Virus record (IMG/VR): IMGVR_UViG_2778261087_000003 | Length of the DNA: 64,000 bases | DNA from: a virus | Lineage: Duplodnaviria; Heunggongvirae; Uroviricota; Caudoviricetes | Reading direction: 5' to 3' (one strand) | Shown: positions 1 through 64,000 of the stretch, piece by piece | Layout: each line of letters begins with the position of its first letter | How positions within the stretch are numbered: the stretch's first letter is position 1 | Notes under the pieces: generated by a model | Seen by the model: the letters and a program-made list of their open reading frames with translations, nothing else | The model's database searches: none | Told to the model about the DNA's origin: nothing | Translations under genes and position numbers: made by a program

Positions 1-598
1 TCTTCAGCAGAAAAAGCCGCACCATTGCATTTCAGCCAGCCTGTTGGCGGAGTGGCTGAAGGCCACGGAACAGGCACGCCAACGGGTAATGCCGAACCTT
101 CTCCCAAACCAAGGTTTTTGACAAACAGCGCAGGCTCAGGAATATCTGCGCCGTTCTGGTCTTTAGCCAGCTTTTCCGCCAGCTTGTTCAGTACCGTAGT
201 CGCAAAGTTTGGATCATTACCGAGAGCGTCAGCCAGCTCTTTAAGCGTATCCAGTGTCTCAGGGGCGCTGCCTGCAAGTGCCGCAAGTGCTTTGGCCACA
301 AACTCCGTCGTCGCCAGCTTTTTGCTGTTATCACCATTTGCAGGTGTAGGTGCTGTTGGTGTGCCGGTGAATGTCGGACTGGCTTTCGTCGCGTACTGGG
401 TATGCGGGTCAACTGCCGCGATATGTGCAGCCAGGTCTGTTCCGCTTTTTTCGACCTTCTGTTTGAGGTATGACGTTCGGCTGGCCAGTTGTTTAGCCTG
501 GCGGTTAGAAATTCCGTCAGGTCCGCCCAGAACGGGGTCAGAGACCTCAATCTGGTAGATGCCGTCTTCCCACTGCGGGGTTTCGGGTAGATTTGCCA
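1..598 (-). CDS. Tail fibre protein, 5' portion only (gene runs off the left edge)
   Basis: Minus-strand ATG at 598-596 gives MANLPETPQWEDGIYQIEVSDPVLGGPDG...; further in it reads ...GLGEGSALPVGVPVPWPSATPPTGWLKCNGAAF, the same motif as the host-range region of the tail fibre at 40061-41959. Plus-strand ORF 25-558 is its antisense. Confidence 0.8.
98..123. other. gix/cix-like recombination crossover site inside the tail-fibre gene
   Basis: TTCTCCCAAACC-AA-GGTTTTTGACAAA: two half sites ending AAACC / GGTTT around a 2-bp AA core (111-112), the pattern of Gin/Cin/Hin sites; lies exactly where the constant and variable fibre parts join. Confidence 0.55.
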
Positions 599-601
599 TA
601 A

Positions 602-1180
602 TTAACTGCTCCCGTGGTTGTAACTACCGTCATAACGGGTAGTACTGTTGTATCGAATGGCGACAGACTGATATTCCAGACTTGCCAGATGACAGCGAGC
701 CGGAGCAAAGGCAGCAAGCGTCTGACGTAACAGCGCCGCCTGATCGTTAGTGATGGGTTGTTGAAGGATGACGCGATAGACTGCCCAGGCTTGTGCATCA
801 CCATGGACGAAAAGCCCGTTGTACGTGTGTCTGCCGTCATAGCCAATCTGCCCCGTACCTTCAATCAGATCCACTTCGCCGAAGCCAAAACGGCGGATAA
901 TTTCCCGGATTGACCACGGTGTTCCTTTATAGCGGTGTAGCTCGATAGCGGATTTGATAAGCATGCGGCGTACATCGTCCGATTCCGCCAGTTCCCAGCC
1001 ATCGCCGAACAGCGAGAACTGCTCGCCAAGCCATGGCAGCGCGGAACTGTCGACAATATCGACGAGACCGACCATCAGTACGCTCAGGTCGATGTTATCC
1101 AGCCGTCCGGCCAGTCTTCCCAGCGTTCTGAGACTGATATCACCCTCAAGCGGTGGCGGGAGTTGTAGCACCTCAGCCAT
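602..1180 (-). CDS. Baseplate/tail protein (P2 gpI-like, Mu gp48-like)
   Basis: 192 aa, immediately upstream of tail fibre and downstream of J-like gene; position and size typical of gpI. Confidence 0.55.
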   Translation of the reverse strand: MAEVLQLPPPLEGDISLRTLGRLAGRLDNIDLSVLMVGLVDIVDSSALPWLGEQFSLFGDGWELAESDDVRRMLIKSAIELHRYKGTPWSIREIIRRFGFGEVDLIEGTGQIGYDGRHTYNGLFVHGDAQAWAVYRVILQQPITNDQAALLRQTLAAFAPARCHLASLEYQSVAIRYNSTTRYDGSYNHGSS

Positions 1181-2276
1181 CGGACACCCCGGTCATGTTA
1201 AGAGTGATCGCCGTACAGTTTGCCCATTCGTTTTCTGCCACCACCCTCAGTGCCGGTGTCACCAGTTCGACCTGGTACACCCCGGAAACGGACAACACGC
1301 TGATAATCTGGCTGGGAACAATATCGCGCCCCAGCGTGGCGGTACGGGATGCCACCCAGTTCTGTATGGCGCTGTTAGCGTTGTCCTTTACCAACCTTGC
1401 ATCCTGATCACGATAGATCGTAATCCTGGCTTCAATGGTGTAATCCACCTGAACAGGTGTTTTAGCCCGCACGGTATCAGTGAGTGGTCTGACTTTTTCG
1501 TCAGAACAGAAACTCTCTACCAGAGTGAGGATACTGCTGTCCGGCAGACCAGTGCTGAGCAGCGGATACAGCTCGACAGTGCCGGGAACGGGAGAAAGAA
1601 CAGCAACGTCGACAATGCCGGGATGCGCCCCCATAGCATGAAAACGGTATGCACCACGGCTTCCGGCATTGGTGAATGACTCCGGGGCCAGCCTGATACG
1701 CTCCCGGAGCCGGTCATCGTCTTCCTGCTCTGAACCGCCAGAGCTGGCCGTCAGATTGGTCACCAGCAGGTCAATGTTATCAATCTCATCGAGTAACTGA
1801 CTGACCTGCGCCGGTTGCCAGCCGTTGCCAGCGGTACCCGGCTCGGTACAGGTGGCCGTGACATTGACCAGCAGCAATCCGGCCTTCAGCACCACGTCTG
1901 TATCGGTGGCAAAAATAATACTGTCGGAAGCGCTGACGCGGGTGCCTGCCGGGATCAGCACATCAATGGCCAGTGCCTCATCCACAGAGAACTGAAGTGT
2001 GGTGGTGGCAGGCTGCGCGGCAAGGCGGTATACACCGACCAGTTCACCGAGGTAATCAATCATCGGCTCACGGGAAAAAGCGACCAGATTCTGCTTCGCC
2101 GCCTCCTGTACTGCCACCCTGACCAGCATTTCGCGATAGGCCCACAGGTCAATCAGCAGACGTTCAGCCTGTGCCGGGTACAGCGTTTTTCCGGTATCCG
2201 CTTCATACTTCGCAATCATTTCTGCCGTGATTTTATCGGCATCGCGTTCAATAAAATCGGGTTCTGTCAGCGCCAT
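1173..2276 (-). CDS. Baseplate protein J-like (Mu gp47-like)
   Basis: 367 aa, overlaps neighbours by a few nt, sits between gpW-like and gpI-like genes. Confidence 0.7.
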   Translation of the reverse strand: MALTEPDFIERDADKITAEMIAKYEADTGKTLYPAQAERLLIDLWAYREMLVRVAVQEAAKQNLVAFSREPMIDYLGELVGVYRLAAQPATTTLQFSVDEALAIDVLIPAGTRVSASDSIIFATDTDVVLKAGLLLVNVTATCTEPGTAGNGWQPAQVSQLLDEIDNIDLLVTNLTASSGGSEQEDDDRLRERIRLAPESFTNAGSRGAYRFHAMGAHPGIVDVAVLSPVPGTVELYPLLSTGLPDSSILTLVESFCSDEKVRPLTDTVRAKTPVQVDYTIEARITIYRDQDARLVKDNANSAIQNWVASRTATLGRDIVPSQIISVLSVSGVYQVELVTPALRVVAENEWANCTAITLNMTGVSDG

Positions 2277-2614
2277 AGCAGTTCCTGAGTACGGGGTTGT
2301 CCGTCTGAGCCTTTCCAGCTCACCCGGAGCGTAAGATGTTCGCCGTCGACGGCGGGTTTAACCGACATAAGCTGGCAGCGGGGTTCCCAGCGCCTGATGG
2401 CATCGACGGATTCGCGAACCACATGCGGAATGGCCCGGTCGACAGGCCAGTCGATATAAAGGTGCAGATTACTGCCGAACTCCGGGCGATGCGGGTCGCT
2501 GCCCCGGGGAGTCCGCAGGATGATTAGGATGGACTGCCGGATATCATCCAGCCCCCGGACAATTTCGCCGGGAGCCTGCAGAGCCGGTTGCCAGAATACT
2601 GAGGTCGTTTTCAT
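2267..2614 (-). CDS. Baseplate wedge protein gpW/gp25-like (Mu gp46-like)
   Basis: 115 aa small protein between spike V-like and J-like genes; conserved synteny. Confidence 0.6.
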   Translation of the reverse strand: MKTTSVFWQPALQAPGEIVRGLDDIRQSILIILRTPRGSDPHRPEFGSNLHLYIDWPVDRAIPHVVRESVDAIRRWEPRCQLMSVKPAVDGEHLTLRVSWKGSDGQPRTQELLWR

Positions 2615-2670
2615 GGAGGCAGTATTGCCCCCGGGAAGTAAGCGCCGATATTAAAGGCGTTTAAGAAGGT

Positions 2671-3198
2671 TCAATGGGAGTGGTGATTAGAGTTCTGACC
2701 ATCAGCAAATATGTCACCCGTTGCATGGGCGCTTCCGTTGATTTCCAGATCACCATTGAGTGTCGCGGGACCGTTGATTGTGGTAACTCCCGTGAGGTCA
2801 ATGTTTTTCCCTTTGAGAGAGATATCAGCGGCAACCTCCACCACGATATGCTCAATACCTCCTCTGACCGTCAGCGTATGGGTCGCGCGGTTATAACTGA
2901 ACTCCGCGCCATCAGCGTATTTCGTACCCCGGACGTTTTTATCACTGAACGGCGGTTTATCGACGTCTGAGTACACCGCGCCCAGAATAACACCATCCTC
3001 GCCGTTGGCATCGAGCAGCACCTCAACCTGCTCCCCCACGTCAGGGAGCCAGTAATCCTTGTTATCCTGGGTATTGCGCTGTAGCACGTTAAGCCAGTTT
3101 GTGCGCAGATTATCGCATTCAGGCAGACGAACGCGGGCCTGAACCCTGTCGGCATCAACGGCACTGACCGTACCGACCTGACGGGTGACACCAGTCAT
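2671..3198 (-). CDS. Baseplate spike/hub protein gpV-like (Mu gp45-like)
   Basis: 175 aa, MTGVTRQVGTVSAVDADRVQARVRLPE... N-terminal OB-fold-like segment typical of gpV spike proteins. Confidence 0.65.
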   Translation of the reverse strand: MTGVTRQVGTVSAVDADRVQARVRLPECDNLRTNWLNVLQRNTQDNKDYWLPDVGEQVEVLLDANGEDGVILGAVYSDVDKPPFSDKNVRGTKYADGAEFSYNRATHTLTVRGGIEHIVVEVAADISLKGKNIDLTGVTTINGPATLNGDLEINGSAHATGDIFADGQNSNHHSH

Positions 3199-4349
3199 TT
3201 TTTCTTCTCCTTAATCACCGTCGATGTACTGCCATCCGGGTGATAAACCGTGAGTTTCTGAGTTTTTTGTTTTTTCCCTCTTGTGACTGGCCCCCGTGCC
3301 ACTTCCAGCTCTGTGGTGTAGCCGCTGTTACGCTCAAACGCATGGCGGGCAGTGATTATCAGCCATGGACCGGATAACTGTCCAAAGCCCACCAGTTCAA
3401 TTTTGTTGCCTGCTGTCAGTTGAGGCGTTCCCGTCAGCGTCAGGGAGCCGTTCTGCTGGTATTCGTTATGTCTGGCCAGTGCTGAATCCGCTTTAATCCG
3501 GGCACTGTCCGGGTCGCTGACGCGGCTGTTAACTTTAAGTGAGTCAGCGCTGGTAACCTTACCACCTTTGAGCTTTTTGTCGCTTTCACGGGTACCACCA
3601 TCAGCTTCGTAGACGATCAGTTTTTTACTGCTGCTTTTCTGGTGTTTTACCTTTGCAGATTTATAGACCCGGTTGATGGTGTCACGCAGGGAAAAGCGGG
3701 CCACATCCTGCGGTTTTAACTGCCTGACCGGCTCCTGACTGCGCAGTGTGGCCAGATGAGAAAAAATCAGCTGGTCACTGACCACTTTCACTGCATAACC
3801 ATACTCGCTGGCCAGCCGGCGCAGAAAACCCACGTCGGTTTCAGCATACTGGGTCACCCGGTCGATTCTGATGGACTCAATGCTGCCCACCAGTTTCAGC
3901 CGGTGCTTTCTGGCAATCCGCCCCGCAACAGCCGCCAGCGTGGTGTTCTCAAAACCACGGCTGGATTTAGTCCGCAGAGCACTGTTAACCGAGGTGGCCA
4001 CCCCACGGATAGCGACAACGGACGCGGGCGAACTCACTTCGATCTCGTCTATTGAGAATGTACCGCAGGACAGCAGTTTCTCGCCCTGATAACCCATTTT
4101 CAGCGTCAGCGTGTCACCCTTGCCCGGATACCACTTATCCAGCCAGCGGCCATCGGTGTCGTCCAGCTCCACCTCAATGGTATCGGACTCATTTTTGATG
4201 TTATCGCTCCAGACCACACGGGTGACATAAGGCGCGATATCAGAGGTGATGTTTTTCTGCAGATACCACAGCGTGAACACCGGTGTCAGCACATCGCTGA
4301 CGACGGTTAACGCTGATGCGGCCTGTGCAGTGCTGTTTATCTCAGCCAT
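3195..4349 (-). CDS. Tail protein gpD-like (Mu P/gp44-like)
   Basis: 384 aa, follows gpU-like and X-like genes as in P2/Mu tail modules. Confidence 0.6.
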   Translation of the reverse strand: MAEINSTAQAASALTVVSDVLTPVFTLWYLQKNITSDIAPYVTRVVWSDNIKNESDTIEVELDDTDGRWLDKWYPGKGDTLTLKMGYQGEKLLSCGTFSIDEIEVSSPASVVAIRGVATSVNSALRTKSSRGFENTTLAAVAGRIARKHRLKLVGSIESIRIDRVTQYAETDVGFLRRLASEYGYAVKVVSDQLIFSHLATLRSQEPVRQLKPQDVARFSLRDTINRVYKSAKVKHQKSSSKKLIVYEADGGTRESDKKLKGGKVTSADSLKVNSRVSDPDSARIKADSALARHNEYQQNGSLTLTGTPQLTAGNKIELVGFGQLSGPWLIITARHAFERNSGYTTELEVARGPVTRGKKQKTQKLTVYHPDGSTSTVIKEKKK

Positions 4350-4552
4350 GGGGCAATATCCTCTTCTGTATGGGCATCTTCAGCCTCAATAACCGGGATC
4401 AGTAACAACAACCCGGAGGGCAGCACCGGCGTAATGGCCACGTGCGGATTGGCTGCAATAATCCGGGGATAGCCCAGCGGGTCACCGTAGTACTGCCATG
4501 CCAGCGAATCCCAGCGCTCTCCGTCACGGGTAATATGTTCAAGAAACATCAC
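4337..4552 (-). CDS. Small tail protein X-like
   Basis: 71 aa ORF overlapping both neighbours, position of P2 gpX-like genes. Confidence 0.45.
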   Translation of the reverse strand: MMFLEHITRDGERWDSLAWQYYGDPLGYPRIIAANPHVAITPVLPSGLLLLIPVIEAEDAHTEEDIAPWLR

Positions 4553-5433
4553 ACACTCCTCGTCAGTATTCTGGCGGCCATTGCACTTAATCCCGGAGAC
4601 ATGCGGTTGAATGCTGTGCCGGCGGCGTTAAGCTGCCCGGAAACGGTATCCAGAGCACCTGCAATATTTCTTTTGTCCACACCACTCAGCGCCGACTGCG
4701 CCTGCTGTACATACGTGGCTGCCTCACTGGCTGTTCTGGCCAGACTGATGGCATCGGGCATGGATTCAGAAAGTGCATTAAACGCCGGAACACTTTTCCC
4801 CAGAGCCCCGGATATATTACCCAGTCCGCTCATCAGTCCCGGCACACGGGTCAGCGCGACAACAGGGTTACCCTTCATTTTCTGCGCCACCCGAACGGCA
4901 CTGATAGTGGTCTGTAGTACAGACTGCGCCTGTTTCGCATAGTTGACGCCGTTACGGACGAACTGAGCCACCCCGGAAGGCGATGGAACAGCACCAGATA
5001 TGGCCCCGGCACCGGGAACCTGCCTGCGTATTGCCGGCGGTTGCAGAGGATTTTTCGGGTCACCGGTGTATTCCCGGAGAGACACGGTGGCACTGACAGC
5101 CAGCACGTTACCGGTGCTGTCTGTCTGCTCGCTGGTTGCGGTCACATCGGTAATCACGAACCAGCCGCGATAGTCACCGTTGCCGAAGACCAGCGCCAGT
5201 GCCTGATGGGCCTTCATGGCTGTTCGCACTCTCGCCAGCTCCACGTCGGGCACACAATAATGCTGATGGAAGACCAGGCTTATCTGGATTTCGTCCAGCC
5301 TGTCGCCGACGAACTGCAGGCCGGGTTTACCCTCGATGCGGGCATGCTCCGCATAATCGACGCCAAACGTGGCCTCGAAGCCGTCCCAGTAGGTAATCAG
5401 TTCAAACTCAATATCACCCAGTACGGCAAACAT
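4549..5433 (-). CDS. Tail protein, gpU-like / DNA circulation N-like
   Basis: 294 aa, MFAVLGDIEFELITYWDGFEATFGVDYAEHARIEGKPGLQFVGDRLDEI... directly downstream of tape measure. Confidence 0.5.
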   Translation of the reverse strand: MFAVLGDIEFELITYWDGFEATFGVDYAEHARIEGKPGLQFVGDRLDEIQISLVFHQHYCVPDVELARVRTAMKAHQALALVFGNGDYRGWFVITDVTATSEQTDSTGNVLAVSATVSLREYTGDPKNPLQPPAIRRQVPGAGAISGAVPSPSGVAQFVRNGVNYAKQAQSVLQTTISAVRVAQKMKGNPVVALTRVPGLMSGLGNISGALGKSVPAFNALSESMPDAISLARTASEAATYVQQAQSALSGVDKRNIAGALDTVSGQLNAAGTAFNRMSPGLSAMAARILTRSV

Positions 5434-7898
5434 CAGCTGTACTCCTTACGTTGTTTCTGAGCCAGCAGACGCTCCAGCATTTTTTCCAGCTCATGCAGGC
5501 TCATATTCAGGGCACCAGCCAGCCCGGCAGGCGCTGCGGTTTCCTTACCATTGAGGAAAAACTGAGGATTAAAGCTGACCTGGATACCGCCAGACGCTCC
5601 ACCGCCGGTTGCCGTTGCGCCACGGCCTGAATATCCGGCAGCCATGATTTCCGGCGATGGGATACGGGGAACATCCGGTGTCATTTCAGCGGCCAGGCGC
5701 TGCCCGGCCAGTGCAGCAAGCGGAGTGGTTCGTTGCAGGCCAATGGCGGCACCCTGCGCGATATTGTCACCAAAGCCTATAAACACGCGACTCGGTGAAT
5801 GGATGCCCAGCTTTTCGCTGAACCAGTCACTGATGCTGTCACCCATTCCGGTTATGCTGGTTTTCAGTGACGCCCATTTGTTTCTGATGCCATTTATCAG
5901 CCCGTCAATAAGATGACCACCGAAGTCGGTGAATTTCGCCGGCAAATCAACGCCGAGATATTTCAGCGCAGCCGCAAAGGCTTTATAAAGCAGACCTGCC
6001 GGAGACCAGTTAACCAGCAGTTTACCAGTTCCCGCGATACCGCCGTTAAAGGCTTCCTGAATGTCAGCCCAGCGCTGTTTAAACCAGCTACTGACCGCGC
6101 CCCAGTTGCGGTAGATAAGGTAAGCTGCTGCCGCGACGGCGGTGATAGCGAGACCGATGGGATTCATCATCAGCGCCCGGCCAATCCAGAGAACGGCACG
6201 CCCGGCGCTCATAATTCCGCGAACCAGCCCCCCTGAGAGCACACCACCCAGTGTTCTGGCTCCTCTGGCGACAGCACCAAAGCCTGTCACCAGCCAGCGG
6301 AGTTTACCGCCTTCCCCCAGTGCGAGCGTCAGACGAAGCCAGTTGGCCCGAAGTAAAACAGCATTTTTCCAGACGCTTACAAAGGGGGAAAGAAGGAGAT
6401 TCAGCCCAAGCTTGAGACCGATAGTGGCCATCCTGAAAGCGAGTAATGCGCCCACAACCTTTATGGTGCTGCTGACGAGCTGCGGATTTGCCGCTATCCA
6501 TTTGCCAACACTGTCCATTAAAGGAATAAATGTTTCACCCAACTGGAGCAAAGCCGGACGCAAGGATTGCCCGATGCTGATAGCAGAATCATTAAAGCCG
6601 ATCTGCATTCTGCGCCAGCGGCCTTCAAGCGTATCATTCTGCTTTGCAGCATCCTTATCCAGGGTAGAAATTGCAGCCGGAGCATTCATTTCCTGCTTAC
6701 TGGAAAGGTATTTATCCCAGCCCTGTCGCATTGACAGTAAATGGTTGACAGTCTGAATATCGGTAAAGACCTCAGCCAGACCAAATGACTCCATGAGTTT
6801 CTGCTGACCTTCCTGATCGCCTCTTGCTCCTGCAGCTTTCCATTGCTGCAAGAACGCTTTGCCTTTACTGTCGATAAAACGGTTGGCAATCATCAGTGAA
6901 GCTTCGTACTGCGAAAAACCCTGAGCGACGTAATTCTGCATTGACCCCTGGTAATCCACCCCGGCTTTAGCATATTTCTGGATGGTATCTCCGCGGCCCA
7001 TTGCTGCCAGCCAGTTGGACATATTGGTGACCGCTTCCTCTGCAGAGCCACTACCTTTACCGACCTCCAGACTGGCAACAATCTGGGTAATCGCATCTTT
7101 TCCATAAATACCACGAGCAGCGAAGGCTTTAGCCATACCGGGTAATGCTTTTGCCATATCCTTCAGCTCAAATGACCCAAGTTTGGCTCCTGTTGCCGCA
7201 ATACCAAACGCCTGTTCAAGTTCTTTCGCATCAGTGATTCTGAGTGCATCGCTGAAGGCATAAGTCATTTTGGCAAGGTCGGTCATATCGGCTTTGGTTG
7301 CTGTAGCGGTCTTTCCAAGCATCTCTGCAAACGTTGCTGCCCGTTCGGGGGCCATACCATCAGCAACTAATTGTCCGACTCCCCCTAACAGAGACTCCTG
7401 CAGTTGGTTAACCTTCAGCGAGGCCTGTCTGATAGCCTGGCCAATTGCACGTTCCTGTTTTGCATCCAGGTCTCCTGTGACACTGATATCCCGCAACTGT
7501 GATTCAAACGAGGCATATTGTTTAACCGAGGCCATGACCGGTGCGCCCAGCGTTCTGCCAATAGCATAGGTTTCTGCACCCTGACCATAGAGCGCCAGGC
7601 GGTTAGCCTTCAACGCATCACCGATGGCTGATACTGCTGACAGACGGCGCTGCTGACGTTCAATTTGCTCCATGGTGCGGCTTACCCGCAGCAACTCGCT
7701 GTTGAGATGCAGCATCCGGGAAGAACCCAACTGACCATAACGTTCTGTTGCCCGGGTTAAGGCATTCTGGCGTTCCTGCAGACGGCGGGAGGTATCACCA
7801 AGGGAATCAAGGGCGCGTCGGGTGCCACTGACGGCTGAGCGGAAGCTGCTCCCGACAATGCCGCCAATAATGACGCCGACTGAAAATTCACTGGCCAC
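5433..7898 (-). CDS. Tail tape measure protein
   Basis: 821 aa, Ala/Gly-rich helical protein with hydrophobic central segments, located between chaperone pair and baseplate genes. Confidence 0.85.
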   Translation of the reverse strand: MASEFSVGVIIGGIVGSSFRSAVSGTRRALDSLGDTSRRLQERQNALTRATERYGQLGSSRMLHLNSELLRVSRTMEQIERQQRRLSAVSAIGDALKANRLALYGQGAETYAIGRTLGAPVMASVKQYASFESQLRDISVTGDLDAKQERAIGQAIRQASLKVNQLQESLLGGVGQLVADGMAPERAATFAEMLGKTATATKADMTDLAKMTYAFSDALRITDAKELEQAFGIAATGAKLGSFELKDMAKALPGMAKAFAARGIYGKDAITQIVASLEVGKGSGSAEEAVTNMSNWLAAMGRGDTIQKYAKAGVDYQGSMQNYVAQGFSQYEASLMIANRFIDSKGKAFLQQWKAAGARGDQEGQQKLMESFGLAEVFTDIQTVNHLLSMRQGWDKYLSSKQEMNAPAAISTLDKDAAKQNDTLEGRWRRMQIGFNDSAISIGQSLRPALLQLGETFIPLMDSVGKWIAANPQLVSSTIKVVGALLAFRMATIGLKLGLNLLLSPFVSVWKNAVLLRANWLRLTLALGEGGKLRWLVTGFGAVARGARTLGGVLSGGLVRGIMSAGRAVLWIGRALMMNPIGLAITAVAAAAYLIYRNWGAVSSWFKQRWADIQEAFNGGIAGTGKLLVNWSPAGLLYKAFAAALKYLGVDLPAKFTDFGGHLIDGLINGIRNKWASLKTSITGMGDSISDWFSEKLGIHSPSRVFIGFGDNIAQGAAIGLQRTTPLAALAGQRLAAEMTPDVPRIPSPEIMAAGYSGRGATATGGGASGGIQVSFNPQFFLNGKETAAPAGLAGALNMSLHELEKMLERLLAQKQRKEYS

Positions 7899-7991
7899 GG
7901 TGGCTATCCTCTGAAAGCAAAAAAAACGGAAGGGAAGTGTCTGAAACCCATGCAGAACAGCCGCGACTGGCGGCTGTTAAGTGATACGTTG

Positions 7992-8409
7992 TTACTGATT
8001 GTCGCCGAACTCGCTTTTGATTTGCTCTTCAGCCTGCTCCAGCCACATCTCCAGATCGTCAGTATCGAGGGCATCAATCTCCCCCGGCTGAAACCTGAAC
8101 CATCTCGCCAGCAGGCCCTGCGCCTGCATCAGTGTTTTTGTCGCTCTTGCCCAGCCCAGTGATTTTCTGAAATCGTTTCTGCAGCTCCATATAGTCGGCA
8201 AGATCCATGTTATCGAGGTCTTCCGGGAGGATACCGGTGCTACGGGCAATCAGTGGTTCGTCCCAGTCTGCCGGGTCTTTGTTGATTTTGCGCACCTGCT
8301 TCAGGTCTTTTACTGTCAGGCGTTTCAGTTCAATCTGTTCAATTCTGGTACCTGCAGCAGTGGTGAAAGGATAAGACAGCGTAAAAGTATCTGGCTGGGT
8401 CTGTGACAT
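7992..8409 (-). CDS. Tail assembly chaperone pair: 111-aa ORF (8074-8409) plus overlapping +1-frame ORF (7992-8249) with no ATG, probable programmed frameshift product
   Basis: Good RBS (AGGAG) before ATG at 8409; second frame is open through the overlap and ends ...EIDALDTDDLEMWLEQAEEQIKSEFGDNQ; arrangement directly upstream of tape measure as in P2 E/E' and Mu. Confidence 0.5.
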
Positions 8410-8475
8410 GATCGTGCTCCTGTGTAAGTTCAGGGCAGTATGTCTGGCGGTGGACGTAACGGATATTAAAGGAGA

Positions 8476-8505
8476 TTAAGAAGAAAGGGGCCGGAGCCCC
8501 TGTGA
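8476..8505 (-). terminator. Intra-operon rho-independent terminator/attenuator
   Basis: Minus-strand AGGGGC-TCCG-GCCCCT hairpin followed by TTCTTCTTAAT, between ORF 8508-8789 and the chaperone gene. Confidence 0.4.
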
Positions 8506-8507
8506 TA

Positions 8508-8789
8508 TCAGCAAGTGCGAAACCCCTTGCAGTTACGCAGGAAAGCGATGAGAAGCGCCTTTCCCTCAGATTTGCCGGTGCCGGAGAACCAGTGGTCGGG
8601 CGGCTCCCATGCTTCAATCAAATCGGCCAGTTTGCGGGCCTTTGAACGTGTGCAGTCAATCGGGTCATTGGTTTTACGGGTATTAAAAAGGTTTTCCACC
8701 CCCGGAATATCGAGAAGGGTAAACCACGTACCGTTCGACATGCCCAGTGCTGCACATCGACCTCCTTTATCAGTCAGTTCAACACTCAC
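8508..8789 (-). CDS. Hypothetical tail-module protein
   Basis: 93 aa ORF immediately after tail tube gene. Confidence 0.4.
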   Translation of the reverse strand: MSVELTDKGGRCAALGMSNGTWFTLLDIPGVENLFNTRKTNDPIDCTRSKARKLADLIEAWEPPDHWFSGTGKSEGKALLIAFLRNCKGFRTC

Positions 8790-8791
8790 TG

Positions 8792-9316
8792 TCAGCCCCC
8801 GATATTGATGCGGTAGTCGGTCAGTTGATCAACGCCACCGACGCGGAAGATGTTGGCCAGATAGTCCAGCTCCAGCAGCTCTTCACCATCCAGTACCTGT
8901 TTTATATACGTGCAGGTGAAGCTACTGGAGAACTCGGCGTTCTCGTGCTGTTTGAACGTTCCCATCGGGTTCTTCTTGAACATAATTGTCAGGAAGGTGA
9001 CCAGCGGGATTTCGTCAATCAGCCCCTGCGAGCTGTAGCGCTGGACGCTGGAACGACACTGCAGTGCCAGCGACTTATACGGGTTCGCGGCAGACAGCAT
9101 CGCATCGCGGTAAAAGCTGTTCCATTTGATTTCGCCTTCCAGTTTGTCGAAGCCAGCCGGGAGCTCCACCTTACCCACCATTCCCAGCGCTTTATGTTCC
9201 TGCATAATCATGGAGACATCGGGGAGTTTAACCTCCTCAGCCCGTCCCAGCAGGTTTACACCATCCAGATAGATGTTGGCATTCGTGATCCGGTTTATCT
9301 CAATCTTTGACATCAA
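8792..9316 (-). CDS. Tail tube protein
   Basis: 174 aa, MMSKIEINRITNANIYLDGVNLLGRAEEVKLPDVS..., start overlaps sheath stop (ATGA). Confidence 0.8.
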   Translation of the reverse strand: MMSKIEINRITNANIYLDGVNLLGRAEEVKLPDVSMIMQEHKALGMVGKVELPAGFDKLEGEIKWNSFYRDAMLSAANPYKSLALQCRSSVQRYSSQGLIDEIPLVTFLTIMFKKNPMGTFKQHENAEFSSSFTCTYIKQVLDGEELLELDYLANIFRVGGVDQLTDYRINIGG

Positions 9317-10740
9317 CTGGTCCCCTTCAGGGTTAACAGATATTCCGAGGTGATTTCAGTCTCAAACGTCAGTCGCTCCAGCGGCGGTGGTGGCGTGTAT
9401 TTGTAGCTCAGCAACAGGTGCCCGGCGGCCAGCTCCGTCTCCGGATTGCGGGCCGGATCAAACCAGCAACGGAAGCCCAGTACCGCACCATCACCAGTCA
9501 TTTTGCGACCGTAAGCGTTGACTGACTCCGTCAGTGCATCAATCAGCGCCTGAGTAATCGGCATGTCGATGTACTGCTGGCTGAAGTAACGAATGGACTC
9601 ATTGATCACATCACCGGTGCGGCGAACGTTCTCAAAGTTACGCATATGGGTGACCGTTGGCCATGCTGCCATCCGGTTACCCCACAGACGAAGGCCGCTA
9701 CCGTAACTGCTGAATACCGTGGTGATCCCCTGTTCGTTAAGCAGGTTAACCTCGCTCTGCGGATCGTCAATCATTGCCGACAGCTGGCGCTCCACGCCGG
9801 TGATCCCCAGAATTTCCTGATTGGAGGATGACCACCAGTACCCTTTGTCCAGGTCGACTTTGGCACGCAGGCCCGCCGCACGCTGGCTCAGTGGCTCCAG
9901 ACGCTCCGTGTTCGTCACCGGGTCATATACCTTCACATGCGGGTAGCACAGGCGGACACGGTCAGAGCTGGTATTAAAGTTAATGGTGCCTTCCGGGCCA
10001 CGTCCCGCCAGAGCCTGCGCAAAAGTGGTACCAACCGGCGCATCAATATAGGTTACTGCTCCCAGTTTCTCAGCCATGGCGATAAGCTCAACCGAGACGC
10101 TGTTCTGGGTGCAGAATACCGGAGCAATCAGGATTTTGGCGAAGTAGCCAAACAGGTTAAAACTGTCGTTAAGCAGCTTCATGCCGGTACGGTTGCCTGC
10201 AGCGTTAACGGTACCGATGATATCAGCCGGGGTGACTTTGGTCGGATCAGCATAGTTATAGCTGGCCTTCACCGTTGCATCTGCAGCAATGCTTTTGCCC
10301 AGGTTAGTAATCACCCCGGTCTGTGCATCAAGCAAGTAGTCCTGACCTTCAACATAAGGCTGACCGTCGCTGTCCGGTTTCAGTACCAGCTGCGCGACCA
10401 CCGGATTAGCCAGCCGGGCTCTGCCTGTCGCCTTGTCGAACGACACATTCTCACTGACCACAGCGGTTTTATGCACAGACGGATCGAGTACGTTAATGAC
10501 CAGAACGGTGCCTGCACCATGGTCATAAATCGCATCCAGCGCCTGCGGAATGGTAAAGCCGGTGAACTGGCTGCCAAATGCCGCTGCGTCTTTCTCAGAC
10601 AGGCACTGTACCAGCGTATTGACATCCCCCATCGGGGCGGTACCAATCAGGCCAATAACGGCAGATTTCACCGTTTTAACCGGGCGGGCTCCGTTTTCCA
10701 CCTCAATGGTTTCGACGCCATGCAGATAGTTAGCTGCCAT
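9313..10740 (-). CDS. Contractile tail sheath protein
   Basis: 475 aa, MAANYLHGVETIEVENGARPVKTVKSAVIGLIGTAP... typical sheath N-terminus. Confidence 0.9.
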   Translation of the reverse strand: MAANYLHGVETIEVENGARPVKTVKSAVIGLIGTAPMGDVNTLVQCLSEKDAAAFGSQFTGFTIPQALDAIYDHGAGTVLVINVLDPSVHKTAVVSENVSFDKATGRARLANPVVAQLVLKPDSDGQPYVEGQDYLLDAQTGVITNLGKSIAADATVKASYNYADPTKVTPADIIGTVNAAGNRTGMKLLNDSFNLFGYFAKILIAPVFCTQNSVSVELIAMAEKLGAVTYIDAPVGTTFAQALAGRGPEGTINFNTSSDRVRLCYPHVKVYDPVTNTERLEPLSQRAAGLRAKVDLDKGYWWSSSNQEILGITGVERQLSAMIDDPQSEVNLLNEQGITTVFSSYGSGLRLWGNRMAAWPTVTHMRNFENVRRTGDVINESIRYFSQQYIDMPITQALIDALTESVNAYGRKMTGDGAVLGFRCWFDPARNPETELAAGHLLLSYKYTPPPPLERLTFETEITSEYLLTLKGTS

Positions 10741-10984
10741 GGGAGTCCTCCGTTTTCACTTCGCTGTCACTGCTGCTTCTGCGCTTTGGTGACTGCACAG
10801 CCGGTGTGACGGCGGGTTTAGTATCTTCTGGTACCGGCGTCAGATGCTTCAGCGCCACCAGTACCTTCACGTAGTCATGCTCCTCCGGCAGGGAAACCGT
10901 CTTCCCCGGCCAGAGCAGGATTTCGGTTCCGTCCGACAGCGTGACGCCGCTGGCCGGGCCGGAATAGCGGTATGCTTTCATCAC
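10730..10984 (-). CDS. Hypothetical small protein upstream of sheath
   Basis: 84 aa ORF in conserved position. Confidence 0.45.
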   Translation of the reverse strand: MMKAYRYSGPASGVTLSDGTEILLWPGKTVSLPEEHDYVKVLVALKHLTPVPEDTKPAVTPAVQSPKRRSSSDSEVKTEDSHGS

Positions 10985-11445
10985 TCGCTTTCCTCATAGT
11001 TCACTTCGGTTAACAGCGGGCCGGACGGTAAATCGCTGTCTTCGATAAAGACGCTTTCAGTCGCGAAGTCGAGGGCGTACTGCCACAGCCCCCTGACTTC
11101 ACCGATAAACACCTCGCGGGTCAGCCAGATACGGCGGCGGCACCCGGGCGGGGTGTGGCCACCGAGAATGCGGCGGACAGCATCCAGGACATTAATCGCC
11201 CCTTTTTTACCGTTGAGCTGGCGGAAGACCACCGTGACGCAGAGCTGGATGGTCTGAGGCTGGATCACCGCACCGGTATCATCCGGCCTGTCAAAGCGCG
11301 AACCAGCATAGCTCAGCAGCAACGCGCCGACAGAATGATTGAGGCGATATTCGGACGGCTTTTCCGGGAAGTACTCCACCTGCAGTTGAGGCAGCTTCTC
11401 GCGCAACCGGGTCAGCACCGCATCAAGGACGGGCAGAACGTTCAT
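10981..11445 (-). CDS. Mu gp37-like head-tail/tail completion protein
   Basis: 154 aa, synteny between gp36-like and sheath. Confidence 0.55.
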   Translation of the reverse strand: MNVLPVLDAVLTRLREKLPQLQVEYFPEKPSEYRLNHSVGALLLSYAGSRFDRPDDTGAVIQPQTIQLCVTVVFRQLNGKKGAINVLDAVRRILGGHTPPGCRRRIWLTREVFIGEVRGLWQYALDFATESVFIEDSDLPSGPLLTEVNYEESE

Positions 11446-11891
11446 CAGTATTTCTCCAGTAAGCCGTCACGACCGCCGAAAGTGGCCGGGCGGCTGCGTA
11501 CACGAAACTCGCCAGGCTCAGGCACATCTTTCTGAGTGGACGGCAGCCCCAGCGTGAGCCTGTTATCACGTAACTCCTTCAGTTGCCGCAGCGCTTCTTT
11601 GTGGTCATCCTTCACTGTATCCGGGAGGTCACCTTCCGGGCGGCGGGCGTAGAGCCGGTAACGGACCAGCGTGATGGCAATGTCCCGCAGAACGGTCGGT
11701 ATCTCCGCCAGCGGCAGGATATAGCGTCCGCGCAGATGGGCATCAATCAGCTCGTCGGCATAGCGGATACAGCTCTCCACCACTCTGGTATTCACTGCCG
11801 CAGGCGAGTCGAAGTCGATCTCTTCACTGGTGAGCTCGATCAGCGTTCGTTCCGGCACCTGCTCAAGCAAATCCTCCAGGGTGCAGTACAT
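11445..11891 (-). CDS. Mu gp36-like head-tail joining protein; start trimmed to internal ATG
   Basis: Longest ORF starts at 12002 but overlaps upstream gene by 110 nt; internal start MYCTLEDLLEQVPER... at 11891 abuts upstream stop. Confidence 0.5.
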   Translation of the reverse strand: MYCTLEDLLEQVPERTLIELTSEEIDFDSPAAVNTRVVESCIRYADELIDAHLRGRYILPLAEIPTVLRDIAITLVRYRLYARRPEGDLPDTVKDDHKEALRQLKELRDNRLTLGLPSTQKDVPEPGEFRVRSRPATFGGRDGLLEKY

Positions 11892-11892
11892 G

Positions 11893-12231
11893 TCACACCC
11901 CTCGCAGGATACGAATGACATCACCTTCTGCTGTGGCTTCATCCAGTGCAATACCACAGGATTTACCGTCGCCGCTCTGAGGTACTGCTCTGGCACTGGC
12001 ATCAGACTGTACAGCTACCCCACGGCTGACAGCGGCCCCGGCCTCGATGGCAATAATGCCCAGAACGCTCACCGGCGTGCTGTCGCCGGTAACAGCATCC
12101 ACTTCGGCAACCCCGAGCGCTGCGGCACCGGCCTGACAGGGGGTATTATCTGCCCCGACAAAACGCTGCTGTGTCAGTGGTGCCCCTGCCGTTATGGTCG
12201 TGGTCAGAATGACCTGCTGAGTGGTTCCCAT
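11893..12231 (-). CDS. Hypothetical head-associated protein
   Basis: Start placed at MGTTQQVILTT... preceded by AAGGAGGG RBS; Ala/Gly/Val-rich; sits just after major capsid gene. Confidence 0.5.
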   Translation of the reverse strand: MGTTQQVILTTTITAGAPLTQQRFVGADNTPCQAGAAALGVAEVDAVTGDSTPVSVLGIIAIEAGAAVSRGVAVQSDASARAVPQSGDGKSCGIALDEATAEGDVIRILRGV

Positions 12232-12241
12232 AACGCCCTCC

Positions 12242-13195
12242 TTATTTACTGATACCGGTGATGAGATACCCTGCATCGCCACCCACCACGGCGACTTTGT
12301 AGATATCGGTATAACGGCAGTACTTCACCTTGCCGCCGGCTCCGTCGTATTTGTCGGCAACAGGCATTCCCTTACGACGCAGGGTGTAGCCGAAGGACGG
12401 CTCGTTCTCGTCCGCGCTGTCCGCCCCCGGCTGCGGCTTGCCGACGTAGTGCAGCATCAGGTTGTCTCCCCAGATATCCGTCGGCACGCTGTCCTTATCC
12501 ATTGCCGTTTTCATGGACGGCAGGGAGACAGGGGCACCGATGACGATCTCTTCGATCTGAAAGAGGTCCCGCAGGATCTCAGTGGTGATGCGCTTGCGCT
12601 CGTTGGCTCCGATGGCAGCCTGAATTGCCGGGTGGAACTTCAGCAGCGCCATCACGCTGGCCCCCATGGTCATCAGGTTAGGACGCAGCCCCGTGGCAGT
12701 ACGGACCGCTTCCATACCGGCTTCAATCACCCCGATGGGGTCACCTTTACCACCGGCCCAGCGGTCGCCGGACGTCAGTTTTTTGACGTGCCCGGTACGG
12801 TAGACCTTTTCATCCTGGGCCAGACGGGCAGCGATAAGTTCACGGCGCAGGTTCACGCCATTCGTGGCGCGACGGATGGCCTTGCTCTCTTCGTTAAACA
12901 TGGACTCCGCCTGCTCGCGATAGTCCACCGGCGCAGCCAGATCGTGCTCACCCAGTACCAGGTCCAGCGTGCCGGTTTTCTCACGGACCAGAACATTGCT
13001 GTCCGCCCCGACAGCACGCTCAGTGTCATATTCCACAAAGGCGGTTTTTCCGAAGGTCGGTACACGCACGCCTTCCTTGTCCGTCAGTACGACGGGGAAA
13101 ATACGTTCGCCGATGAATGCAGCATTTTTATAGCCACGGGCGATACTGGTCAGTACAGGATCAACGACACGTTTACCTTTTAAGTAATCAGACAT
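12242..13195 (-). CDS. Major capsid protein, Mu gpT-like
   Basis: 317 aa, MSDYLKGKRVVDPVLTSIARGYKNAAFIGERIFPVV...; follows protease/scaffold gene as in Mu. Confidence 0.85.
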   Translation of the reverse strand: MSDYLKGKRVVDPVLTSIARGYKNAAFIGERIFPVVLTDKEGVRVPTFGKTAFVEYDTERAVGADSNVLVREKTGTLDLVLGEHDLAAPVDYREQAESMFNEESKAIRRATNGVNLRRELIAARLAQDEKVYRTGHVKKLTSGDRWAGGKGDPIGVIEAGMEAVRTATGLRPNLMTMGASVMALLKFHPAIQAAIGANERKRITTEILRDLFQIEEIVIGAPVSLPSMKTAMDKDSVPTDIWGDNLMLHYVGKPQPGADSADENEPSFGYTLRRKGMPVADKYDGAGGKVKYCRYTDIYKVAVVGGDAGYLITGISK

Positions 13196-13209
13196 GCTCT
13201 CTCCTTAAA

Positions 13210-14325
13210 TTACAGGCAGCGTGCGACAGCAGCCTCATAGCTGATGCCTTCTTTTTTCGACAGGGCCACTGCTTTCTGATGCAGGGCCAGACGCTCAGGA
13301 TCGGCTTCCGCAAACTCCGCCACATCCACCTTCACCGCGTCGCCAACACGATCCTTTGTGGCCTGTTCGGCGAAGTTCATCACCGGCTCCCCGTCGGAGA
13401 GCAGCGAACGGAAGGCGGTGGCCAGCGGTGTACGGTTTTCTCCCTCGGCAAACTCCACCGGTTTGTCGCCACCGGCGACGGCATCCAGCAGGGCAACCAC
13501 CACGGAAGAGGCGCGGGGAGCCAGACGGCCCTCTGCGACCAGTTTTTCTGCAAAGGCCACATTGTCCTTATGCAGTTGCTCCTGTCTGACCTGTGCATCA
13601 CGCGCATCGCGATCAGCAGCCTGCTGCTTCAGGCGGCGGTTCTCCTCCTGAAGGGCTTCAATCTCTTCTTTTGTCATCGATGATTCCTCGTTACTTTTGG
13701 AAGACGGCACCCGGCCTGTCTCACTGAATTGCGCACCTGCAGCATCCTGCGACGCTGTGTCGCGGTACGCCTCTTCGCGCAGATTGTTGAGCTGCCATTC
13801 CGGCAGGACTTTTTCTGCCTCGTCCAGACTGAAGCGGGCGATCAGAAAATCGCGCAGCTTTCCCCACAGGGAGGCATTCGTGATGGCCTGCCAGTCGGCG
13901 AACTCCACCACACCTTCTTCCTGCTCACTGAAGGACACCTGTTTCAGCCCTTTGACGGAAGGTGGCTGTGCCCCGAGAAAGCCCACATGGCGAAGGTAGA
14001 GCACGCCGGGCTTCGGATTGGACGGTGAATCCGGGAGGTAGAAAGAGGCGGACACTTTTTTGAATCGTCCGTCGGTGACCATCTCAGCAAACTGCGGGTC
14101 CAACTGGGCAGGCTCTGCCATCAGATCGACGCCGCTGAGCGACAGGGCTTTCACCCAGCCCCACGCCGGGTCTTCCGTTCTGGGATGACCAATCACGAGT
14201 GGTGCTTCATGGACGGACGGGTCATAGGCTTTCACGCAGGCGGCAAGATCGTCTGGCGTGAACGGCAGTTTTTTGCCGTGCATATCGGTATGAGTACCGG
14301 CTTTAAAAATGTGAATGGCTGACAT
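13210..14325 (-). CDS. Head protease/scaffold protein, Mu gpI-like
   Basis: 371 aa with N-terminal protease-like region and charged coiled-coil C-terminal half (EEIEALQEENRRLKQQAADRDARDAQ...). Confidence 0.8.
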   Translation of the reverse strand: MSAIHIFKAGTHTDMHGKKLPFTPDDLAACVKAYDPSVHEAPLVIGHPRTEDPAWGWVKALSLSGVDLMAEPAQLDPQFAEMVTDGRFKKVSASFYLPDSPSNPKPGVLYLRHVGFLGAQPPSVKGLKQVSFSEQEEGVVEFADWQAITNASLWGKLRDFLIARFSLDEAEKVLPEWQLNNLREEAYRDTASQDAAGAQFSETGRVPSSKSNEESSMTKEEIEALQEENRRLKQQAADRDARDAQVRQEQLHKDNVAFAEKLVAEGRLAPRASSVVVALLDAVAGGDKPVEFAEGENRTPLATAFRSLLSDGEPVMNFAEQATKDRVGDAVKVDVAEFAEADPERLALHQKAVALSKKEGISYEAAVARCL

Positions 14326-14461
14326 TTTGCTGTCCCGCGTTATGTTGTCGGAGACAGTTTGTGAGAAATGCAGGCCCGGCGATTTTAATCTGCTTTAGAA
14401 AACATCAGGGGAGAAGGACAGGGAAAGCAATGCGGTGAACCGGAGGCGGTTATAAAACAGA

Positions 14462-14493
14462 GGCTGTAAAGCCTTTATAAAGGTAATACAGCC
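14462..14493 (-). terminator. Stem-loop between G-like and I-like genes, likely terminator next to an internal late promoter
   Basis: GGCTGTA...CCTTTATAAAGG...TACAGCC nested palindrome, T-rich tract after it on minus strand; 215-bp non-coding gap 14326-14539. Confidence 0.35.
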
Positions 14494-14539
14494 CCTCATT
14501 CGCTGGCAATGATAAATCACCCGCCTGAAGAGAGAAACC

Positions 14540-15001
14540 TCAGCGACGGGCCGCTGATTCAAGATGGCGGACAATGGTATCGAGGATGGGGATTACCACT
14601 TCAGGCTGTAGTTCTCCATCCCCCGTCACCGGCAGGAACGGGCGGGCCGGAAGTTCAACAGACTCATTACGCCCCGTTTTACCCCCGAACTGGTGAATGG
14701 CACCGTAAACAACGTTGGTCCCCACAAGAGCCTGCCGGTCGTCATGGTCGGTTGATACTGACCCCATCAGACGCCCGGTATCCTGCAGTGTCTGCCCGTC
14801 ACGTTCTTCCGCTGCCAGCGAGGGTATCCACCCCGGACGCCCCTCATCAAGAAAGTTAAACTGTGTTTCCGCCAGCAGGGTTCCGGCAATTTTGCGCATC
14901 GCGGGTTCCAGATCTGTGGCAGAGAGCTCCAGTGCGCGGAGACTCCGGCGCAGGGATTTATCGTTAATGGTGATATTGACCAGTTTATCGGAAGCCATCA
15001 T
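14540..15001 (-). CDS. Virion morphogenesis protein, Mu gpG-like
   Basis: 153 aa, conserved position after F-like gene. Confidence 0.65.
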   Translation of the reverse strand: MMASDKLVNITINDKSLRRSLRALELSATDLEPAMRKIAGTLLAETQFNFLDEGRPGWIPSLAAEERDGQTLQDTGRLMGSVSTDHDDRQALVGTNVVYGAIHQFGGKTGRNESVELPARPFLPVTGDGELQPEVVIPILDTIVRHLESAARR

Positions 15002-15849
15002 TATCCTCTCAGTTCCTGCTGTGCCAGTGGCTGAAGCGCACCCTGATAACGGGCAAGGTCAGGACGGTATGCCGCCCCCGGCGCATAAGACCAGCCGACG
15101 TCGGTGGCCACCTTCGTGGTACCGGTATTAAAAGTGGCCACGTTCCGCATTTCGCCGGTTTTCTCTGAGACCAGTTTCAGTTCCTGGCTCATGGCAGAGC
15201 CGGAGCGGATAACCTTCAGGCCACGGGCACGTACATCCGCCGCACTCAGGGCAATCACACTACAGCGGCAGCGCCAGCCGTTCGGCGGGTAAAACGCCTG
15301 CCAGAACGGGTCATCCCAGCGCAGCACCAGACCATGCAGCGCCAGATGGCTCCTGCGGGTATGGCTGTCGTTGATGCCGGTATACATCCAGTACGGCCTG
15401 TCGTCGACGTTTTCCATCTGCTCCGCCCAACGACCGGCGCTGTAGAGTACGGACATATTGGTGCGAAAGATGGTATCGAGCCGCCACGGACTGCCCTGCT
15501 GAATGGTGACCGGTTCACCCGTTACCGGGTCAGTCGTGTCACGCGGTCCCCACCATCCCCTGCGCTTCAGCGCCGGCTCCAGCTCCTGCCGGAACCAGCG
15601 ATCGGTTTTTCCTTCATCGACAGCCTGCTGCAGTGCCCCGCGAATATCTTCCAGAATATCCAGGCGGGTCACTTTAGCGACGGTAAAGGCGCGGGCATGG
15701 GCTTCCTGCCACATTTCTTCCCAGTCCCAGGTAATCTGATACCCTTTGGACTTCAGGTAACTGACTGCCCGCTTCGGGGGAAGCGTCATGCAGTACGCCA
15801 GTTCAGCCGTTGTCACGCTCATGCAGACGCCCCCAGATATTTGCCACAA
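15001..15849 (-). CDS. Minor head protein, Mu F (gp30)-like
   Basis: 282 aa; ...GWRCRCSV... Cys motif typical of F-family; follows portal. Confidence 0.75.
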   Translation of the reverse strand: MWQISGGVCMSVTTAELAYCMTLPPKRAVSYLKSKGYQITWDWEEMWQEAHARAFTVAKVTRLDILEDIRGALQQAVDEGKTDRWFRQELEPALKRRGWWGPRDTTDPVTGEPVTIQQGSPWRLDTIFRTNMSVLYSAGRWAEQMENVDDRPYWMYTGINDSHTRRSHLALHGLVLRWDDPFWQAFYPPNGWRCRCSVIALSAADVRARGLKVIRSGSAMSQELKLVSEKTGEMRNVATFNTGTTKVATDVGWSYAPGAAYRPDLARYQGALQPLAQQELRG

Positions 15850-17299
15850 AGAGAATGCGGGCCAGCCGTTCCTGCAGATCGTCCGTGTTCATCTGAGGGT
15901 AGAGCTCCGCCAGTTCGCCCAGCAGCTCAGACGGGTTAACCCCGTTTTCGACCCGCTTAAACAGAGGTGCCAGGACGGGTTCCAGCGTGCCATTTAACAC
16001 ACCTCCGTTCATCAGAATGTCCAGCGCGTCGTCAAGCTGCTGTTGAGCCTGAATATCGGCATCAATCGCCTCGGCAAATGACAGCGGCAGCATGTTCTTC
16101 TCGCGTTCTGACGGTGGTGTCTCGTCAATATCGCCGTCCTGCAACTGGTACTCACGCTTGAAGTATTGCGGGGTCAGACGCAGACCCGCCCGGGTGAGTT
16201 TTTCGTCGCGGGTGGCACGGGTGTCATCAATGGCCTCCTGTTCCCACATGGCCCAGACCGGACACGGCACATCGCCGAAGTTCAGGGTGACCACCGTTCT
16301 TATGACCTGATTCACTGCCGCCTGAATGATGTCCGCATCCGCATCGCGGATATCAGCCGTCACCTCCAGCCCGGCCTGTGCAGAGGCCTTGTTACTGTTC
16401 GCTTCCGTGGTCTGATTCTGACCCAGTAATGCAATGGAGATCTCACTGCGTGACAGTGTGATCAACTCGCGGAATACCTCGCTGCTGTCTGCCTTGCCAT
16501 CCGCTGCTTTGAGTTCGATGCTGCTGTCATCAGGGATGGCGGCCACCGCGTCCTCCACCATCTGCTCCATGGAGTCCAGCAGTTTTTCAATCTCTGCATC
16601 ATTTGCACCCCTCGGGTGCTTACCGATCACCCATGGGGAGCCAAACTTTTCGGCAAAGCGGAGCCAGAATTTCATCCCGCCTTTCTTGAAGGCGACCGGC
16701 CAGAAGCACATGGACAGGTCAGGGAAACCGTAAGGATTGTCATACGAGGCATCCTGTGCCGGCACCACGAATTTTGACGGTGACAGCAGCTCACCCTCCA
16801 CACCCGCATCACGAGCCCGGAAGCGCAGGCAGTTGTCCGTATCAAACTGAAACCACTCAGGCGGTTTGCCGACAATATCCGTCACCGCCCACGCCCTGAC
16901 CGAACGGCCCCACATGATTTCACAGGGCTGATACCCGTAGAGCACGGCATCGCTCATCTCACCGATGATACGGGACAGATCCAGATCGTCGAGCATGTCG
17001 CGGATGAAACGGAAGACCCGGGCAGAAGCGTGACCGCGCTCCAGTCCACGCTCCAGCGATTTGAGCGCTGCTTTACGTCTGCGGATACAGCCCCCGACCA
17101 GCGGGTCGGTGCGCAGTTCGCGGTAGATACGGATATCCCGTCCCTGAGCCTTGAGAATGGGATCAGGATTGGGCAGATACATGCCCAGAGCGTAAAAGTC
17201 GATCGCGCGGCTGCGGGAGGCAATCTGCGCGGTCAGTGATTTTTGGGGTTCGGCGAACGCCACGAACTCATCGGGTGAAACCCAGATACCCCTCGCCAT
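15803..17299 (-). CDS. Portal protein, Mu gp29 (DUF935)-like
   Basis: 498 aa directly downstream of large terminase. Confidence 0.8.
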   Translation of the reverse strand: MARGIWVSPDEFVAFAEPQKSLTAQIASRSRAIDFYALGMYLPNPDPILKAQGRDIRIYRELRTDPLVGGCIRRRKAALKSLERGLERGHASARVFRFIRDMLDDLDLSRIIGEMSDAVLYGYQPCEIMWGRSVRAWAVTDIVGKPPEWFQFDTDNCLRFRARDAGVEGELLSPSKFVVPAQDASYDNPYGFPDLSMCFWPVAFKKGGMKFWLRFAEKFGSPWVIGKHPRGANDAEIEKLLDSMEQMVEDAVAAIPDDSSIELKAADGKADSSEVFRELITLSRSEISIALLGQNQTTEANSNKASAQAGLEVTADIRDADADIIQAAVNQVIRTVVTLNFGDVPCPVWAMWEQEAIDDTRATRDEKLTRAGLRLTPQYFKREYQLQDGDIDETPPSEREKNMLPLSFAEAIDADIQAQQQLDDALDILMNGGVLNGTLEPVLAPLFKRVENGVNPSELLGELAELYPQMNTDDLQERLARILFVANIWGRLHERDNG

Positions 17300-18894
17300 C
17301 AGAATCCCTCCAGTATACGGACCGCCTGACGACGACGTCGTGAGCTTGCCTTCACCGGCCCTTTGTTAATTTCACGGCTGGCGAAATACGCCAGCGCCAG
17401 TGCGATGGCTGAATCCCCGTGGCGTTTACCACCATCAGCCTTTGCTTTTGAGCGTTGCTCCGGCACGCGGGGGACACCGTTCACCACCTGAACGGCCCGC
17501 AGGTCATCCAGTGTGTCTTCATCTTTTGGTAAGTCCACCAGGTTACCGTCTTCCAGTGCAGCTTTGACCGGAGGCATATGCTCCCGGTACCAGCCTTCGG
17601 TTGGCATCACCTGCTGAACCCGGCTGGAGCCGTAGCGCTGCATGGCGTATTCAGCCAGATAGGCACCATTACCACGGGCATCAAACGCTGCACCCAGCAG
17701 ACCAGGCAGTCCATCCATCAGATACCAGGTGATTTGCTCCTGCTGTCTGAACGGCACGTTACGCAGCTCCAGTACGAATGGCACGCGTCGTACCAGGTTC
17801 TTCTCCTGGAGCAGTGGATAGTCCACTGACAAATCACCACTGCGGCCAAAGTCGCGCCCCAGGAAAGAGCGGGCACCAGCGGGGAGTGCCTCCAGTAATG
17901 GTTTCAGATGCTCATCAAGCCAGTCCTGCGTCTCGCGGAAGCGAACCTCATCAGACAGCAGTTCATAACCTTCCTTGCAGGTCAGACGCAATACCGGCGT
18001 ATCAGCGGACATGCGGGACTCTATCAGGGCACGGGACAGCCAGGCACCGCCACCGTTGGCCGGAATACAGTCAAGCTCTTCGGATGCGCCGGCACCGTAG
18101 AATTTGTACACCGATGCCATCCAGGCCTGCTCGGATGCCTCCGACCATTCCTTCCCGGTGCGCAGACAGACGCGCCGGAACAGCCCCTCAGATACGGCTT
18201 CCCGGAAAGTGATGCGATGTATGCTGCCTCCCTGACGTCCGGCACGGATATCCCCGATAAGCGTATTGAACGGATTGTCGTCACCGTTATGGGTGGAGAT
18301 AACGCGTACCTTTCCCCCCCAGATAAGCATCGCCAGCGCCGCTTTCAGCAGTTCGTCCAGTTGCTCATGGAACGCCGCTTCGTCGATAACAATAATACCC
18401 TGACGGCCACGCAGGTTAGACGGGCGGCTGGAGAGCGCAACAATACGAAAGTCGGAGTCAGGAAATTTGATGGTGTAAGTCCTGATGTGTTTGTCGTCGT
18501 CGTCCTCTTCCCAGAATCCTTCTTCAATTTCACTGGCCGCATAGTTGAATGCCCGTGCCCACATCGCACACGCCTGAATGTATTCGACGGTCATGTCCTG
18601 GTTATAAGCGATGTAATACACATTCATCCCGCCTGCTGGCGCAGAAGAGGCGGCGGTCAGTACGTTATCGGATGCCTCAGCCCATGTAATACCGGTACGA
18701 CGGCTCTTTTCTATCACCTTAAGCGGAGAGGTGTCTGCCACCCAGCGCTGCTGGTAAGGCAACAGAACGGGAGGGGCATCCAGCGCCGAGGTATCAGGCA
18801 AAACGGGAGCAAGGTTATTCCTCCCGTCCATGGGACTCATCCCTTCGGGGCCGCCGCCAGCGGCGTTTAAAATCACTCCGGATGATTTTGTCAT
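17299..18894 (-). CDS. Terminase large subunit, Mu gp28-like
   Basis: 531 aa, ATPase region ...GIIVIDEAAFH... and C-terminal nuclease-like region. Confidence 0.85.
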   Translation of the reverse strand: MTKSSGVILNAAGGGPEGMSPMDGRNNLAPVLPDTSALDAPPVLLPYQQRWVADTSPLKVIEKSRRTGITWAEASDNVLTAASSAPAGGMNVYYIAYNQDMTVEYIQACAMWARAFNYAASEIEEGFWEEDDDDKHIRTYTIKFPDSDFRIVALSSRPSNLRGRQGIIVIDEAAFHEQLDELLKAALAMLIWGGKVRVISTHNGDDNPFNTLIGDIRAGRQGGSIHRITFREAVSEGLFRRVCLRTGKEWSEASEQAWMASVYKFYGAGASEELDCIPANGGGAWLSRALIESRMSADTPVLRLTCKEGYELLSDEVRFRETQDWLDEHLKPLLEALPAGARSFLGRDFGRSGDLSVDYPLLQEKNLVRRVPFVLELRNVPFRQQEQITWYLMDGLPGLLGAAFDARGNGAYLAEYAMQRYGSSRVQQVMPTEGWYREHMPPVKAALEDGNLVDLPKDEDTLDDLRAVQVVNGVPRVPEQRSKAKADGGKRHGDSAIALALAYFASREINKGPVKASSRRRRQAVRILEGF

Positions 18895-19436
18895 GTGGCA
18901 ATCCCCAGAATCTCGCGACGAAGCGCCTGTACTGCGTCGCTTGACAGTCCCCCCTTACGGGCAATTTTCTCGGCGTTGCTGGCTGCCTGCTGCGCTCTGG
19001 CCCGTACTTCAGACTGGAACTTTTTGAGGTTGACGGACGCGCGGGACAGCGTAGCCACATTCTTCGCCACCTTCGACAGCAGGGCCACGCGTTCTTTAGG
19101 ATCGACTTCACCTTCTTCCGCCTCCTGCAACTGGACAATACTCTCGAACAGCTCGGTCTGAATAAGGGCTATCACAGCCTCCGAACGCGCATCCTGATCG
19201 TCTGCTGCGCCTTCGGTCAGCATGCGGGCCGCTTCTGTTGCCGCACGGATAGCACCATAGCGGCGCTCAATCTTCTGTCCATAGCGATGGATAGCGGATT
19301 TGCTGATGACGTACCCCCGCTCACGCAGCAGGGACTCCAGCTCGTTATACCCGCTGAAGCCGGATTCAGTCAGCGCCCGTTCAAGCCAGCGGCGCACGTC
19401 TTCCGGCAGCTTTTCTATTGTGCTGCGTCTGGCCAT
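18891..19436 (-). CDS. Terminase small subunit-like protein (Mu gp27-like)
   Basis: 181 aa, MARRSTIEKLPEDVRRWLERALTESGFSGYNELESLLRERGY..., overlaps terminase start. Confidence 0.65.
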   Translation of the reverse strand: MARRSTIEKLPEDVRRWLERALTESGFSGYNELESLLRERGYVISKSAIHRYGQKIERRYGAIRAATEAARMLTEGAADDQDARSEAVIALIQTELFESIVQLQEAEEGEVDPKERVALLSKVAKNVATLSRASVNLKKFQSEVRARAQQAASNAEKIARKGGLSSDAVQALRREILGIAT

Positions 19437-19747
19437 TATTCACTCCAGTACTTTTCCGGGCGGGCAATACCCGGACCACATTCCACGGTGTATTCCACCA
19501 GGTCTACGCCGAGGCGGGTCAGGTCAGCAAACCAGTCGCCAGAAGGTTTTTTCTCCAGCTCAACCATTTTACGGTCAGCCAGATAATCCAGTTCGCGGCG
19601 CAGTTCCAGCGGTGTGGTGTCCGGGTAGATGGCGCGGGACACGTCCAGCAGCAACGTTTCACTGGCGGTGTAAGGGCGGGTTTTGTTCAGGGCAACCAGC
19701 AAACTCCAGCGCAGGGATTCGCGGCGTACCCGGGTAATATCGACCAT
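19436..19747 (-). CDS. Hypothetical protein (late operon)
   Basis: 103 aa ORF between lysis genes and terminase. Confidence 0.4.
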   Translation of the reverse strand: MVDITRVRRESLRWSLLVALNKTRPYTASETLLLDVSRAIYPDTTPLELRRELDYLADRKMVELEKKPSGDWFADLTRLGVDLVEYTVECGPGIARPEKYWSE

Positions 19748-20073
19748 TATTGACCTCCGGTATTGCGGTACTGCTGTACCACTTCCAGTTTGTTATAAAG
19801 CGCGTCCAGTTTGGCCTCGATGACTGTCTGGCCACGGATATAATCCTCGCGACGGACATAATTCAGCGGTAAATCCGCTTTAAATCGCATAAATTCTTTT
19901 TCCAGCTCGCCCCAGTTGGATGCGGACTGTTGCAGGGCCTGTTCAAGAGAGGCGAATCGTGCCGCCTGGCGTTCTTCTGTTTTACTGAACAACCATTTGG
20001 CGAGCCCTCCCACAAACCCCATGAAGGTGAGCAAAAAACTCACCACCGTCCAGAATTCAACCTGCAGTGTCAT
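19747..20073 (-). CDS. Small membrane protein (late operon)
   Basis: 108 aa with one N-terminal hydrophobic helix. Confidence 0.45.
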   Translation of the reverse strand: MTLQVEFWTVVSFLLTFMGFVGGLAKWLFSKTEERQAARFASLEQALQQSASNWGELEKEFMRFKADLPLNYVRREDYIRGQTVIEAKLDALYNKLEVVQQYRNTGGQ

Positions 20074-20723
20074 TTCTGTAATCCTTCCCGTTCATCCAGT
20101 AGCGCGTTTATCTGGTTCCGCCAGCGACGACATTGCCCTGCGTTGTCGATGATGTTGGCGAGAACGTCACGCTGGGAGACGCCTGAGTCGCGTAGCCAGG
20201 CGTCAGCGGTTTCAGGTTGCCCGGTCGCTGCGCCAGTGCCGGTGCCAGTGGCGGCAGTTGCGTCTGAATGACCGGTGTCGACGGATGCGTTGTCATATCC
20301 GAGTGCGGCGTTGTACTGGCGCACGAAACCGCGAGTAAACACGCACTCAATGGGATGGCTCTTACCTTTTTCATCAATCCAGCGCTGTGTGACATCGTTA
20401 ATTTGCCCCTGTAGTTGTTTATTCCGGCTCTCCAGTTGAGCAATCTGCTCAAGGTAACTGGCTTCAGCCTGCTGCCCGGCGGCCACCTGCTCCTGATACC
20501 GTTTTGCCCAGGCCCGCAACGCAGCATTCTCAAGCGTTGCCTGCTCCGTTTTGTATTTGTCGAATGCTGACTGCAACTCACTGATCGCCTTATCGCCGTC
20601 GCGCGTGGCGTTTTCATGCCCGCTTTTGTAGCCCAGGTAATAAAGTCCAATCAGAAAAGCATTTATGAGCACAGCCAGCAGCAGACTGCGCCACGGCAGA
20701 TTTTTTAGCAGGTTAGTCCACAC
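20070..20723 (-). CDS. i-spanin (Rz-like)
   Basis: 217 aa, N-terminal TM helix (WRSLLLAVLINAFLIGLYYLGY) then coiled coil; follows endolysin. Confidence 0.6.
   Translation of the reverse strand: MWTNLLKNLPWRSLLLAVLINAFLIGLYYLGYKSGHENATRDGDKAISELQSAFDKYKTEQATLENAALRAWAKRYQEQVAAGQQAEASYLEQIAQLESRNKQLQGQINDVTQRWIDEKGKSHPIECVFTRGFVRQYNAALGYDNASVDTGHSDATAATGTGTGAATGQPETADAWLRDSGVSQRDVLANIIDNAGQCRRWRNQINALLDEREGLQK
20108..20374 (-). CDS. o-spanin (Rz1-like lipoprotein) embedded in +1 frame of i-spanin gene
   Basis: MKKVRAIPLSACLLAVSCAS... lipobox followed by Pro-rich sequence, entirely inside 20070-20723. Confidence 0.55.
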   Translation of the reverse strand: MKKVRAIPLSACLLAVSCASTTPHSDMTTHPSTPVIQTQLPPLAPALAQRPGNLKPLTPGYATQASPSVTFSPTSSTTQGNVVAGGTR

Positions 20724-21447
20724 AGCTGCCGCCCCCCCATGTCAGATAACGGGGGGCCAGTTCGTGCAGGATGCGCTGCGGATAATGGCGGTTCTCCCGC
20801 CAGCTGGCAGTGCTGCGTCCGGCATTCACCGTGGCGACATGACCAAACCAGCGGGTGCTGTCCAGCCCTTTTTGTGATGCAAGCCGCCTGTCCCGCTGTA
20901 CCCAGCCCAGACCACCGTTATAGCCCGACAGTGTCATGGCCATACGCTCGCAGTCACTGGCGGCGCTGACGCGCTGCCACAGCCAGCGGTCATAGCTGAC
21001 CAGCGCCCGGATGGCCCATGCCGGATTAAATGGCTCACGGCTGTTAAGCCCCGGCATCAACTGACTTATCCAGTCGGCGGTGGCGGGCATGAACTGCGCT
21101 AGTCCCTGAGCGCCAACCGGCGAGATCGCATCAGGTCGCCAGCCGCTTTCCTGATGCAGTTGCGCAGCGAAATCAGCCACCGGCGCAGACAGTCCCCATT
21201 CAAGCCGGGCATTACGGATCACATCATCGCGATACTGCAGCGCTGCCTGCGGAGGCTGCGCTGCGCGGGCCTGACTGAAGAAGCCGCCACACCAGAGCAA
21301 CATTGCGACAAAGAATACCCGTGCCATATGAACCAGAAAGGTCCCGGCGCGGACTGACAGGCGTTCGGTTCTGATGAAGACCCGAAAGGCTTCGAAAGCC
21401 AGTTTCAGGGACATGCATACAATCCAGGTGATCTGCGGCCAGTTCAT
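20713..21447 (-). CDS. Endolysin, SLT-family lytic transglycosylase with N-terminal hydrophobic anchor
   Basis: ...EWGLSAPVADFAAQLHQESGWRPDAISPVGAQGLAQFMPATA... SLT catalytic motif. Confidence 0.8.
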   Translation of the reverse strand: MNWPQITWIVCMSLKLAFEAFRVFIRTERLSVRAGTFLVHMARVFFVAMLLWCGGFFSQARAAQPPQAALQYRDDVIRNARLEWGLSAPVADFAAQLHQESGWRPDAISPVGAQGLAQFMPATADWISQLMPGLNSREPFNPAWAIRALVSYDRWLWQRVSAASDCERMAMTLSGYNGGLGWVQRDRRLASQKGLDSTRWFGHVATVNAGRSTASWRENRHYPQRILHELAPRYLTWGGGSCVD

Positions 21448-21449
21448 GA

Positions 21450-21800
21450 TTAAAGCCCCATCGCAACAGCCAGACAGACCGCTGCAACAATCAGTGCACG
21501 GCGGATTAACGCAGCAGAAAACACCAGGTGAAGGCCGGTCTGTACCGGGAAACGCCCATCAGCCATCAGTCTGTCGTCATGTTTCAGGTACTGACCGGGA
21601 CGGGCTTTGGGGAAGAGCGAACGGTCAAGCCAGTAACCCAGCACTGCTGCCAGCGTGATGAGTGCCAGCTTGTAGATCACAACAGGCAACTGCTGTGGCG
21701 AGACCAGAGCGATGGTGCCCAGCAACAGCACTGAGGTCAGCAGCCAGCCGCTGAGGCGAGGTTTTTTAACAGGGGGAATGAATTTTTTCAGGTTTTTCAT
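21450..21800 (-). CDS. Putative holin (start set at internal ATG with strong RBS)
   Basis: AAGGAGA RBS before ATG at 21800; three predicted hydrophobic helices; first gene of late arm. Confidence 0.5.
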   Translation of the reverse strand: MKNLKKFIPPVKKPRLSGWLLTSVLLLGTIALVSPQQLPVVIYKLALITLAAVLGYWLDRSLFPKARPGQYLKHDDRLMADGRFPVQTGLHLVFSAALIRRALIVAAVCLAVAMGL

Positions 21801-21930
21801 GTGTGTCTCCTTGTCTGGTGGAGACAGCATCACAAATACAGGGCGCGAAGGATTTTAAAGCGCGTTAAGAGAGCCGGGGATACGGGATGTGCAGGATAAA
21901 CGATGAATTATTCACAGAGGAGAATACGAT

Positions 21931-22674
21931 ATGACGCAGACACTGAATCCGGTCATCACTGTCACTGTGTCCGGTCCTGTGGGCAGCGGTAAAAGTTACG
22001 TACTGGCGCGGATAGAAGAGATGGTGAAACAGGAACTCGGAAACAGCGTCATTGTCGATGCTGCTGACGTGGAGAATGAGCGCCGTATGAGTGGCGATGA
22101 TCTGACGACCTGGCAGAAGCCACGGGGTGGCACAGTGATCAGGCTGGAGGAATACACGGGACAGGGCCTGTTGTCATACGGCGAGGAGCGTATCTGTCGG
22201 ACGAATGAGCTGCTGGATGTTATATGCCCCACGGGCCGGCAACCCTGGATACTGCCCGATGCACTGCATGCCACCATTGCGGCACTGATGACAGTTTACG
22301 ATCAGGAACTGCTCATGAAGGAGTTACGTAAACTCACCGGTCAGCCAACAGAATGTTTTTCGGCCCCGAAGTACGGGAAGCAGGAACACCTCCCGGTGAA
22401 CACAATCCCCGTTAACCAGCCTCCCCGGTTCTTCGACGAATACATTCTGACACCGGAAAATAAAGCTGAGCACGAAGAGATCAAAGCGGCGTTGTTCCGG
22501 GAAATCAGGAAGATTGCTGAAATGCAACTGGGGGGCGGGCTGGACAGAGTGATAGCGAGAGGAGAATGGGAGTCGCTGTTTGAAAGAGTTTCCCCGGAAT
22601 TACTGCCCCTCGCACTGGCTATCGGGATTATGCAGACAGCAGATAAACCTCACTTACGTTCATCAAACACGTAG
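21931..22674 (+). CDS. P-loop NTPase of unknown function (cargo)
   Basis: 247 aa, Walker A GPVGSGKS near N-terminus and candidate Walker B VIVDAADV; C-terminal 150 aa unassigned. Confidence 0.55.
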   Translation: MTQTLNPVITVTVSGPVGSGKSYVLARIEEMVKQELGNSVIVDAADVENERRMSGDDLTTWQKPRGGTVIRLEEYTGQGLLSYGEERICRTNELLDVICPTGRQPWILPDALHATIAALMTVYDQELLMKELRKLTGQPTECFSAPKYGKQEHLPVNTIPVNQPPRFFDEYILTPENKAEHEEIKAALFREIRKIAEMQLGGGLDRVIARGEWESLFERVSPELLPLALAIGIMQTADKPHLRSSNT

Positions 22675-22727
22675 CGCAGAATATTTTGCCGGTGAGTACA
22701 TAAAAATCATCATTTAAGGAGTGCATC

Positions 22728-22943
22728 ATGAATCCCCGATTAACGTTAACAGAACATCAGCGCCGTGCTGAAGCAGTGAACAATGTTCTGGAAGATATTA
22801 TCCGGTTATACCGCGGAGAACTGAGTGTCTGTCGTGCCGCTTTTCATTTTCAGGGAATACAAAAGCAGTTTGATACTTCTGTTTTTGCAGAAGGTATTAC
22901 TTATGCCCTGGACCGGATAAGGTCAGAAAATCGCCCCGGATAA
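22728..22943 (+). CDS. Hypothetical small protein
   Basis: 71 aa ORF between NTPase and Dam genes. Confidence 0.35.
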   Translation: MNPRLTLTEHQRRAEAVNNVLEDIIRLYRGELSVCRAAFHFQGIQKQFDTSVFAEGITYALDRIRSENRPG

Positions 22944-22997
22944 TCCCTAAACCACATTAACAGAAATCCCGCCATCCCTGCCGCATCATGAAAGAAC

Positions 22998-23029
22998 GAC
23001 CAGCCCGGCACCCGAAAGCCGGGCTGGTC
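22998..23029 (+). other. Perfect 12-bp stem-loop (GACCAGCCCGGC-8 nt-GCCGGGCTGGTC)
   Basis: Seen directly; intergenic between 71-aa ORF and Dam; no U-tract after it. Confidence 0.4.
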
Positions 23030-23133
23030 ATCGCCCCACAGGAATGCGCTGTGAGCCGACCAAGGTTCAGTCAGTCTCGCGAGACCTGACCAGACTGCCA
23101 TATTTTTTAATAATTGTAAAAGGCTTACAGATT

Positions 23134-23898
23134 ATGAAAATGCAGACATTACCCATCGTGCCGTGGATTGGTGGCAAACGTCGCCTTGCAAAACACATTC
23201 TGCCGCTGTTTCCGGCGCATGAATGTTATGTGGAGCCGTTTTGTGGGGCAGCAGCGCTCTATTTTCTTAAGACACCTGGTAAGCTCGAAGTCATTAACGA
23301 TATCAATGGTGAACTGGTGAATCTGTACCGGGTGGTAAAGCATCACCTGGAAGAATTTGTCCGCCAGTTCAAATGGGCGCTGGTCAGCCGTCAGATCTAC
23401 AAATGGCTGCAGATCACCCCGGAAGAAACACTGACGGATATCCAGCGTGCAGCACGGTTCTACTACCTTCAGAAGCAGGCGTTTGGCGGCAAGGTGGCAG
23501 AGCACAGCTTCGGTACCTCCACCACATCCCCGCCACGCTTCAACTTGCTGCGTATTGAAGAAGAACTGTCAGCGGCACACCTGCGACTTTCCAGAACAGT
23601 CATAGAACACATGGACTGGCAACAGTGCATTGAGCGTTATGACCGCCCGCACACGCTGTTCTACTGCGACCCGCCGTATCTGGGTACGGAAGGCTATGGT
23701 GTGGATTTTCCTGAAGGGAACTACTCGCGGCTGGCAGAGCTGGCCCGGTGCATCAGAGGAAAAATGATAATTTCGGTGAACGACATCCCGCAGATGCGCG
23801 AGGTGTTCACTGGACTGAACATACAGACAGTGAATATCAACTACAGTCTGGCGGGCAAATCAACGCCGCGCCGTGAGCTGGTGATTTGCAATTTTTAA
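23134..23898 (+). CDS. dam: DNA adenine methyltransferase, Dam family
   Basis: ...PWIGGKRRLAKHILPLFP..., EPFCGAAA (SAM motif), YCDPPYLG (DPPY catalytic motif); start set at MKMQTLPIVPW. Confidence 0.85.
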   Translation: MKMQTLPIVPWIGGKRRLAKHILPLFPAHECYVEPFCGAAALYFLKTPGKLEVINDINGELVNLYRVVKHHLEEFVRQFKWALVSRQIYKWLQITPEETLTDIQRAARFYYLQKQAFGGKVAEHSFGTSTTSPPRFNLLRIEEELSAAHLRLSRTVIEHMDWQQCIERYDRPHTLFYCDPPYLGTEGYGVDFPEGNYSRLAELARCIRGKMIISVNDIPQMREVFTGLNIQTVNINYSLAGKSTPRRELVICNF

Positions 23899-23911
23899 AA
23901 GAGGTAGTTAA

Positions 23912-23936
23912 AGGTGGTGCATCTGCAGCACCACCT
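23912..23936. terminator. Bidirectional rho-independent terminator
   Basis: AGGTGGTGC-ATCTGCA-GCACCACCT hairpin between convergent Dam and lipoprotein genes. Confidence 0.5.
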
Positions 23937-23942
23937 AAACAT

Positions 23943-24470
23943 TTAATCCAGCCTTGGACAAGTCCAATAATCATTATCTGGATCAGGTGAATAAACCTTC
24001 AAACAACCCGCTCGCGGGGGCTTATCATCATCTGTCATCGGAACATTTTCTTTATCCAGTTTCACAGTCAAGTCTCCACCGGGAACATCCGTTTTATCAA
24101 AAAAAACAGCCTGACATGCTGATTTAGGTATTTTCACTTCATGGGCATTATTGGATATGAACAAATAACAATTATTGCCAGAAGCTATGTAGTCACTTGG
24201 AATGTTATTTTCGTCTTTAATATGAAACTGCACAGTTGTCACCGGGCGTTCGCTATCCTTGGATACTTCAATTTTTTCAAAACTGCCCGCGTACTTATCT
24301 AGGCCGGGGAGTTGTTGGCGAATAAATTGTAATTCACGATTTACAACAGGATTATCTGTTTCAACGCTAAAAACATCGTGCTCCTTAGTTGTGGTGGACA
24401 TATCAGCTGGGGCAGTATTATCTCCACAGCCAGATAAAACAAATATCAACGGTATAAATAATTTACGCAT
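23943..24470 (-). CDS. Lipoprotein (cargo/moron), visibly AT-rich
   Basis: MRKLFIPLIFVLSGC lipobox signal; RBS AAGGA before this ATG; downstream of repressor on same strand. Confidence 0.7.
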   Translation of the reverse strand: MRKLFIPLIFVLSGCGDNTAPADMSTTTKEHDVFSVETDNPVVNRELQFIRQQLPGLDKYAGSFEKIEVSKDSERPVTTVQFHIKDENNIPSDYIASGNNCYLFISNNAHEVKIPKSACQAVFFDKTDVPGGDLTVKLDKENVPMTDDDKPPRAGCLKVYSPDPDNDYWTCPRLD

Positions 24471-24511
24471 CGTCATGTCCTTATACATTTAGTGTTCTTA
24501 ATAGGAACAGA

Positions 24512-24922
24512 TTAACCCGTATTTTTTAATCTCTCGAACTCAGCGGACAGCTCCTTAAGCTGTTTTTCCATATTAATCATTCGCTGTTTTTCTTCAGCGC
24601 CTCGCAGTAACTCTTTCCGCACTTCTGGATCCAGTTGGTTGAGCAACTCTAATAACTTCAGGTCAGATTGGCTGAAATGCTGCTCTTGATTAGTCAACTG
24701 TACTTTCTCTACTCCCACAGTTTCCCCTTTACCAGTAAGTAGCCAATCTATCGATATGTTCAAATGAGCACTCAATGCAACAAGAGCTTCTGCATTAGGC
24801 TCTCGCTCTCCACGTAGATAATTTTGAAGTGAGCGATATGGAATTTTCGATAAATCAGATAATGCCTTGATTGTCAGACCTTTAGCAACCATCGCTTCGC
24901 GCAATCTCTCTTTTATACTCAT
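24512..24922 (-). CDS. Phage repressor (c-like), HTH XRE-type with coiled-coil C-terminus; start uncertain
   Basis: MSIKERLREAMVAKGLTIKALSDLSKIPYRSLQNYLRGEREPNAEALVALSAHLNISIDWLLTGKG; divergent from early operon. Confidence 0.7.
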   Translation of the reverse strand: MSIKERLREAMVAKGLTIKALSDLSKIPYRSLQNYLRGEREPNAEALVALSAHLNISIDWLLTGKGETVGVEKVQLTNQEQHFSQSDLKLLELLNQLDPEVRKELLRGAEEKQRMINMEKQLKELSAEFERLKNTG

Positions 24923-24938
24923 TTGAACACATCTCAAT

Positions 24939-24966
24939 TTGACACACTCATTCGGGTGTGTACAAT
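24939..24966 (+). promoter_or_regulatory. Early promoter (TTGACA-16 bp-TACAAT) with operator-like palindrome ACACAC-N8-GTGTGT in the spacer
   Basis: Seen directly, 40 bp upstream of the ner-like start, between divergent repressor and early genes. Confidence 0.45.
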
Positions 24967-25010
24967 AGACCCAATAGAGTACATCATAACCCAACAGGAA
25001 CACGGTGCAT

Positions 25011-25235
25011 ATGAACAAACAACAAGTTCGAGCACGACTGGTTGAACGAGGCAGTAGCCTGCGCCAGTTTGCGCTTAACGCGGGCTATGAGCCACGAACT
25101 GTTACCCAGGCTGTTAGCCGCTGGGCAGGCAAAAGTGAACTTCCACGCGGTCGTTTGACTTATCGGATTTTGCGAGACCTTTCTGTTGCAATAGGTAAGG
25201 AAGTTACCCCCGGTATCCTCAAGGAGGCGTCATGA
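25011..25235 (+). CDS. Ner-like DNA-binding protein
   Basis: 74 aa, first early gene, ...RARLVERGSSLRQFALNAGYEPRTVTQAVSR... resembles Ner/HTH_35 pattern. Confidence 0.5.
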   Translation: MNKQQVRARLVERGSSLRQFALNAGYEPRTVTQAVSRWAGKSELPRGRLTYRILRDLSVAIGKEVTPGILKEAS

Positions 25236-25540
25236 GTAAACCAAATACATCAAGCTCAGGTACTCGTATTTTGCGTGTTCTTAAGGCCTTACGTGGTCAC
25301 ACTCTGAATGGTGTTTCTAATGGTGAATTGGCATTAGCTCTTGGTGAGTCCCCGGCGAATATCAATCGGGCACTAAATACCCTTATCGAAGAGGGACTAG
25401 CCCTAAAACTGGAGAACGGACGTTTTGCGCCAGGCATCCAGTTACTGCAGATCGCCATGGCTCACAGTAACGAGATGGCGCGAGCACAGGATCGTATTAA
25501 CGAAATCAATCAGCGAGTTATATCAGGTAGCTACCTGTAA
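25232..25540 (+). CDS. Winged-helix transcriptional regulator
   Basis: 102 aa, TRILRVLKALRGHTLNGVSNGELALALGESPANINRALNTLIEEGLA. Confidence 0.45.
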   Translation: MSKPNTSSSGTRILRVLKALRGHTLNGVSNGELALALGESPANINRALNTLIEEGLALKLENGRFAPGIQLLQIAMAHSNEMARAQDRINEINQRVISGSYL

Positions 25541-25550
25541 GGAGTGATTA

Positions 25551-26468
25551 ATGGGACGCACCAAATCACCGGTTAACACTGAACTGAACGCCGAGGTACC
25601 GCTGTCGGATGATCTCAACGTCAGCCTGAATGCCATGACACAGCATCGTATGGAGATCATGCAGCAGTTCGGCGACGGCCTGCCCTATGAACGTGAACGC
25701 ATCGTTCACGAGGCTCGATTTTATATGGACCAGAGTGCGGAGGCTATGCTGGAGGCAGGTAAGCGTTTGGTTATCCTGAAAGAAAATGAACCTCATGGAG
25801 AATACGTACAAATCGTCAAAGAACAGTTGAACCTTGAACCACGCATAGCCCAAAAAATGGCCCAAGCTGCTCTGAAGTTTTTATCTCCAGAACTGACATC
25901 AAAAGCGAAAACGTTTTCGCATTTGGGAAGATCAAAACTGTACGAATTGATGTTAGAGGATGACGAAGATCTTGCTGAACTGGCCGACGGCGGCACAGTC
26001 GCCGGCCTGACGCTTGACGACGTTGATCGCATGTCAGTACGTGAATTGCGTCAGGCCCTGCGCGAAGCGCGCGAAACCAACGCAGCACAACAGCGCGTAC
26101 TCGCCGACAAAAATGAAAAAATCGACTCACTTTCCACCAGACTGGAGAAGAAATCCCGTATTCAGCCACCCGAGCCTGATGAAGAGGTGAAGAAGCTGCG
26201 GGCGGAAGTGACGGCATTAGCGGTTGAGGCGGAATCTGCCATCGCCGTCCGGCTGTCCGGTGCCTTTGAAACCCTGTGTGAATACTGCAGTAAAAACATG
26301 ATTGATACCCCCAGAAATTTCATGGCTGGTCTGGTCTGCCAGATTGAACGCAGTGTTCATGCATTGCGTGAGACGTTTGACCTTGATGCCGCACCATCGG
26401 GTAACGATGTCCCCGCCTGGCTGACCGAACCGGAGCCTGAAATCAACCGACCGGAGGGCATGCGTTAA
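25551..26468 (+). CDS. Hypothetical early protein
   Basis: 305 aa, acidic, coiled-coil rich; upstream of transposase. Confidence 0.45.
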   Translation: MGRTKSPVNTELNAEVPLSDDLNVSLNAMTQHRMEIMQQFGDGLPYERERIVHEARFYMDQSAEAMLEAGKRLVILKENEPHGEYVQIVKEQLNLEPRIAQKMAQAALKFLSPELTSKAKTFSHLGRSKLYELMLEDDEDLAELADGGTVAGLTLDDVDRMSVRELRQALREARETNAAQQRVLADKNEKIDSLSTRLEKKSRIQPPEPDEEVKKLRAEVTALAVEAESAIAVRLSGAFETLCEYCSKNMIDTPRNFMAGLVCQIERSVHALRETFDLDAAPSGNDVPAWLTEPEPEINRPEGMR

Positions 26469-26785
26469 TGAACACGAATAACACACAAAATATCCTGATG
26501 GACAGCCCGGAGGCACTGGGGCACGCACTGTGTAATCTGCTGCCGGAGATGGTGCAGGGTTTCCGCGTGGTGACCCCTTCCGGTGAAATCTGCGTACCCG
26601 CACAGGAGACGCACCCGTTTGTACTGACGATGGAGGTGATGCTGATGCAGCAGATAAGACGTCTGCAGAATCAGTCAGCATTACGCCCGGTAGTTGCACC
26701 GCAACCGGTAAATACCGTGGTGAAAACCTGCGATGGCGAAACACTGTGCGACCTCGCCAGAAAAATTGCCGCCAGAATCGGATAA
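26468..26785 (+). CDS. Hypothetical early protein
   Basis: 105 aa ORF start-coupled to upstream gene. Confidence 0.4.
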   Translation: MNTNNTQNILMDSPEALGHALCNLLPEMVQGFRVVTPSGEICVPAQETHPFVLTMEVMLMQQIRRLQNQSALRPVVAPQPVNTVVKTCDGETLCDLARKIAARIG

Positions 26786-26800
26786 CAGGGAAGACAAGCT

Positions 26801-28570
26801 ATGACCCCGGCACTGACTGAAAAACTGGTTGAAACAGCCCGCGCGGCACGTGACGCGGGGCATGGTAAACGCGGTGCAATATACGACGCTGCCTGTGCTG
26901 AACTTGGCATGTCCCGCGCCACTCTGCTGCGCAGGCTGAAGGAGGTCTCTGTGACTGATAAACGCAAAAAACGCGCCGATGCCGGGCGCAGCGCCCTGAC
27001 CCGCGACGAAGCCGCGCTGATATCTGCCACACTGCGTGAGGCCACCCGCAAGAACGGTAAGCGTCTCTATTCCATCGCAGATGCAGTGGAAACCCTGCGG
27101 GCTAACGGCTTTATCACCGCAGGCAGAACAGATGAAACCACCGGTGAGTTTTTCCCGTTGTCTGAAGATGCCATCAGCCGTGCTCTGCGTAACTATGGCC
27201 TGCACCCGGAACAACTGGATGCCCCTGCACCACATACCGAAGTGGCCAGTCTGCATCCCAATCATGTCTGGCAGATTGACGCCTCACTCTGCACGCTTTA
27301 CTACCTGAGCAATGGACATAAAGGGCTGCAGGTGATGGACAGCGCGAAGTTCTACAAGAACAAGCCCGCTAACCTTGCCCGTATCGCCAGTGACCGCGTG
27401 TGGAGTTACGAGATTACCGACCATGCCAGCGGCTGGATTTACGTTGAGTATGTGACGGGCGCGGAATCAGGTGAGAACCTGTGTTCTGTGCTTATCAACG
27501 CCATGCAGGAGCGTGGCGGCGCAGACGTGCTGCACGGCGTGCCGAAAATACTCTATCTCGACCCCGGCTCGGCAAACACCGCGGGTATGACGAAAAACAT
27601 GTGCCGCTCACTGGGCATCGACCTGATAGCGCACAAGCCGCATAACGCCCGCGCCACCGGACAGGTGGAAAAGGCGCGTGACATTATCGAACGCAAGCTG
27701 GAGCCGGGTCTGAAGTTCCGGCCGGTTCACAGCCTGGAAGAACTCAACGCGCTGGCCGCGAAATGGCGCAGCCACTTTAACGCCACGGCTGTTCACAGCC
27801 GCCACGGTAAAACCCGCACGGATATCTGGCTGAAGATTACTGCTGAGCAGCTGAAAAAAGCGCCTTCCGTTGAGGTATGTCGTGAACTGGCTGTGGCGGC
27901 ACCAGAACTCCGCAAAGTCACGCCAAAACTTCGTGTCTCGTTCCGGGGCACTGAATTTGACGTATCAACGGTACCGGGCGTACTGGTTGGTGAAAAACTG
28001 ATGATTACCCGTAACCCATGGCGCAGCGATGTGGCACAGGTGGTTCTGACCGGTGAGGACGGCCACGAGACGTTCTTCCTGGTCGAAGAGGTCAGAAAGA
28101 ACGAGTTTGGCTTTGCTGAAGGCGCGGCGGTATTTGGCGAAAGTTACAAAGCCCTGCCGGAAACCCCGGCACAGACGGCGGCAAAAGAAACTGAAGCGCT
28201 GGTTACCGGTACAGACAACGCCGCAGATGCAGCCGCCGCACGCAAGGCGAAGGCGCTGCCGTTCGGCGGGCGGCTTGACCCGTATAAACATATCGACGAC
28301 ACCACACTTCCGGCCTATATGCCGAAGCGTGGTCAGGCCTCTGACGTACGCGGGCCGCGCACTGAACAACGTCCCATGACTCATGTGGAGGCCGCGAAAG
28401 CCCTGCGCGATAAGTTCAGCGCCGACGGCCTTACCTGGACGCCGGAACATTACCGCCAGTTAACGGCACAGTACCCGGACGGCGTACCGGAAGCCGCACT
28501 GGATGAAGTCATGGCCACGCTGACCACACCGGCCAGCAGCAGTGTTATCAGCATTGTTAACGGCAACTGA
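26801..28570 (+). CDS. DDE transposase (Mu A-like)
   Basis: 589 aa; N-terminal HTH; catalytic residues in WQIDAS, YLDPGS and GQVEKA. Confidence 0.85.
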   Translation: MTPALTEKLVETARAARDAGHGKRGAIYDAACAELGMSRATLLRRLKEVSVTDKRKKRADAGRSALTRDEAALISATLREATRKNGKRLYSIADAVETLRANGFITAGRTDETTGEFFPLSEDAISRALRNYGLHPEQLDAPAPHTEVASLHPNHVWQIDASLCTLYYLSNGHKGLQVMDSAKFYKNKPANLARIASDRVWSYEITDHASGWIYVEYVTGAESGENLCSVLINAMQERGGADVLHGVPKILYLDPGSANTAGMTKNMCRSLGIDLIAHKPHNARATGQVEKARDIIERKLEPGLKFRPVHSLEELNALAAKWRSHFNATAVHSRHGKTRTDIWLKITAEQLKKAPSVEVCRELAVAAPELRKVTPKLRVSFRGTEFDVSTVPGVLVGEKLMITRNPWRSDVAQVVLTGEDGHETFFLVEEVRKNEFGFAEGAAVFGESYKALPETPAQTAAKETEALVTGTDNAADAAAARKAKALPFGGRLDPYKHIDDTTLPAYMPKRGQASDVRGPRTEQRPMTHVEAAKALRDKFSADGLTWTPEHYRQLTAQYPDGVPEAALDEVMATLTTPASSSVISIVNGN

Positions 28571-28580
28571 GGAGGGAAAC

Positions 28581-29747
28581 ATGCTGGTACTGAAGCAGCA
28601 ACTGAAAGAGGCCCGTATTCCACAGGCGGTGGTGGCGAGAGCTGTCGATGTTTCTGAGGCCACGCTGGCCCAGATTGTGAATCATAACGCGTGGCCCCGC
28701 ACCAGTCCCGGAGAAGTACGCCGGCGTCTTGCGTCCTGGCTGGAAAGTCAGGGGATTGATACAACGAAGAGTTTTGATGCTGTACAGGGCGCGGCCACGC
28801 CCCGTACAGCGGGTACCACAGATAAAACGAGCCTCAGTGAGGAAGAGAATATGTTACTCAAAAAACAGGTGTTATTTCCAGCAACCAAAAAAGCGTTTGG
28901 TCTTTTCCGTGACCCGTTCGCCGACGAAGCCATGCAGGGTTCTGATGATGTGTTCACCACCCCGGACATCCGCTATGTGCGTGAGGCGCTGTACCAGACA
29001 GCCCGTCATGGTGGATTTATGGCCGTCATCGGTGAGTCCGGTGCGGGTAAATCCACGCTGCGCCGCGACCTGACTGAACGTATCAACCGCGAGAATGCGC
29101 CGGTAATTGTTATCGAGCCATATGTCATCGCCATGGAAGACAACGATGTGAAAGGGAAAACCCTGAAGGCAGCAGCGATTGCCGAAGCCATTATCAGTAC
29201 CATCGCACCACTGGAAAGCATCAGACGCAGTCAGGATGCCCGCTTTCGCCAGCTGCATCGCGTCCTGAAAGACAGCAGCCAGGCGGGGTTCAGCCACGTT
29301 CTGGTGATTGAGGAGGCCCACAGCCTGCCCATTCCGACACTGAAACACCTCAAACGCTTTTTTGAGCTGGAGTCCGGTTTCAAAAAACTGCTGTCCATCG
29401 TGCTGATTGGCCAGCCGGAACTGGCGACAAAACTGTCTGAACGCAATATGGAAGTCCGTGAAGTCGTTCAGCGCTGTGAGGTGGTCGAACTTCTGCCTCT
29501 CGACAATAACCTTGAAGAGTTTCTGACGTTCAAACTGCAACGGGCCGGTAAACAACTGACGGACATTATGGACGCCGGCGCAGTGGATGCCATACGTGCC
29601 CGCCTGAGCAATCCGGGAAGTCACCGTAAAAACAGGGTCAGCCTGCTGTATCCGCTGGCCGTCAGTAACCTGGTAATAGCCGCCATGAATCTGGCCGCTG
29701 AAATCGGGGTTCCACAGGTCAACGCTGACGTTGTCAAAGGGGTTTAA
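28581..29747 (+). CDS. Transposition ATPase (Mu B-like, AAA+)
   Basis: Walker A GESGAGKST, Walker B HVLVIEEAH; GGAGG RBS before ATG at 28581. Confidence 0.8.
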   Translation: MLVLKQQLKEARIPQAVVARAVDVSEATLAQIVNHNAWPRTSPGEVRRRLASWLESQGIDTTKSFDAVQGAATPRTAGTTDKTSLSEEENMLLKKQVLFPATKKAFGLFRDPFADEAMQGSDDVFTTPDIRYVREALYQTARHGGFMAVIGESGAGKSTLRRDLTERINRENAPVIVIEPYVIAMEDNDVKGKTLKAAAIAEAIISTIAPLESIRRSQDARFRQLHRVLKDSSQAGFSHVLVIEEAHSLPIPTLKHLKRFFELESGFKKLLSIVLIGQPELATKLSERNMEVREVVQRCEVVELLPLDNNLEEFLTFKLQRAGKQLTDIMDAGAVDAIRARLSNPGSHRKNRVSLLYPLAVSNLVIAAMNLAAEIGVPQVNADVVKGV

Positions 29748-29749
29748 TA

Positions 29750-30019
29750 ATGAAATCCATCACAGGTATCAACCAGCAAATCAGCAAAGTGCAGTCAGCC
29801 ATTATGGCGCTTATGGCGACGAACACGGATGTACAAAGCATCACCATCAGGGGCAATAAACCTGTCATCCGCGTTTCCCGGAGTGCGCATTGCATGCGCA
29901 TGCTTGAACAGGGGAAAGCCAGTTATCTGTATACCGGTCATGACCACAGGGGACATTTCCGTCAGGGCGTTTTCGAACTGCACGGCTGTCGCGTCGTGTG
30001 GCCGGAATCTTTGTGGTAA
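29750..30019 (+). CDS. Hypothetical protein
   Basis: 89 aa ORF after B gene. Confidence 0.35.
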   Translation: MKSITGINQQISKVQSAIMALMATNTDVQSITIRGNKPVIRVSRSAHCMRMLEQGKASYLYTGHDHRGHFRQGVFELHGCRVVWPESLW

Positions 30020-30046
30020 TCAGCACAACCGGAGAAATCATAAAAT

Positions 30047-30577
30047 ATGGCAAAAAGTACAAAAGGGGCAAAACGTATCAAGTCCGCAGCGGCACTCTGG
30101 GTACCGGGGACACGCGAAGAGGTCATTGAGGGCATCAGACTGCTCGGTGACGCACAACGTGAACTGGTCAGGGCTGAAACAGAAATGAATGACGCCATTG
30201 GCGATATCACCGCACGTTATGCCCCGCTCACCGAGAGCCTGAAAAAACGCATGTCAGAACTGCAGTCCGGTATCCAGACATGGTGTGAGGCACACCGTGA
30301 TGAACTGACCGGCAACGGGAAGGTGAAGTTCGCTAACCTCACCACCGGCGAGGTGCAGTGGCGAAACCGTCCGCCATCAGTCAGTATCCGTGGAGCGGAT
30401 AATGTTATTGAACTACTGAGACGTCTGGGGCTTGAGCGCTTTATTCGTGTAAAAGAGGAAATAAATAAAGATGCCATTCTGAATGAAAAAGAGGCCGTGA
30501 AAAATATTCCCGGCATTACCATAAAAAGTGATATTGAGGATTTTTCAATAATTCCTTTTGAGCAGGATGTGCAGTAA
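30047..30577 (+). CDS. gam: Gam-like host nuclease inhibitor
   Basis: 176 aa; ...AKRIKSAAALWVP..., ...PPSVSIRGADNVIELLRRLGLERFIRVKEEINKDAIL..., ...EDFSIIPFEQ closely resemble Mu Gam as I recall it. Confidence 0.8.
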   Translation: MAKSTKGAKRIKSAAALWVPGTREEVIEGIRLLGDAQRELVRAETEMNDAIGDITARYAPLTESLKKRMSELQSGIQTWCEAHRDELTGNGKVKFANLTTGEVQWRNRPPSVSIRGADNVIELLRRLGLERFIRVKEEINKDAILNEKEAVKNIPGITIKSDIEDFSIIPFEQDVQ

Positions 30578-30674
30578 ACACACCACGTTAATTATTTAAT
30601 AAAAACATTTTCTTTTTTATTCCGGCGTCAGCGCCGTGGGCTTCTGCACGCCGGAAACAGAGGAGAATTAAATT

Positions 30675-30869
30675 ATGATATTTAAATGTATTCAGTGCGA
30701 GAGGGATATAACAGCCCTGCGTTTTCACAGCGCCATCGCCGTGATGTCCGGTAAATACCACGTACCTGCAGTACGCGTCACCCTGGTCTGTCCGTACTGC
30801 AGTCAGCATTTTTCGGCAGATGTGCCCGTTATGGAATTCTCCCGCCCTGACAGGGAGGAAGCGCAATGA
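30675..30869 (+). CDS. Small zinc-ribbon-like protein
   Basis: 64 aa with CxxC (CIQCER) and CPYC pairs. Confidence 0.35.
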   Translation: MIFKCIQCERDITALRFHSAIAVMSGKYHVPAVRVTLVCPYCSQHFSADVPVMEFSRPDREEAQ

Positions 30870-31138
30870 TTACCCCACAGGAAGCACATCAGCGCACCCG
30901 CGCCCTTGTTGAACGGTATCTCAACGAGTGTGAATGCCGTGACCTCACCGATATCATGTGCGCCCTGACGGCGTTAATCAGCATGGCCACGCAGGCCATT
31001 GTGGCGACTAACGGAAAGGAGGCCGCCCTGCAGATACTAGTGAACACACTCACCCACGCGGCAGAGCACGAGGTGCCGTACCGGATGGAAATCACTGCAG
31101 AAGGCGACCTGCACATCATTGTTGACCGGAAGCACTGA
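30866..31138 (+). CDS. Hypothetical protein
   Basis: 90 aa ORF. Confidence 0.35.
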   Translation: MITPQEAHQRTRALVERYLNECECRDLTDIMCALTALISMATQAIVATNGKEAALQILVNTLTHAAEHEVPYRMEITAEGDLHIIVDRKH

Positions 31139-31147
31139 GGGCGCGGT

Positions 31148-31444
31148 ATGACACGGAACACCGTACACACCCGCGCCGCCCTCTACCGTCTGGCCCTGCA
31201 GCGTTTCGGGCCGGACGCACAGGCCCTGAAACTGACAGAAGAGGCCGCTGAACTGGCGGCCAGTGCCGCCCGCAATCTGAACGGACAGGGCAGCGAAAGT
31301 GACCTCGCGGCAGAGCTGGCAGACGTGGAAATCATGACAGAGCAATTGCGCCTTCAGGGGATGGACCGGCTGATTGACTTCCACAAACAGAAAAAACTGG
31401 AACGTCTGGCTGCACGACTGGGCGTGATTTACACGAACGAGTAA
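31148..31444 (+). CDS. MazG-like nucleotide pyrophosphohydrolase (small all-alpha type)
   Basis: 98 aa; EEAAELAASA and ELADVEIMTEQL acidic helix motifs typical of MazG-like phage proteins. Confidence 0.5.
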   Translation: MTRNTVHTRAALYRLALQRFGPDAQALKLTEEAAELAASAARNLNGQGSESDLAAELADVEIMTEQLRLQGMDRLIDFHKQKKLERLAARLGVIYTNE

Positions 31445-31458
31445 CCGGGAGGCATTCA

Positions 31459-31674
31459 ATGGCTGACATACTCAGGGAAATCACCGCATGGACACTGATT
31501 CTTACTGGCCTGGCGACATGCCTCAGTGCGGGGGCAGCCCTGGCTGCCCTGCTGATGCACATAACAACACAGTGGTTATGGGAAAAGCTTAAAGCAGCAT
31601 ACAGCCTGAAAGAGCTGTCCGACGCTGTCCGGGCATGGAAACGGCAGAAAAATACCGGAGATACAGAACAATGA
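31459..31674 (+). CDS. Small membrane protein
   Basis: 71 aa, one TM helix. Confidence 0.35.
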   Translation: MADILREITAWTLILTGLATCLSAGAALAALLMHITTQWLWEKLKAAYSLKELSDAVRAWKRQKNTGDTEQ

Positions 31675-32354
31675 CAGACCAGAATAAACACATTGAGAAA
31701 CTGAAAAAGTTGCTGGCGCTGGCCGCATCCGGCAACCCGCACGAGGCCGCTCTGGCACTGCGCCGAGCCCGTAAACTGATGGATGTTCACGGCATCACAC
31801 ATTCCGACATTGCTATGAGTGATATTGATGAAACCATCAGTCATTACTGGCCGACAGGCAGTCTCCGTCCACCGCGCTACATGCTGGGCCTGATGAACAT
31901 CATCCGCGAGGCATTTGGTGTTAACTCCATCATTCACCCCGGCACGCATCCGTCTGTGGGGTTCTACGGCAACCGGGAACGTACGGCACTGGCTGCATAC
32001 ACCTGGGAAGTGCTGGCCCGTCAGCTGAAAAAGGCGCGTCAGCAGTATATCAGTGCACAGAACAAAAGAATAAAAACCGCCACCCGCACCAGCCGTGGAG
32101 ACCAGTTTGCCGAAGGCTGGGTGCTGGCCGTTATCAGTGAAATACAGTCCTTCGCCCTGACCGATGACGAACGTGAACTGATGCAGCAGTGGCTGGAACA
32201 TAAATACCCGCAGACGCAAACCACCAGGGCGCGTAAACCGGGAAGAAGCCGCAATGGCGACGCCTCGCGCTATGCGGGGTTTCGTGAAGGGCAGAACGTC
32301 AGACTGCACCGCCCGGTCAGTGGGCAGGAACAACAGAAACTGGAGGCCAGATGA
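31671..32354 (+). CDS. DUF2786-like protein (start trimmed)
   Basis: MTDQNKHIEKLKKLLALAASGNPHEAALALRRARKLMDVHGITHSDI. Confidence 0.5.
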   Translation: MTDQNKHIEKLKKLLALAASGNPHEAALALRRARKLMDVHGITHSDIAMSDIDETISHYWPTGSLRPPRYMLGLMNIIREAFGVNSIIHPGTHPSVGFYGNRERTALAAYTWEVLARQLKKARQQYISAQNKRIKTATRTSRGDQFAEGWVLAVISEIQSFALTDDERELMQQWLEHKYPQTQTTRARKPGRSRNGDASRYAGFREGQNVRLHRPVSGQEQQKLEAR

Positions 32355-32581
32355 TTACGCTATCAGGTAACAGCCGGAAATTAAAAGCCTGCCGAATATC
32401 TGCCAGATACCTTTTTGCCCGCGCCTTTTTTAAGAACGTCAGGCCGGGGATCACAATTGGTGTTATTGCCGGACGCGAACAGGTTGAAAAATACATGTCA
32501 GGTGCATGGTGGAATAACGACCCTGTCATTGCTGCCCGTAATATTCATATCAGTTGGGGGGATATTCAGAATGACTGCTGA
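32351..32581 (+). CDS. Hypothetical protein
   Basis: 76 aa ORF. Confidence 0.3.
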   Translation: MITLSGNSRKLKACRISARYLFARAFFKNVRPGITIGVIAGREQVEKYMSGAWWNNDPVIAARNIHISWGDIQNDC

Positions 32582-32786
32582 ATCTGTTGTATGTGCCCTG
32601 TTCTGGTATTGTTTTGTCGGTTGGTGTACTGCTGAACTGCACCGCCGTTCAGGGTTTTATTCACGTTACAGTGGTGCTGGCTACTGGATTAGTTGGTCGG
32701 TGATGTTCCTGTGCTGGCCTGTGGCGCTTCCTTTATATGTCGATTATATCGGTGGCGCAGGTAAAAGGAGCAACGATGATGACTAA
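32571..32786 (+). CDS. Small membrane protein
   Basis: MTAESVVCALFWYCFVGW... two hydrophobic segments. Confidence 0.35.
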   Translation: MTAESVVCALFWYCFVGWCTAELHRRSGFYSRYSGAGYWISWSVMFLCWPVALPLYVDYIGGAGKRSNDDD

Positions 32787-33228
32787 ACAACGTCTTATCC
32801 AGCTCATTCATATTGCCCGTAATGAACTGGGTATGGATGAAGACACCTACCGCCAGATGTTACAGGGGCTGACCGGTAAAGCCTCAACCAAAGGAATGGA
32901 TACCACACAACTAAACTGCGTGCTGGAATCCATGAAAAGGAAAGGCTTTCGCGTTAAGCCTGCCGGAAAAGCCAGCTCCGGTTTACCGCTGGATAACCAT
33001 CCGCAGTCCAGGAAAATCCGTGCGCTATGGCTTGAAATGGCTGCTGCCGGCATTGTTCGTGACCGTTCAGAAAATGCATTAGCGCGGTGGATCAAGCGGG
33101 AAACGGGCATCAGCGCCCTGCGCTGGCTCAATACTGAACAGGCAAGTAGTGTTATTGAGAAACTGAAGAAGTGGCAGCGCAGAGCTGCGGGAGTAAAACA
33201 TGAGCGACCTGAATCAGTTTCGAAGTAA
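32776..33228 (+). CDS. GemA-like regulatory protein (Mu gp16-like)
   Basis: MMTKQRLIQLIHIARNELGMDEDTYRQMLQGLTGKASTKGMDTTQL... Confidence 0.6.
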   Translation: MMTKQRLIQLIHIARNELGMDEDTYRQMLQGLTGKASTKGMDTTQLNCVLESMKRKGFRVKPAGKASSGLPLDNHPQSRKIRALWLEMAAAGIVRDRSENALARWIKRETGISALRWLNTEQASSVIEKLKKWQRRAAGVKHERPESVSK

Positions 33229-33589
33229 AGGGCCGGAACTCCTGGTGGAACTGGCACAGCATACCTCTGAGACCGTTCGCGAGATTATTGATATTGAGCC
33301 CGCAATTGCCGACCAGATTGGTCAGGCCGTCGCGAACCGCATGATGCAGGTCTGGGGCGGGCAAAACGTTTATTTCCCGATGGGCATGGTATGGAAGGTC
33401 AGTCAGCGCGACCGGGAAATCTTCAGGGAGTTTAACGGACGTAACCACCATGAACTGGCCCGCAAATTTGGTGTTTCGCTTCAGTGGGTCTACAGCGTGG
33501 TTAAGCGGGTAAGAAAAGAAGAACTGGATCGGATGCAGGGCAAGCTATTTGCTGATGAACCCGATGTAGATACGGAGAAAAAAGAGTAA
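33200..33589 (+). CDS. mor: Mor/C-family late transcription activator
   Basis: ...GGQNVYFPMG...REIFREFNGRNHHELARKFGVSLQWVYSVVKRVRKEE...; last gene of early arm. Confidence 0.7.
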   Translation: MSDLNQFRSKGPELLVELAQHTSETVREIIDIEPAIADQIGQAVANRMMQVWGGQNVYFPMGMVWKVSQRDREIFREFNGRNHHELARKFGVSLQWVYSVVKRVRKEELDRMQGKLFADEPDVDTEKKE

Positions 33590-33598
33590 TATCTGCAA

Positions 33599-33676
<78 letters not shown>

Positions 33677-33677
33677 A

Positions 33678-33752
<75 letters not shown>

Positions 33753-33893
33753 TCTCGTGTAGTTCAGGAGGGCATTGCTCAACAGGAACAGCAGGCCAAA
33801 TCAACTACACCAAAGGGTAAAAAACGACGCAGGAAGGCTATACCAGAGGATATAAAGGCACAACGGACCGAAGCAGCCGAACACGCTCGCGAA

Positions 33894-36800
33894 ATGTTCG
33901 ATCAAAAAGGCGGTGCGCAAAAAAGCCAAAACCAACGCGATGCGCGTGGTCGTTTTATTGGAAAGTCAGGGAGTAAGGCCGCAGCGGAAGATGCCCGTGC
34001 TGAACGTGCTGAAAAGGCCAGGCGCAAAGAGGATGATGAGCGTCTAAATGCTGAATCAGGTTTATTAAAAAAACTGTCAAAAGTAGCTGAAGGCATAGGT
34101 AACCCTTCAGAGACTCGTGCCGTCGATGCGTTAGGTTATGCCGTTGCTGGTCCATTGTGGGCAGCAGGGAAGGAGCTTGGCGGGATATCAAAAGAAGTTG
34201 GTGGATCGCTTAATGGTGCCAGAAAGTCTATTGCCGATGTGATTCGTGGCAATGACGATAACAGCCGTAGAAAAGGTTTTTTTAGGCGTAAATCGCAAAA
34301 TAGTGCCGATGTCGTTCAGGTTAACACCCAAAAACGGACGGTTCAGGAACTTCAGGAGCAGACCAGCGAAATTAAAGAGGGCAATGACAAGATTCTCAGC
34401 GCCCTTGATCAGATAGCCAAAAACACCGGGAAAAAGAAGGGCGGCTTGCTGTCCAAACTATTTAGCCTGTTAGGGAAGGGGGCCGGTGGCGTCGCGTCGT
34501 TGTTAATGGGGCGTGGCATGCTGAAAAAAGCTGGAGCACTCGCTTTTGGCGCTCTGGGGGCAAAGAAACTTGTAGGAATGCTACGCGGTGGTGGCAAGAA
34601 GACTCTCGCCCATGAAGGCGGAGATTTGGCTGCCCGGGCAGCAGGTAAACTTGGATTAAAGGCAGTTGGTAAAGGGGCGTTACGCGCAATTCCCCTGGTC
34701 GGCACAGTGGCTGGAGGTATTTATGATGCGGTAACCGGTTGGAATGATACAGAAGCGCAACGTCGAGCGTTTGGGCTTAAATCAGGACAAGATCCATCAT
34801 TCCAGCAAAAAGCCGCTTATACGTTAGCTAATGTTCTTGATATGGGGGGACTGGTATCTGGTATTAGCAGCGCCATTGGTGAGGTTCTCAAATCACTTGG
34901 ATTTGAGGATATCGGCAATATGTTGCAATCATTTTCGACGGAAAGTATTGCCCAGGCCATTGATAGTGGGATTACCAACTTAGAAACATATATTTCTAAC
35001 CTTGGCGACACCATTTCTACCAAGTTCGATGATTACACAGCAAAGATTGGTGATGCTGTTTCAGCATGGTTTAGCGATACATCTAATAAGCTGCTTGAAA
35101 AGCTGGATGCCATCAAAGACTTCTTTACTGTCGATAACCTGAAACAGGTTTTCAGTGATGCAATTGATAGTGCAATTGATTTCATTAAGAACCCAGGGAA
35201 ACACATTAAAGAGGCGGCTGGTAATATTTGGGATGGGGTTAAAAATTTACCTGGTAAAGCATTAGATGCAGCGGTTGATGCCGTTAAAAATACCCCTGCG
35301 GCAATGATTGTATCAAAAATACCCAATCCGATCGGCGAGGCTAATGCGAAAGAAATCACTCCAGAGTTAAAAGCTCCGGTTAATAGCCACCAGGAGACAT
35401 CTGATTCTAAAACTGAATCCGATGCCAAACAGACTAATATTGTTACCCGCGTGATAAATGCGGCACTGGACACGGCGAAAGATAGCAATAAAACAGTTAA
35501 AGAAACTGCTAATCAGATTATCAATGCAAATGCCGTAGAAACGGGCAATAGCGCGTTGCAGAAAATTGATAAAGCTATTGGTCAAAATAGCTCGTCATCA
35601 TCGTCGCTTAATACCACTGGCACCAGGAATGACATTCAGAAAGCTGCGGATACCTACAACAATGGCCGCTTGGATGTAAAAGTCGGAAGTCTTGGCGCTG
35701 AAGGTAAGGCAAATCTCGATAAGTTGGCTCCGTATTTTGCTGAACTAGAGAATAAATATGGCCTTCCTGAAGGTACTCTTTACGCGATCGCTGCAACTGA
35801 ATCTGGTGGTGATCCTAACGCAAAATCTACGCTTACAAGATCACCAAATGGAAAGCTAAGTGGTGGCGCTCTCGGAATGTTCCAGTTTACGAGCGTTGCT
35901 CGTGAGGAAACTGGATTATCCCGGGAAGATTCTTTTAATCCGGAAAAATCGGCAGAAGCTGCGGCTCTTCTCATGAGCAAGTATCTGAAGCAAGCCAATG
36001 GAGACTTAAACGAGGCCATCACTGCATATAACGCTGGGTTTGGCACTATCAATAAGTGGAAAAAAGGCACAGGTGACTTATCGAAAGAAAACCGTGAGTA
36101 CGCGATCAAGGTCAATACTCATCGTGCTCGCTATTTAGGTGGTGAAATCTATACACCTGGAGCAGGAGCACAGGGTGGGGCGCAATATGGAGTGAGGGGA
36201 CCACTGCCTGATAACGCTGTTATCGATCAGTCTACTGGCTTGGCGTTTACCCTTGGTGATAGCCCGTTTGAGAAAGGCGGTCTGGTAGACAAAATCGGCA
36301 ATGCTGTTGGCGTTAACGATCTGGTCAACAAATTCATGAATGGCCGGGGTATGCGTCGGGAAGTCGTTCAGGGAACGCTCGAAGAACGTGCACGAGGGAA
36401 GGGGACCGCAACAGCAGCTGGCAATGTGTATGTTGATACCCCGATGCCAGTTGAAGAGGCGCGTCCGGTGGCCAACAACTCAAGTTACTTTGACCAGCTC
36501 GGCGCACAAATGGGGATTGATGGACTATTCGATAAACTCCTCAACTCGCCGGGGATGCGGAAAAATAATGCGCCTGAACCAGCCTCCACGTCCCAGGTGA
36601 CGACTGCCGCCAACGATTTGCAGCAACCAACCGGTCGTATGCAGATAGACGGACAGGTTATTAGTGACCTTGGCGGCTCCGGTGCCAAGCCGACAATGCA
36701 GTTGGCTGATAATACCGTTTCACTTGATGGTGAAACGAAGCGGCTGTTTGCGCAGATGACCTCATTGCTTGCCAGGATTGAAGAGCACACCAAAGACTCG

Positions 36801-36914
36801 GCGAAAGGCCAGGGAACTGTCGTAAAGGTCAGCACGCCTCAGCCGGGCGTTATGCGCACGGTACCACTGTCAATTGATGATCCGTTGATGAATGACTACG
36901 CGAGAGTTGATTGA
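33894..36914 (+). CDS. sit: Sit-like injection protein with lytic transglycosylase domain; likely 5'-truncated (frame open back to 33750)
   Basis: 1006 aa; ...LYAIAATESGGDPNAKS...GALGMFQFTSVAREETGL...AYNAGFG... LT motifs; position upstream of baseplate/R/S/U as in P1. Confidence 0.65.
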   Translation: MFDQKGGAQKSQNQRDARGRFIGKSGSKAAAEDARAERAEKARRKEDDERLNAESGLLKKLSKVAEGIGNPSETRAVDALGYAVAGPLWAAGKELGGISKEVGGSLNGARKSIADVIRGNDDNSRRKGFFRRKSQNSADVVQVNTQKRTVQELQEQTSEIKEGNDKILSALDQIAKNTGKKKGGLLSKLFSLLGKGAGGVASLLMGRGMLKKAGALAFGALGAKKLVGMLRGGGKKTLAHEGGDLAARAAGKLGLKAVGKGALRAIPLVGTVAGGIYDAVTGWNDTEAQRRAFGLKSGQDPSFQQKAAYTLANVLDMGGLVSGISSAIGEVLKSLGFEDIGNMLQSFSTESIAQAIDSGITNLETYISNLGDTISTKFDDYTAKIGDAVSAWFSDTSNKLLEKLDAIKDFFTVDNLKQVFSDAIDSAIDFIKNPGKHIKEAAGNIWDGVKNLPGKALDAAVDAVKNTPAAMIVSKIPNPIGEANAKEITPELKAPVNSHQETSDSKTESDAKQTNIVTRVINAALDTAKDSNKTVKETANQIINANAVETGNSALQKIDKAIGQNSSSSSSLNTTGTRNDIQKAADTYNNGRLDVKVGSLGAEGKANLDKLAPYFAELENKYGLPEGTLYAIAATESGGDPNAKSTLTRSPNGKLSGGALGMFQFTSVAREETGLSREDSFNPEKSAEAAALLMSKYLKQANGDLNEAITAYNAGFGTINKWKKGTGDLSKENREYAIKVNTHRARYLGGEIYTPGAGAQGGAQYGVRGPLPDNAVIDQSTGLAFTLGDSPFEKGGLVDKIGNAVGVNDLVNKFMNGRGMRREVVQGTLEERARGKGTATAAGNVYVDTPMPVEEARPVANNSSYFDQLGAQMGIDGLFDKLLNSPGMRKNNAPEPASTSQVTTAANDLQQPTGRMQIDGQVISDLGGSGAKPTMQLADNTVSLDGETKRLFAQMTSLLARIEEHTKDSAKGQGTVVKVSTPQPGVMRTVPLSIDDPLMNDYARVD

Positions 36915-37270
36915 TGGCCAACAATAACGAAATTGATCCTTTGCTGACGCTGGAGTTATCCGGCGTAAAAACGTATGAGTCCCAGGAGGAGGCCTGGGGC
37001 GCTCGTTTATATGAGTGGCTAAACACTTATCAGGGTGAGGTATACGGGGATCCGTCATGGGGCAATGTTTTACCGCAGTTTAAACACGAACCGACCAACT
37101 TGTCGCATGTTCAAATTGCGGTTGAGGCAATGCTGTTGCAAAAACTGACGGTAGATTTACCTGACATACCGATTTCTGGCTTGTCAGTAGCCGAGGGAGA
37201 TGCTTTTGATAAGTTGAAAATATCCATTCGTATCAGGGATATAACTATCACACAGGACGTGGTGCTATGA
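36911..37270 (+). CDS. Baseplate/tail protein (P1 PmgA position)
   Basis: 119 aa, start-coupled to sit. Confidence 0.4.
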   Translation: MMANNNEIDPLLTLELSGVKTYESQEEAWGARLYEWLNTYQGEVYGDPSWGNVLPQFKHEPTNLSHVQIAVEAMLLQKLTVDLPDIPISGLSVAEGDAFDKLKISIRIRDITITQDVVL

Positions 37271-38700
37271 GTAAAACAACACCGACTAAAGACAGTATTC
37301 GTGCAGAGTTTGAAGAGCTTGTCGAGAAAGATTCATTCTGGTCGAAGTTTGTCGGCTCTCAATTTGTCTCAATGCTGACATTGTTTATTACCCAGATTGT
37401 CTACAGGTGCTTTCAGTATGCCGATGCGGCGCTGGCTGAAGGCTTTATATCGACCGCGACGCGGCGTTCCTCTATCCTGGCAGCGGCAGAAACGAATAGT
37501 TACGTTGGTACCAAGCCAACACCGTCATCGGGGATGATTGAGATCACCGCCACAAGTGAAGATGCCCCAGCGGTAATCCCCAAAAACATGCCTTTAATAT
37601 CTGACGACCAGTACCCTTACATGACTATGGATGTATGCAGGTTGGTTGACGGCATCGGTACGGTAGAAGTGGCACAGTTGGAAATCCAGGAGGTGACATA
37701 TACCGTTACGGCAGCCAAAGAATTTCTGGAAGTCGTGTTATCAAAGGCTCTCACTGCTGTCTGCTATAAGCTGGAAGTATTCGTGACGACCGATGGTAAG
37801 ACCACGCAGTGGTCTTCCAGCACTATGTTCCGGTTAGCCGGTAGTAAAAGCCAGGTCTACGTTGAGTTTTATAAACCATCCGAGCAGTTGGGGGTTCGAT
37901 TCGGTGATGGGCTAATTGGGCAAATACCGCCAGAAGGCTCGACCATTACACTTAAGGTATGGTGCACCAACGGAGATATAACCTTGGTTGCTGGCCAAAA
38001 TCTGACGCCTGTCGATTCTGCGGCTAATTTAGCTAATTTGATTTCAGTTAAGACAACGACACCCATAACCGCAGGTACCGATGCCGAAACAACGGAGATC
38101 ACACGTAATCGTGCACAATATTACCTTGCCTATGATGATCAGGTCGTATGGGGCGGGGACTATACGTATTTTCTGGTGCGTAACATCCCGGGACTGTCCT
38201 GGGTAAAGGCATGGGGCGAAGGCCAGCAAGAGAAATTAGATGGTGCTTATAATGTTCGGAATATCAATAAGATATTTATTTCAGGATGGCATCCAAACAA
38301 AAGCCAGTCAGAGCTTGAAGAAATGATCCTGGCTGCCTTTAAGAAGGTGCCGAATGAGTTGAACAAGAAATTCTCGTATAAAGAGGTCAGAAAACTACCC
38401 TTTAAGATCACCATCACCGGGCGGATATCGGCAAGCCTGACCATTGAGAACGTGACTGATGAGCTGAAGTCGGCACTGGAAACAAAATTTGGGCGTGACT
38501 CAACTTTCTTTGATCCGAACCGTGTCGGCAAGTACATCCTAATCAAGAAAAAAGACGTTTGGGCATTTATCGAAACGCTGGGTTATTTCCGCGACTTTTA
38601 TCTGGAATTTGTCGAGTGGAATGAGTCCAACGGCTTTTACGATTTCGTTTATCTGGATACAGAAAACTCCACCTTTAATATTTCGTATGAGGAGGAGTGA
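37267..38700 (+). CDS. Baseplate protein (P1 BplB position)
   Basis: 477 aa, start-coupled to upstream gene. Confidence 0.5.
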   Translation: MSKTTPTKDSIRAEFEELVEKDSFWSKFVGSQFVSMLTLFITQIVYRCFQYADAALAEGFISTATRRSSILAAAETNSYVGTKPTPSSGMIEITATSEDAPAVIPKNMPLISDDQYPYMTMDVCRLVDGIGTVEVAQLEIQEVTYTVTAAKEFLEVVLSKALTAVCYKLEVFVTTDGKTTQWSSSTMFRLAGSKSQVYVEFYKPSEQLGVRFGDGLIGQIPPEGSTITLKVWCTNGDITLVAGQNLTPVDSAANLANLISVKTTTPITAGTDAETTEITRNRAQYYLAYDDQVVWGGDYTYFLVRNIPGLSWVKAWGEGQQEKLDGAYNVRNINKIFISGWHPNKSQSELEEMILAAFKKVPNELNKKFSYKEVRKLPFKITITGRISASLTIENVTDELKSALETKFGRDSTFFDPNRVGKYILIKKKDVWAFIETLGYFRDFYLEFVEWNESNGFYDFVYLDTENSTFNISYEEE

Positions 38701-39536
38701 TGCAGCGTTCCTGGTTTAATAACCGGCTTACATCAGCTAAGCAAAAGTCATTGCTCTATAAATCATTGGCTGATTTGGTTCAGTCAATGATGGATACCTT
38801 TGTTGACCCATGGTTGGAGCGAATTACCAACCGGAAGTCTATTTTTTCCATGAGCAAGGAGGATCTGGAGACCAGGACAAATGAACTTGGCCAGTTCTTT
38901 ACTATCAGAACGTCGAACTCATCTTCCGTTCCGATGTTGTTACAACAGCGTCTTGATGAGATTCACTTTAAGGGGACTGAACGCCCTATAAACCAGACAA
39001 TTTACCGCGAATTTAACGGTATTTCTGTTTTATGGGATCCGATATATGCACCGGTGGACCTTGAGCGTCATCCCTATGGCACGGTTCTAATACCAGAAAG
39101 CACACTGGAGACTACCGGCGGCACATTCGGCGAGATGTTTCTGACTTCCAGAGGGATGATCAGTATTCCCATAAACGACCTGGCCAGGACAATGGGTATT
39201 ACTGGCACGATAGATCAGTCCGCAATTACAGAAGAAATTCTCAGAAAGTTTAATCAGTTCGTAAAGCCTCTACTGCCACTGCATATAGTGTTTGATGGGC
39301 TTACGCTCTATTTGTCGGTTGTTGTAAATGAACAGGCCGACATGATCACTTTGAACGAGATTTCTGATACCGAAAAAGCATTCTGCTGGTTTGAAACTTC
39401 GGATACAACTTCGCTTACTGGAGTTACGTCGATTAGCGCCCCGATCACCGCAACGCCTGGTGGCACTATTGTGAAAGCGACACCTACGTTTGATCGCACA
39501 CGCGCAGATGATTTGTTGCTGGATAGCGACGCCTGA
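38697..39536 (+). CDS. Tail/baseplate protein (P1 gp16 position)
   Basis: 279 aa. Confidence 0.4.
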   Translation: MMQRSWFNNRLTSAKQKSLLYKSLADLVQSMMDTFVDPWLERITNRKSIFSMSKEDLETRTNELGQFFTIRTSNSSSVPMLLQQRLDEIHFKGTERPINQTIYREFNGISVLWDPIYAPVDLERHPYGTVLIPESTLETTGGTFGEMFLTSRGMISIPINDLARTMGITGTIDQSAITEEILRKFNQFVKPLLPLHIVFDGLTLYLSVVVNEQADMITLNEISDTEKAFCWFETSDTTSLTGVTSISAPITATPGGTIVKATPTFDRTRADDLLLDSDA

Positions 39537-39614
39537 CAATCACCCCGTCCGCAGGGCGGGGTGACAAGTTACTTCTCTTACAATGAGGCTTCACAACATT
39601 GATTAGGGAAAATC

Positions 39615-40049
39615 ATGTCTGACGTCTCAACAAACCTCTATAAGAGTCAGTTGTTGGACTATTACTATCAGCGGCGCGCTGAATCGTCCATTAACAAAGG
39701 CTCTCGATTTTTAATCAGCAAGGCCGTTTTCGGTACCAGTTCACTGGTTACTAAGAAAGGAGATGGCACTTATGAGATTGGAGAACTGCCAAAGGTTTTC
39801 GATCTGGCAGAACTGACCAGTCAATTTTGCACCATCAACCTCGTCCCAACCTACTCAGGCGGGATAATTACTGTCCGAATGGACCTTGATCAAAGCCAGT
39901 TGCAGGAAGGGAAAAACTACCCATTCAACACTCTGGTTGTTCTGGATAACGAGAACAAGCCAATCGCCATTATTTGTGTCCAGGAAGACTCGCTGTATGT
40001 GGGCAAAACATATACCGCAGTTATGGCCATAAACACGACAACAGCATAA
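39615..40049 (+). CDS. Tail fibre-associated structural protein (P1 R position)
   Basis: 144 aa, immediately upstream of S. Confidence 0.45.
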   Translation: MSDVSTNLYKSQLLDYYYQRRAESSINKGSRFLISKAVFGTSSLVTKKGDGTYEIGELPKVFDLAELTSQFCTINLVPTYSGGIITVRMDLDQSQLQEGKNYPFNTLVVLDNENKPIAIICVQEDSLYVGKTYTAVMAINTTTA

Positions 40050-40060
40050 GGATATGCTTG

Positions 40061-41959
40061 ATGAATGACGTTACAGTTGTTACATCAGTTACTTACCCAT
40101 CACCCGAGTCGTTGGCTCTGGTGGCTGATGTGCAATACCACGAACCATATCTGTCAGCCGCGCTAAACCGAAAATTCAGGGGGATTGTTGACCCGGGATT
40201 TTATGCCGGTTTCTTACCTAAGCCTGGCGGTGGGATGAACCTGTTAATCACCTCAGTGGATGGTGATAAAACCGCAGGCGCGGCGTCGGTGGATATTGGT
40301 GAATTCTACCAGGTAACTATTCAGCACCGTCAGGATATTTCTCTTGCACTTAGTGCAGGCAAGAAATATGCAATTGTGCTGAAGGGAAGATACCTCCTTG
40401 GAGAGGATACCTATCAGGTTAATACCGCGTCACATATTCATGCGGCTGAATTTGTTACCCGAACCTATACCGATTCATATCAGTTAGGAGATGGGGAGCT
40501 GCTTGTTTGTACGGTGAATATCCCTGCTGGCGTATCAGCCATTACCCAGGAGATGATTGATACATCCGAGCGTATTAACCGCACGATCGGCATTGATATT
40601 TCAGACTCTGTAACCAGTAGCAGAAGTGATGTTGCTGCAAGTTCGCTGGCAGTTAAAAAAGCCTACGATCTGGCGAAAAGCAAGTATACGGCGCAGGATG
40701 CAAGCACAACGCAAAAGGGATTAGTTCAGCTCAGTAGCGCAACTAACAGCGACAGCGAAACAATGGCGGCTACCCCTAAAGCCGTTAAGTCTATAAAAGA
40801 TCTGGCTGATACCAAAGCGCCAATAGAAAGCCCGAGTCTGACAGGAACGCCAACCGCGCCGACGGCAGCGCAAGGTACAAACAGCACGCAGATCGCAAAT
40901 ACAGCCTTTGTTAAGGCAGCTATAACTGCACTTATCAACGGTGCGCCTGGCACACTGGATACGCTGAAAGAAATAGCGGCTGCGATCAATAACGACCCGA
41001 ATTACAGCACAACTATCAACAATGCCTTGGCTCTCAAAGCGCCTTTGGCAAGCCCTGCATTAACGGGTGTCCCTACTGCGCCTACGGCTGCACAGGGCAC
41101 AAACAATACGCAGATCGCTACGACTGCTTACGTACGGGCTGCTATCTCTGCATTGGTCGGATCATCACCTGAAGCTCTTGATACCCTGAATGAGCTTGCA
41201 GCAGCACTGGGCAATGACCCGAACTTTGCGACAACAATGACAAATGCGCTGGCAGGGAAACAGCCACTTGATGCAACTTTAACCGCGCTTGCTGGTCTTG
41301 CGACAGGCGCAAATAAATTGCCGTACTTTACCGGTACAGACACTGTTTCTCAGACTGACTTAACGTCAGTCGGTCGCGATATTCTGGCCAAAACAAGCGT
41401 TCTTGCTGTTATCCAATACCTTGGTTTAGGGGAAGGCTCTGCTTTGCCGGTTGGAGTCCCCATTCCGTGGCCGTCAGCAACGCCACCAACAGGGTGGCTC
41501 AAATGTAATGGGGCTGCGTTTACCGCCTCCCAGTACCCTAAGTTGGCACTGGCTTATCCGGCGCTCAGACTGCCTGATCTACGCGGGGAGTTTATCCGGG
41601 GATGGGATGATGGGCGTGGGGTTGATAGTGGTCGTCAGTTGTTCAGTCTGCAGGGTGAAGATTTCAAAGCCCACCGACATGAGTCCTATTTTTATGCAGG
41701 AATATCACGTAATGAAATACCTCTGACAAGCCTGCTGAGTTCCGATGAAATGCTGACGTTAAGCTCGACGACTAACTCACTATCACCTATGGATATTGAT
41801 GCAAACGGTACCCTTCTCGGTAATGACGATTATAACTGCGTTCAGGAGGGTAACAAAAACAACAAGCGGACTGCGACCGGGTTGAGTACCAATATTATAG
41901 GTGGTTCAGAGACGCGTCCGCGCAACGTTGCATTTAACTATATTGTGAGGGCTGCATAA
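40061..41959 (+). CDS. S: Tail fibre protein S (constant part plus currently expressed variable part)
   Basis: MNDVTVVTSVTYPSPESLALVADVQYHEPYLSAAL...; repeated ...TQIANTAFVKAAI... units; C-terminus ...RPRNVAFNYIVRAA; AAGGA RBS. Confidence 0.85.
   Translation: MNDVTVVTSVTYPSPESLALVADVQYHEPYLSAALNRKFRGIVDPGFYAGFLPKPGGGMNLLITSVDGDKTAGAASVDIGEFYQVTIQHRQDISLALSAGKKYAIVLKGRYLLGEDTYQVNTASHIHAAEFVTRTYTDSYQLGDGELLVCTVNIPAGVSAITQEMIDTSERINRTIGIDISDSVTSSRSDVAASSLAVKKAYDLAKSKYTAQDASTTQKGLVQLSSATNSDSETMAATPKAVKSIKDLADTKAPIESPSLTGTPTAPTAAQGTNSTQIANTAFVKAAITALINGAPGTLDTLKEIAAAINNDPNYSTTINNALALKAPLASPALTGVPTAPTAAQGTNNTQIATTAYVRAAISALVGSSPEALDTLNELAAALGNDPNFATTMTNALAGKQPLDATLTALAGLATGANKLPYFTGTDTVSQTDLTSVGRDILAKTSVLAVIQYLGLGEGSALPVGVPIPWPSATPPTGWLKCNGAAFTASQYPKLALAYPALRLPDLRGEFIRGWDDGRGVDSGRQLFSLQGEDFKAHRHESYFYAGISRNEIPLTSLLSSDEMLTLSSTTNSLSPMDIDANGTLLGNDDYNCVQEGNKNNKRTATGLSTNIIGGSETRPRNVAFNYIVRAA
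41410..41435. other. cix crossover site (left)
   Basis: ...CCAATACC-TT-GGTTTAGGGGAA, 2-bp core TT at 41421-41422, inside S. Confidence 0.55.
41419..41625. repeat. Left inverted repeat of the invertible segment (about 207 bp)
   Basis: Near-identical to reverse complement of 43439-43645, read directly from both strands. Confidence 0.8.
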
Positions 41960-42567
41960 TGGTCAAAGCCGAATTAAATCAGGACATGATCGCCACGGTG
42001 GCCGGTGAAATCCCCGTCTACAACTACGATGGCGAGACGCGCGAATATCTGTCTTCATCCGTTGAGTACCTTGCCGTAGGGGTTGGCATCCCGGCTAATT
42101 CCTGCATTGATGCTCCAGGCGAAAGTAAAACCGGCTTCGCTATTTGCCGGACGGCTGATTTTGCCGCATGGGAATACGTTGTCGATCATCGTGGTGAGTC
42201 GGTCTACAGTACCGTAACTGGTGAGGTAGTTGTCGTTTCTTTACTTGGTGATTACCCAACAGAAACCACACCGCTGGCACCTGCTACGCCATACGATACG
42301 TGGAGTGGTGGCGAGTGGGTGACGGATACCGCCGCGCAGCACGCGGCAAAAGTGGAGGCAGCAGAACAGCAAAAATCAGCGTTACTGATTGAGGCGCAGG
42401 CAATGATCAGTCTATGGCAGACAGAACTACAATTAAGCATTATCAGTGATAAAGATAAGGCCAGCCTGATACTCTGGCTGACCTACATAAAGGAATTGCA
42501 GGCGGTCGTTCCTGACGCTGCACCAGGTATCAAATGGCCTACGCCTCCGGTTGAACAGGCCAGTTAA
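41959..42567 (+). CDS. U: Tail fibre assembly protein U
   Basis: 202 aa, MVKAELNQDMIATVAGEIPVYNYDGETREYL... Confidence 0.8.
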   Translation: MVKAELNQDMIATVAGEIPVYNYDGETREYLSSSVEYLAVGVGIPANSCIDAPGESKTGFAICRTADFAAWEYVVDHRGESVYSTVTGEVVVVSLLGDYPTETTPLAPATPYDTWSGGEWVTDTAAQHAAKVEAAEQQKSALLIEAQAMISLWQTELQLSIISDKDKASLILWLTYIKELQAVVPDAAPGIKWPTPPVEQAS

Positions 42568-43138
42568 TATCAGGAGCCGTCGAAACATCGACGGCTTTAA
42601 CCGCCGTTTTATAAGCCATCCATGACGATAATTTCTTTTTGTTTTCTTCGCTGATATCACCGAGCATCAGCTCCACTCGCCAGTCGGAGGATAGTTCATC
42701 TACCTGAGCGAGGAGCATTTGTCGGTGTTGTTCTGCATCAGCAATATCACCTTGATGTTTTGCGTCAGAATCCGTGACCCATTTCTCTCCGTCCCATTTA
42801 TCATACGGTGATGCAGGGGCATTTGGCGTTGTACCTTCGGGATAATCCCCCAGTGTAGTCACGTCGACTTGTTGCATTGTCTCTGTGCTATAAACGGTTT
42901 GACCTCTGTGGTCGGTGACATATTCCCAGGATGAAAGGTCTGCTGTACGGCAAATAGCAAATCCCTCCTTTTTTTCACCCGGAGCATCAACGCAGGAATT
43001 AGCCGGGATGCCAACCCCTACGGCAAGGTACTCAACGGATGAAGACAGATATTCGCGCGTCTCGCCATCGTAGTTGTAGACGGGGATTTCACCGGCCACC
43101 GTGGCGATCATGTCCTGATTTAATTCGGCTTTGACCAT
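42539..43138 (-). CDS. U': Alternative tail fibre assembly protein U'
   Basis: 199 aa, same first 40 residues as U then divergent; convergent with U. Confidence 0.8.
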   Translation of the reverse strand: MVKAELNQDMIATVAGEIPVYNYDGETREYLSSSVEYLAVGVGIPANSCVDAPGEKKEGFAICRTADLSSWEYVTDHRGQTVYSTETMQQVDVTTLGDYPEGTTPNAPASPYDKWDGEKWVTDSDAKHQGDIADAEQHRQMLLAQVDELSSDWRVELMLGDISEENKKKLSSWMAYKTAVKAVDVSTAPDINWPVQPEA

Positions 43139-43620
43139 TATGCAGCCCTCACGATGTAGTTAAATACGACGTTGCGTGGACGAGTTTCACCTTTCATTGA
43201 TGAGGCATCATTGATGTTCTCCGCACCATTTTTGCCGCCAGACATATAGGTGAATGTCCTACCTCCATTAGCCCAATAGTCACATCCGTATTGAGCTGCA
43301 GGAGAAAAAATAGTTTCATTTGCTATCGCCTGCTCTACACCTGGAGGGATAGCAGTTGGAGTATTAACCGTCGTAGGAATCGCGTGATTGTGGGATATGA
43401 CGGTATGCTCCTGGCTTGACAGTAATTCCCTTCCTGCATCGACCCCGCGTCCATCATCCCATCCCCGGATAAACTCCCCGCGTAGATCAGGCAGTCTGAG
43501 CGCCGGATAAGCCAGTGCCAACTTAGGGTACTGGGAGGCGGTAAACGCAGCCCCATTACATTTGAGCCACCCTGTTGGTGGCGTTGCTGACGGCCACGGA
43601 ATGGGGACTCCAACCGGCAA
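43138..43620 (-). CDS. Alternative tail fibre variable segment Sv' (expressed only after inversion; no own promoter)
   Basis: First 60 residues identical to the variable start of S (PVGVPIPWPSATPPTGWLKCNGAAFTASQYPKLALAYPALRLPDLRGEFIRGWDDGRGVD) then divergent; ends ...RPRNVVFNYIVRAA. Confidence 0.8.
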   Translation of the reverse strand: MPVGVPIPWPSATPPTGWLKCNGAAFTASQYPKLALAYPALRLPDLRGEFIRGWDDGRGVDAGRELLSSQEHTVISHNHAIPTTVNTPTAIPPGVEQAIANETIFSPAAQYGCDYWANGGRTFTYMSGGKNGAENINDASSMKGETRPRNVVFNYIVRAA

Positions 43621-43645
43621 AGCAGAGCCTTCCCCTAAACCAAGG
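43439..43645. repeat. Right inverted repeat of the invertible segment
   Basis: Reverse complement matches 41419-41625 with a few inner-end mismatches. Confidence 0.8.
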
Positions 43646-43655
43646 TTTAGGATTG
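43630..43655. other. cix crossover site (right)
   Basis: TCCCCTAAACC-AA-GGTTTAGGATTG, palindromic half sites around AA core at 43642-43643; overlaps cin 3' end. Confidence 0.55.
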
Positions 43656-44207
43656 AAATGATGACGCCGGAAACTTCTTATAAAGCGTGGAAACAGCCAC
43701 ATCATAGATGATTGCAACCTGCTTACGGGGGATGCCCTTCTCCAGCAATCGCCGCATTTGCTGCCATGTTTCTTCCTGGTATTTAGGCCGACGCCCACCT
43801 ATACGACCTTCTGCGCGAGCTACATCAAGTCCAGCGCGTGTACGTTCAACGATAAGCTCACGTTCCATTTCTGCCAGCGCCCCCATTACGTGAAAGAAAA
43901 AGCGCCCCATTGGTGTACTGGTGTCGATGGAGTCAGTGAGACTCCGGAAATTAATGCCTCTGTCACGCAGCTCTTCCACCAGCACAACTAAGTGACGCAT
44001 GCTGCGCCCAAGACGGTCTAACTTCCATACGACCAGGGTATCACCTCTGGAAAGCATACGGAGTACCTTTTTTAACCCAGGGCGCTCAGCCTTTTTGCCG
44101 CTCGCCTTGTCCTCAAAAATTAGCTCACATCCTGCGCTTTCAAGAGCGTTTCGTTGTAAAGCAGTGTTTTGTTCATTTGTTGATACGCGTACATAGCCTA
44201 TTAGCAT
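43647..44207 (-). CDS. cin: Serine DNA invertase (Cin/Gin/Hin family)
   Basis: 186 aa; MLIGYVRVSTNEQNTALQRNALESAGCELIFEDKASG... with catalytic Ser in VRVST; adjacent to invertible segment. Confidence 0.9.
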   Translation of the reverse strand: MLIGYVRVSTNEQNTALQRNALESAGCELIFEDKASGKKAERPGLKKVLRMLSRGDTLVVWKLDRLGRSMRHLVVLVEELRDRGINFRSLTDSIDTSTPMGRFFFHVMGALAEMERELIVERTRAGLDVARAEGRIGGRRPKYQEETWQQMRRLLEKGIPRKQVAIIYDVAVSTLYKKFPASSFQS

Positions 44208-44334
44208 ATTTTCTGCTCACTATCGTTATTTATAGCAAGCTGCGGATTTTAATTAACAAAAACCAGTATGTGTGGAAATCACAAAGTACATACCGTTTCC
44301 CAATGATATTTAATTCACTATTAAGGAAATAGTT

Positions 44335-44616
44335 ATGTGTGATTTCACAATAATGCTCCTCTCCATCCTTGGCGGGGTGCATTCGTTTCTGAATGGGGTT
44401 CGTGAAAAACGTTACGAAGCGTCATGCAGGCAATTGATGGCCGAGTGTATTGCTGCCGTACTTGCAGGCTTTATAGGCATGTATTTCGCGGAATATAAGG
44501 GTATGGATGAAAGTCTTCAGAATTGCGTGACTATTATTTGCAGCATCAATAACAGGCTCATTCTTGAAAAGTTACAAAGGATTATCGATTTGTACCTCAA
44601 TAGAAATGCCTCTTAA
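44335..44616 (+). CDS. Holin-like small membrane protein (paralog of next gene)
   Basis: 93 aa; shares pattern with 44684-45013. Confidence 0.4.
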   Translation: MCDFTIMLLSILGGVHSFLNGVREKRYEASCRQLMAECIAAVLAGFIGMYFAEYKGMDESLQNCVTIICSINNRLILEKLQRIIDLYLNRNAS

Positions 44617-44683
44617 GCAACAAATGACCGGTTGAGAAGTTACTTTGCATACCATTACCTCCTGACAACGTAGGAGGGAACTT

Positions 44684-45013
44684 GTGCTTGACACACAGGA
44701 ATTAGCTCCAGTTGCTATTGCGCTCCTGCTTTCAGTAATTGGTGGGATAGGCACGTTCCTGATGGATGTCCGAGACGGTCGCCAGTCTGGCAATTTGTTG
44801 GGATTGGTTACGGAGATCTTTGTTGCAGTGACAGCTGGCGCGGTGGCGTACCTATTGGGGCAACACGAGGGCTGGGAGTTATCAATTACGTACTTAATGG
44901 TAACGATAGCCAGCAATAACGGTCATGAGGTGATTTCAGGGATGAAACGAGTGAATATCGATAGCATTCTGAATGTTCTTACAAGTTTGGTGAAAAAGGG
45001 AGGCGGGAAATGA
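44684..45013 (+). CDS. Holin (P1 LydA-like)
   Basis: 109 aa, hydrophobic helices, charged C-terminus ...KKGGGK. Confidence 0.5.
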   Translation: MLDTQELAPVAIALLLSVIGGIGTFLMDVRDGRQSGNLLGLVTEIFVAVTAGAVAYLLGQHEGWELSITYLMVTIASNNGHEVISGMKRVNIDSILNVLTSLVKKGGGK

Positions 45014-45453
45014 TTGGCTGGGGTGTATGCGTTCTTGCGTTAGCCTTAGCCGATCGCTATTTGCTAAAACGCAAGGACATCACGCATTTAGAACTTGGTG
45101 ATGTGGAAATTAAACCGGGTTTCATCCGGGTGCCGTTCAAATACCGGTCTAAATTCCCGTTTTTGCGCGGCGCAACGGTCAGATATTGGATCCGCGATGT
45201 TCAGAAGCCGACGACAGTGATTGAAGGCGAACAACGTTGTCTGACGTCGGCTGAACAGGGCGAAAACAGTGAATGGTTGTACATACCCACTGAATATATG
45301 GGTAAAGGAGAGCGACTGTGGCATTTCAACGTCATGGTTACGCATGGCGACTCGTTCATTAACCCGTTGTATCGGATTTTCCCTGTTACTCAGCAAATCC
45401 GCAGAAGTTACGTAATAAATCTCGCACAGGATGTGTCAGATGACGAAAAATAA
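45010..45453 (+). CDS. Antiholin-like protein (P1 LydB position)
   Basis: 147 aa, start-coupled to holin. Confidence 0.4.
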   Translation: MIGWGVCVLALALADRYLLKRKDITHLELGDVEIKPGFIRVPFKYRSKFPFLRGATVRYWIRDVQKPTTVIEGEQRCLTSAEQGENSEWLYIPTEYMGKGERLWHFNVMVTHGDSFINPLYRIFPVTQQIRRSYVINLAQDVSDDEK

Positions 45454-46042
45454 GTATGCAACGGTCGATTTTGACCAGGTTAATGAAAAGGGGCTGAAAC
45501 CCCTTATCGCGGCGATCAATAAAACCGGGGTTACGGTAATTGAGGTTGACTCCAGCAACCGCGCAACAACGAAAGATGGCGTTAAAGTTAAAACCGCAAA
45601 GCTGGTTCTTAACGACGGACAAATTCTTGCCATACAGGTAAACGATACTGGCGATATATCGTCTGTGAAACTGAATGGAAAAGCTATTCCTAACGCTCAG
45701 TCGCCGGATATCAAGACGCTTGGTACCGTTATGGGACAGGCGGCCCGCAAAAACTCCGCAAAATTCCAGAAATCACTGATCGCCAAAGCGAAGCGTGTTG
45801 CCAATCCGGTAGACAAGAAACCGGCAGTTAAATCCAACTTTCAGCGCCTGCAAGAAGCAAAACAGCGGAATGCTCAGGTGGTTGCCGCTTATAAGTCCGC
45901 GCAGAATTCGGTGTCTTTCAATCAACAGCAGATCACTGATTTGCGGGCGAAGCTGGATAAGGAGACGGGCCGACTCAATAACGAAAAGGCACGGAATGGC
46001 GAACTCAAACGTCGTCTTAAGCAACTGAAAGCAGGAAATTAA
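45431..46042 (+). CDS. hdf: Hdf-like protein (homolog of the DarA N-terminal region)
   Basis: 203 aa; shares ...KNSAKFQ... and LNDGQILAIQV / LSDGQTISILF segments with the following 639-aa protein. Confidence 0.6.
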   Translation: MCQMTKNKYATVDFDQVNEKGLKPLIAAINKTGVTVIEVDSSNRATTKDGVKVKTAKLVLNDGQILAIQVNDTGDISSVKLNGKAIPNAQSPDIKTLGTVMGQAARKNSAKFQKSLIAKAKRVANPVDKKPAVKSNFQRLQEAKQRNAQVVAAYKSAQNSVSFNQQQITDLRAKLDKETGRLNNEKARNGELKRRLKQLKAGN

Positions 46043-46043
46043 C

Positions 46044-47963
46044 ATGGAACAGTTCAATATCAATAAAGGGGTGACGATCAAGCCTGGGCTTGACGTGCTT
46101 CCCCCGCCAGTGACTGATGATGAATATCGCGCATTAATGGCCGGTGAGGACCGCTATCTGATGACGGAATCCAACACCCTGGAGGAAATCGAGGCTACGT
46201 TCTTCTATGACACGCCGATCCACTGGTGTGCTACGGATTTACTGGAGGCGATTAGTTCTACTCGTTTGCAGTTACACCGGACCATGCAGGCATTTGTCCG
46301 GGCATTGAACCAGAAGCTGAATGGTACCGGAATCTCTGCGGGGAGTGATAAAACGGGGGATGTGGCCCAGAGCGGCGCGCGCGCGATCGGCGGCGCTGAA
46401 ATTGGCCGGGCACGTAACGTTAACGGGCTGCCGGTCTTGCCAGCCATTATTCCGCTCAGTGATGGTCAGACTATCAGCATTCTGTTTCATAGCCCGACAG
46501 CGGAAAACCGGATCACCAATAGCGATACGCTGGTTGCTTTCCAGTTCTTACTGAATAAAAAAGACGTTACTCACACCGTTGCTCCGATGAGTGGACGTGA
46601 TATGACGCTGGCGCAGGTCACCATGAAACTTGCCAACCTTGCAGAGAAAAACTCGGCAAAATTCCAGCGTGCGCAGAAGAAGAAAAAAACCCTTGTTGAT
46701 GAAATAACCCAACTACAGGCTGACAGTGACCAGAAAGAGGATGCCATGAGCGACCTCGCGGATCAGGTGGCAGCGGTAGAAGGGCAGAAGGCAGATCTGG
46801 AGCAGAAAATTAACGCTGTTGCATCGGAAGCGGATTCTCTTTATGAAGAGAATGAGCGTTTGCAGACGGAGATTGATCAGCTCAATCGCACTGGTGGGCG
46901 CGATACCATTGCTCCAGCGGGGATGACTGGTGGGCACTCTCGCGCGCTGACGGATCGCCTTGCCAGTATCAAAAATCGTATGCATATGAACGGGGAAGTG
47001 ACGCTCAGTAATGGAGCATCAATGAAGCAATTCATTGAGGACGGCGAAGGGTATATCCAGTTAACCGATCCGGATGGCAGCGTATACATGATCAAGGCTA
47101 AATCCATACAGGGTGTGGACATGGCAGATGCGATCGGCAAGCTGTTTAAAGCCTATAAAGCGGGTAATGTATCGGAATACCTGGTCCAACCAGAAGAACA
47201 TAAACCGGAAAACGTCGAACCTGAACAAGCGGAGGATACCGGTAGCTCTTCGCCTGAACCAGAAGTCTCTGTAGGTGCATATCGATATGCCCTGCAAATG
47301 CGTCCGGCGGCCCCTGGCGCAATACCTGAAGGTAACAAAGCAATTCTGCCGCGCCCTGATGAAGGTGACCCGTATTATGAATATGCACGCTACGGCATTG
47401 CTACTTTCGATACCCCGCTTTCTGATCAGCAAATGAGTGAGTACGACCTGAAGTTATTGCCTCGCGAGGATTCTTTCGACTTCCTGGCGAAGACACTTAC
47501 TAATGGTCCGTTTGGCAAATATGCACAAAAAGCTCTGGAGCTGGCCACCAGCTCACCAGACGAGTTCCGCGTAATGCTGAAAACTCAGTTTCAAAAAACT
47601 TTCCCCAATATTGCGTTTCCTGGGGGCGCTGGCACCGAGAAAATGGTGCAGAGCATGATCAATGCATTGCAGGCCGAAGTCGGTGAGATTACTCAGCCAG
47701 AACCGGCCCCGGCACAGCCTGATGAAACGGTTAGCGAAGCAGATGCAGAGGCTAATAAAGCCATTGAATATCTCAATAACGTGATGGATATGAAAAGCAC
47801 TGACATGGCGGAGATCCGTAACGCCCGGGGCAATGTCCGGGAAGCGATTGCAGCCCTTCAGGCTGCCGGACGTTTTGAGGAAAACGAAGAGCTGGTTAAC
47901 GGCGCAGCTCGCCACCTAGCTGATCTGTTGGTAGCAATCCAGAAAGCGGGGGTAGCGGCATGA
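46044..47963 (+). CDS. darA: DarA-like antirestriction/capsid-associated protein
   Basis: 639 aa; paralogy to upstream hdf-like gene; central coiled coil; followed by ddrA/ddrB-sized genes. Confidence 0.6.
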   Translation: MEQFNINKGVTIKPGLDVLPPPVTDDEYRALMAGEDRYLMTESNTLEEIEATFFYDTPIHWCATDLLEAISSTRLQLHRTMQAFVRALNQKLNGTGISAGSDKTGDVAQSGARAIGGAEIGRARNVNGLPVLPAIIPLSDGQTISILFHSPTAENRITNSDTLVAFQFLLNKKDVTHTVAPMSGRDMTLAQVTMKLANLAEKNSAKFQRAQKKKKTLVDEITQLQADSDQKEDAMSDLADQVAAVEGQKADLEQKINAVASEADSLYEENERLQTEIDQLNRTGGRDTIAPAGMTGGHSRALTDRLASIKNRMHMNGEVTLSNGASMKQFIEDGEGYIQLTDPDGSVYMIKAKSIQGVDMADAIGKLFKAYKAGNVSEYLVQPEEHKPENVEPEQAEDTGSSSPEPEVSVGAYRYALQMRPAAPGAIPEGNKAILPRPDEGDPYYEYARYGIATFDTPLSDQQMSEYDLKLLPREDSFDFLAKTLTNGPFGKYAQKALELATSSPDEFRVMLKTQFQKTFPNIAFPGGAGTEKMVQSMINALQAEVGEITQPEPAPAQPDETVSEADAEANKAIEYLNNVMDMKSTDMAEIRNARGNVREAIAALQAAGRFEENEELVNGAARHLADLLVAIQKAGVAA

Positions 47964-48325
47964 CACTATCAGCTATTGAGTTAATGGATCTCAGCGATAA
48001 GTTGGATGCTCTGATGTCCAAAGCGGCGACCGCGAGTGGCATGGAGTTGCTGGATATCAGCGATGAAATTGACCAGATCATGCAACAGATGGGGTACGGC
48101 GCGTCCGGCGGTGGTAGTGGCGAGGAAAAACAACCTTCGGAACATGATGGTGTGCCAAAACTGGTTGCTGATTTCCTGGCTGATAAATTCGTCGATCAGA
48201 GCACCGATGCATTTATCGGTACCTTGCAGGATTTGAGTCAATATGTTGGCACATACATCGACCTGGACCAGGTTAAACAGCACACGGCGGCATGGATAGC
48301 CGCCAACATTAAAGAGGCAGCATAA
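47960..48325 (+). CDS. ddrA: DdrA-like small protein
   Basis: 121 aa acidic protein start-coupled to darA-like gene. Confidence 0.45.
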   Translation: MTLSAIELMDLSDKLDALMSKAATASGMELLDISDEIDQIMQQMGYGASGGGSGEEKQPSEHDGVPKLVADFLADKFVDQSTDAFIGTLQDLSQYVGTYIDLDQVKQHTAAWIAANIKEAA

Positions 48326-48337
48326 GGCGTAACAGGG

Positions 48338-51325
48338 ATGAGCTTAAGCGATCAGGTGGTAATGGCCACCAGCATAGAAACGCTGATCGAGCTGCTAAAG
48401 AACCTGCCCGATTATGGGCGGGTTTCGTATGTGGTGACAGCGAAGGGAGACGAGGTAAAAACAGCGTTTGATATCGTCGATGCCTCAGTTCTTTTGGTAT
48501 CCAATACTCTGGATGGGAAAATTAATCCAGACTATCCCCAGGAACTTCAGCCGCGCGACCGGACCCGCGCATCCAGCCTTCTTCAGGTCAACCAGATATC
48601 CAAGGATTTGCGTCCTGCCCAGCTTACCGATTCCGGTTTATCCAGCCATGGCGCGCCAATAATTGGTGAGGACAATGCCGTTGAGTCAGGTAATGGGCGG
48701 ACCATGGGGATCATTAAAGCCTATCAGGACGGTAATGCGGATCGGTATCGGGAGTACCTGATTGAACATGCGACCGAATTCGGCATACGGCCTGAAAAGG
48801 TTGAATCAATGACGGCTCCGGTACTGGTGCGCCGCCGGTTAACGAAGGTTGACCGTGTTCAGTTTGCCAAGGACTCAAATATTTCTGATCTCCAGGAAAT
48901 GGCAGCCAGTGAAAAGGCTTTTGTTGATGCCGACAGCATAACACCGGCGATGATGGCGTTGTTTAACCCGTCAGAAAGTGGAGATCTGCTTAGCCGCAGT
49001 AATGACGCGTTTATTCGCGGATTCATGACGCAAGTTGGTGCCACACAGGCTGCTGGCCTTGTAACGGAAGATGGGCGACCAACACGGCAACTTGTAGACC
49101 GTATACAAAACGCGATCTTTGCCAAGGCATATAAGGATGCGCGCCTGGTAAGGATGGTTGCAGAAGAACCTGATCCGGATATGCGTAATGTTCTGACGGC
49201 GCTTAATGCGGCAGCCAATGATTTTGTCCAGATGCAGGCTTTATCAGGAGAAGCGCACAAGCAGGCTGTGACAACTATTGTTGATGGCATTGAGACAGCG
49301 GATAGCCTCGATAAAAAGGCGCTGGCGGCATTGAAAGATGCGGTAGACCTGGTAAGGCAATCGAAGGAGTCAGGCCAGCATATTACCGATGTTATTGCTC
49401 AGGGGGATATGTTCAGCGAAACGGCCCCGGAAGTGAAAGCACTCGCGTTGTTCATCGTCGCGAATAACCGTAGTGCGAAGCGTATGGCCACCGCCTTTAA
49501 GTTGATGGCGCAACGTATCAATGATGAGTTACAGCACCAGGGCCAGGCGCTCGGGGATATGTTTGGCGGCGGCGATGTGTCGTTACAGGATATCCTTCGC
49601 CAAGTATCTCAGGAACTGGAAAACGAAGGTATGCAAGGGATATCTGGCGGTCTTTTCGAGTCAGCTTCTGGCGGTAGTTACAACGGTGTTGCTCCATATA
49701 CCAGCTTGCTATTACATCGGGCATCCGGCATCAAAGACATTATTCATCTGATCAGGCTGCTTTCCCGTACAGATCCCCAGGATGAACAGCTTGTTCAAGT
49801 GCTTGCGCATTTTGTTCGAATGCCTGTTGCCGACGTGAAAAAATGGTGCCGATTATTCGGTATCAGCAATTCGTTACTTCGCGGCTTGTTAAATCACGCA
49901 TCCTCCCTTGGGCGCGATGGCTTTGACGAGATAGCGCAGGCGATAAAAAACGGAGATATGCCACCAGCTATTGACTGGTTTTCCATTCGCCCAACCAGGG
50001 TGAAAGCATTCCTTAGCGCGGCGCAATCAGCATCACCATTGGCAGAAATGGTTCAGAGGTTATCGCTCATATTCACAGACCATACCGCGTTGGGAGATCT
50101 GACTCTGGACGAGATGAAGGAAGCCTCCATTCAGTGGGCCGATCAACAAAATGAGGTTAACTCAGACTTCTTGCCAGCATTCAGGAAGGCCGTTAGTAAA
50201 GCTGATGATGCCCGTGGAATTCTGAAGGCATTTAAGGCATTGCAAAGTCGGGTTAATAAACATGTCGGTGATATCGATGGGGTAACGGCGGAAGGCAGGG
50301 ATATCCTTAAAGAGCACGGCATAACGCCAGAGTTTATTGATGAGATCAGGACTGATATGCAGCGTGAGGTCGTATCGTCCCTGCAAATCGTAGCCAGAGC
50401 GTTGGCGGATGCTAATCCGAAGAGTGCGGCCATTGTTAACCGTGTTATTGGTGATATTGAAGCATCGGAGGGCATGGGGGCGCTGAAACTCTTCCTTTCG
50501 CGAGCGTTTAATCCTAACGGCAATATTCTCCCCGGCATTATTGGTGAGGCTAAAAAGTATGTCAGCGAAGAAGAACTTGAGCATCTTGACCAACTACTTA
50601 AGCGATTCTCATATAACCCGCAGACACGCTGGCAAATGAATCAGCGAAGTATGGGTTCGGTCTATGAGAAAGTGTTATCTGCCATGAATAGTGCGATAGC
50701 CAACTCATCCGTATCTGAAGAAAAAGCTCTTGAGTGGGCCGACTCTTTTATCACGGAAGAAGTGGAAGAAGCCCGCGCTGGACAGAGTGGTGGGATAGAC
50801 CTGCGCAAGGAACTTGCTGATATTTATCGCCTGACCGGCGGTAAAATTTCGACCTTATCAAAGGTGGTTCACCACCAGGGAAGGGCATATGCAAATCTTA
50901 ATGGTGTTGTTGCTGTCAATTTGAACGATGAAAATGCAAGTGCACTGTGGCACGAGCTGGGCCATCATCTTGAGTACAGTAATCCTGGTTTGTTAGAGAA
51001 AGCCCGGTCATTCCTGAAGGCCAATGTTGAAGGGGATAAGCCATCTTTCGTTAATATCGGTGGGCGTGGCAAGCCTGAATGGTGCTTCAGATCCCGATTG
51101 AGTAATATTTATATGGCGAAGGTATACCCGCCAGCCTCAGTAAGTAACACCGGGAAAATTCGGCAGAAATCACCGACTATTTCCAAAACGTCAGCAACGG
51201 AAGTATTCTCTATGGCTCTTCAGTTGTATCATGACAAAGAGGCCGCTGCCGCATCACTGATGAATGGTGACGGATTGCTGGAACTGTTATTAGGTGTGGC
51301 AAAGGAGCTAAATAATGCAGATTAA
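48338..51325 (+). CDS. ddrB: DdrB-like large protein
   Basis: 995 aa, operon position after ddrA-like gene. Confidence 0.5.
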   Translation: MSLSDQVVMATSIETLIELLKNLPDYGRVSYVVTAKGDEVKTAFDIVDASVLLVSNTLDGKINPDYPQELQPRDRTRASSLLQVNQISKDLRPAQLTDSGLSSHGAPIIGEDNAVESGNGRTMGIIKAYQDGNADRYREYLIEHATEFGIRPEKVESMTAPVLVRRRLTKVDRVQFAKDSNISDLQEMAASEKAFVDADSITPAMMALFNPSESGDLLSRSNDAFIRGFMTQVGATQAAGLVTEDGRPTRQLVDRIQNAIFAKAYKDARLVRMVAEEPDPDMRNVLTALNAAANDFVQMQALSGEAHKQAVTTIVDGIETADSLDKKALAALKDAVDLVRQSKESGQHITDVIAQGDMFSETAPEVKALALFIVANNRSAKRMATAFKLMAQRINDELQHQGQALGDMFGGGDVSLQDILRQVSQELENEGMQGISGGLFESASGGSYNGVAPYTSLLLHRASGIKDIIHLIRLLSRTDPQDEQLVQVLAHFVRMPVADVKKWCRLFGISNSLLRGLLNHASSLGRDGFDEIAQAIKNGDMPPAIDWFSIRPTRVKAFLSAAQSASPLAEMVQRLSLIFTDHTALGDLTLDEMKEASIQWADQQNEVNSDFLPAFRKAVSKADDARGILKAFKALQSRVNKHVGDIDGVTAEGRDILKEHGITPEFIDEIRTDMQREVVSSLQIVARALADANPKSAAIVNRVIGDIEASEGMGALKLFLSRAFNPNGNILPGIIGEAKKYVSEEELEHLDQLLKRFSYNPQTRWQMNQRSMGSVYEKVLSAMNSAIANSSVSEEKALEWADSFITEEVEEARAGQSGGIDLRKELADIYRLTGGKISTLSKVVHHQGRAYANLNGVVAVNLNDENASALWHELGHHLEYSNPGLLEKARSFLKANVEGDKPSFVNIGGRGKPEWCFRSRLSNIYMAKVYPPASVSNTGKIRQKSPTISKTSATEVFSMALQLYHDKEAAAASLMNGDGLLELLLGVAKELNNAD

Positions 51326-51626
51326 AATCGCAGCGCCATTAGGCGGAGATGCCATTATCGAATTTGATGATAATGAAGAAGTTTCCGGGCGTTTAAGCAT
51401 TATCTCCGGTGACATTACCGAGGACATGATCGCTGAAGCCATAGCTGGGGCAAATCCCAATAGCTATATGGGATTCGTTAACACCCTTGATGCTCCCGCA
51501 AGTGATGTTCTCCGAACGCTGCATCTTTACGCTGGCTGGTTTGTTGATTGGCCAGCAGTAGATGGTGGCGATGAGGACGACGACGACGATGATTTTGGTG
51601 ATCATGTAGACCAGATCGTATATTGA
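51315..51626 (+). CDS. Strongly acidic small protein
   Basis: 103 aa, C-terminus ...VDGGDEDDDDDDFGDHVDQIVY. Confidence 0.45.
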   Translation: MQIKIAAPLGGDAIIEFDDNEEVSGRLSIISGDITEDMIAEAIAGANPNSYMGFVNTLDAPASDVLRTLHLYAGWFVDWPAVDGGDEDDDDDDFGDHVDQIVY

Positions 51627-51628
51627 AG

Positions 51629-51654
51629 AAATCCCGCCAATTGGCGGGATTTTT
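51629..51654. terminator. Bidirectional rho-independent terminator
   Basis: AAATCCCGCC-AATT-GGCGGGATTT perfect hairpin then TT, between convergent genes. Confidence 0.6.
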
Positions 51655-51657
51655 ACC

Positions 51658-52752
51658 TCACGAGAAACTCTTTTCTGATGTCAGCCAACAGTGCTCGTGC
51701 ATATCTCTTGGTGGTTTTTCGACAAATGCCTCTTCAGCAATATCCCGCCAGGGGATTTGTTTAGCCCATTCAGCTATAGCGTTATGGTTTGCCGAGAATA
51801 ACGGTATTGTATAGGCCTTCAGCCAGTCTAATGTGCTGGAGTTGTGTTTTTGAGCGTGATGTTTCGCATGGTGTTTGGCGATCACGATCGTAGGCACTAC
51901 CCATTTACTACCGTCAGTCATTGTGAAGTGCATATTACGGGGAACAGATGACTTTTCCATCAACTCCCGAATCCCGGGAAATTTCCCCAAGATCAATCGG
52001 CGATATTCATCGCTATTGCGCCCACCAAACTCTTTGGCTTTGAATTCAAGATATGCTTCAGAAACGAGAGGTGAATCCTCTGTGTTTAGAGTTATCGCCG
52101 TGAAAAAACCAGCAGGATTGTTTTTACTATGGGCCAACCGGTGATGCGAATCATAAAAGTACCCTTTCTCGCGTTCCGATGGTTTCGACAGCAACAGCAG
52201 GCGCGAGTCATAATTGGTTAAATTGCCTGTTATCACTGCATGAGCGCGATCGCTGATTTCCGCCGAGTTAATAACGATGAAAAGATCGTGCGGTCCAGTA
52301 AAACCAGCCAGAGATACTTCGTTATTCAGACAATAGGTTATATAGACGCATCCCCATGTTTCACTGGTATGCACCAACCCTTTGTCAGGGTGCATTCTGA
52401 AATGATTGCCAAGAAAAGGGTGTCTTTGGGTAACTCGCTCCCAATAACGGAACATATAGTCAATTATTGTTTTTCGACTATCGTTAATCGCAGGAGAAAC
52501 AACCACTGTACGGGAACACGAATACAGTATTGTTTGCAGGATGCTAATCACTGCCACAATAGAGGTTTCCCCAATACCATGTGGTGTGGTGGCAGTGACT
52601 TTGGCTCCGGTGTTCTTTATCGCGTTAATAATTTTTGCTTGATGAGGTGTTAACTCAATATCAAGCAACTCTTTCGCTGCCAGTTCCCAATTGTCTTTAT
52701 ACTGTTCTATCAGTGCTAACCAGGCAGGTTCATTCTGTATACGATTAGTCAC
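51658..52752 (-). CDS. Hypothetical protein (last gene of ssb-linked operon)
   Basis: 364 aa, no diagnostic motif recognised with confidence. Confidence 0.45.
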   Translation of the reverse strand: MTNRIQNEPAWLALIEQYKDNWELAAKELLDIELTPHQAKIINAIKNTGAKVTATTPHGIGETSIVAVISILQTILYSCSRTVVVSPAINDSRKTIIDYMFRYWERVTQRHPFLGNHFRMHPDKGLVHTSETWGCVYITYCLNNEVSLAGFTGPHDLFIVINSAEISDRAHAVITGNLTNYDSRLLLLSKPSEREKGYFYDSHHRLAHSKNNPAGFFTAITLNTEDSPLVSEAYLEFKAKEFGGRNSDEYRRLILGKFPGIRELMEKSSVPRNMHFTMTDGSKWVVPTIVIAKHHAKHHAQKHNSSTLDWLKAYTIPLFSANHNAIAEWAKQIPWRDIAEEAFVEKPPRDMHEHCWLTSEKSFS

Positions 52753-52848
52753 TTTCCACCTCTTCCGTGGTGTTTTCTTGCAGTTCTGTTAATGCAGCAC
52801 GACACAGGTTCCGGGCCTTGGCTATAGCCACACTTTTGACTTCATCCG

Positions 52849-53532
52849 TCATCGTGCAGGCAATGTACTGATCGAGTTCTTCAGCTCGGAGATGCTTTTG
52901 CCAATCAGAAACTGTATTTGCCAGAGCAGATCGGCATCCATAATCAGAATTTCTGCCGGGCCTTCAGGGCCAGCCGGGAAGGAAACATAAGCCTGTTTGC
53001 CCAAGCCGATAACTCGACAACTTGCTTCAAGAATTGCGCGCTTGAGGTCTGACTTTGTAACGGAAACAGGTTGGTTTTCACCAGTGATTACGCCGTTGAC
53101 ATGGAAGTGAAAGGGCATGTAGCTTGAAATTCGCTCTACTTTCCATACGCCAGCAAGCGATCCTTCATGCAGCACAATGGGGGTAACCGCGAGTTTCATC
53201 TCACCATATAACTGCTGGCAGAGAGCTGGATTGCTGAATACATCCAAAGGTTCACACTCAAACAGCGGTGCAATCTGCATGAGGTCCATCATGGTCATAC
53301 CTGGGGTACGAGCAGTAATGAATCTGCGCATTCCAGTATCCATTGTGCGCCAGATAGCTACACCATGCTTTTTGCTCACTTCTTCAGTAAAGCCAAGGTG
53401 GCACATGATGGTTTTTTCGATAGCCAGATCAGAGATAGAAACCTTTTCGCCTGGCACTCCATCATTATTGATGGTCACTTCGACACTCTGGCCATTACGC
53501 AGGCGGTATTGAATTGCTTTAGTATTTTCCAC
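52849..53532 (-). CDS. Hypothetical protein
   Basis: 227 aa ORF. Confidence 0.45.
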   Translation of the reverse strand: MENTKAIQYRLRNGQSVEVTINNDGVPGEKVSISDLAIEKTIMCHLGFTEEVSKKHGVAIWRTMDTGMRRFITARTPGMTMMDLMQIAPLFECEPLDVFSNPALCQQLYGEMKLAVTPIVLHEGSLAGVWKVERISSYMPFHFHVNGVITGENQPVSVTKSDLKRAILEASCRVIGLGKQAYVSFPAGPEGPAEILIMDADLLWQIQFLIGKSISELKNSISTLPAR

Positions 53533-53538
53533 GTTAAA

Positions 53539-54336
53539 TCACTCCACTACAAACCAGTCACATGCCAGTAAGTCGCCTACAGAAGGAACCCACGGAACAA
53601 CTACACCTTGTGCATTTTTTAAGGCGAAATAAGCACCATACGGAACGAGGTCGCCGGGGAAATATCCCTTAATGGCTTCCATTCGTGCCGGGTACTGTCC
53701 TTCAGGAACCAGCCAGCAGAATTGGTTTTCGCCGTTCCACCCGCGTCGAGCAACTTTCTTGCCATCCTTCAGCCACATCAGCGCGTCAGAAAAGTCGGCT
53801 GCTTCAAGGTCGATTTCTTCTTGTAGAGTAGCGATACCGCCAGCAGAAATAGTTACGTCCCTGGCTGTAATGAATGTCACCCCATTGTGACCTTCAATGC
53901 TGAGCAATGCCCCATTTTCGAAGAAGTCGTTAGTCCGACTAAAGCCTTCTTCAAATGTTTTTTCTGGTGAATAGGACAGAGATCCGTCCTCATAAGCGAC
54001 CAGATATCCGCCAATTTCTGGTCGGTGTTTTTGCAAAAACATTTTATCAACATGGACTTTTACCCCTTCTGGCTCAACGACTTCGATGTTGCAAAGAAGG
54101 ACCACATCCATTAGGGCGATAATTTCGATATCTTTGATTTTTGAGGCACGAACTGTTTTATGGCTTTTGTATTTTGGAAGTGCCGTCAAAAGCTCTTTCG
54201 TTGTCATATTATTCATAGTCTTTCCTCTGCTTAAAACCTGGTGTATTGCGCCTTCAGGTGGGTCAGGAATGTTTTCCCACCAGCGAAAGCAATATCTCGG
54301 GGTGTTCTTTTCGTGAAAAGCGCGTGCCATTGCCAA
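53539..54336 (-). CDS. Two-domain hypothetical protein with C-terminal DUF2829-like segment (start may be internal)
   Basis: C-terminal ...FSDALMWLKDGKKVARRGWNGENQFCWLVPEG... matches the GKKvxRxGWNG hallmark I associate with DUF2829. Confidence 0.45.
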   Translation of the reverse strand: MAMARAFHEKNTPRYCFRWWENIPDPPEGAIHQVLSRGKTMNNMTTKELLTALPKYKSHKTVRASKIKDIEIIALMDVVLLCNIEVVEPEGVKVHVDKMFLQKHRPEIGGYLVAYEDGSLSYSPEKTFEEGFSRTNDFFENGALLSIEGHNGVTFITARDVTISAGGIATLQEEIDLEAADFSDALMWLKDGKKVARRGWNGENQFCWLVPEGQYPARMEAIKGYFPGDLVPYGAYFALKNAQGVVVPWVPSVGDLLACDWFVVE

Positions 54337-54413
54337 CTTTGGCGTTTTTTAGCGAGTTCGTGCTTTTGTTGGCGTCTGGACCACCGCTTTTCTTTCAATC
54401 GTTTTTTACTCAT

Positions 54414-54902
54414 TCAAAACGGAATATCGTCGTCAAAGTCCATTGGAGGTTCGTTATTGGCGTTGCTCTGAGGTTTACCGCCACCACTGTATTGCTGGTG
54501 GTTTTGAGGTTGGTTTGATTGCCCCCAGCCGTTTGAGGGCTGTGAATCGTCACGACGAGTGCCGATCATTTGCATGGTGCCGCCCTGGCTGACGATAATT
54601 TCCGTCGTGTAACGTTCTACACCGGCGTCATCTGTCCACTTACGGGTTTTAAGTTTCCCTTCGATGTAGACCTGAGAACCTTTTCGTAAATACTCACTCG
54701 CAATTTCAGCAAGTTTTCCGAACAAAACGACTTTATGCCATTCTGTTTGCTCTTTCTGTTGGCCCGTTTGCTTGTCGCGCCATGATTCATTCGTTGCGAT
54801 GCTGAGTCTTCCGACCGCGCCGCCATTTGGTATATACCTGATCTCCGGGTCTTGCCCCAGGGTACCAATCAGGATGACTTTGTTTACACCGCGTTGTGCC
54901 AC
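54414..54902 (-). CDS. ssb: Single-stranded DNA-binding protein
   Basis: [44 protein letters not shown]... OB fold, Gly/Gln-rich linker, C-terminal DFDDDIPF tip. Confidence 0.9.
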
Positions 54903-55071
54903 TTATCTTACCTAATAAAATAAATTAATTAGAGCAATAATGTATATCTTTGAAACGTAGCTAACAAGTGATTTGCATTATCCTGTGTCTTCTAAAGGGA
55001 TCGAGTCAGTCGGTATTGGCTGTGAATGGGTGTTTGTCCTGGAGCGTAAAAAATTCGCTTATGAGGTCTTT

Positions 55072-55629
55072 ATGAAGGGAAAAACAGCCGCAGGAGGCGG
55101 TGCAATTTGCGCTATCGCGGTGATGATTACCATCGTGATGGGTAATGGCAATGTGCGAACCAACCAGGCGGGGCTTGAGCTTATCGGAAACGCTGAAGGT
55201 TGCCGACGTGATCCATACATGTGCCCGGCGGGTGTATGGACTGACGGGATTGGTAATACACACGGGGTAACGCCTGGCGTGCGAAAAACCGACCAGCAAA
55301 TCGCCGCTGATTGGGAAAAGAATATCCTGATCGCTGAACGCTGTATTAACCAGCACTTCCGGGGCAAAGACATGCCCGATAATGCCTTCAGCGCAATGAC
55401 AAGCGCGGCATTCAATATGGGATGCAATAGTTTACGGACCTACTACAGCAAAGCGCGAGGCATGCGAGTAGAAACGTCCATCCACAAGTGGGCGCAGAAA
55501 GGGGAATGGGTGAATATGTGTAACCATCTCCCTGATTTCGTGAACAGTAACGGCGTCCCCCTGCCCGGGTTAAAGATTCGCCGTGGAAAAGAACGCCAGC
55601 TTTGCCTGACGGGGCTTGTCAATGAATAA
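55072..55629 (+). CDS. lyz: SAR endolysin (T4-lysozyme fold)
   Basis: 185 aa; N-terminal MKGKTAAGGGAICAIAVMITIVMG signal-anchor-release segment; catalytic region NAEGCRRDPYMCPAGVWTDGIGNTHG. Confidence 0.85.
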   Translation: MKGKTAAGGGAICAIAVMITIVMGNGNVRTNQAGLELIGNAEGCRRDPYMCPAGVWTDGIGNTHGVTPGVRKTDQQIAADWEKNILIAERCINQHFRGKDMPDNAFSAMTSAAFNMGCNSLRTYYSKARGMRVETSIHKWAQKGEWVNMCNHLPDFVNSNGVPLPGLKIRRGKERQLCLTGLVNE

Positions 55630-55876
55630 ACTCCGGCAGCTCCGCCGACTTTCGACAATGAAGTTATCGCTGGCGGCGATAGTTTTTGACTCGATTTTCA
55701 TGGCGGTATATGTGCTCAATGAGACGTGGCCACTGGAACCGCTATTGTATGCCGGGCTTCGGCTGTGCCTGACATTTTTGAGCATGGCTGCGAGATTGAT
55801 GCAGCAGAAAGAAACTGCTTCAGATTGTCCACGCCGCGCGGTGCGCAAATATATGGCACGCAGGCGAAGGAGATAA
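55616..55876 (+). CDS. Hypothetical small membrane protein
   Basis: 86 aa with hydrophobic segments, overlaps lysozyme stop. Confidence 0.3.
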   Translation: MSMNKLRQLRRLSTMKLSLAAIVFDSIFMAVYVLNETWPLEPLLYAGLRLCLTFLSMAARLMQQKETASDCPRRAVRKYMARRRRR

Positions 55877-55920
55877 TAGTTAACGAGAACCCCGGCAGCC
55901 GCCGGGGTTATTTTTGGTGG

Positions 55921-58651
<2,731 letters not shown>

Positions 58652-58717
58652 TTAATTAGAATAATTCGCATCGTGTTTTAACGGAATTTAACACTAGTCA
58701 CTTGTTAAGGATTACCA

Positions 58718-61700
58718 ATGAACAAGCTATCTATGGGGGTGTTTCGCTGTTCAAGTGTCAGCGAAATATTGAAATACATTAGGGCAATAACATCTCACCG
58801 AGCGCCGATTAAATACGGCGTGGAAAAGGTGGAAGGCAAAAGCTATGACCGACTGCGCCGGGAGGCGAATCAGAAGGCGATAGATTTGCTTAATTCGCTG
58901 GTGGACGGCGCGACACTGACAGATGAACAGCGCCAGATCCTGGCTGGGTACACCGGTGAAGGCGGCATTGGCGGGTCCGTCTCCGAATATTACACACCAA
59001 AGCCGATCGCTGAAGGTGTCTGGGAGATCATGAAGCTCTACGGCGCGGACGTAGGTAACACTCTGGAACCATCGGCGGGCACCGGCGTTTTTAATGAGAC
59101 AAAACCGGTTGGTACGGTGATGACCGCGACTGAGATCAGCAGTGTTTCCGGTCGTATAAACCAGCTGTTACATCCGGAAGACAGCGTACAGATTTCCCCG
59201 TTCGAACAACTGGCTGTAAGCACGCCTAACGATTCATTCGACCATGTTGTGGGTAACGTTCCGTTCGGCGGTCGTGATAACACACGCAACATCGATAAGC
59301 CTTACGCAGAAGAAACGGACATGGGTTCTTACTTCATGCTCCGCATGCTGGACAAGATAAAGCCAGGCGGATTCATGTGCGTGATTGTGCCGCCGTCCAT
59401 TGTTTCAGGTTCAAACATGAAGCGGTTACGCCTGCGCCTATCACGGAAAGCTGAATTTCTTGGTGCCCACCGCTTGCCTACCGGTACTTTTGATGCTAAC
59501 GGGACCAGTACGGTCGTAGATGTGGTGCTGATGCGCAAACATCCGGCAGAGATGGCTGAGAAAATCCCCCTGGTGGATGAAGGCACTCTTGAATCGGCAA
59601 ATGTGCTTTGGCCAACGTTTATTTCTGGCAAGTGGTTCGAAAAGGATGGCCGCCGGTTTGTTCATGGCACCCAGGAGAAGGGATTCCAGGGGCGTATTGA
59701 GGTTCGTGCCGACGGGCAGATTGATAACCAGGCTCTTAAAGCGAAGCTGATTCATCGTTTCGAAAGCCGTATCGACTGGTCTTTGCTTGATATGGCTGAA
59801 CCGTCACCGACCGCAGACGTTGTTGATGAAGGGGAAATGCGCCTGATTAATGGCGTATGGCAAAAATATGCTGGTGGTCGCTGGATTGAAGCTGATTCTG
59901 GTAAGGAGCTTAAGATTGATGCTGCCAGTTATGGCGCGGATAGCTGGGAGGCTCTTCAGCGTAACCTGACTACCACTGAAGGCCGTCTCGGCATGACATT
60001 TACCCAGATGGCAAATGTCCGCGATAAGTACACCACATCAATCAGCGACGATATGGTGCAGCTGGTGGACTGGATTAACAGCCAGCCTGAAAAATACCGT
60101 GAACGCTTGTATCGCGGGGCGATGATTGGCCGGATGTTAATTGAATATCAGGACATGAAGGCCGCCGGGCATAGTGCTGAACAAATCGAACAGCAGCGCC
60201 TTTCTCTGGTATCCCGTTTGCAAGCAGAGATTGACCGTTTTGGTAACCCCGGTCGCGGTCCGATAGCGAAATTATCGGGAAGCGGTGCGCGCGCCTGGTT
60301 TGCTTTCCGTGGTGCAATTAAGCTGGATGGCACTATTTCTGACGAGCTGACAGGAAAGCTGGTTACGCATGATTCCAGCGCCAGTTATGACTCCACCAGC
60401 TATCAGGACACCCTGCGTTATCTCTATAGCGATCTTACCCGCGATCCAATCCAGCTCGATGATTTCCGCCTTGCGTTTACCGGCGGACTGCCAGCCAGTG
60501 ATGAAGAGTTGCTTAATTTATTGGCCAGCACCCCTGGTATTGCGGTTTCACCGTATGGCGGGATTGTTCCGTTCGCCCGCGCCACCAGCGGCGACATTAA
60601 CGAGATAGTGGCTCCAAAACAGGAATTCCTTTCCACACTCCCCGACGGTCCAGTAAAGAACAACGTCCTTAATCAGTTGGCAGCGATCGAAGAGAAGCGC
60701 ATCAAGACGCCAGCAGAGAATATCCGCTTTAAGCTCAATAGCCGTTGGTTCGACCGTTCCGTCATTCTGGAGTTTTTGCAGGAAAACGGCTATCCGGATC
60801 TGCGCTATGTGCAGTCAGTGCAGCTGGAAGGCGACGAAATGGTTTCTGACACCTATCACGGTGGTGATGGTCTGTTCGTCGGGCACCGATACGGTGTCGT
60901 CCAGCGCAAGGATAAAGAAACAGGTGAGATCCGCTACGAGTGGGACCGTAAATCAGGTGAAAACGCGACCGGGTTCCCGGCACAGCTGGAAAAGTATCTC
61001 AATGGTGCGCGTATCGGTGGCAAAGATAGCGCGACGGCGAACGGCTATCGTGAGCAGATGGCACTGCTTGAGGACCAGTTCAATAAGTGGATCAAGACGC
61101 ACGATCGCTACGATGAGCTGGTTGCCAAATACAACGATGTTTTCAATAGCAATATTCCGTATGAACACTCTGGTGATCCGCTTGGGTTGAAGGGATTAAG
61201 CGGTAAGCGTCAGCCATTTGATTACCAGAATAGCGAGGTGCGCCGACTGTCCGAAGATGGGCGCGGCATCCTGGGCTTCGGCACCGGGCTGGGTAAAACC
61301 ACGACCGCGCTGGCACTTGAGGCGTTCAACTATGAGAACGGTCGCTCCACCCGTACTGCGTATGTAGTGCCTAAATCAGTGCTGGAAAACTGGTATTACG
61401 AAGCAAAAGAATTCCTGAGTGAAGAGGCATTCAGTAACTACCTGTTCGTCGGTCTTGATGTGCTGATGGATGGCGATCAGATTCGCCAGGTGCCGGTGCT
61501 CGATGAGAACGGTAAACCTGTTCTTGGTGCTGATGGCACTCCAGTTATGCGCGATGCTCTTAAGCTGGCAGATGAAGCCACTATCACGGCGCGGATGAAT
61601 GCGATCCCGCACTCAAATTACCGTGCAGTCGTGTTTACCAAAGAACAATACGCCCGCATTCCGCTACGTGATGACACCGTAGATGAGCATGCACAAGACA

Positions 61701-64000
61701 TGCTTTATGACTTCGTTGCTGCCGGACGTGTGGCCAGCGCAATGGATTCCGATTCCCATCGCAAAGAGGCGGCGCGTCGCCGGGTATTGTCGGAGTATTC
61801 AGATACCGGTACCGAAAAAGCAGAGAAGTATCCGTACTTTGAGGATATGGGCTTCGACAGCGTGATCGCCGACGAAGGCCACAACTACCGCAATAGCTAT
61901 AAAAATGGTCGCGAAGCGTCACAACTGGCCTATCTGCCCACCAGCGCGGTGGCGCAATCGGCGCGGGATATGGCAATTAAAAACGCGTACCTGATGAAAA
62001 AGAATGGCGGGCGCGGACCGGTTCTCCTGACTGCAACGCCAGTCGTTAACACCCCGATCGATGCATACAACATGCTTTCTCATGTTCTGCCGAAGGAATA
62101 CTGGCAGAAGATGGGGATCTACGGTCCTGATGACTTCGTTAAATTCTTCGGCAAGACCAGGCTGGAAACGGTACAGAAAATCAGCGGTGAAGTTGAAGAA
62201 AAAATGGCGCTGGTGGGCTTTGAAAACCTTGATGCGCTGCGCGGCATATTCCATCGCTGGACAACGCTTAAAACGGCGGAAGACGTTAAGGATACCGTGG
62301 AGATCCCGGAACTGGACGAACACCAGCAGGATGCACCACTTACTGAAGAACAACTGGCGGCGTATGAAGAATTACGTCAGCAGGCGGAAGCGGCAGCAAA
62401 AGCCAACAATGGCGTAACGACCTCGGTCAATGAAGACGGCGTGATTGAGCACGAGAAAGCCCGTCCGATCTTCTCAATAATCAGGGATATGGACCGCGTA
62501 TGTACTGACATGGACCTGTACTATCGCCGGATCACCTATCGTTTCCTGCCGGAGTACGCCGATGCGGTGCAGCAGCTGGCGGACAGTTTGCCTAAACAAG
62601 CCACCAGCGAAGACGACGACAGTGATGATTCAATCACGCAGCAATCGCAATACTCCCTGATAGATAAGGGCGAGTTTATTCAGTTGCAGGTTCCGGAAGC
62701 GTTCGAGCAGGAAGTGAATAAGCGCCTGGCCAGGTTTGGCATTGACGAACAGACCGTAACTCACCCCGTTACACCCAAATACGCGAAGCTGATCGCCACG
62801 CTGAAGGAGTTTTTCCCGGAAGGTAAGCAAATCATCTTCACGGACGAAAAAACGCAGCACCAGAAGCTCAAGCGCATTATCTGCAATGCTCTTAACCTTG
62901 AACCTTCAAAGGTGGGGATCCTGAATGCTCAGACGGTTGCCGAGGCAGGTAAAACCGGTAAGAAACTGAAAGCGGTTAAACCGCCGAAAGAGTTACCGGA
63001 TGAACCAACAGATGCACAGATAGCGAAATACAACGAGCAAATGGCTCTGTATGACGCCTATATCGCGCAGCAAAATGAAATGTCGTTGGGCGGTCTGGAA
63101 AAGATTGCAGCCGACTTCCAGGAGGGCCGGACTCCGATCATCATCTGCAACAAAAAGGCAGAGGTGGGTATCAACCTGCATCGAGGAACGACTGACATCC
63201 ATCATCTGACGTTGCCGTGGACTCCAGCCAGTATCGCACAACGTAACGGTCGCGGTGCCCGAGTTGGCTCCAACCGTGCAAGCGTTCGCGTTCACTACTA
63301 CTGCGGCAAGGGTTCTTTCGATGAATACCGACTGAAGACGCTGAAGCGTAAAGCAGGCTGGATCTCCGATATCCTCCGTTCAGATAAGTCAGAAATGGAG
63401 AACGCCGACGCCAACGATATGATCGAAATGCAGATGTATACCGCTAAGGATGATGGCGAACGTCTGGCAATGATGCAGGTTCAAATGGATAAGGCGAAAG
63501 CCGCGCAACGCGCTCGCCAGAAAGAACAGGCTACTATCGACCTTCAGAACTACATCAAGGCGCAGCACGCAGCTGGCGAGGATGTGGAGGTACTTACCGC
63601 TGAATTAGAGCGAAGCAAAGCGGAACTTGAAAAGACCACCGCCGAGGTAGCTAAATTCAAACAGGCGGTAATGGCCAAAGCAGCTGATAACGCAGACTGG
63701 AAAGCCCGCTGGGGTAGCGTCCATCACACAGACCGTACGTTGTTAGCACAGTATCGCGCGTCGTTGAAAAGCGCCATTCAGCGCAAGGCTAATATCTCTC
63801 AAGCCATCTCCCGCTATGAGAAATTATTGAACCGTACTCAGAAGGCCGCGACGGATATCAAACGCCTGCGCCCGCTGGTGGAGGATGCAATAAATAAAGG
63901 CATTCTGGATGTTGATCCTGACCTGGTTAACCATGCGAGTGAGTTCCTTGTTATCGGCGATCGCTCATGGCGTGTAGGCCAATACTACGATTGTGCCGGT
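58718..64000 (+). CDS. darB: Giant methyltransferase-helicase, DarB-like, 5' 1761 codons only (runs off the right edge)
   Basis: AAGGA RBS; SAM motif LEPSAGTGVF then DHVVGNVPFGG (NPPF-like); helicase motifs GFGTGLGKTTTALA, ADEGHNY, LTATPVVN, QRNGRGARVG; same frame checked at 59240, 61280 and 63962. Confidence 0.75.
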   Translation, partial: MNKLSMGVFRCSSVSEILKYIRAITSHRAPIKYGVEKVEGKSYDRLRREANQKAIDLLNSLVDGATLTDEQRQILAGYTGEGGIGGSVSEYYTPKPIAEGVWEIMKLYGADVGNTLEPSAGTGVFNETKPVGTVMTATEISSVSGRINQLLHPEDSVQISPFEQLAVSTPNDSFDHVVGNVPFGGRDNTRNIDKPYAEETDMGSYFMLRMLDKIKPGGFMCVIVPPSIVSGSNMKRLRLRLSRKAEFLGAHRLPTGTFDANGTSTVVDVVLMRKHPAEMAEKIPLVDEGTLESANVLWPTFISGKWFEKDGRRFVHGTQEKGFQGRIEVRADGQIDNQALKAKLIHRFESRIDWSLLDMAEPSPTADVVDEGEMRLINGVWQKYAGGRWIEADSGKELKIDAASYGADSWEALQRNLTTTEGRLGMTFTQMANVRDKYTTSISDDMVQLVDWINSQPEKYRERLYRGAMIGRMLIEYQDMKAAGHSAEQIEQQRLSLVSRLQAEIDRFGNPGRGPIAKLSGSGARAWFAFRGAIKLDGTISDELTGKLVTHDSSASYDSTSYQDTLRYLYSDLTRDPIQLDDFRLAFTGGLPASDEELLNLLASTPGIAVSPYGGIVPFARATSGDINEIVAPKQEFLSTLPDGPVKNNVLNQLAAIEEKRIKTPAENIRFKLNSRWFDRSVILEFLQENGYPDLRYVQSVQLEGDEMVSDTYHGGDGLFVGHRYGVVQRKDKETGEIRYEWDRKSGENATGFPAQLEKYLNGARIGGKDSATANGYREQMALLEDQFNKWIKTHDRYDELVAKYNDVFNSNIPYEHSGDPLGLKGLSGKRQPFDYQNSEVRRLSEDGRGILGFGTGLGKTTTALALEAFNYENGRSTRTAYVVPKSVLENWYYEAKEFLSEEAFSNYLFVGLDVLMDGDQIRQVPVLDENGKPVLGADGTPVMRDALKLADEATITARMNAIPHSNYRAVVFTKEQYARIPLRDDTVDEHAQDMLYDFVAAGRVASAMDSDSHRKEAARRRVLSEYSDTGTEKAEKYPYFEDMGFDSVIADEGHNYRNSYKNGREASQLAYLPTSAVAQSARDMAIKNAYLMKKNGGRGPVLLTATPVVNTPIDAYNMLSHVLPKEYWQKMGIYGPDDFVKFFGKTRLETVQKISGEVEEKMALVGFENLDALRGIFHRWTTLKTAEDVKDTVEIPELDEHQQDAPLTEEQLAAYEELRQQAEAAAKANNGVTTSVNEDGVIEHEKARPIFSIIRDMDRVCTDMDLYYRRITYRFLPEYADAVQQLADSLPKQATSEDDDSDDSITQQSQYSLIDKGEFIQLQVPEAFEQEVNKRLARFGIDEQTVTHPVTPKYAKLIATLKEFFPEGKQIIFTDEKTQHQKLKRIICNALNLEPSKVGILNAQTVAEAGKTGKKLKAVKPPKELPDEPTDAQIAKYNEQMALYDAYIAQQNEMSLGGLEKIAADFQEGRTPIIICNKKAEVGINLHRGTTDIHHLTLPWTPASIAQRNGRGARVGSNRASVRVHYYCGKGSFDEYRLKTLKRKAGWISDILRSDKSEMENADANDMIEMQMYTAKDDGERLAMMQVQMDKAKAAQRARQKEQATIDLQNYIKAQHAAGEDVEVLTAELERSKAELEKTTAEVAKFKQAVMAKAADNADWKARWGSVHHTDRTLLAQYRASLKSAIQRKANISQAISRYEKLLNRTQKAATDIKRLRPLVEDAINKGILDVDPDLVNHASEFLVIGDRSWRVGQYYDCAG

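What the first reader, a model, noticed from the sequence alone, without database searches (positions are those of the whole stretch)
53539..54336. Possible DUF2829 (Tad2-like) domain protein in an ssb-linked operon
The C-terminal 85 residues contain WLKDGKKVARRGWNG followed by hydrophobic beta-like segments, which matches my recollection of the DUF2829 hallmark. That fold includes Tad2-type proteins that sequester Thoeris signalling nucleotides. Here it is fused to an unrelated N-terminal domain of about 140 residues and sits with two other unknown genes downstream of ssb. If correct, the phage carries a signalling-nucleotide sponge in addition to Dar antirestriction.
Basis: inference. Interest (0 to 1): 0.6.

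Follow-up and report, generated by a model that had tools for sequence, protein, structure and literature searches.

The report
Two-domain Tad2 immune-signal sponge gene
This P1-like phage-plasmid carries a real Tad2-family gene, whose relatives soak up bacterial alarm nucleotides; databases and a 2025 survey already flag it, but its extra N-terminal domain belongs to an unnamed family found fused almost only to such sponges.

Summary

The gene follows ssb, downstream of the C1 operator annotated in P1. It is an exact 684-bp cassette that laboratory P1 lacks.

It is not new. RefSeq names it "DUF2829 domain-containing protein" in 229 plasmid records, and a 2025 preprint reports Tad2 in 56% of P1-like and 93% of D6-like phage-plasmids. 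No experiment on it was found.

What I add:
- The N-terminal domain (aa 13-96) is a beta-barrel homologous to the OB-fold of phage L Dec and to the N-domain of RyR Tad.
- It belongs to a Pfam-less family of more than 5,000 clusters.
- Its only detectable fusion partners are sponge families: Tad2, Sequestin, Acb4, Acb2/Tad1 and RyR.

The ligand is unresolved. The pocket resembles the His-ADPR binder ModTad2 more than the 3'cADPR binders.

The parts
53539..54216 (-). Tad2-like gene: 225 aa plus a TGA stop. The ATG is at 54216-54214.
   Evidence: ORF and sequence. The 225-aa homologue P0001 is 98% identical and stands for 453 member sequences. RefSeq annotates 678-nt genes in plasmids.
54220..54227 (-). 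Ribosome-binding site GAGGAAAG, 3 nt upstream of the ATG. In P1 the same site (AGAGAAAAG) serves isaA.
   Evidence: Read directly from the sequence.
53929..54180 (-). N-terminal beta-barrel domain (aa 13-96). It is homologous to the OB-fold of phage L Dec and to the N-domain of RyR Tad gp68, and has no Pfam model.
53809..53928 (-). Linker (aa 97-136), with low model confidence. It has a weak resemblance to Dec's C-terminal tail-fibre-type repeat (TARDVTISAG against TARTITLTG).
   Evidence: pLDDT below 50 for residues 98-136. The BLASTP alignment to Dec extends through this stretch. It assorts independently of the flanking domains among alleles.
53542..53808 (-). Tad2 domain (aa 137-225) with pocket residues W160, N161, W209, S212 and D215.
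54414..54902 (-). ssb, the first gene of the transcription unit.
   Evidence: PF00436 E 7e-40. About 97% identical to the P1 ssb region.
54922..54938 (-). C1 repressor operator (Ossb/Op21 of P1), ATTGCTCTAATTAATTT, upstream of ssb.
   Evidence: One mismatch to the consensus, with 0.14 matches expected by chance. It sits at exactly the position of the operator annotated in P1 NC_005856 (coordinate offset).
52849..53532 (-). IsaA homologue (227 aa), with a GTG start 6 nt after the Tad2 stop. It is frameshifted at its 3' end relative to 264-aa homologues.
   Evidence: PHROG 2326.
51658..52752 (-). 364-aa ORF of unknown function with weak similarity to a terminase-ATPase. It is the last gene of the same-strand cluster.
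   Evidence: PHROG 5902 E 6e-183; PHROG 2 (large terminase) E 3.3e-7. No Pfam, NCBIfam or PDB sequence hit.

Best explanation
The gene encodes an early-expressed, two-module anti-defence protein of the Tad2 sponge family.

Shown:
- It lies in the ssb gene cluster, downstream of the operator that P1's annotation gives as the C1 operator.
- Its C-terminal 85-90 residues are a bona fide Tad2 domain with the core ligand-pocket residues intact.
- Its N-terminal 96 residues are a separate beta-barrel, homologous to the N-domain of the RyR Tad sponge and to the OB-fold of phage L Dec.
- It is a gene-sized cassette, present or absent and mosaic among P1-like phage-plasmids.

Inferred:
- After infection or induction, C1 repression is lifted and the protein is made together with SSB.
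- The Tad2 domains assemble as in the solved homologues, into a tetramer of two V-shaped dimers. They bind and sequester a TIR-made ADP-ribose-derived alarm molecule, so the Thoeris-type effector is never switched on.
- The adenine-contacting S-Q-T-D motif of the 3'cADPR binders is S-V-G-D here, close to S-V-S-D in ModTad2. ModTad2 is also the nearest solved relative. I therefore favour His-ADPR (type II Thoeris), or another non-type-I signal, over 3'cADPR. Confidence in this choice is low.
- The N-domain most likely acts as an oligomerisation or stabilising accessory module, as its homologue does in the RyR Tad crystal structure.
For: Tad2 identity:
- Pfam PF11195 at 80.3 bits against a cut-off of 25.
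- ModTad2 9eib E 6e-20, 8v3e, HgmTad2 8kbi and SPO1 Tad2 8sme by sequence.

Pocket:
- SPO1 W25, N26, W73, S76 and D79 correspond to W160, N161, W209, S212 and D215. The residue roles are from 10.1101/2023.05.01.538930 and, for HgmTad2, 10.1101/2023.11.15.567273.

Family function:
- It has been shown experimentally for several homologues.

Regulation:
- The operator is at 54922-54938.
- No minus-strand terminator-like site lies between ssb and the gene.

Accessory, arms-race character:
- The exact 684-bp cassette is absent from P1 and MH422554.
- 229 plasmid records carry it.
- The three segments assort independently among alleles.
- DefenseFinder finds Tad2 in 56% of P1-like and 93% of D6-like elements.

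N-domain:
- hhalign to RyR Tad gp68 gives probability 94.3%.
- The gp68 N-domain forms a domain-swapped dimer and is inactive alone against type I Thoeris.
Against: - No binding or infection experiment exists for this protein or any close relative. Its signature peptides are absent from the supplementary files of the 84-sponge screen that are held as text.
- Oligomeric state could not be modelled here.
- The peripheral pocket residues of SPO1 Tad2 differ (T78 to G, H71 to V, D67 to Q, T65 to N), so the ligand is a guess.
- Fusion to a bulky N-terminal module might interfere with tetramerisation through helix alpha-1, which starts right after the linker.
- Dec-type tails trimerise, which would not fit a tetramer.
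- Co-transcription with ssb is inferred from gene layout and from P1's annotation, not measured.
Confidence: 0.72

Rival explanations
1. It is a classical type I Thoeris sponge. The Tad2 domain binds 1''-3' gcADPR (3'cADPR) exactly as SPO1 Tad2 and HgmTad2 do.
For: The four residues that make most of the contacts in SPO1 Tad2 (W25, N26, W73, D79) are all conserved. Most Tad2 homologues tested so far inhibit type I Thoeris. One homologue, Tad2_71, blocks types I, II and IV together.
Against: The nearest solved relative, ModTad2, does not block type I Thoeris and binds His-ADPR and cUMP instead. The adenine-contacting Thr (SPO1 T78, HgmTad2 T92) is Gly here. The S-Q-T-D motif shared by both solved gcADPR binders is S-V-G-D here.
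Confidence: 0.3
2. It is a two-pronged inhibitor. The N-terminal Dec-like beta-barrel is itself a ligand-binding (sponge) or otherwise anti-defence domain, so the protein neutralises two signals or systems at once, like Acb4-Tad2 and Tad2-Sequestin fusions.
For: - Among 87 multi-domain representatives of the N-domain family, the only Pfam partners at E <= 1e-3 are Sequestin (15), Tad2 (12), Acb4 (4), the Acb2/Tad1 hairpin (2) and RyR (1).
- Many members are stand-alone proteins of 83-125 aa, the size typical of sponges.
- The domain order is reversed in P0091.
- Sequestin was discovered by the same fusion logic, but that search covered only Pfam families, so a Pfam-less domain would have been missed.
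- The N-domain is the most divergent segment among P1-like alleles.
Against: - The homologous N-domain of RyR Tad had no activity by itself against type I Thoeris and serves in dimerisation.
- The residues conserved across the family (GGYLV.Y.DGY.SYSP..F..GY) are also conserved in Dec, a capsid-binding protein. This suggests fold determinants rather than a nucleotide pocket.
- The top-150 list is biased towards relatives of the Tad2-fused query sequences.
Confidence: 0.2
3. It is a Dec-like virion protein. The N-domain anchors the protein to the capsid, as a decoration or packaged protein, and the Tad2 domain travels with the particle.
For: The N-domain is homologous to the capsid-binding OB-fold of phage L Dec, and the similarity runs into Dec's C-terminal tail. 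A few phage records label homologues 'capsid decoration protein'. P1 is known to package Dar anti-restriction proteins (established knowledge; ddrB lies nearby).
Against: - The gene sits in the C1-controlled ssb cluster, not among late or structural genes.
- P1 itself and about 44% of P1-like elements make virions without it.
- A stoichiometric sponge needs many copies inside the cell.
- In phage Dolphis the 'decoration' homologue lies among small hypothetical genes and a methyltransferase, not in a head module.
Confidence: 0.04
4. It is an anti-CRISPR of the AcrIIA7 type, the label DefenseFinder attaches to this family.
For: HgmTad2 was first published as AcrIIA7, and it is a sequence and fold homologue.
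Against: Li et al. could not reproduce any Cas9 inhibition by HgmTad2 or its homologues, in vitro or in vivo. E. coli and Salmonella do not carry type II-A CRISPR-Cas (general knowledge).
Confidence: 0.02

Closest known systems
ModTad2 / MoTad2 (Myroides odoratus prophage; PDB 9EIB, 8V3E)
   Different: ModTad2 is an 89-aa single-domain protein, whereas this one has a 136-aa N-terminal extension. ModTad2's ligands (His-ADPR, cUMP/cCMP) are proven; here no ligand has been tested.
SPO1 Tad2 (gp34.65; PDB 8SME/8SMF) and HgmTad2/AcrIIA7 (8KBI-8KBM)
   Same: They share the fold and the core pocket (W25, N26, W73, S76 and D79 in SPO1 numbering).
   Different: T78 is Gly, H71 is Val and D67 is Gln here. 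The 35-41-residue insertion that forms HgmTad2's cyclic-dinucleotide pocket, including K46 and S47, is absent, and R31 is Val.
RyR Tad (gp68 of Pectobacterium phage vB_PatP_CB1)
   Same: The architecture follows the same logic: a homologous N-terminal beta domain (hhalign probability 94.3%) followed by a C-terminal signal-binding sponge domain. It also lies next to replication and SSB genes.
   Different: Its sponge domain is an all-helical RyR Repeat12-like domain, not Tad2. Its N-domain is shorter, about 70 aa.
Sponge-sponge fusions Acb4-Tad2 (phage Pm86), Tad2-Sequestin and Acb4-Sequestin
   Same: A Tad2 domain is joined to a second module in one polypeptide. Other phage-plasmid-sized (~90 kb) elements carry Tad2-Sequestin forms with an 80-85% identical Tad2 domain (P0061, P0073).
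   Different: The partner here matches neither PF13876 nor PF21825, and it has no demonstrated ligand.
Phage L decoration protein Dec (PDB 6E3C)
   Same: The N-domain is homologous to Dec's OB-fold (profile E 4.2e-5 over residues 14-91). Weak similarity continues into Dec's tail.
   Different: Dec is a late, capsid-binding trimer. This gene is in an early cluster, is dispensable for virions, and is fused to a sponge.

Membership tests
Tad2 / DUF2829 (Pfam PF11195) | Profile match above Pfam's gathering score | tested here: met
   80.3 bits against a cut-off of 25, E 1.6e-22, profile positions 2-73 of 73, residues 141-224.
Tad2 / DUF2829 (Pfam PF11195) | [quoted passage not shown] | tested here: met
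Tad2 / DUF2829 (Pfam PF11195) | Core ligand-pocket residues (SPO1 W25, N26, W73, D79, plus S76) | tested here: met
   W160, N161, W209, D215 and S212 by the HMMER alignment. The roles of these residues come from the paper read.
Tad2 / DUF2829 (Pfam PF11195) | Adenine-contacting Thr and water-coordinating residues of the 3'cADPR binders (SPO1 T78, H71, D67; HgmTad2 T92) | tested here: not met
   G214, V207 and Q203. ModTad2, which is type II-specific, also lacks the Thr and His. This bears on ligand choice, not on family membership.
Tad2 / DUF2829 (Pfam PF11195) | Homotetramer with pockets at protomer interfaces | not testable with these tools
   Only single-chain AlphaFold2 is available; no multimer or ligand co-folding.
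Tad2 / DUF2829 (Pfam PF11195) | Binds and sequesters an immune signal and rescues phage from Thoeris, Pycsar or CBASS | not testable with these tools
   This needs biochemistry and infection assays. No published test of this protein was found.
HgmTad2-type dual sponge (extra cyclic-dinucleotide pocket) | An insertion of 35-41 residues between beta2 and beta5 carrying K46, S47, F70 and R31 | tested here: not met
   The alignment shows the insertion is missing and R31 is Val (definition).
Sequestin (PF21825) or Acb4 (PF13876) as second module | Pfam match in the non-Tad2 part | tested here: not met
   There was no hit for the N-terminal 97 residues even at E up to 10, or for the whole protein at E <= 0.1.
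Dec-like OB-fold domain (phage L Dec) | Sequence and fold homology to the Dec OB-fold | tested here: met
Dec-like OB-fold domain (phage L Dec) | C-terminal trimeric beta-helix tail and capsid binding; late structural gene | tested here: inconclusive
   Only a short similarity was found (TARDVTISAG against TARTITLTG), and the model is unconfident there. The gene context is early, not structural. Capsid binding cannot be tested here.
RyR Tad N-terminal domain | Homology to residues 1-70 of gp68 | tested here: met
   hhalign probability 94.3%, E 1e-7, 65 aligned columns. A RyR-fused representative also appears among strong N-domain hits.

The most novel reading that the evidence does not exclude
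The N-terminal beta-barrel may be an unrecognised immune-evasion module. It belongs to a family with no Pfam model and more than 5,000 clusters at 50% identity, and many members are stand-alone proteins of 83-125 aa. It could be a new sponge for a second signal, or an adaptor that sets the assembly or specificity of the sponge it is fused to. In that case the P1-like protein would be a two-pronged inhibitor. The family would also be the commonest overlooked partner of Tad2, Sequestin, Acb4, Acb2/Tad1 and RyR sponges.
Probability: 0.2. Interest if true: 0.7.

Novelty: new member of a known kind. Interest (0 to 1): 0.38.

Why it matters
P1-like phage-plasmids are common in pathogenic E. coli, Shigella and Salmonella, and P1 is a standard test phage for defence systems. 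Laboratory P1 lacks exactly this cassette, while more than half of its wild relatives carry it. Results obtained with P1vir on signalling defences may therefore not represent the natural group. The clean 684-bp presence/absence also gives a ready-made isogenic experiment.

The more interesting lead is the N-terminal domain. It belongs to a large unnamed family whose detectable fusion partners are all immune-signal sponges. The same kind of fusion evidence led to the discovery of Sequestin. This family was invisible to that search because it has no Pfam model.

Tried and rejected
- **TTG-extended ORF (53539-54336).** Rejected in favour of the ATG at 54216, on the ribosome-binding site, the length of the homologues and RefSeq gene calls.
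- **Second known sponge in the N-domain.** No Acb4 or Sequestin match appeared in Pfam even at E up to 10. Lockin did not appear among the fold matches, and Lockin is reported absent from sequenced phages.
- **HgmTad2-type cyclic-dinucleotide pocket.** The required insertion is absent.
- **Conserved Tad2 + IsaA gene pair.** It holds in P1 and D6. In other ~90-kb elements the gene after Tad2 is unrelated.
- **Neighbouring genes.** NCBIfam gave nothing for this gene or its neighbours. PDB sequence searches for the 227-aa and 364-aa neighbours gave nothing.
- **84-sponge screen.** A search of its supplementary tables for this protein's peptides found nothing.
- **ModTad2 His-ADPR contacts.** I could not obtain the residue list from the texts held, so the ligand call rests on motif comparison only.
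- **Promoter scan.** It found no minus-strand promoter in the region, so regulation is taken from P1's annotation.
- **'Capsid decoration' and 'head-tail adaptor' labels on N-domain homologues.** Inspection showed they are not backed by structural-gene context.

Full report
**What is there**

The window is a P1-like phage-plasmid (Punavirus type). It carries portal, pro, lyz, ssb and ddrB in P1 order, and the region around the finding is about 97% identical to P1.

The finding's coordinates (53539-54336, minus strand) describe the longest ORF, which starts at a TTG. An ATG at 54216 lies 3 nt after GAGGAAAG and gives a 225-aa protein. That length matches the closest database proteins (P0001, 98% identical, 453 member sequences). 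It also matches the 678-nt genes annotated in RefSeq plasmids.

**The Tad2 assignment**

Evidence that the C-terminal part is a Tad2 domain:
- Residues 141-224 match Pfam PF11195 'Tad2-like' at E 1.6e-22 and 80.3 bits, against a cut-off of 25, over the whole profile.
- By sequence the domain finds ModTad2 (9EIB/8V3E, E about 6e-20), HgmTad2/AcrIIA7 (8KBI), SPO1 Tad2 (8SME) and SptTad2.
- An AlphaFold2 model built on 40 homologues is confident for residues 13-96 and 141-225. It is unconfident for residues 98-136.
- All 24 Foldseek PDB hits with E <= 1e-3 are Tad2 structures.

**Ligand pocket**

I mapped the HMMER alignment onto the residues described for SPO1 Tad2.
- The core residues are conserved: W25, N26, W73, S76 and D79 correspond to W160, N161, W209, S212 and D215.
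- The peripheral residues differ: T78 is G214, H71 is V207, D67 is Q203 and T65 is N201.
- Both solved gcADPR binders have S-Q-T-D at this position, and an S90A/T92A/D93A mutant of HgmTad2 loses binding.
- ModTad2 has S-V-S-D. It does not block type I Thoeris. It binds His-ADPR and, in a second pocket, cUMP/cCMP. This protein has S-V-G-D.
- The long insertion that builds HgmTad2's cyclic-dinucleotide pocket is absent.

The fold and core pocket argue for a working sponge. The ligand cannot be read from sequence. I lean towards a non-type-I ADPR-derived signal such as His-ADPR, with low confidence. Some Tad2 proteins bind three Thoeris signals at once.

**Context and regulation**

ssb ends at 54414. 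The Tad2 gene, an IsaA homologue (52849-53532) and a 364-aa ORF (51658-52752) follow on the same strand. No minus-strand terminator-like site lies between ssb and the Tad2 gene.

The C1 operator annotated in P1 as Ossb/Op21 is present at 54922-54938 with one mismatch to the consensus. I infer early, C1-controlled expression together with ssb. This has not been measured.

**A precise cassette**

P1 and MH422554 have 6 nt where the window has 684 nt (53529-54212). The junctions are exact:
- P1 reads ...AGAAAAGACT ATGA|CAGCAC|AAAATACTAAA.
- The window reads ...GGAAAGACT ATGA|...|AAAATACTAAA.

The inserted gene therefore uses the ribosome-binding site and ATG that serve isaA in P1. The displaced isaA is restarted from a GTG preceded by GGAG inside the 3' end of the Tad2 gene.

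Phages Ro157c2YLVW and SJ46 carry the gene. D6 has a shorter Tad2 gene next to a dUTPase gene and an isaA homologue. In RCS47 the gene is split in two by an insertion.

**Already known**

RefSeq annotates the gene as 'DUF2829 domain-containing protein' in 229 PLSDB plasmids, nearly all non-mobilisable and those listed about 90-110 kb, from Escherichia, Salmonella and Shigella. UniRef names one allele 'Thoeris anti-defense Tad2 family protein'.

A 2025 preprint that screened 1,592 P1/D6-group elements with DefenseFinder reports 'Tad2 AcrIIA7 (anti-Thoeris)' in 56% of P1-like and 93% of D6-like sequences. I found no experiment on this protein.

**The N-terminal domain**

Residues 13-96 form a small beta-barrel with no Pfam model, even at E up to 10.
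- A profile of 21 homologues finds the OB-fold of the phage L decoration protein Dec in the PDB (E 4.2e-5, residues 14-91).
- A pairwise alignment continues weakly into Dec's tail-fibre-like C-terminal segment.
- The same profile aligns to the N-terminal domain of RyR Tad, gp68 of Pectobacterium phage CB1 (hhalign probability 94.3%, E 1e-7).

A 2026 preprint describes that gp68 domain as a fold of unknown function that is often a separate ORF. It was inactive alone against type I Thoeris, and it forms a domain-swapped dimer in the crystal.

An exhaustive profile search finds 5,116 cluster representatives at E <= 1e-3. Many are stand-alone proteins of 83-125 aa.

Among the 87 multi-domain representatives in the top 150, the only Pfam partners at E <= 1e-3 are:
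- Sequestin (15)
- Tad2 (12)
- Acb4 (4)
- the Acb2/Tad1 hairpin (2)
- RyR (1)

All of these are immune-signal sponge domains. One protein has the two domains in reverse order (P0091).

Sequestin was discovered by just such fusion evidence, but that search covered only Pfam families. A caveat applies: the top-150 list is enriched for relatives of my Tad2-fused query sequences.

**Mosaicism**

Among P1-like alleles the N-domain, linker and Tad2 segments assort independently. Identities to the window protein, in that order, are:
- P0004: 57%, 95% and 99%.
- P0015: 58%, 48% and 100%.
- P0003: 94%, 85% and 75%.

The junction motif EIDLEAADFSDALMWLK is nearly invariant across very different partners. 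This is the pattern expected of a locus under arms-race pressure.

**Verdict**

This is a genuine, probably functional, early-expressed Tad2-family sponge with an accessory N-terminal module. It is a new member of a known kind and is already flagged in public data. Its target signal is unresolved. The N-domain family is the part worth following up.

Noticed in passing
window 52849-53532 (-), compared with L003 4146-4940: The IsaA homologue is frameshifted near codon 214. The window reads ...GKSISELKNSISTLPAR*, whereas the 264-aa homologue reads ...GKSIIRAEELDQYIT... About 50 C-terminal residues and the overlap with the next ORF are lost. This is either a real mutation or a sequencing error.
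   Followed up: partly
window 51658-52752 (-): This 364-aa ORF matches PHROG 5902 and has weak similarity to a large-terminase ATPase. It has no Pfam, NCBIfam or PDB sequence match. Laboratory P1 has IS1 plus isaB at this position instead.
   Followed up: partly
window 54231-54413 (-): A 60-aa, very basic ORF starts immediately after the ssb stop codon (TGAATG). P1's annotation instead extends isaA across this stretch in another frame. Neither reading is verified.
   Followed up: no
phage RCS47 (FO818745) 15522-15785 and 25541-25813: The homologous gene is split. The N-domain part and the Tad2 part lie about 9.7 kb apart and are annotated 'part 1' and 'part 2' next to inverted repeats. Together with IS1 in P1, this makes the ssb-isaA region a recurrent insertion site.
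   Followed up: partly
L005 (phage D6) 2085-3817; proteins P0056; Bacillus phages JL/Shanette: A dUTPase gene sits directly upstream of the Tad2 gene in D6 and is fused to it in P0056 (241 aa). Bacillus phages JL and Shanette also have a Tad2 match next to a dUTPase gene. The link between dUTPase and Tad2 recurs and is unexplained.
   Followed up: no
alleles P0022, P0028, P0031, P0032, P0044, P0050 and others (alignment A1): One Tad2 variant circulating in P1-like elements has RREWKGEKQ in place of RRGWNGENQ. The phosphate-binding Asn of the W-N pair is Lys, and the beta2-beta3 loop is much shorter. This suggests a different ligand or a loss of the canonical pocket.
   Followed up: no
L006 3501-4076, L007 3501-4322 (about 90-kb contigs): Other elements of about 90 kb encoding NinX-family and RecA-dependent-nuclease-family proteins carry Tad2-Sequestin (191 aa) or other Tad2 fusions. 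They sit after a RecA-dependent nuclease gene and before a HigB toxin / HTH-protein gene pair, with an unrelated 226-aa gene directly downstream.
   Followed up: partly
proteins P0121-P0124, P0137, P0153, P0214: Giant proteins of 1,781-4,559 aa match the last third of the N-domain profile 11-28 times each (the GGYLV.Y.DGY hairpin). These are probably unrelated repeat proteins, not family members.
   Followed up: no

What the first reader, a model, noticed from the sequence alone, without database searches (positions are those of the whole stretch)
58718..64000. Giant methyltransferase-helicase fusion gene running off the window
At least 1761 codons are open. An N-terminal N6-adenine methyltransferase-like domain is followed after about 800 residues by a superfamily-2 helicase core (Walker A GLGKT, DEGH box, TAT, QRNGRGAR). 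This matches DarB-type proteins that modify phage DNA during injection.
Basis: partly seen in the sequence, partly recalled or inferred. Interest (0 to 1): 0.45.

Follow-up and report, generated by a model that had tools for sequence, protein, structure and literature searches.

The report
Phage P1 darB anti-restriction gene
This is the first 78% of darB, the well-known giant anti-restriction gene of phage P1, in a P1-like prophage; it is ordinary and already described, although how DarB protects phage DNA is still unsolved.

Summary
Window 58718-64000 (+) is one open frame of 1761 codons with no stop, and the other five frames hold 34-149 stops. All quoted motifs are present.

The gene is darB of a P1-like (Punavirus) phage-plasmid:
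- The DNA is 98.3% identical to phage P1.
- The protein is 1747/1761 identical, without gaps, to residues 1-1761 of P1 DarB (2255 aa). About 494 codons lie beyond the window.
- dN/dS against P1 is 0.05.
- The published 30-residue capsid-targeting sequence is identical to P1.
- Synteny is as in P1: divergent portal gene prt, and intact hdf-darA-ddrA-ddrB.

Pfam finds an N6-adenine methyltransferase (aa 90-290) and an SNF2-type helicase. Their catalytic motifs are conserved in DarB-type proteins of Xanthomonas, Bordetella, Thermus and Leptospira phages.

Published work shows that DarB is a head protein (~40 copies) and that darB deletion makes P1 sensitive to EcoK/EcoB type I restriction. The papers read here report, citing Iida 1987, co-ejection with the DNA and protection only in cis. 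"Methylation during injection" is only a hypothesis.

Verdict: already known, low interest.

In passing: a Mu-like phage is inserted in the essential tape-measure gene sit of this P1-like element at 33752/33753, so this prophage is probably defective.

The parts
58718..64000 (+). darB coding sequence, codons 1-1761 of an expected ~2255; it runs off the window
   Evidence: No stops. 1747/1761 aa identical to P1 DarB AAQ13985. 98.3% nt identity to P1. dN/dS 0.049.
58718..58807 (+). N-terminal 30 residues, the published DarB capsid-targeting sequence
   Evidence: Residues 1-60 are identical to P1. [quoted passage not shown]
58973..59587 (+). Gamma-class N6-adenine DNA methyltransferase domain (aa 86-290): motif X YYTP (aa 91-94), motif I EPSAGTG at 59066-59086, motif IV NVPF at 59255-59266
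   Evidence: Pfam N6_Mtase and Eco57I. The best PDB sequence hits are type I HsdM subunits, including EcoKI M. The motifs are invariant in distant homologues.
59588..61207 (+). Middle region (aa 291-830) with no assigned domain; mostly helical in a low-confidence model
   Evidence: No Pfam or PDB sequence match, even with a 7-sequence profile. It diverges fastest among homologues, 12-38% identity. The AF2 single-sequence model is unusable, pLDDT 35.5.
61208..62062 (+). SNF2-type helicase lobe 1 (aa 831-1115): Walker A GTGLGKT at 61280-61300, motif Ia VVPKSVLENW, DEGH at 61871-61882, motif III TAT at 62030-62038
   Evidence: Pfam SNF2-rel_dom and ResIII. The motifs are conserved in 8 full-length DarB-type proteins.
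62063..63067 (+). Insert between the helicase lobes (aa 1116-1450)
   Evidence: It lies between Pfam SNF2-rel_dom and Helicase_C. Iyer et al. describe multihelical inserts typical of SWI2/SNF2 ATPases.
63068..63397 (+). Helicase lobe 2 (aa 1451-1560): motif V EVGINL, motif VI QRNGRGAR at 63239-63262
   Evidence: Pfam Helicase_C. This is the most conserved segment across homologues, 22-72% identity.
63398..64000 (+). Start of the C-terminal region (aa 1561-1761), unassigned; the rest is off the window
   Evidence: 99% identical to P1 but only 9-23% identical in distant homologues.
58632..58662 (+). Predicted sigma-70 promoter PdarB (-35 TTGTCT at 58632-58637, -10 TAGAAT at 58657-58662), as annotated in P1
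   Evidence: P1 annotation. The hexamers are unchanged in the alignment with P1. The promoter itself is only predicted.
58685..58703 (-). Late promoter LPpro for the divergent prt-pro operon, as annotated in P1
   Evidence: P1 annotation. The sequence is identical to P1.
56933..58642 (-). prt, the portal protein gene, divergent neighbour of darB
   Evidence: 569/569 aa aligned, 99.3% identical to P1 Prt.
45431..51325 (+). Genes of the darA operon encoding the other Dar proteins: hdf 45431-46039, darA 46044-47960, ddrA 47960-48322, ddrB 48338-51325
   Evidence: All are full length with no gaps and 98.1-98.5% identical to P1. Packaging of DarB depends on them (PMC9024508; PMC12810830).

Best explanation
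Window 58718-64000 is the 5' 78% of darB ('defence against restriction B') of a P1-like phage-plasmid.

What the literature reports for P1 DarB:
- Virion proteomics finds it in the head. [quoted passage not shown]
- Its first 30 residues act as a capsid-targeting signal.
- Deleting darB makes P1 sensitive to EcoK and EcoB, which I know as family IA type I systems.
[quoted passage not shown] One 2022 paper words the translocation more cautiously, as 'believed'.

What is shown here: this copy is 99% identical to P1 DarB. It has intact catalytic motifs of a gamma-class N6-adenine methyltransferase and of an SNF2-type ATPase, and it is under strong purifying selection.

Inferred mechanism, which I commit to at about 45%: once in the cell, DarB molecules bound to the entering DNA use the SNF2 motor to track along the duplex. 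The attached methyltransferase uses SAM to methylate adenines, so that type IA enzymes treat the DNA as modified or hemimethylated. The main alternative for the protective step is the first rival below.

In this particular element the gene is probably stranded, because the essential tape-measure gene sit is interrupted by a Mu-like prophage.
For: Identity:
- 98.3% nt identity to P1 and 18 other P1-like phages over 6 kb.
- 1747/1761 aa identical and gap-free to P1 DarB.
- PHROG 1685 matches end to end, plus a 'DarB-like antirestriction' PHROG.
- P1 synteny is kept: prt, pro, lyz, ssb, and hdf-darA-ddrA-ddrB all intact.
- The regulatory boxes are unchanged.

Selection: 80 synonymous against 14 non-synonymous differences from P1, dN/dS 0.049, and low in most segments.

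Enzymology:
- Pfam N6_Mtase, Eco57I, SNF2-rel, ResIII and Helicase_C.
- The nearest solved sequences are EcoKI-type HsdM and SNF2/Rad54.
- MTase motifs X, I and IV and helicase motifs I, Ia, II, III, V and VI are conserved in full-length DarB-type proteins at 9-58% segment identity, from Escherichia D6 and from Xanthomonas, Bordetella, Thermus and Leptospira phages. The two enzymatic modules are the best-conserved segments.
- The darB-ulx gene pair is kept in D6 and in a Thermus phage. Cronobacter phage JK004 has an unnamed 441-nt gene, the same length as P1 ulx, in that position.

Literature:
- Head protein, ~40 copies, N-terminal targeting signal (PMC9024508).
- Co-ejection and EcoK/EcoB specificity (PMC12810830).
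- Cis-only action (PMC12707154; PMC5512222).
- The methylase-translocase model (PMC5512222).
- darB is non-essential for plaque formation (PMC10695390).
Against: - None of the papers found and read here reports DNA methylation by DarB. The mechanism is called undefined.
- By my own knowledge of the recognition sequences, EcoKI and EcoBI recognise unrelated sites. EcoA-family restriction is not covered by DarB. That is hard to explain by sequence-specific methylation.
- Wholesale non-specific methylation by ~40 molecules on ~94 kb seems slow (my inference).
- No target-recognition domain could be recognised in aa 291-830.
- The last ~494 codons and ulx are outside the window, so the intactness of this copy is unproven. 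Frameshift-truncated darB alleles are common in public assemblies.
- sit is interrupted here, so this copy may never be delivered by a virion.
Confidence: 0.9

Rival explanations
1. The gene and its delivery are the same, but methyl transfer is not the protective step. DarB stays on the injected DNA and uses its SNF2 motor to block, stall or strip translocating type IA restriction complexes. Its HsdM-like domain may instead dock on them. The methyltransferase fold would serve as a SAM-dependent DNA clamp or base-flipping anchor.
For: - Protection is specific to one type I family (EcoK/EcoB, not EcoA), although their target sequences are unrelated (the recognition sequences are my own knowledge). 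This fits recognition of the enzyme rather than of sites.
- The MTase domain is most similar to EcoKI HsdM.
- Cis-only action fits a DNA-bound factor present in few copies.
- No target-recognition domain was detectable.
Against: The SAM-binding and catalytic residues (LEPSxGxGxF, the acidic residue after motif I, N-[P/V]-P-[F/Y]) are invariant down to ~27% identity in phages of unrelated hosts. That conservation is best explained by real catalysis. No binding or displacement data appear in the papers found here.
Confidence: 0.35
2. In this particular element darB is a remnant. Either it is truncated or frameshifted in the unseen 3' part, or it is intact but useless because the P1-like prophage can no longer build virions.
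For: - A Mu-like prophage ends at 33752 and interrupts sit 261 nt into the gene.
- sit is essential in P1, EOP <2.9E-5 (PMC10695390).
- Many public P1-like assemblies carry frameshift-truncated darB, for example DarB 1-676 plus an out-of-frame tail on 84 contigs.
- 494 codons cannot be seen.
Against: - The 1761 visible codons are intact. The window reads through every truncation point seen elsewhere.
- The 94 differences from P1 are 85% synonymous.
- The other Dar proteins and the head genes in the window are intact.
- The insertion could be recent, so the gene itself is not decayed.
Confidence: 0.2
3. It is not an anti-restriction gene. It is a host-defence methyltransferase-helicase of the restriction-modification type: DISARM DrmD/DrmMI-like, type I/III-like or Dnd/Dpd-associated.
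For: NCBIfam gives partial hits of the helicase C-lobe to DISARM DrmD, DpdE, a PLD anti-phage protein and a Dnd restriction enzyme. The MTase resembles HsdM.
Against: - All these hits are far below the curated cut-offs (44 bits against 610, 29.5 against 500, and so on) and cover only generic SF2 motifs.
- No nuclease, HsdS or other partner gene is adjacent. The neighbours are the phage portal and head genes.
- The protein is 99% identical to a virion protein whose deletion makes P1 sensitive to restriction.
Confidence: 0.01

Closest known systems
Phage P1 DarB (AAQ13985 / YP_006479, 2255 aa) and its P7, RCS47, SJ46 and other Punavirus orthologues
   Same: 99% aa identity over residues 1-1761 with no gaps. 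The start codon, the N-terminal capsid-targeting sequence, the MTase and SNF2 motifs, the divergent prt neighbour and the darA operon are all the same.
   Different: 14 amino-acid substitutions, 9 of them in the unassigned 291-830 region. The last 494 residues are unseen. The host element carries a Mu-like insertion in sit.
DarB of Escherichia phage D6 and Cronobacter phage JK004 (P1-like phage-plasmids)
   Same: Same length class (2278 and 2224 aa), same domain order and same motifs. D6 has an annotated ulx-like gene downstream. JK004 has an unnamed 441-nt gene, the same length as P1 ulx, in that position.
   Different: D6 is only 23-72% identical by segment. JK004 is 76-100% identical except for a different N-terminus.
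MTase-SNF2 'dyad' of polyvalent proteins (Iyer et al. 2017), e.g. Bcep22 gp75, Agrobacterium phage Atu_ph08 gp21, Klebsiella phage LASTA PLxRFG protein; also stand-alone DarB-type proteins of Xanthomonas Rb1, Bordetella PHB04, Thermus Lalka27a and Leptospira LE1
   Same: The LPD36-type GxGG element, an EcoKI/TaqI-like adenine MTase with the same motifs, and an SNF2-type ATPase. All are phage-encoded and presumed to be injected with the DNA.
   Different: 25-46% identity in the MTase only. Many are 4000-5500 aa with extra effector domains such as transglycosylase (my arithmetic from the CDS spans). None has been shown experimentally to act like P1 DarB.
Type I restriction-modification methyltransferase HsdM (EcoKI M, PDB 2AR0/2Y7C) and type III Res/Mod
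   Same: The MTase fold family and motifs. A methylase is coupled to an SF2 translocase on DNA.
   Different: The match is weak (E about 1e-4, 90-170 residues). There is no HsdS/HsdR or nuclease. It is a single polypeptide delivered by a virion, and its role is counter-defence rather than defence.
Other phage anti-type-I strategies: T7 Ocr, lambda Ral, T4 IPI*, plasmid ArdA/ArdB
   Same: The biological outcome is escape from restriction at entry. By my own knowledge, Ral is also specific to family IA.
   Different: Those are small proteins that bind or modulate the restriction enzyme in trans (PMC5512222; PMC11109961). DarB is a 250-kDa two-enzyme protein that acts in cis on the co-injected DNA.

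Membership tests
Phage P1 DarB (Punavirus defence-against-restriction protein B) | Collinear, high-identity match to P1 DarB | tested here: met
   1747/1761 identical, 0 gaps, residues 1-1761. 98.3% nt identity. PHROG 1685 positions 1-1757 of 2278 matched.
Phage P1 DarB (Punavirus defence-against-restriction protein B) | N-terminal capsid-targeting sequence (first 30 residues) | tested here: met
   Residues 1-60 are identical to P1. The function of these residues was shown in P1 (PMC9024508), not in this element.
Phage P1 DarB (Punavirus defence-against-restriction protein B) | Gamma-class N6-adenine MTase module with motifs X (YTP), I (EPSxGxG) and IV (N-x-P-F/Y) | tested here: met
   Pfam N6_Mtase and Eco57I. 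Motif positions. Conservation across homologues.
Phage P1 DarB (Punavirus defence-against-restriction protein B) | SNF2-type SF2 ATPase with motifs I, Ia, II, III, V and VI, C-terminal to the MTase in the same polypeptide | tested here: met
   Pfam SNF2-rel_dom, ResIII and Helicase_C. No stop between the modules. Motif alignment.
Phage P1 DarB (Punavirus defence-against-restriction protein B) | Full length of ~2255 aa with an intact C-terminal ~494 residues | not testable with these tools
   The window ends at codon 1761. No public record spanning this exact element was found.
Phage P1 DarB (Punavirus defence-against-restriction protein B) | P1 gene context: divergent from prt, and hdf-darA-ddrA-ddrB in the same genome | tested here: met
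   tblastn of P1 proteins finds all of them full length at 98-99% identity. The order is as in P1.
Phage P1 DarB (Punavirus defence-against-restriction protein B) | ulx immediately downstream (helps DarB incorporation) | not testable with these tools
   It would lie about 1.5 kb beyond the window end.
Phage P1 DarB (Punavirus defence-against-restriction protein B) | Packaged in the virion, co-ejected, and protecting in cis against EcoK/EcoB | not testable with these tools
   Reported only for P1 itself. In this element sit is interrupted, so delivery is doubtful.
DISARM DrmD / DpdE / Dnd-type defence helicases | Score above the NCBIfam curated cut-off for the equivalog model | tested here: not met
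   44.1 bits against a 610 cut-off (DrmD), 29.5 against 500 (DpdE), 29.2 against 600 (Dnd restriction). Only the helicase lobes align.
Type I restriction-modification HsdM | HsdM-length protein with adjacent hsdS/hsdR partners | tested here: not met
   Only 90-170 residues align, at E 1e-4. The neighbours are phage portal and head genes.

The most novel reading that the evidence does not exclude
DarB may not protect by methylating DNA at all. It could be a DNA-tracking SNF2 motor whose HsdM-like module recognises and disables family-IA type I complexes on the DNA it rode in with. That would explain the family specificity despite unrelated target sites. This concerns P1 DarB in general, and the window copy adds no special leverage.

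A second, much less likely novelty (about 3%) is that the unseen 3' 494 codons carry a different C-terminal module from P1.
Probability: 0.3. Interest if true: 0.45.

Novelty: already known. Interest (0 to 1): 0.1.

Why it matters
For this window it matters little. The gene is a 99% copy of a protein named in 1987 and sequenced with the P1 genome, so the finding is best used as an annotation: darB, partial.

The general question behind it remains open after almost 40 years. How does a capsid-delivered methyltransferase-translocase shield DNA in cis from type I restriction systems with unrelated recognition sites? The strict conservation of both catalytic centres across very distant phages argues that both activities are used, and this is directly testable with point mutants in the phage.

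Locally, the Mu-like insertion in the tape-measure gene shows one mobile element inactivating another. It means this darB copy may no longer be deliverable.

Tried and rejected
1. Split-gene idea: rejected. There are no stops in 1761 codons.

2. Defence-system (DISARM/Dpd/Dnd/type I) membership: rejected. Scores are far below the cut-offs and the context is wrong.

3. Search for a target-recognition domain in aa 291-830:
- Neither the whole-protein Pfam scan nor a Pfam scan of seven homologues of this region places any family there.
- A 7-sequence profile against PDB sequences gave only chance-level hits, E 0.27.
- An AlphaFold2 single-sequence model of aa 1-830 had mean pLDDT 35.5 and is unusable, so no fold search was run.

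4. The homologue search with aa 291-830 returned only near-identical P1-type proteins, many truncated. It gave no depth for a better model.

5. Looking for the source record, and hence the missing 3' end, by searching the Mu-like/sit junction in complete E. coli genomes, PLSDB and INPHARED: no record spans it, best coverage 55%.

6. Piya et al. 2017 and Lobocka et al. 2004 could not be read because they are not held. Their content is cited only through papers that quote them.

7. One Pfam call failed on a wrong-frame reference, and one script failed on a file-format assumption. Both were repeated correctly.
Full report
**Observation.** Translating window 58718-64000 on the + strand gives 1761 codons without a stop. 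The other five frames of the same stretch contain 34 to 149 stops. An in-frame TAA sits at 58706, just upstream. The ATG at 58718 follows an AAGGA Shine-Dalgarno sequence at 58707-58711.

So are methyltransferase motif I (EPSAGTG, 117) and motif IV (NVPF, 180).

Pfam places N6_Mtase at 90-290, Eco57I methylase at 166-244, SNF2-rel_dom at 849-910, ResIII at 833-904 and Helicase_C at 1455-1517. All are above the curated thresholds.

**What it is.** The 6 kb around the start is 98.0-98.5% identical over its full length to 17 P1-like phage records, including P1, P7, RCS47 and SJ46. There the ORF is annotated darB and the divergent neighbour prt (portal).

At protein level the window ORF is 1747/1761 identical to residues 1-1761 of P1 DarB (AAQ13985, 2255 aa), with no gap. 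The window therefore holds 78% of the gene, and about 494 codons lie beyond it. PHROG 1685 is matched end to end, and a 'DarB-like antirestriction' PHROG is also hit.

Of the 94 nucleotide differences from P1, 80 are synonymous and 14 non-synonymous, giving dN/dS 0.049. The ratio is low in every segment except the last 201 codons. Those have only three differences.

The prt-darB intergenic region differs from P1 at 2 of 161 positions. The annotated PdarB hexamers and the LPpro late-promoter boxes are unchanged.

A blastn map of the whole window on P1 shows that 33753-64000 is collinear with P1 coordinates 44149 down to 11954. tblastn with P1 proteins finds prt, pro, lyz, ssb and the other Dar proteins hdf, darA, ddrA and ddrB. 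All are full length, gap-free and 98-99% identical.

**What is known about the protein.** These points come from the literature, not from this sequence.
- P1 DarB is a 250-kDa head protein detected by virion proteomics. [quoted passage not shown] Its first 30 residues suffice to send a reporter into the capsid (PMC9024508). Those residues are identical here.
- Dar proteins are reported to be co-ejected with the DNA. DarB, Ulx and DdrB are needed against EcoB and EcoK, while DarA is needed against EcoA and StySA (PMC12810830).
- Protection works only in cis (PMC12707154; PMC5512222).
- darB is dispensable for plaque formation on a permissive host (PMC10695390).
- The mechanism is explicitly called undefined (PMC11109961; PMC9009780).
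- PMC11109961 also shows that anti-restriction by plasmid-borne darB is a DNA artefact caused by Chi plus EcoKI sites, not by the protein. P1 darB carries 11 Chi sites, which I reproduce on the P1 sequence (6 + 5). The window part has 9, against 2.6 expected for the whole 64-kb window.

**How it most likely works.** I compared the window protein with DarB-type proteins from increasingly distant phages.
- In 11 MTase modules, down to 27% identity (Xanthomonas, Leptospira, Thermus, Bacteroides, Bacillus, Agrobacterium, Streptococcus, Klebsiella and Burkholderia phages), four elements are invariant or nearly so. These are the YTP/YTS element, LEPSxGxGxF, the acidic residue after motif I, and N-[P/V]-P-[F/Y].
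- The valine in P1's NVPF is shared by several homologues. By my own knowledge of ErmC'/KsgA-type NIPY/NLPY motifs, it is compatible with catalysis.
- In eight full-length proteins of 1971-2278 aa, helicase motifs I, Ia, II, III, V and VI are all kept. The MTase and the two helicase lobes are the best-conserved segments, while 291-830 and the C-terminal part diverge fastest.
- A ulx-like gene follows darB in D6 and in a Thermus phage. Cronobacter phage JK004 has an unnamed 441-nt gene, the same length as P1 ulx, in that position.

The nearest solved sequences are EcoKI-type HsdM and SNF2/Rad54. This pattern says that both enzymatic activities are used.

I therefore favour the model of Iyer et al., at about 45%. 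In it, an SNF2 motor carries an adenine methyltransferase along the DNA it was injected with.

The main rival, at about 35%, is motor-driven blocking or stripping of type IA complexes without a need for methyl transfer. It better explains why only the EcoK/EcoB family is countered despite unrelated target sites. It also fits my failure to find any target-recognition domain in 291-830. The single-sequence AlphaFold model was unusable, pLDDT 35.5.

Neither model can be decided by sequence alone. The decisive experiments are listed separately.

**Comparison and membership.** The ORF meets every testable defining feature of P1 DarB: collinear identity, the targeting signal, both enzyme modules in one polypeptide, and the P1 gene context. 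Three features cannot be tested here: full length, ulx downstream, and virion delivery with cis protection.

It is not a DISARM, Dpd or Dnd helicase. The NCBIfam scores are 29-44 bits against cut-offs of 500-610 or more. It is not a type I HsdM either.

**Novelty and score.** The gene is already known. It belongs to one of the most studied phages, and close copies occur in hundreds of plasmid records. 826 PLSDB records match the right-hand 24 kb of the window. Interest is 0.1.

**Context worth recording.** The left 33.7 kb of the window is not P1. It is a Mu-like (Bcepmuvirus-type) transposable phage, about 96% identical to Escherichia phage PhiKM.
- Homology to five independent copies of that phage ends exactly at 33752.
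- The sequence there ends in ...TCA, the terminal CA expected of Mu-type ends by my own knowledge. P1 sit sequence follows immediately, 261 nt into the gene.
- sit encodes the tape measure and is essential (PMC9024508; PMC10695390).
- No record in complete E. coli genomes, PLSDB or INPHARED spans this junction.

So this P1-like prophage is probably defective, and its intact-looking darB may be stranded.

Noticed in passing
window 1-33752, junction at 33752/33753: The left half of the window is a Mu-like (Bcepmuvirus-type) transposable phage, about 96% identical to Escherichia phage PhiKM. It is inserted 261 nt into the essential tape-measure gene sit of the P1-like element. Homology to five independent copies ends exactly at 33752, and the end reads ...AATCA. 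No record in complete E. coli genomes, PLSDB or INPHARED spans the junction. The other end and the expected 5-bp target duplication lie off the window.
   Followed up: partly
window 53539-54384 (-) and 52849-53532 (-): Where P1 has a single isaA gene (320 aa), this element has two ORFs. The first joins IsaA residues 1-65 to a Pfam Tad2-like (Thoeris anti-defense 2-like, formerly DUF2829) domain, E 2e-22. The second matches IsaA residues 57-272. IsaA residues 57-65 match in both ORFs, so P1 isaA looks like a deletion fusion.
   Followed up: partly
window 43976-63881: All 18 Chi sites (GCTGGTGG) of the window lie in the right-hand 20 kb of the P1-like part, and 9 of them are inside darB. None lies in the Mu-like phage. 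2.6 are expected by chance for the whole window. This matches the known Chi enrichment of P1 and the 11 Chi sites reported for full-length darB.
   Followed up: yes
proteins P0001-P0120 (not in the window): Public assemblies hold many frameshift-truncated DarB alleles. Examples are DarB 1-676 plus 7 out-of-frame residues seen on 84 contigs, and 18 clusters ending at residue 732. Some may be sequencing errors. The window reads through all of these points.
   Followed up: partly
window 41435-43629: The tail-fibre variable region and invertible C segment differ from P1. The constant part of S (aa 1-468), cin and R are conserved. The variable part and its chaperone genes have no blastn match to P1.
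   Followed up: no
window 51625-52743, ORF 51658-52752 (-): A 364-aa ORF with no Pfam match occupies the place of the IS1-isaB region of P1.
   Followed up: no
window 171-383 (-): The Mu-like phage's tail-fibre gene shares a stretch of 60-65% aa identity with the P1 tail-fibre protein S (residues 257-400). This fits the tail-fibre similarity between P1 and phage Mu that is annotated in the P1 record.
   Followed up: no
window 58718-64000 versus the rest: darB is 52.3% G+C, against 47.3% for the whole P1 genome and 48.8% for the rest of the P1-like part of the window. The Mu-like part is 54.8%.
   Followed up: no
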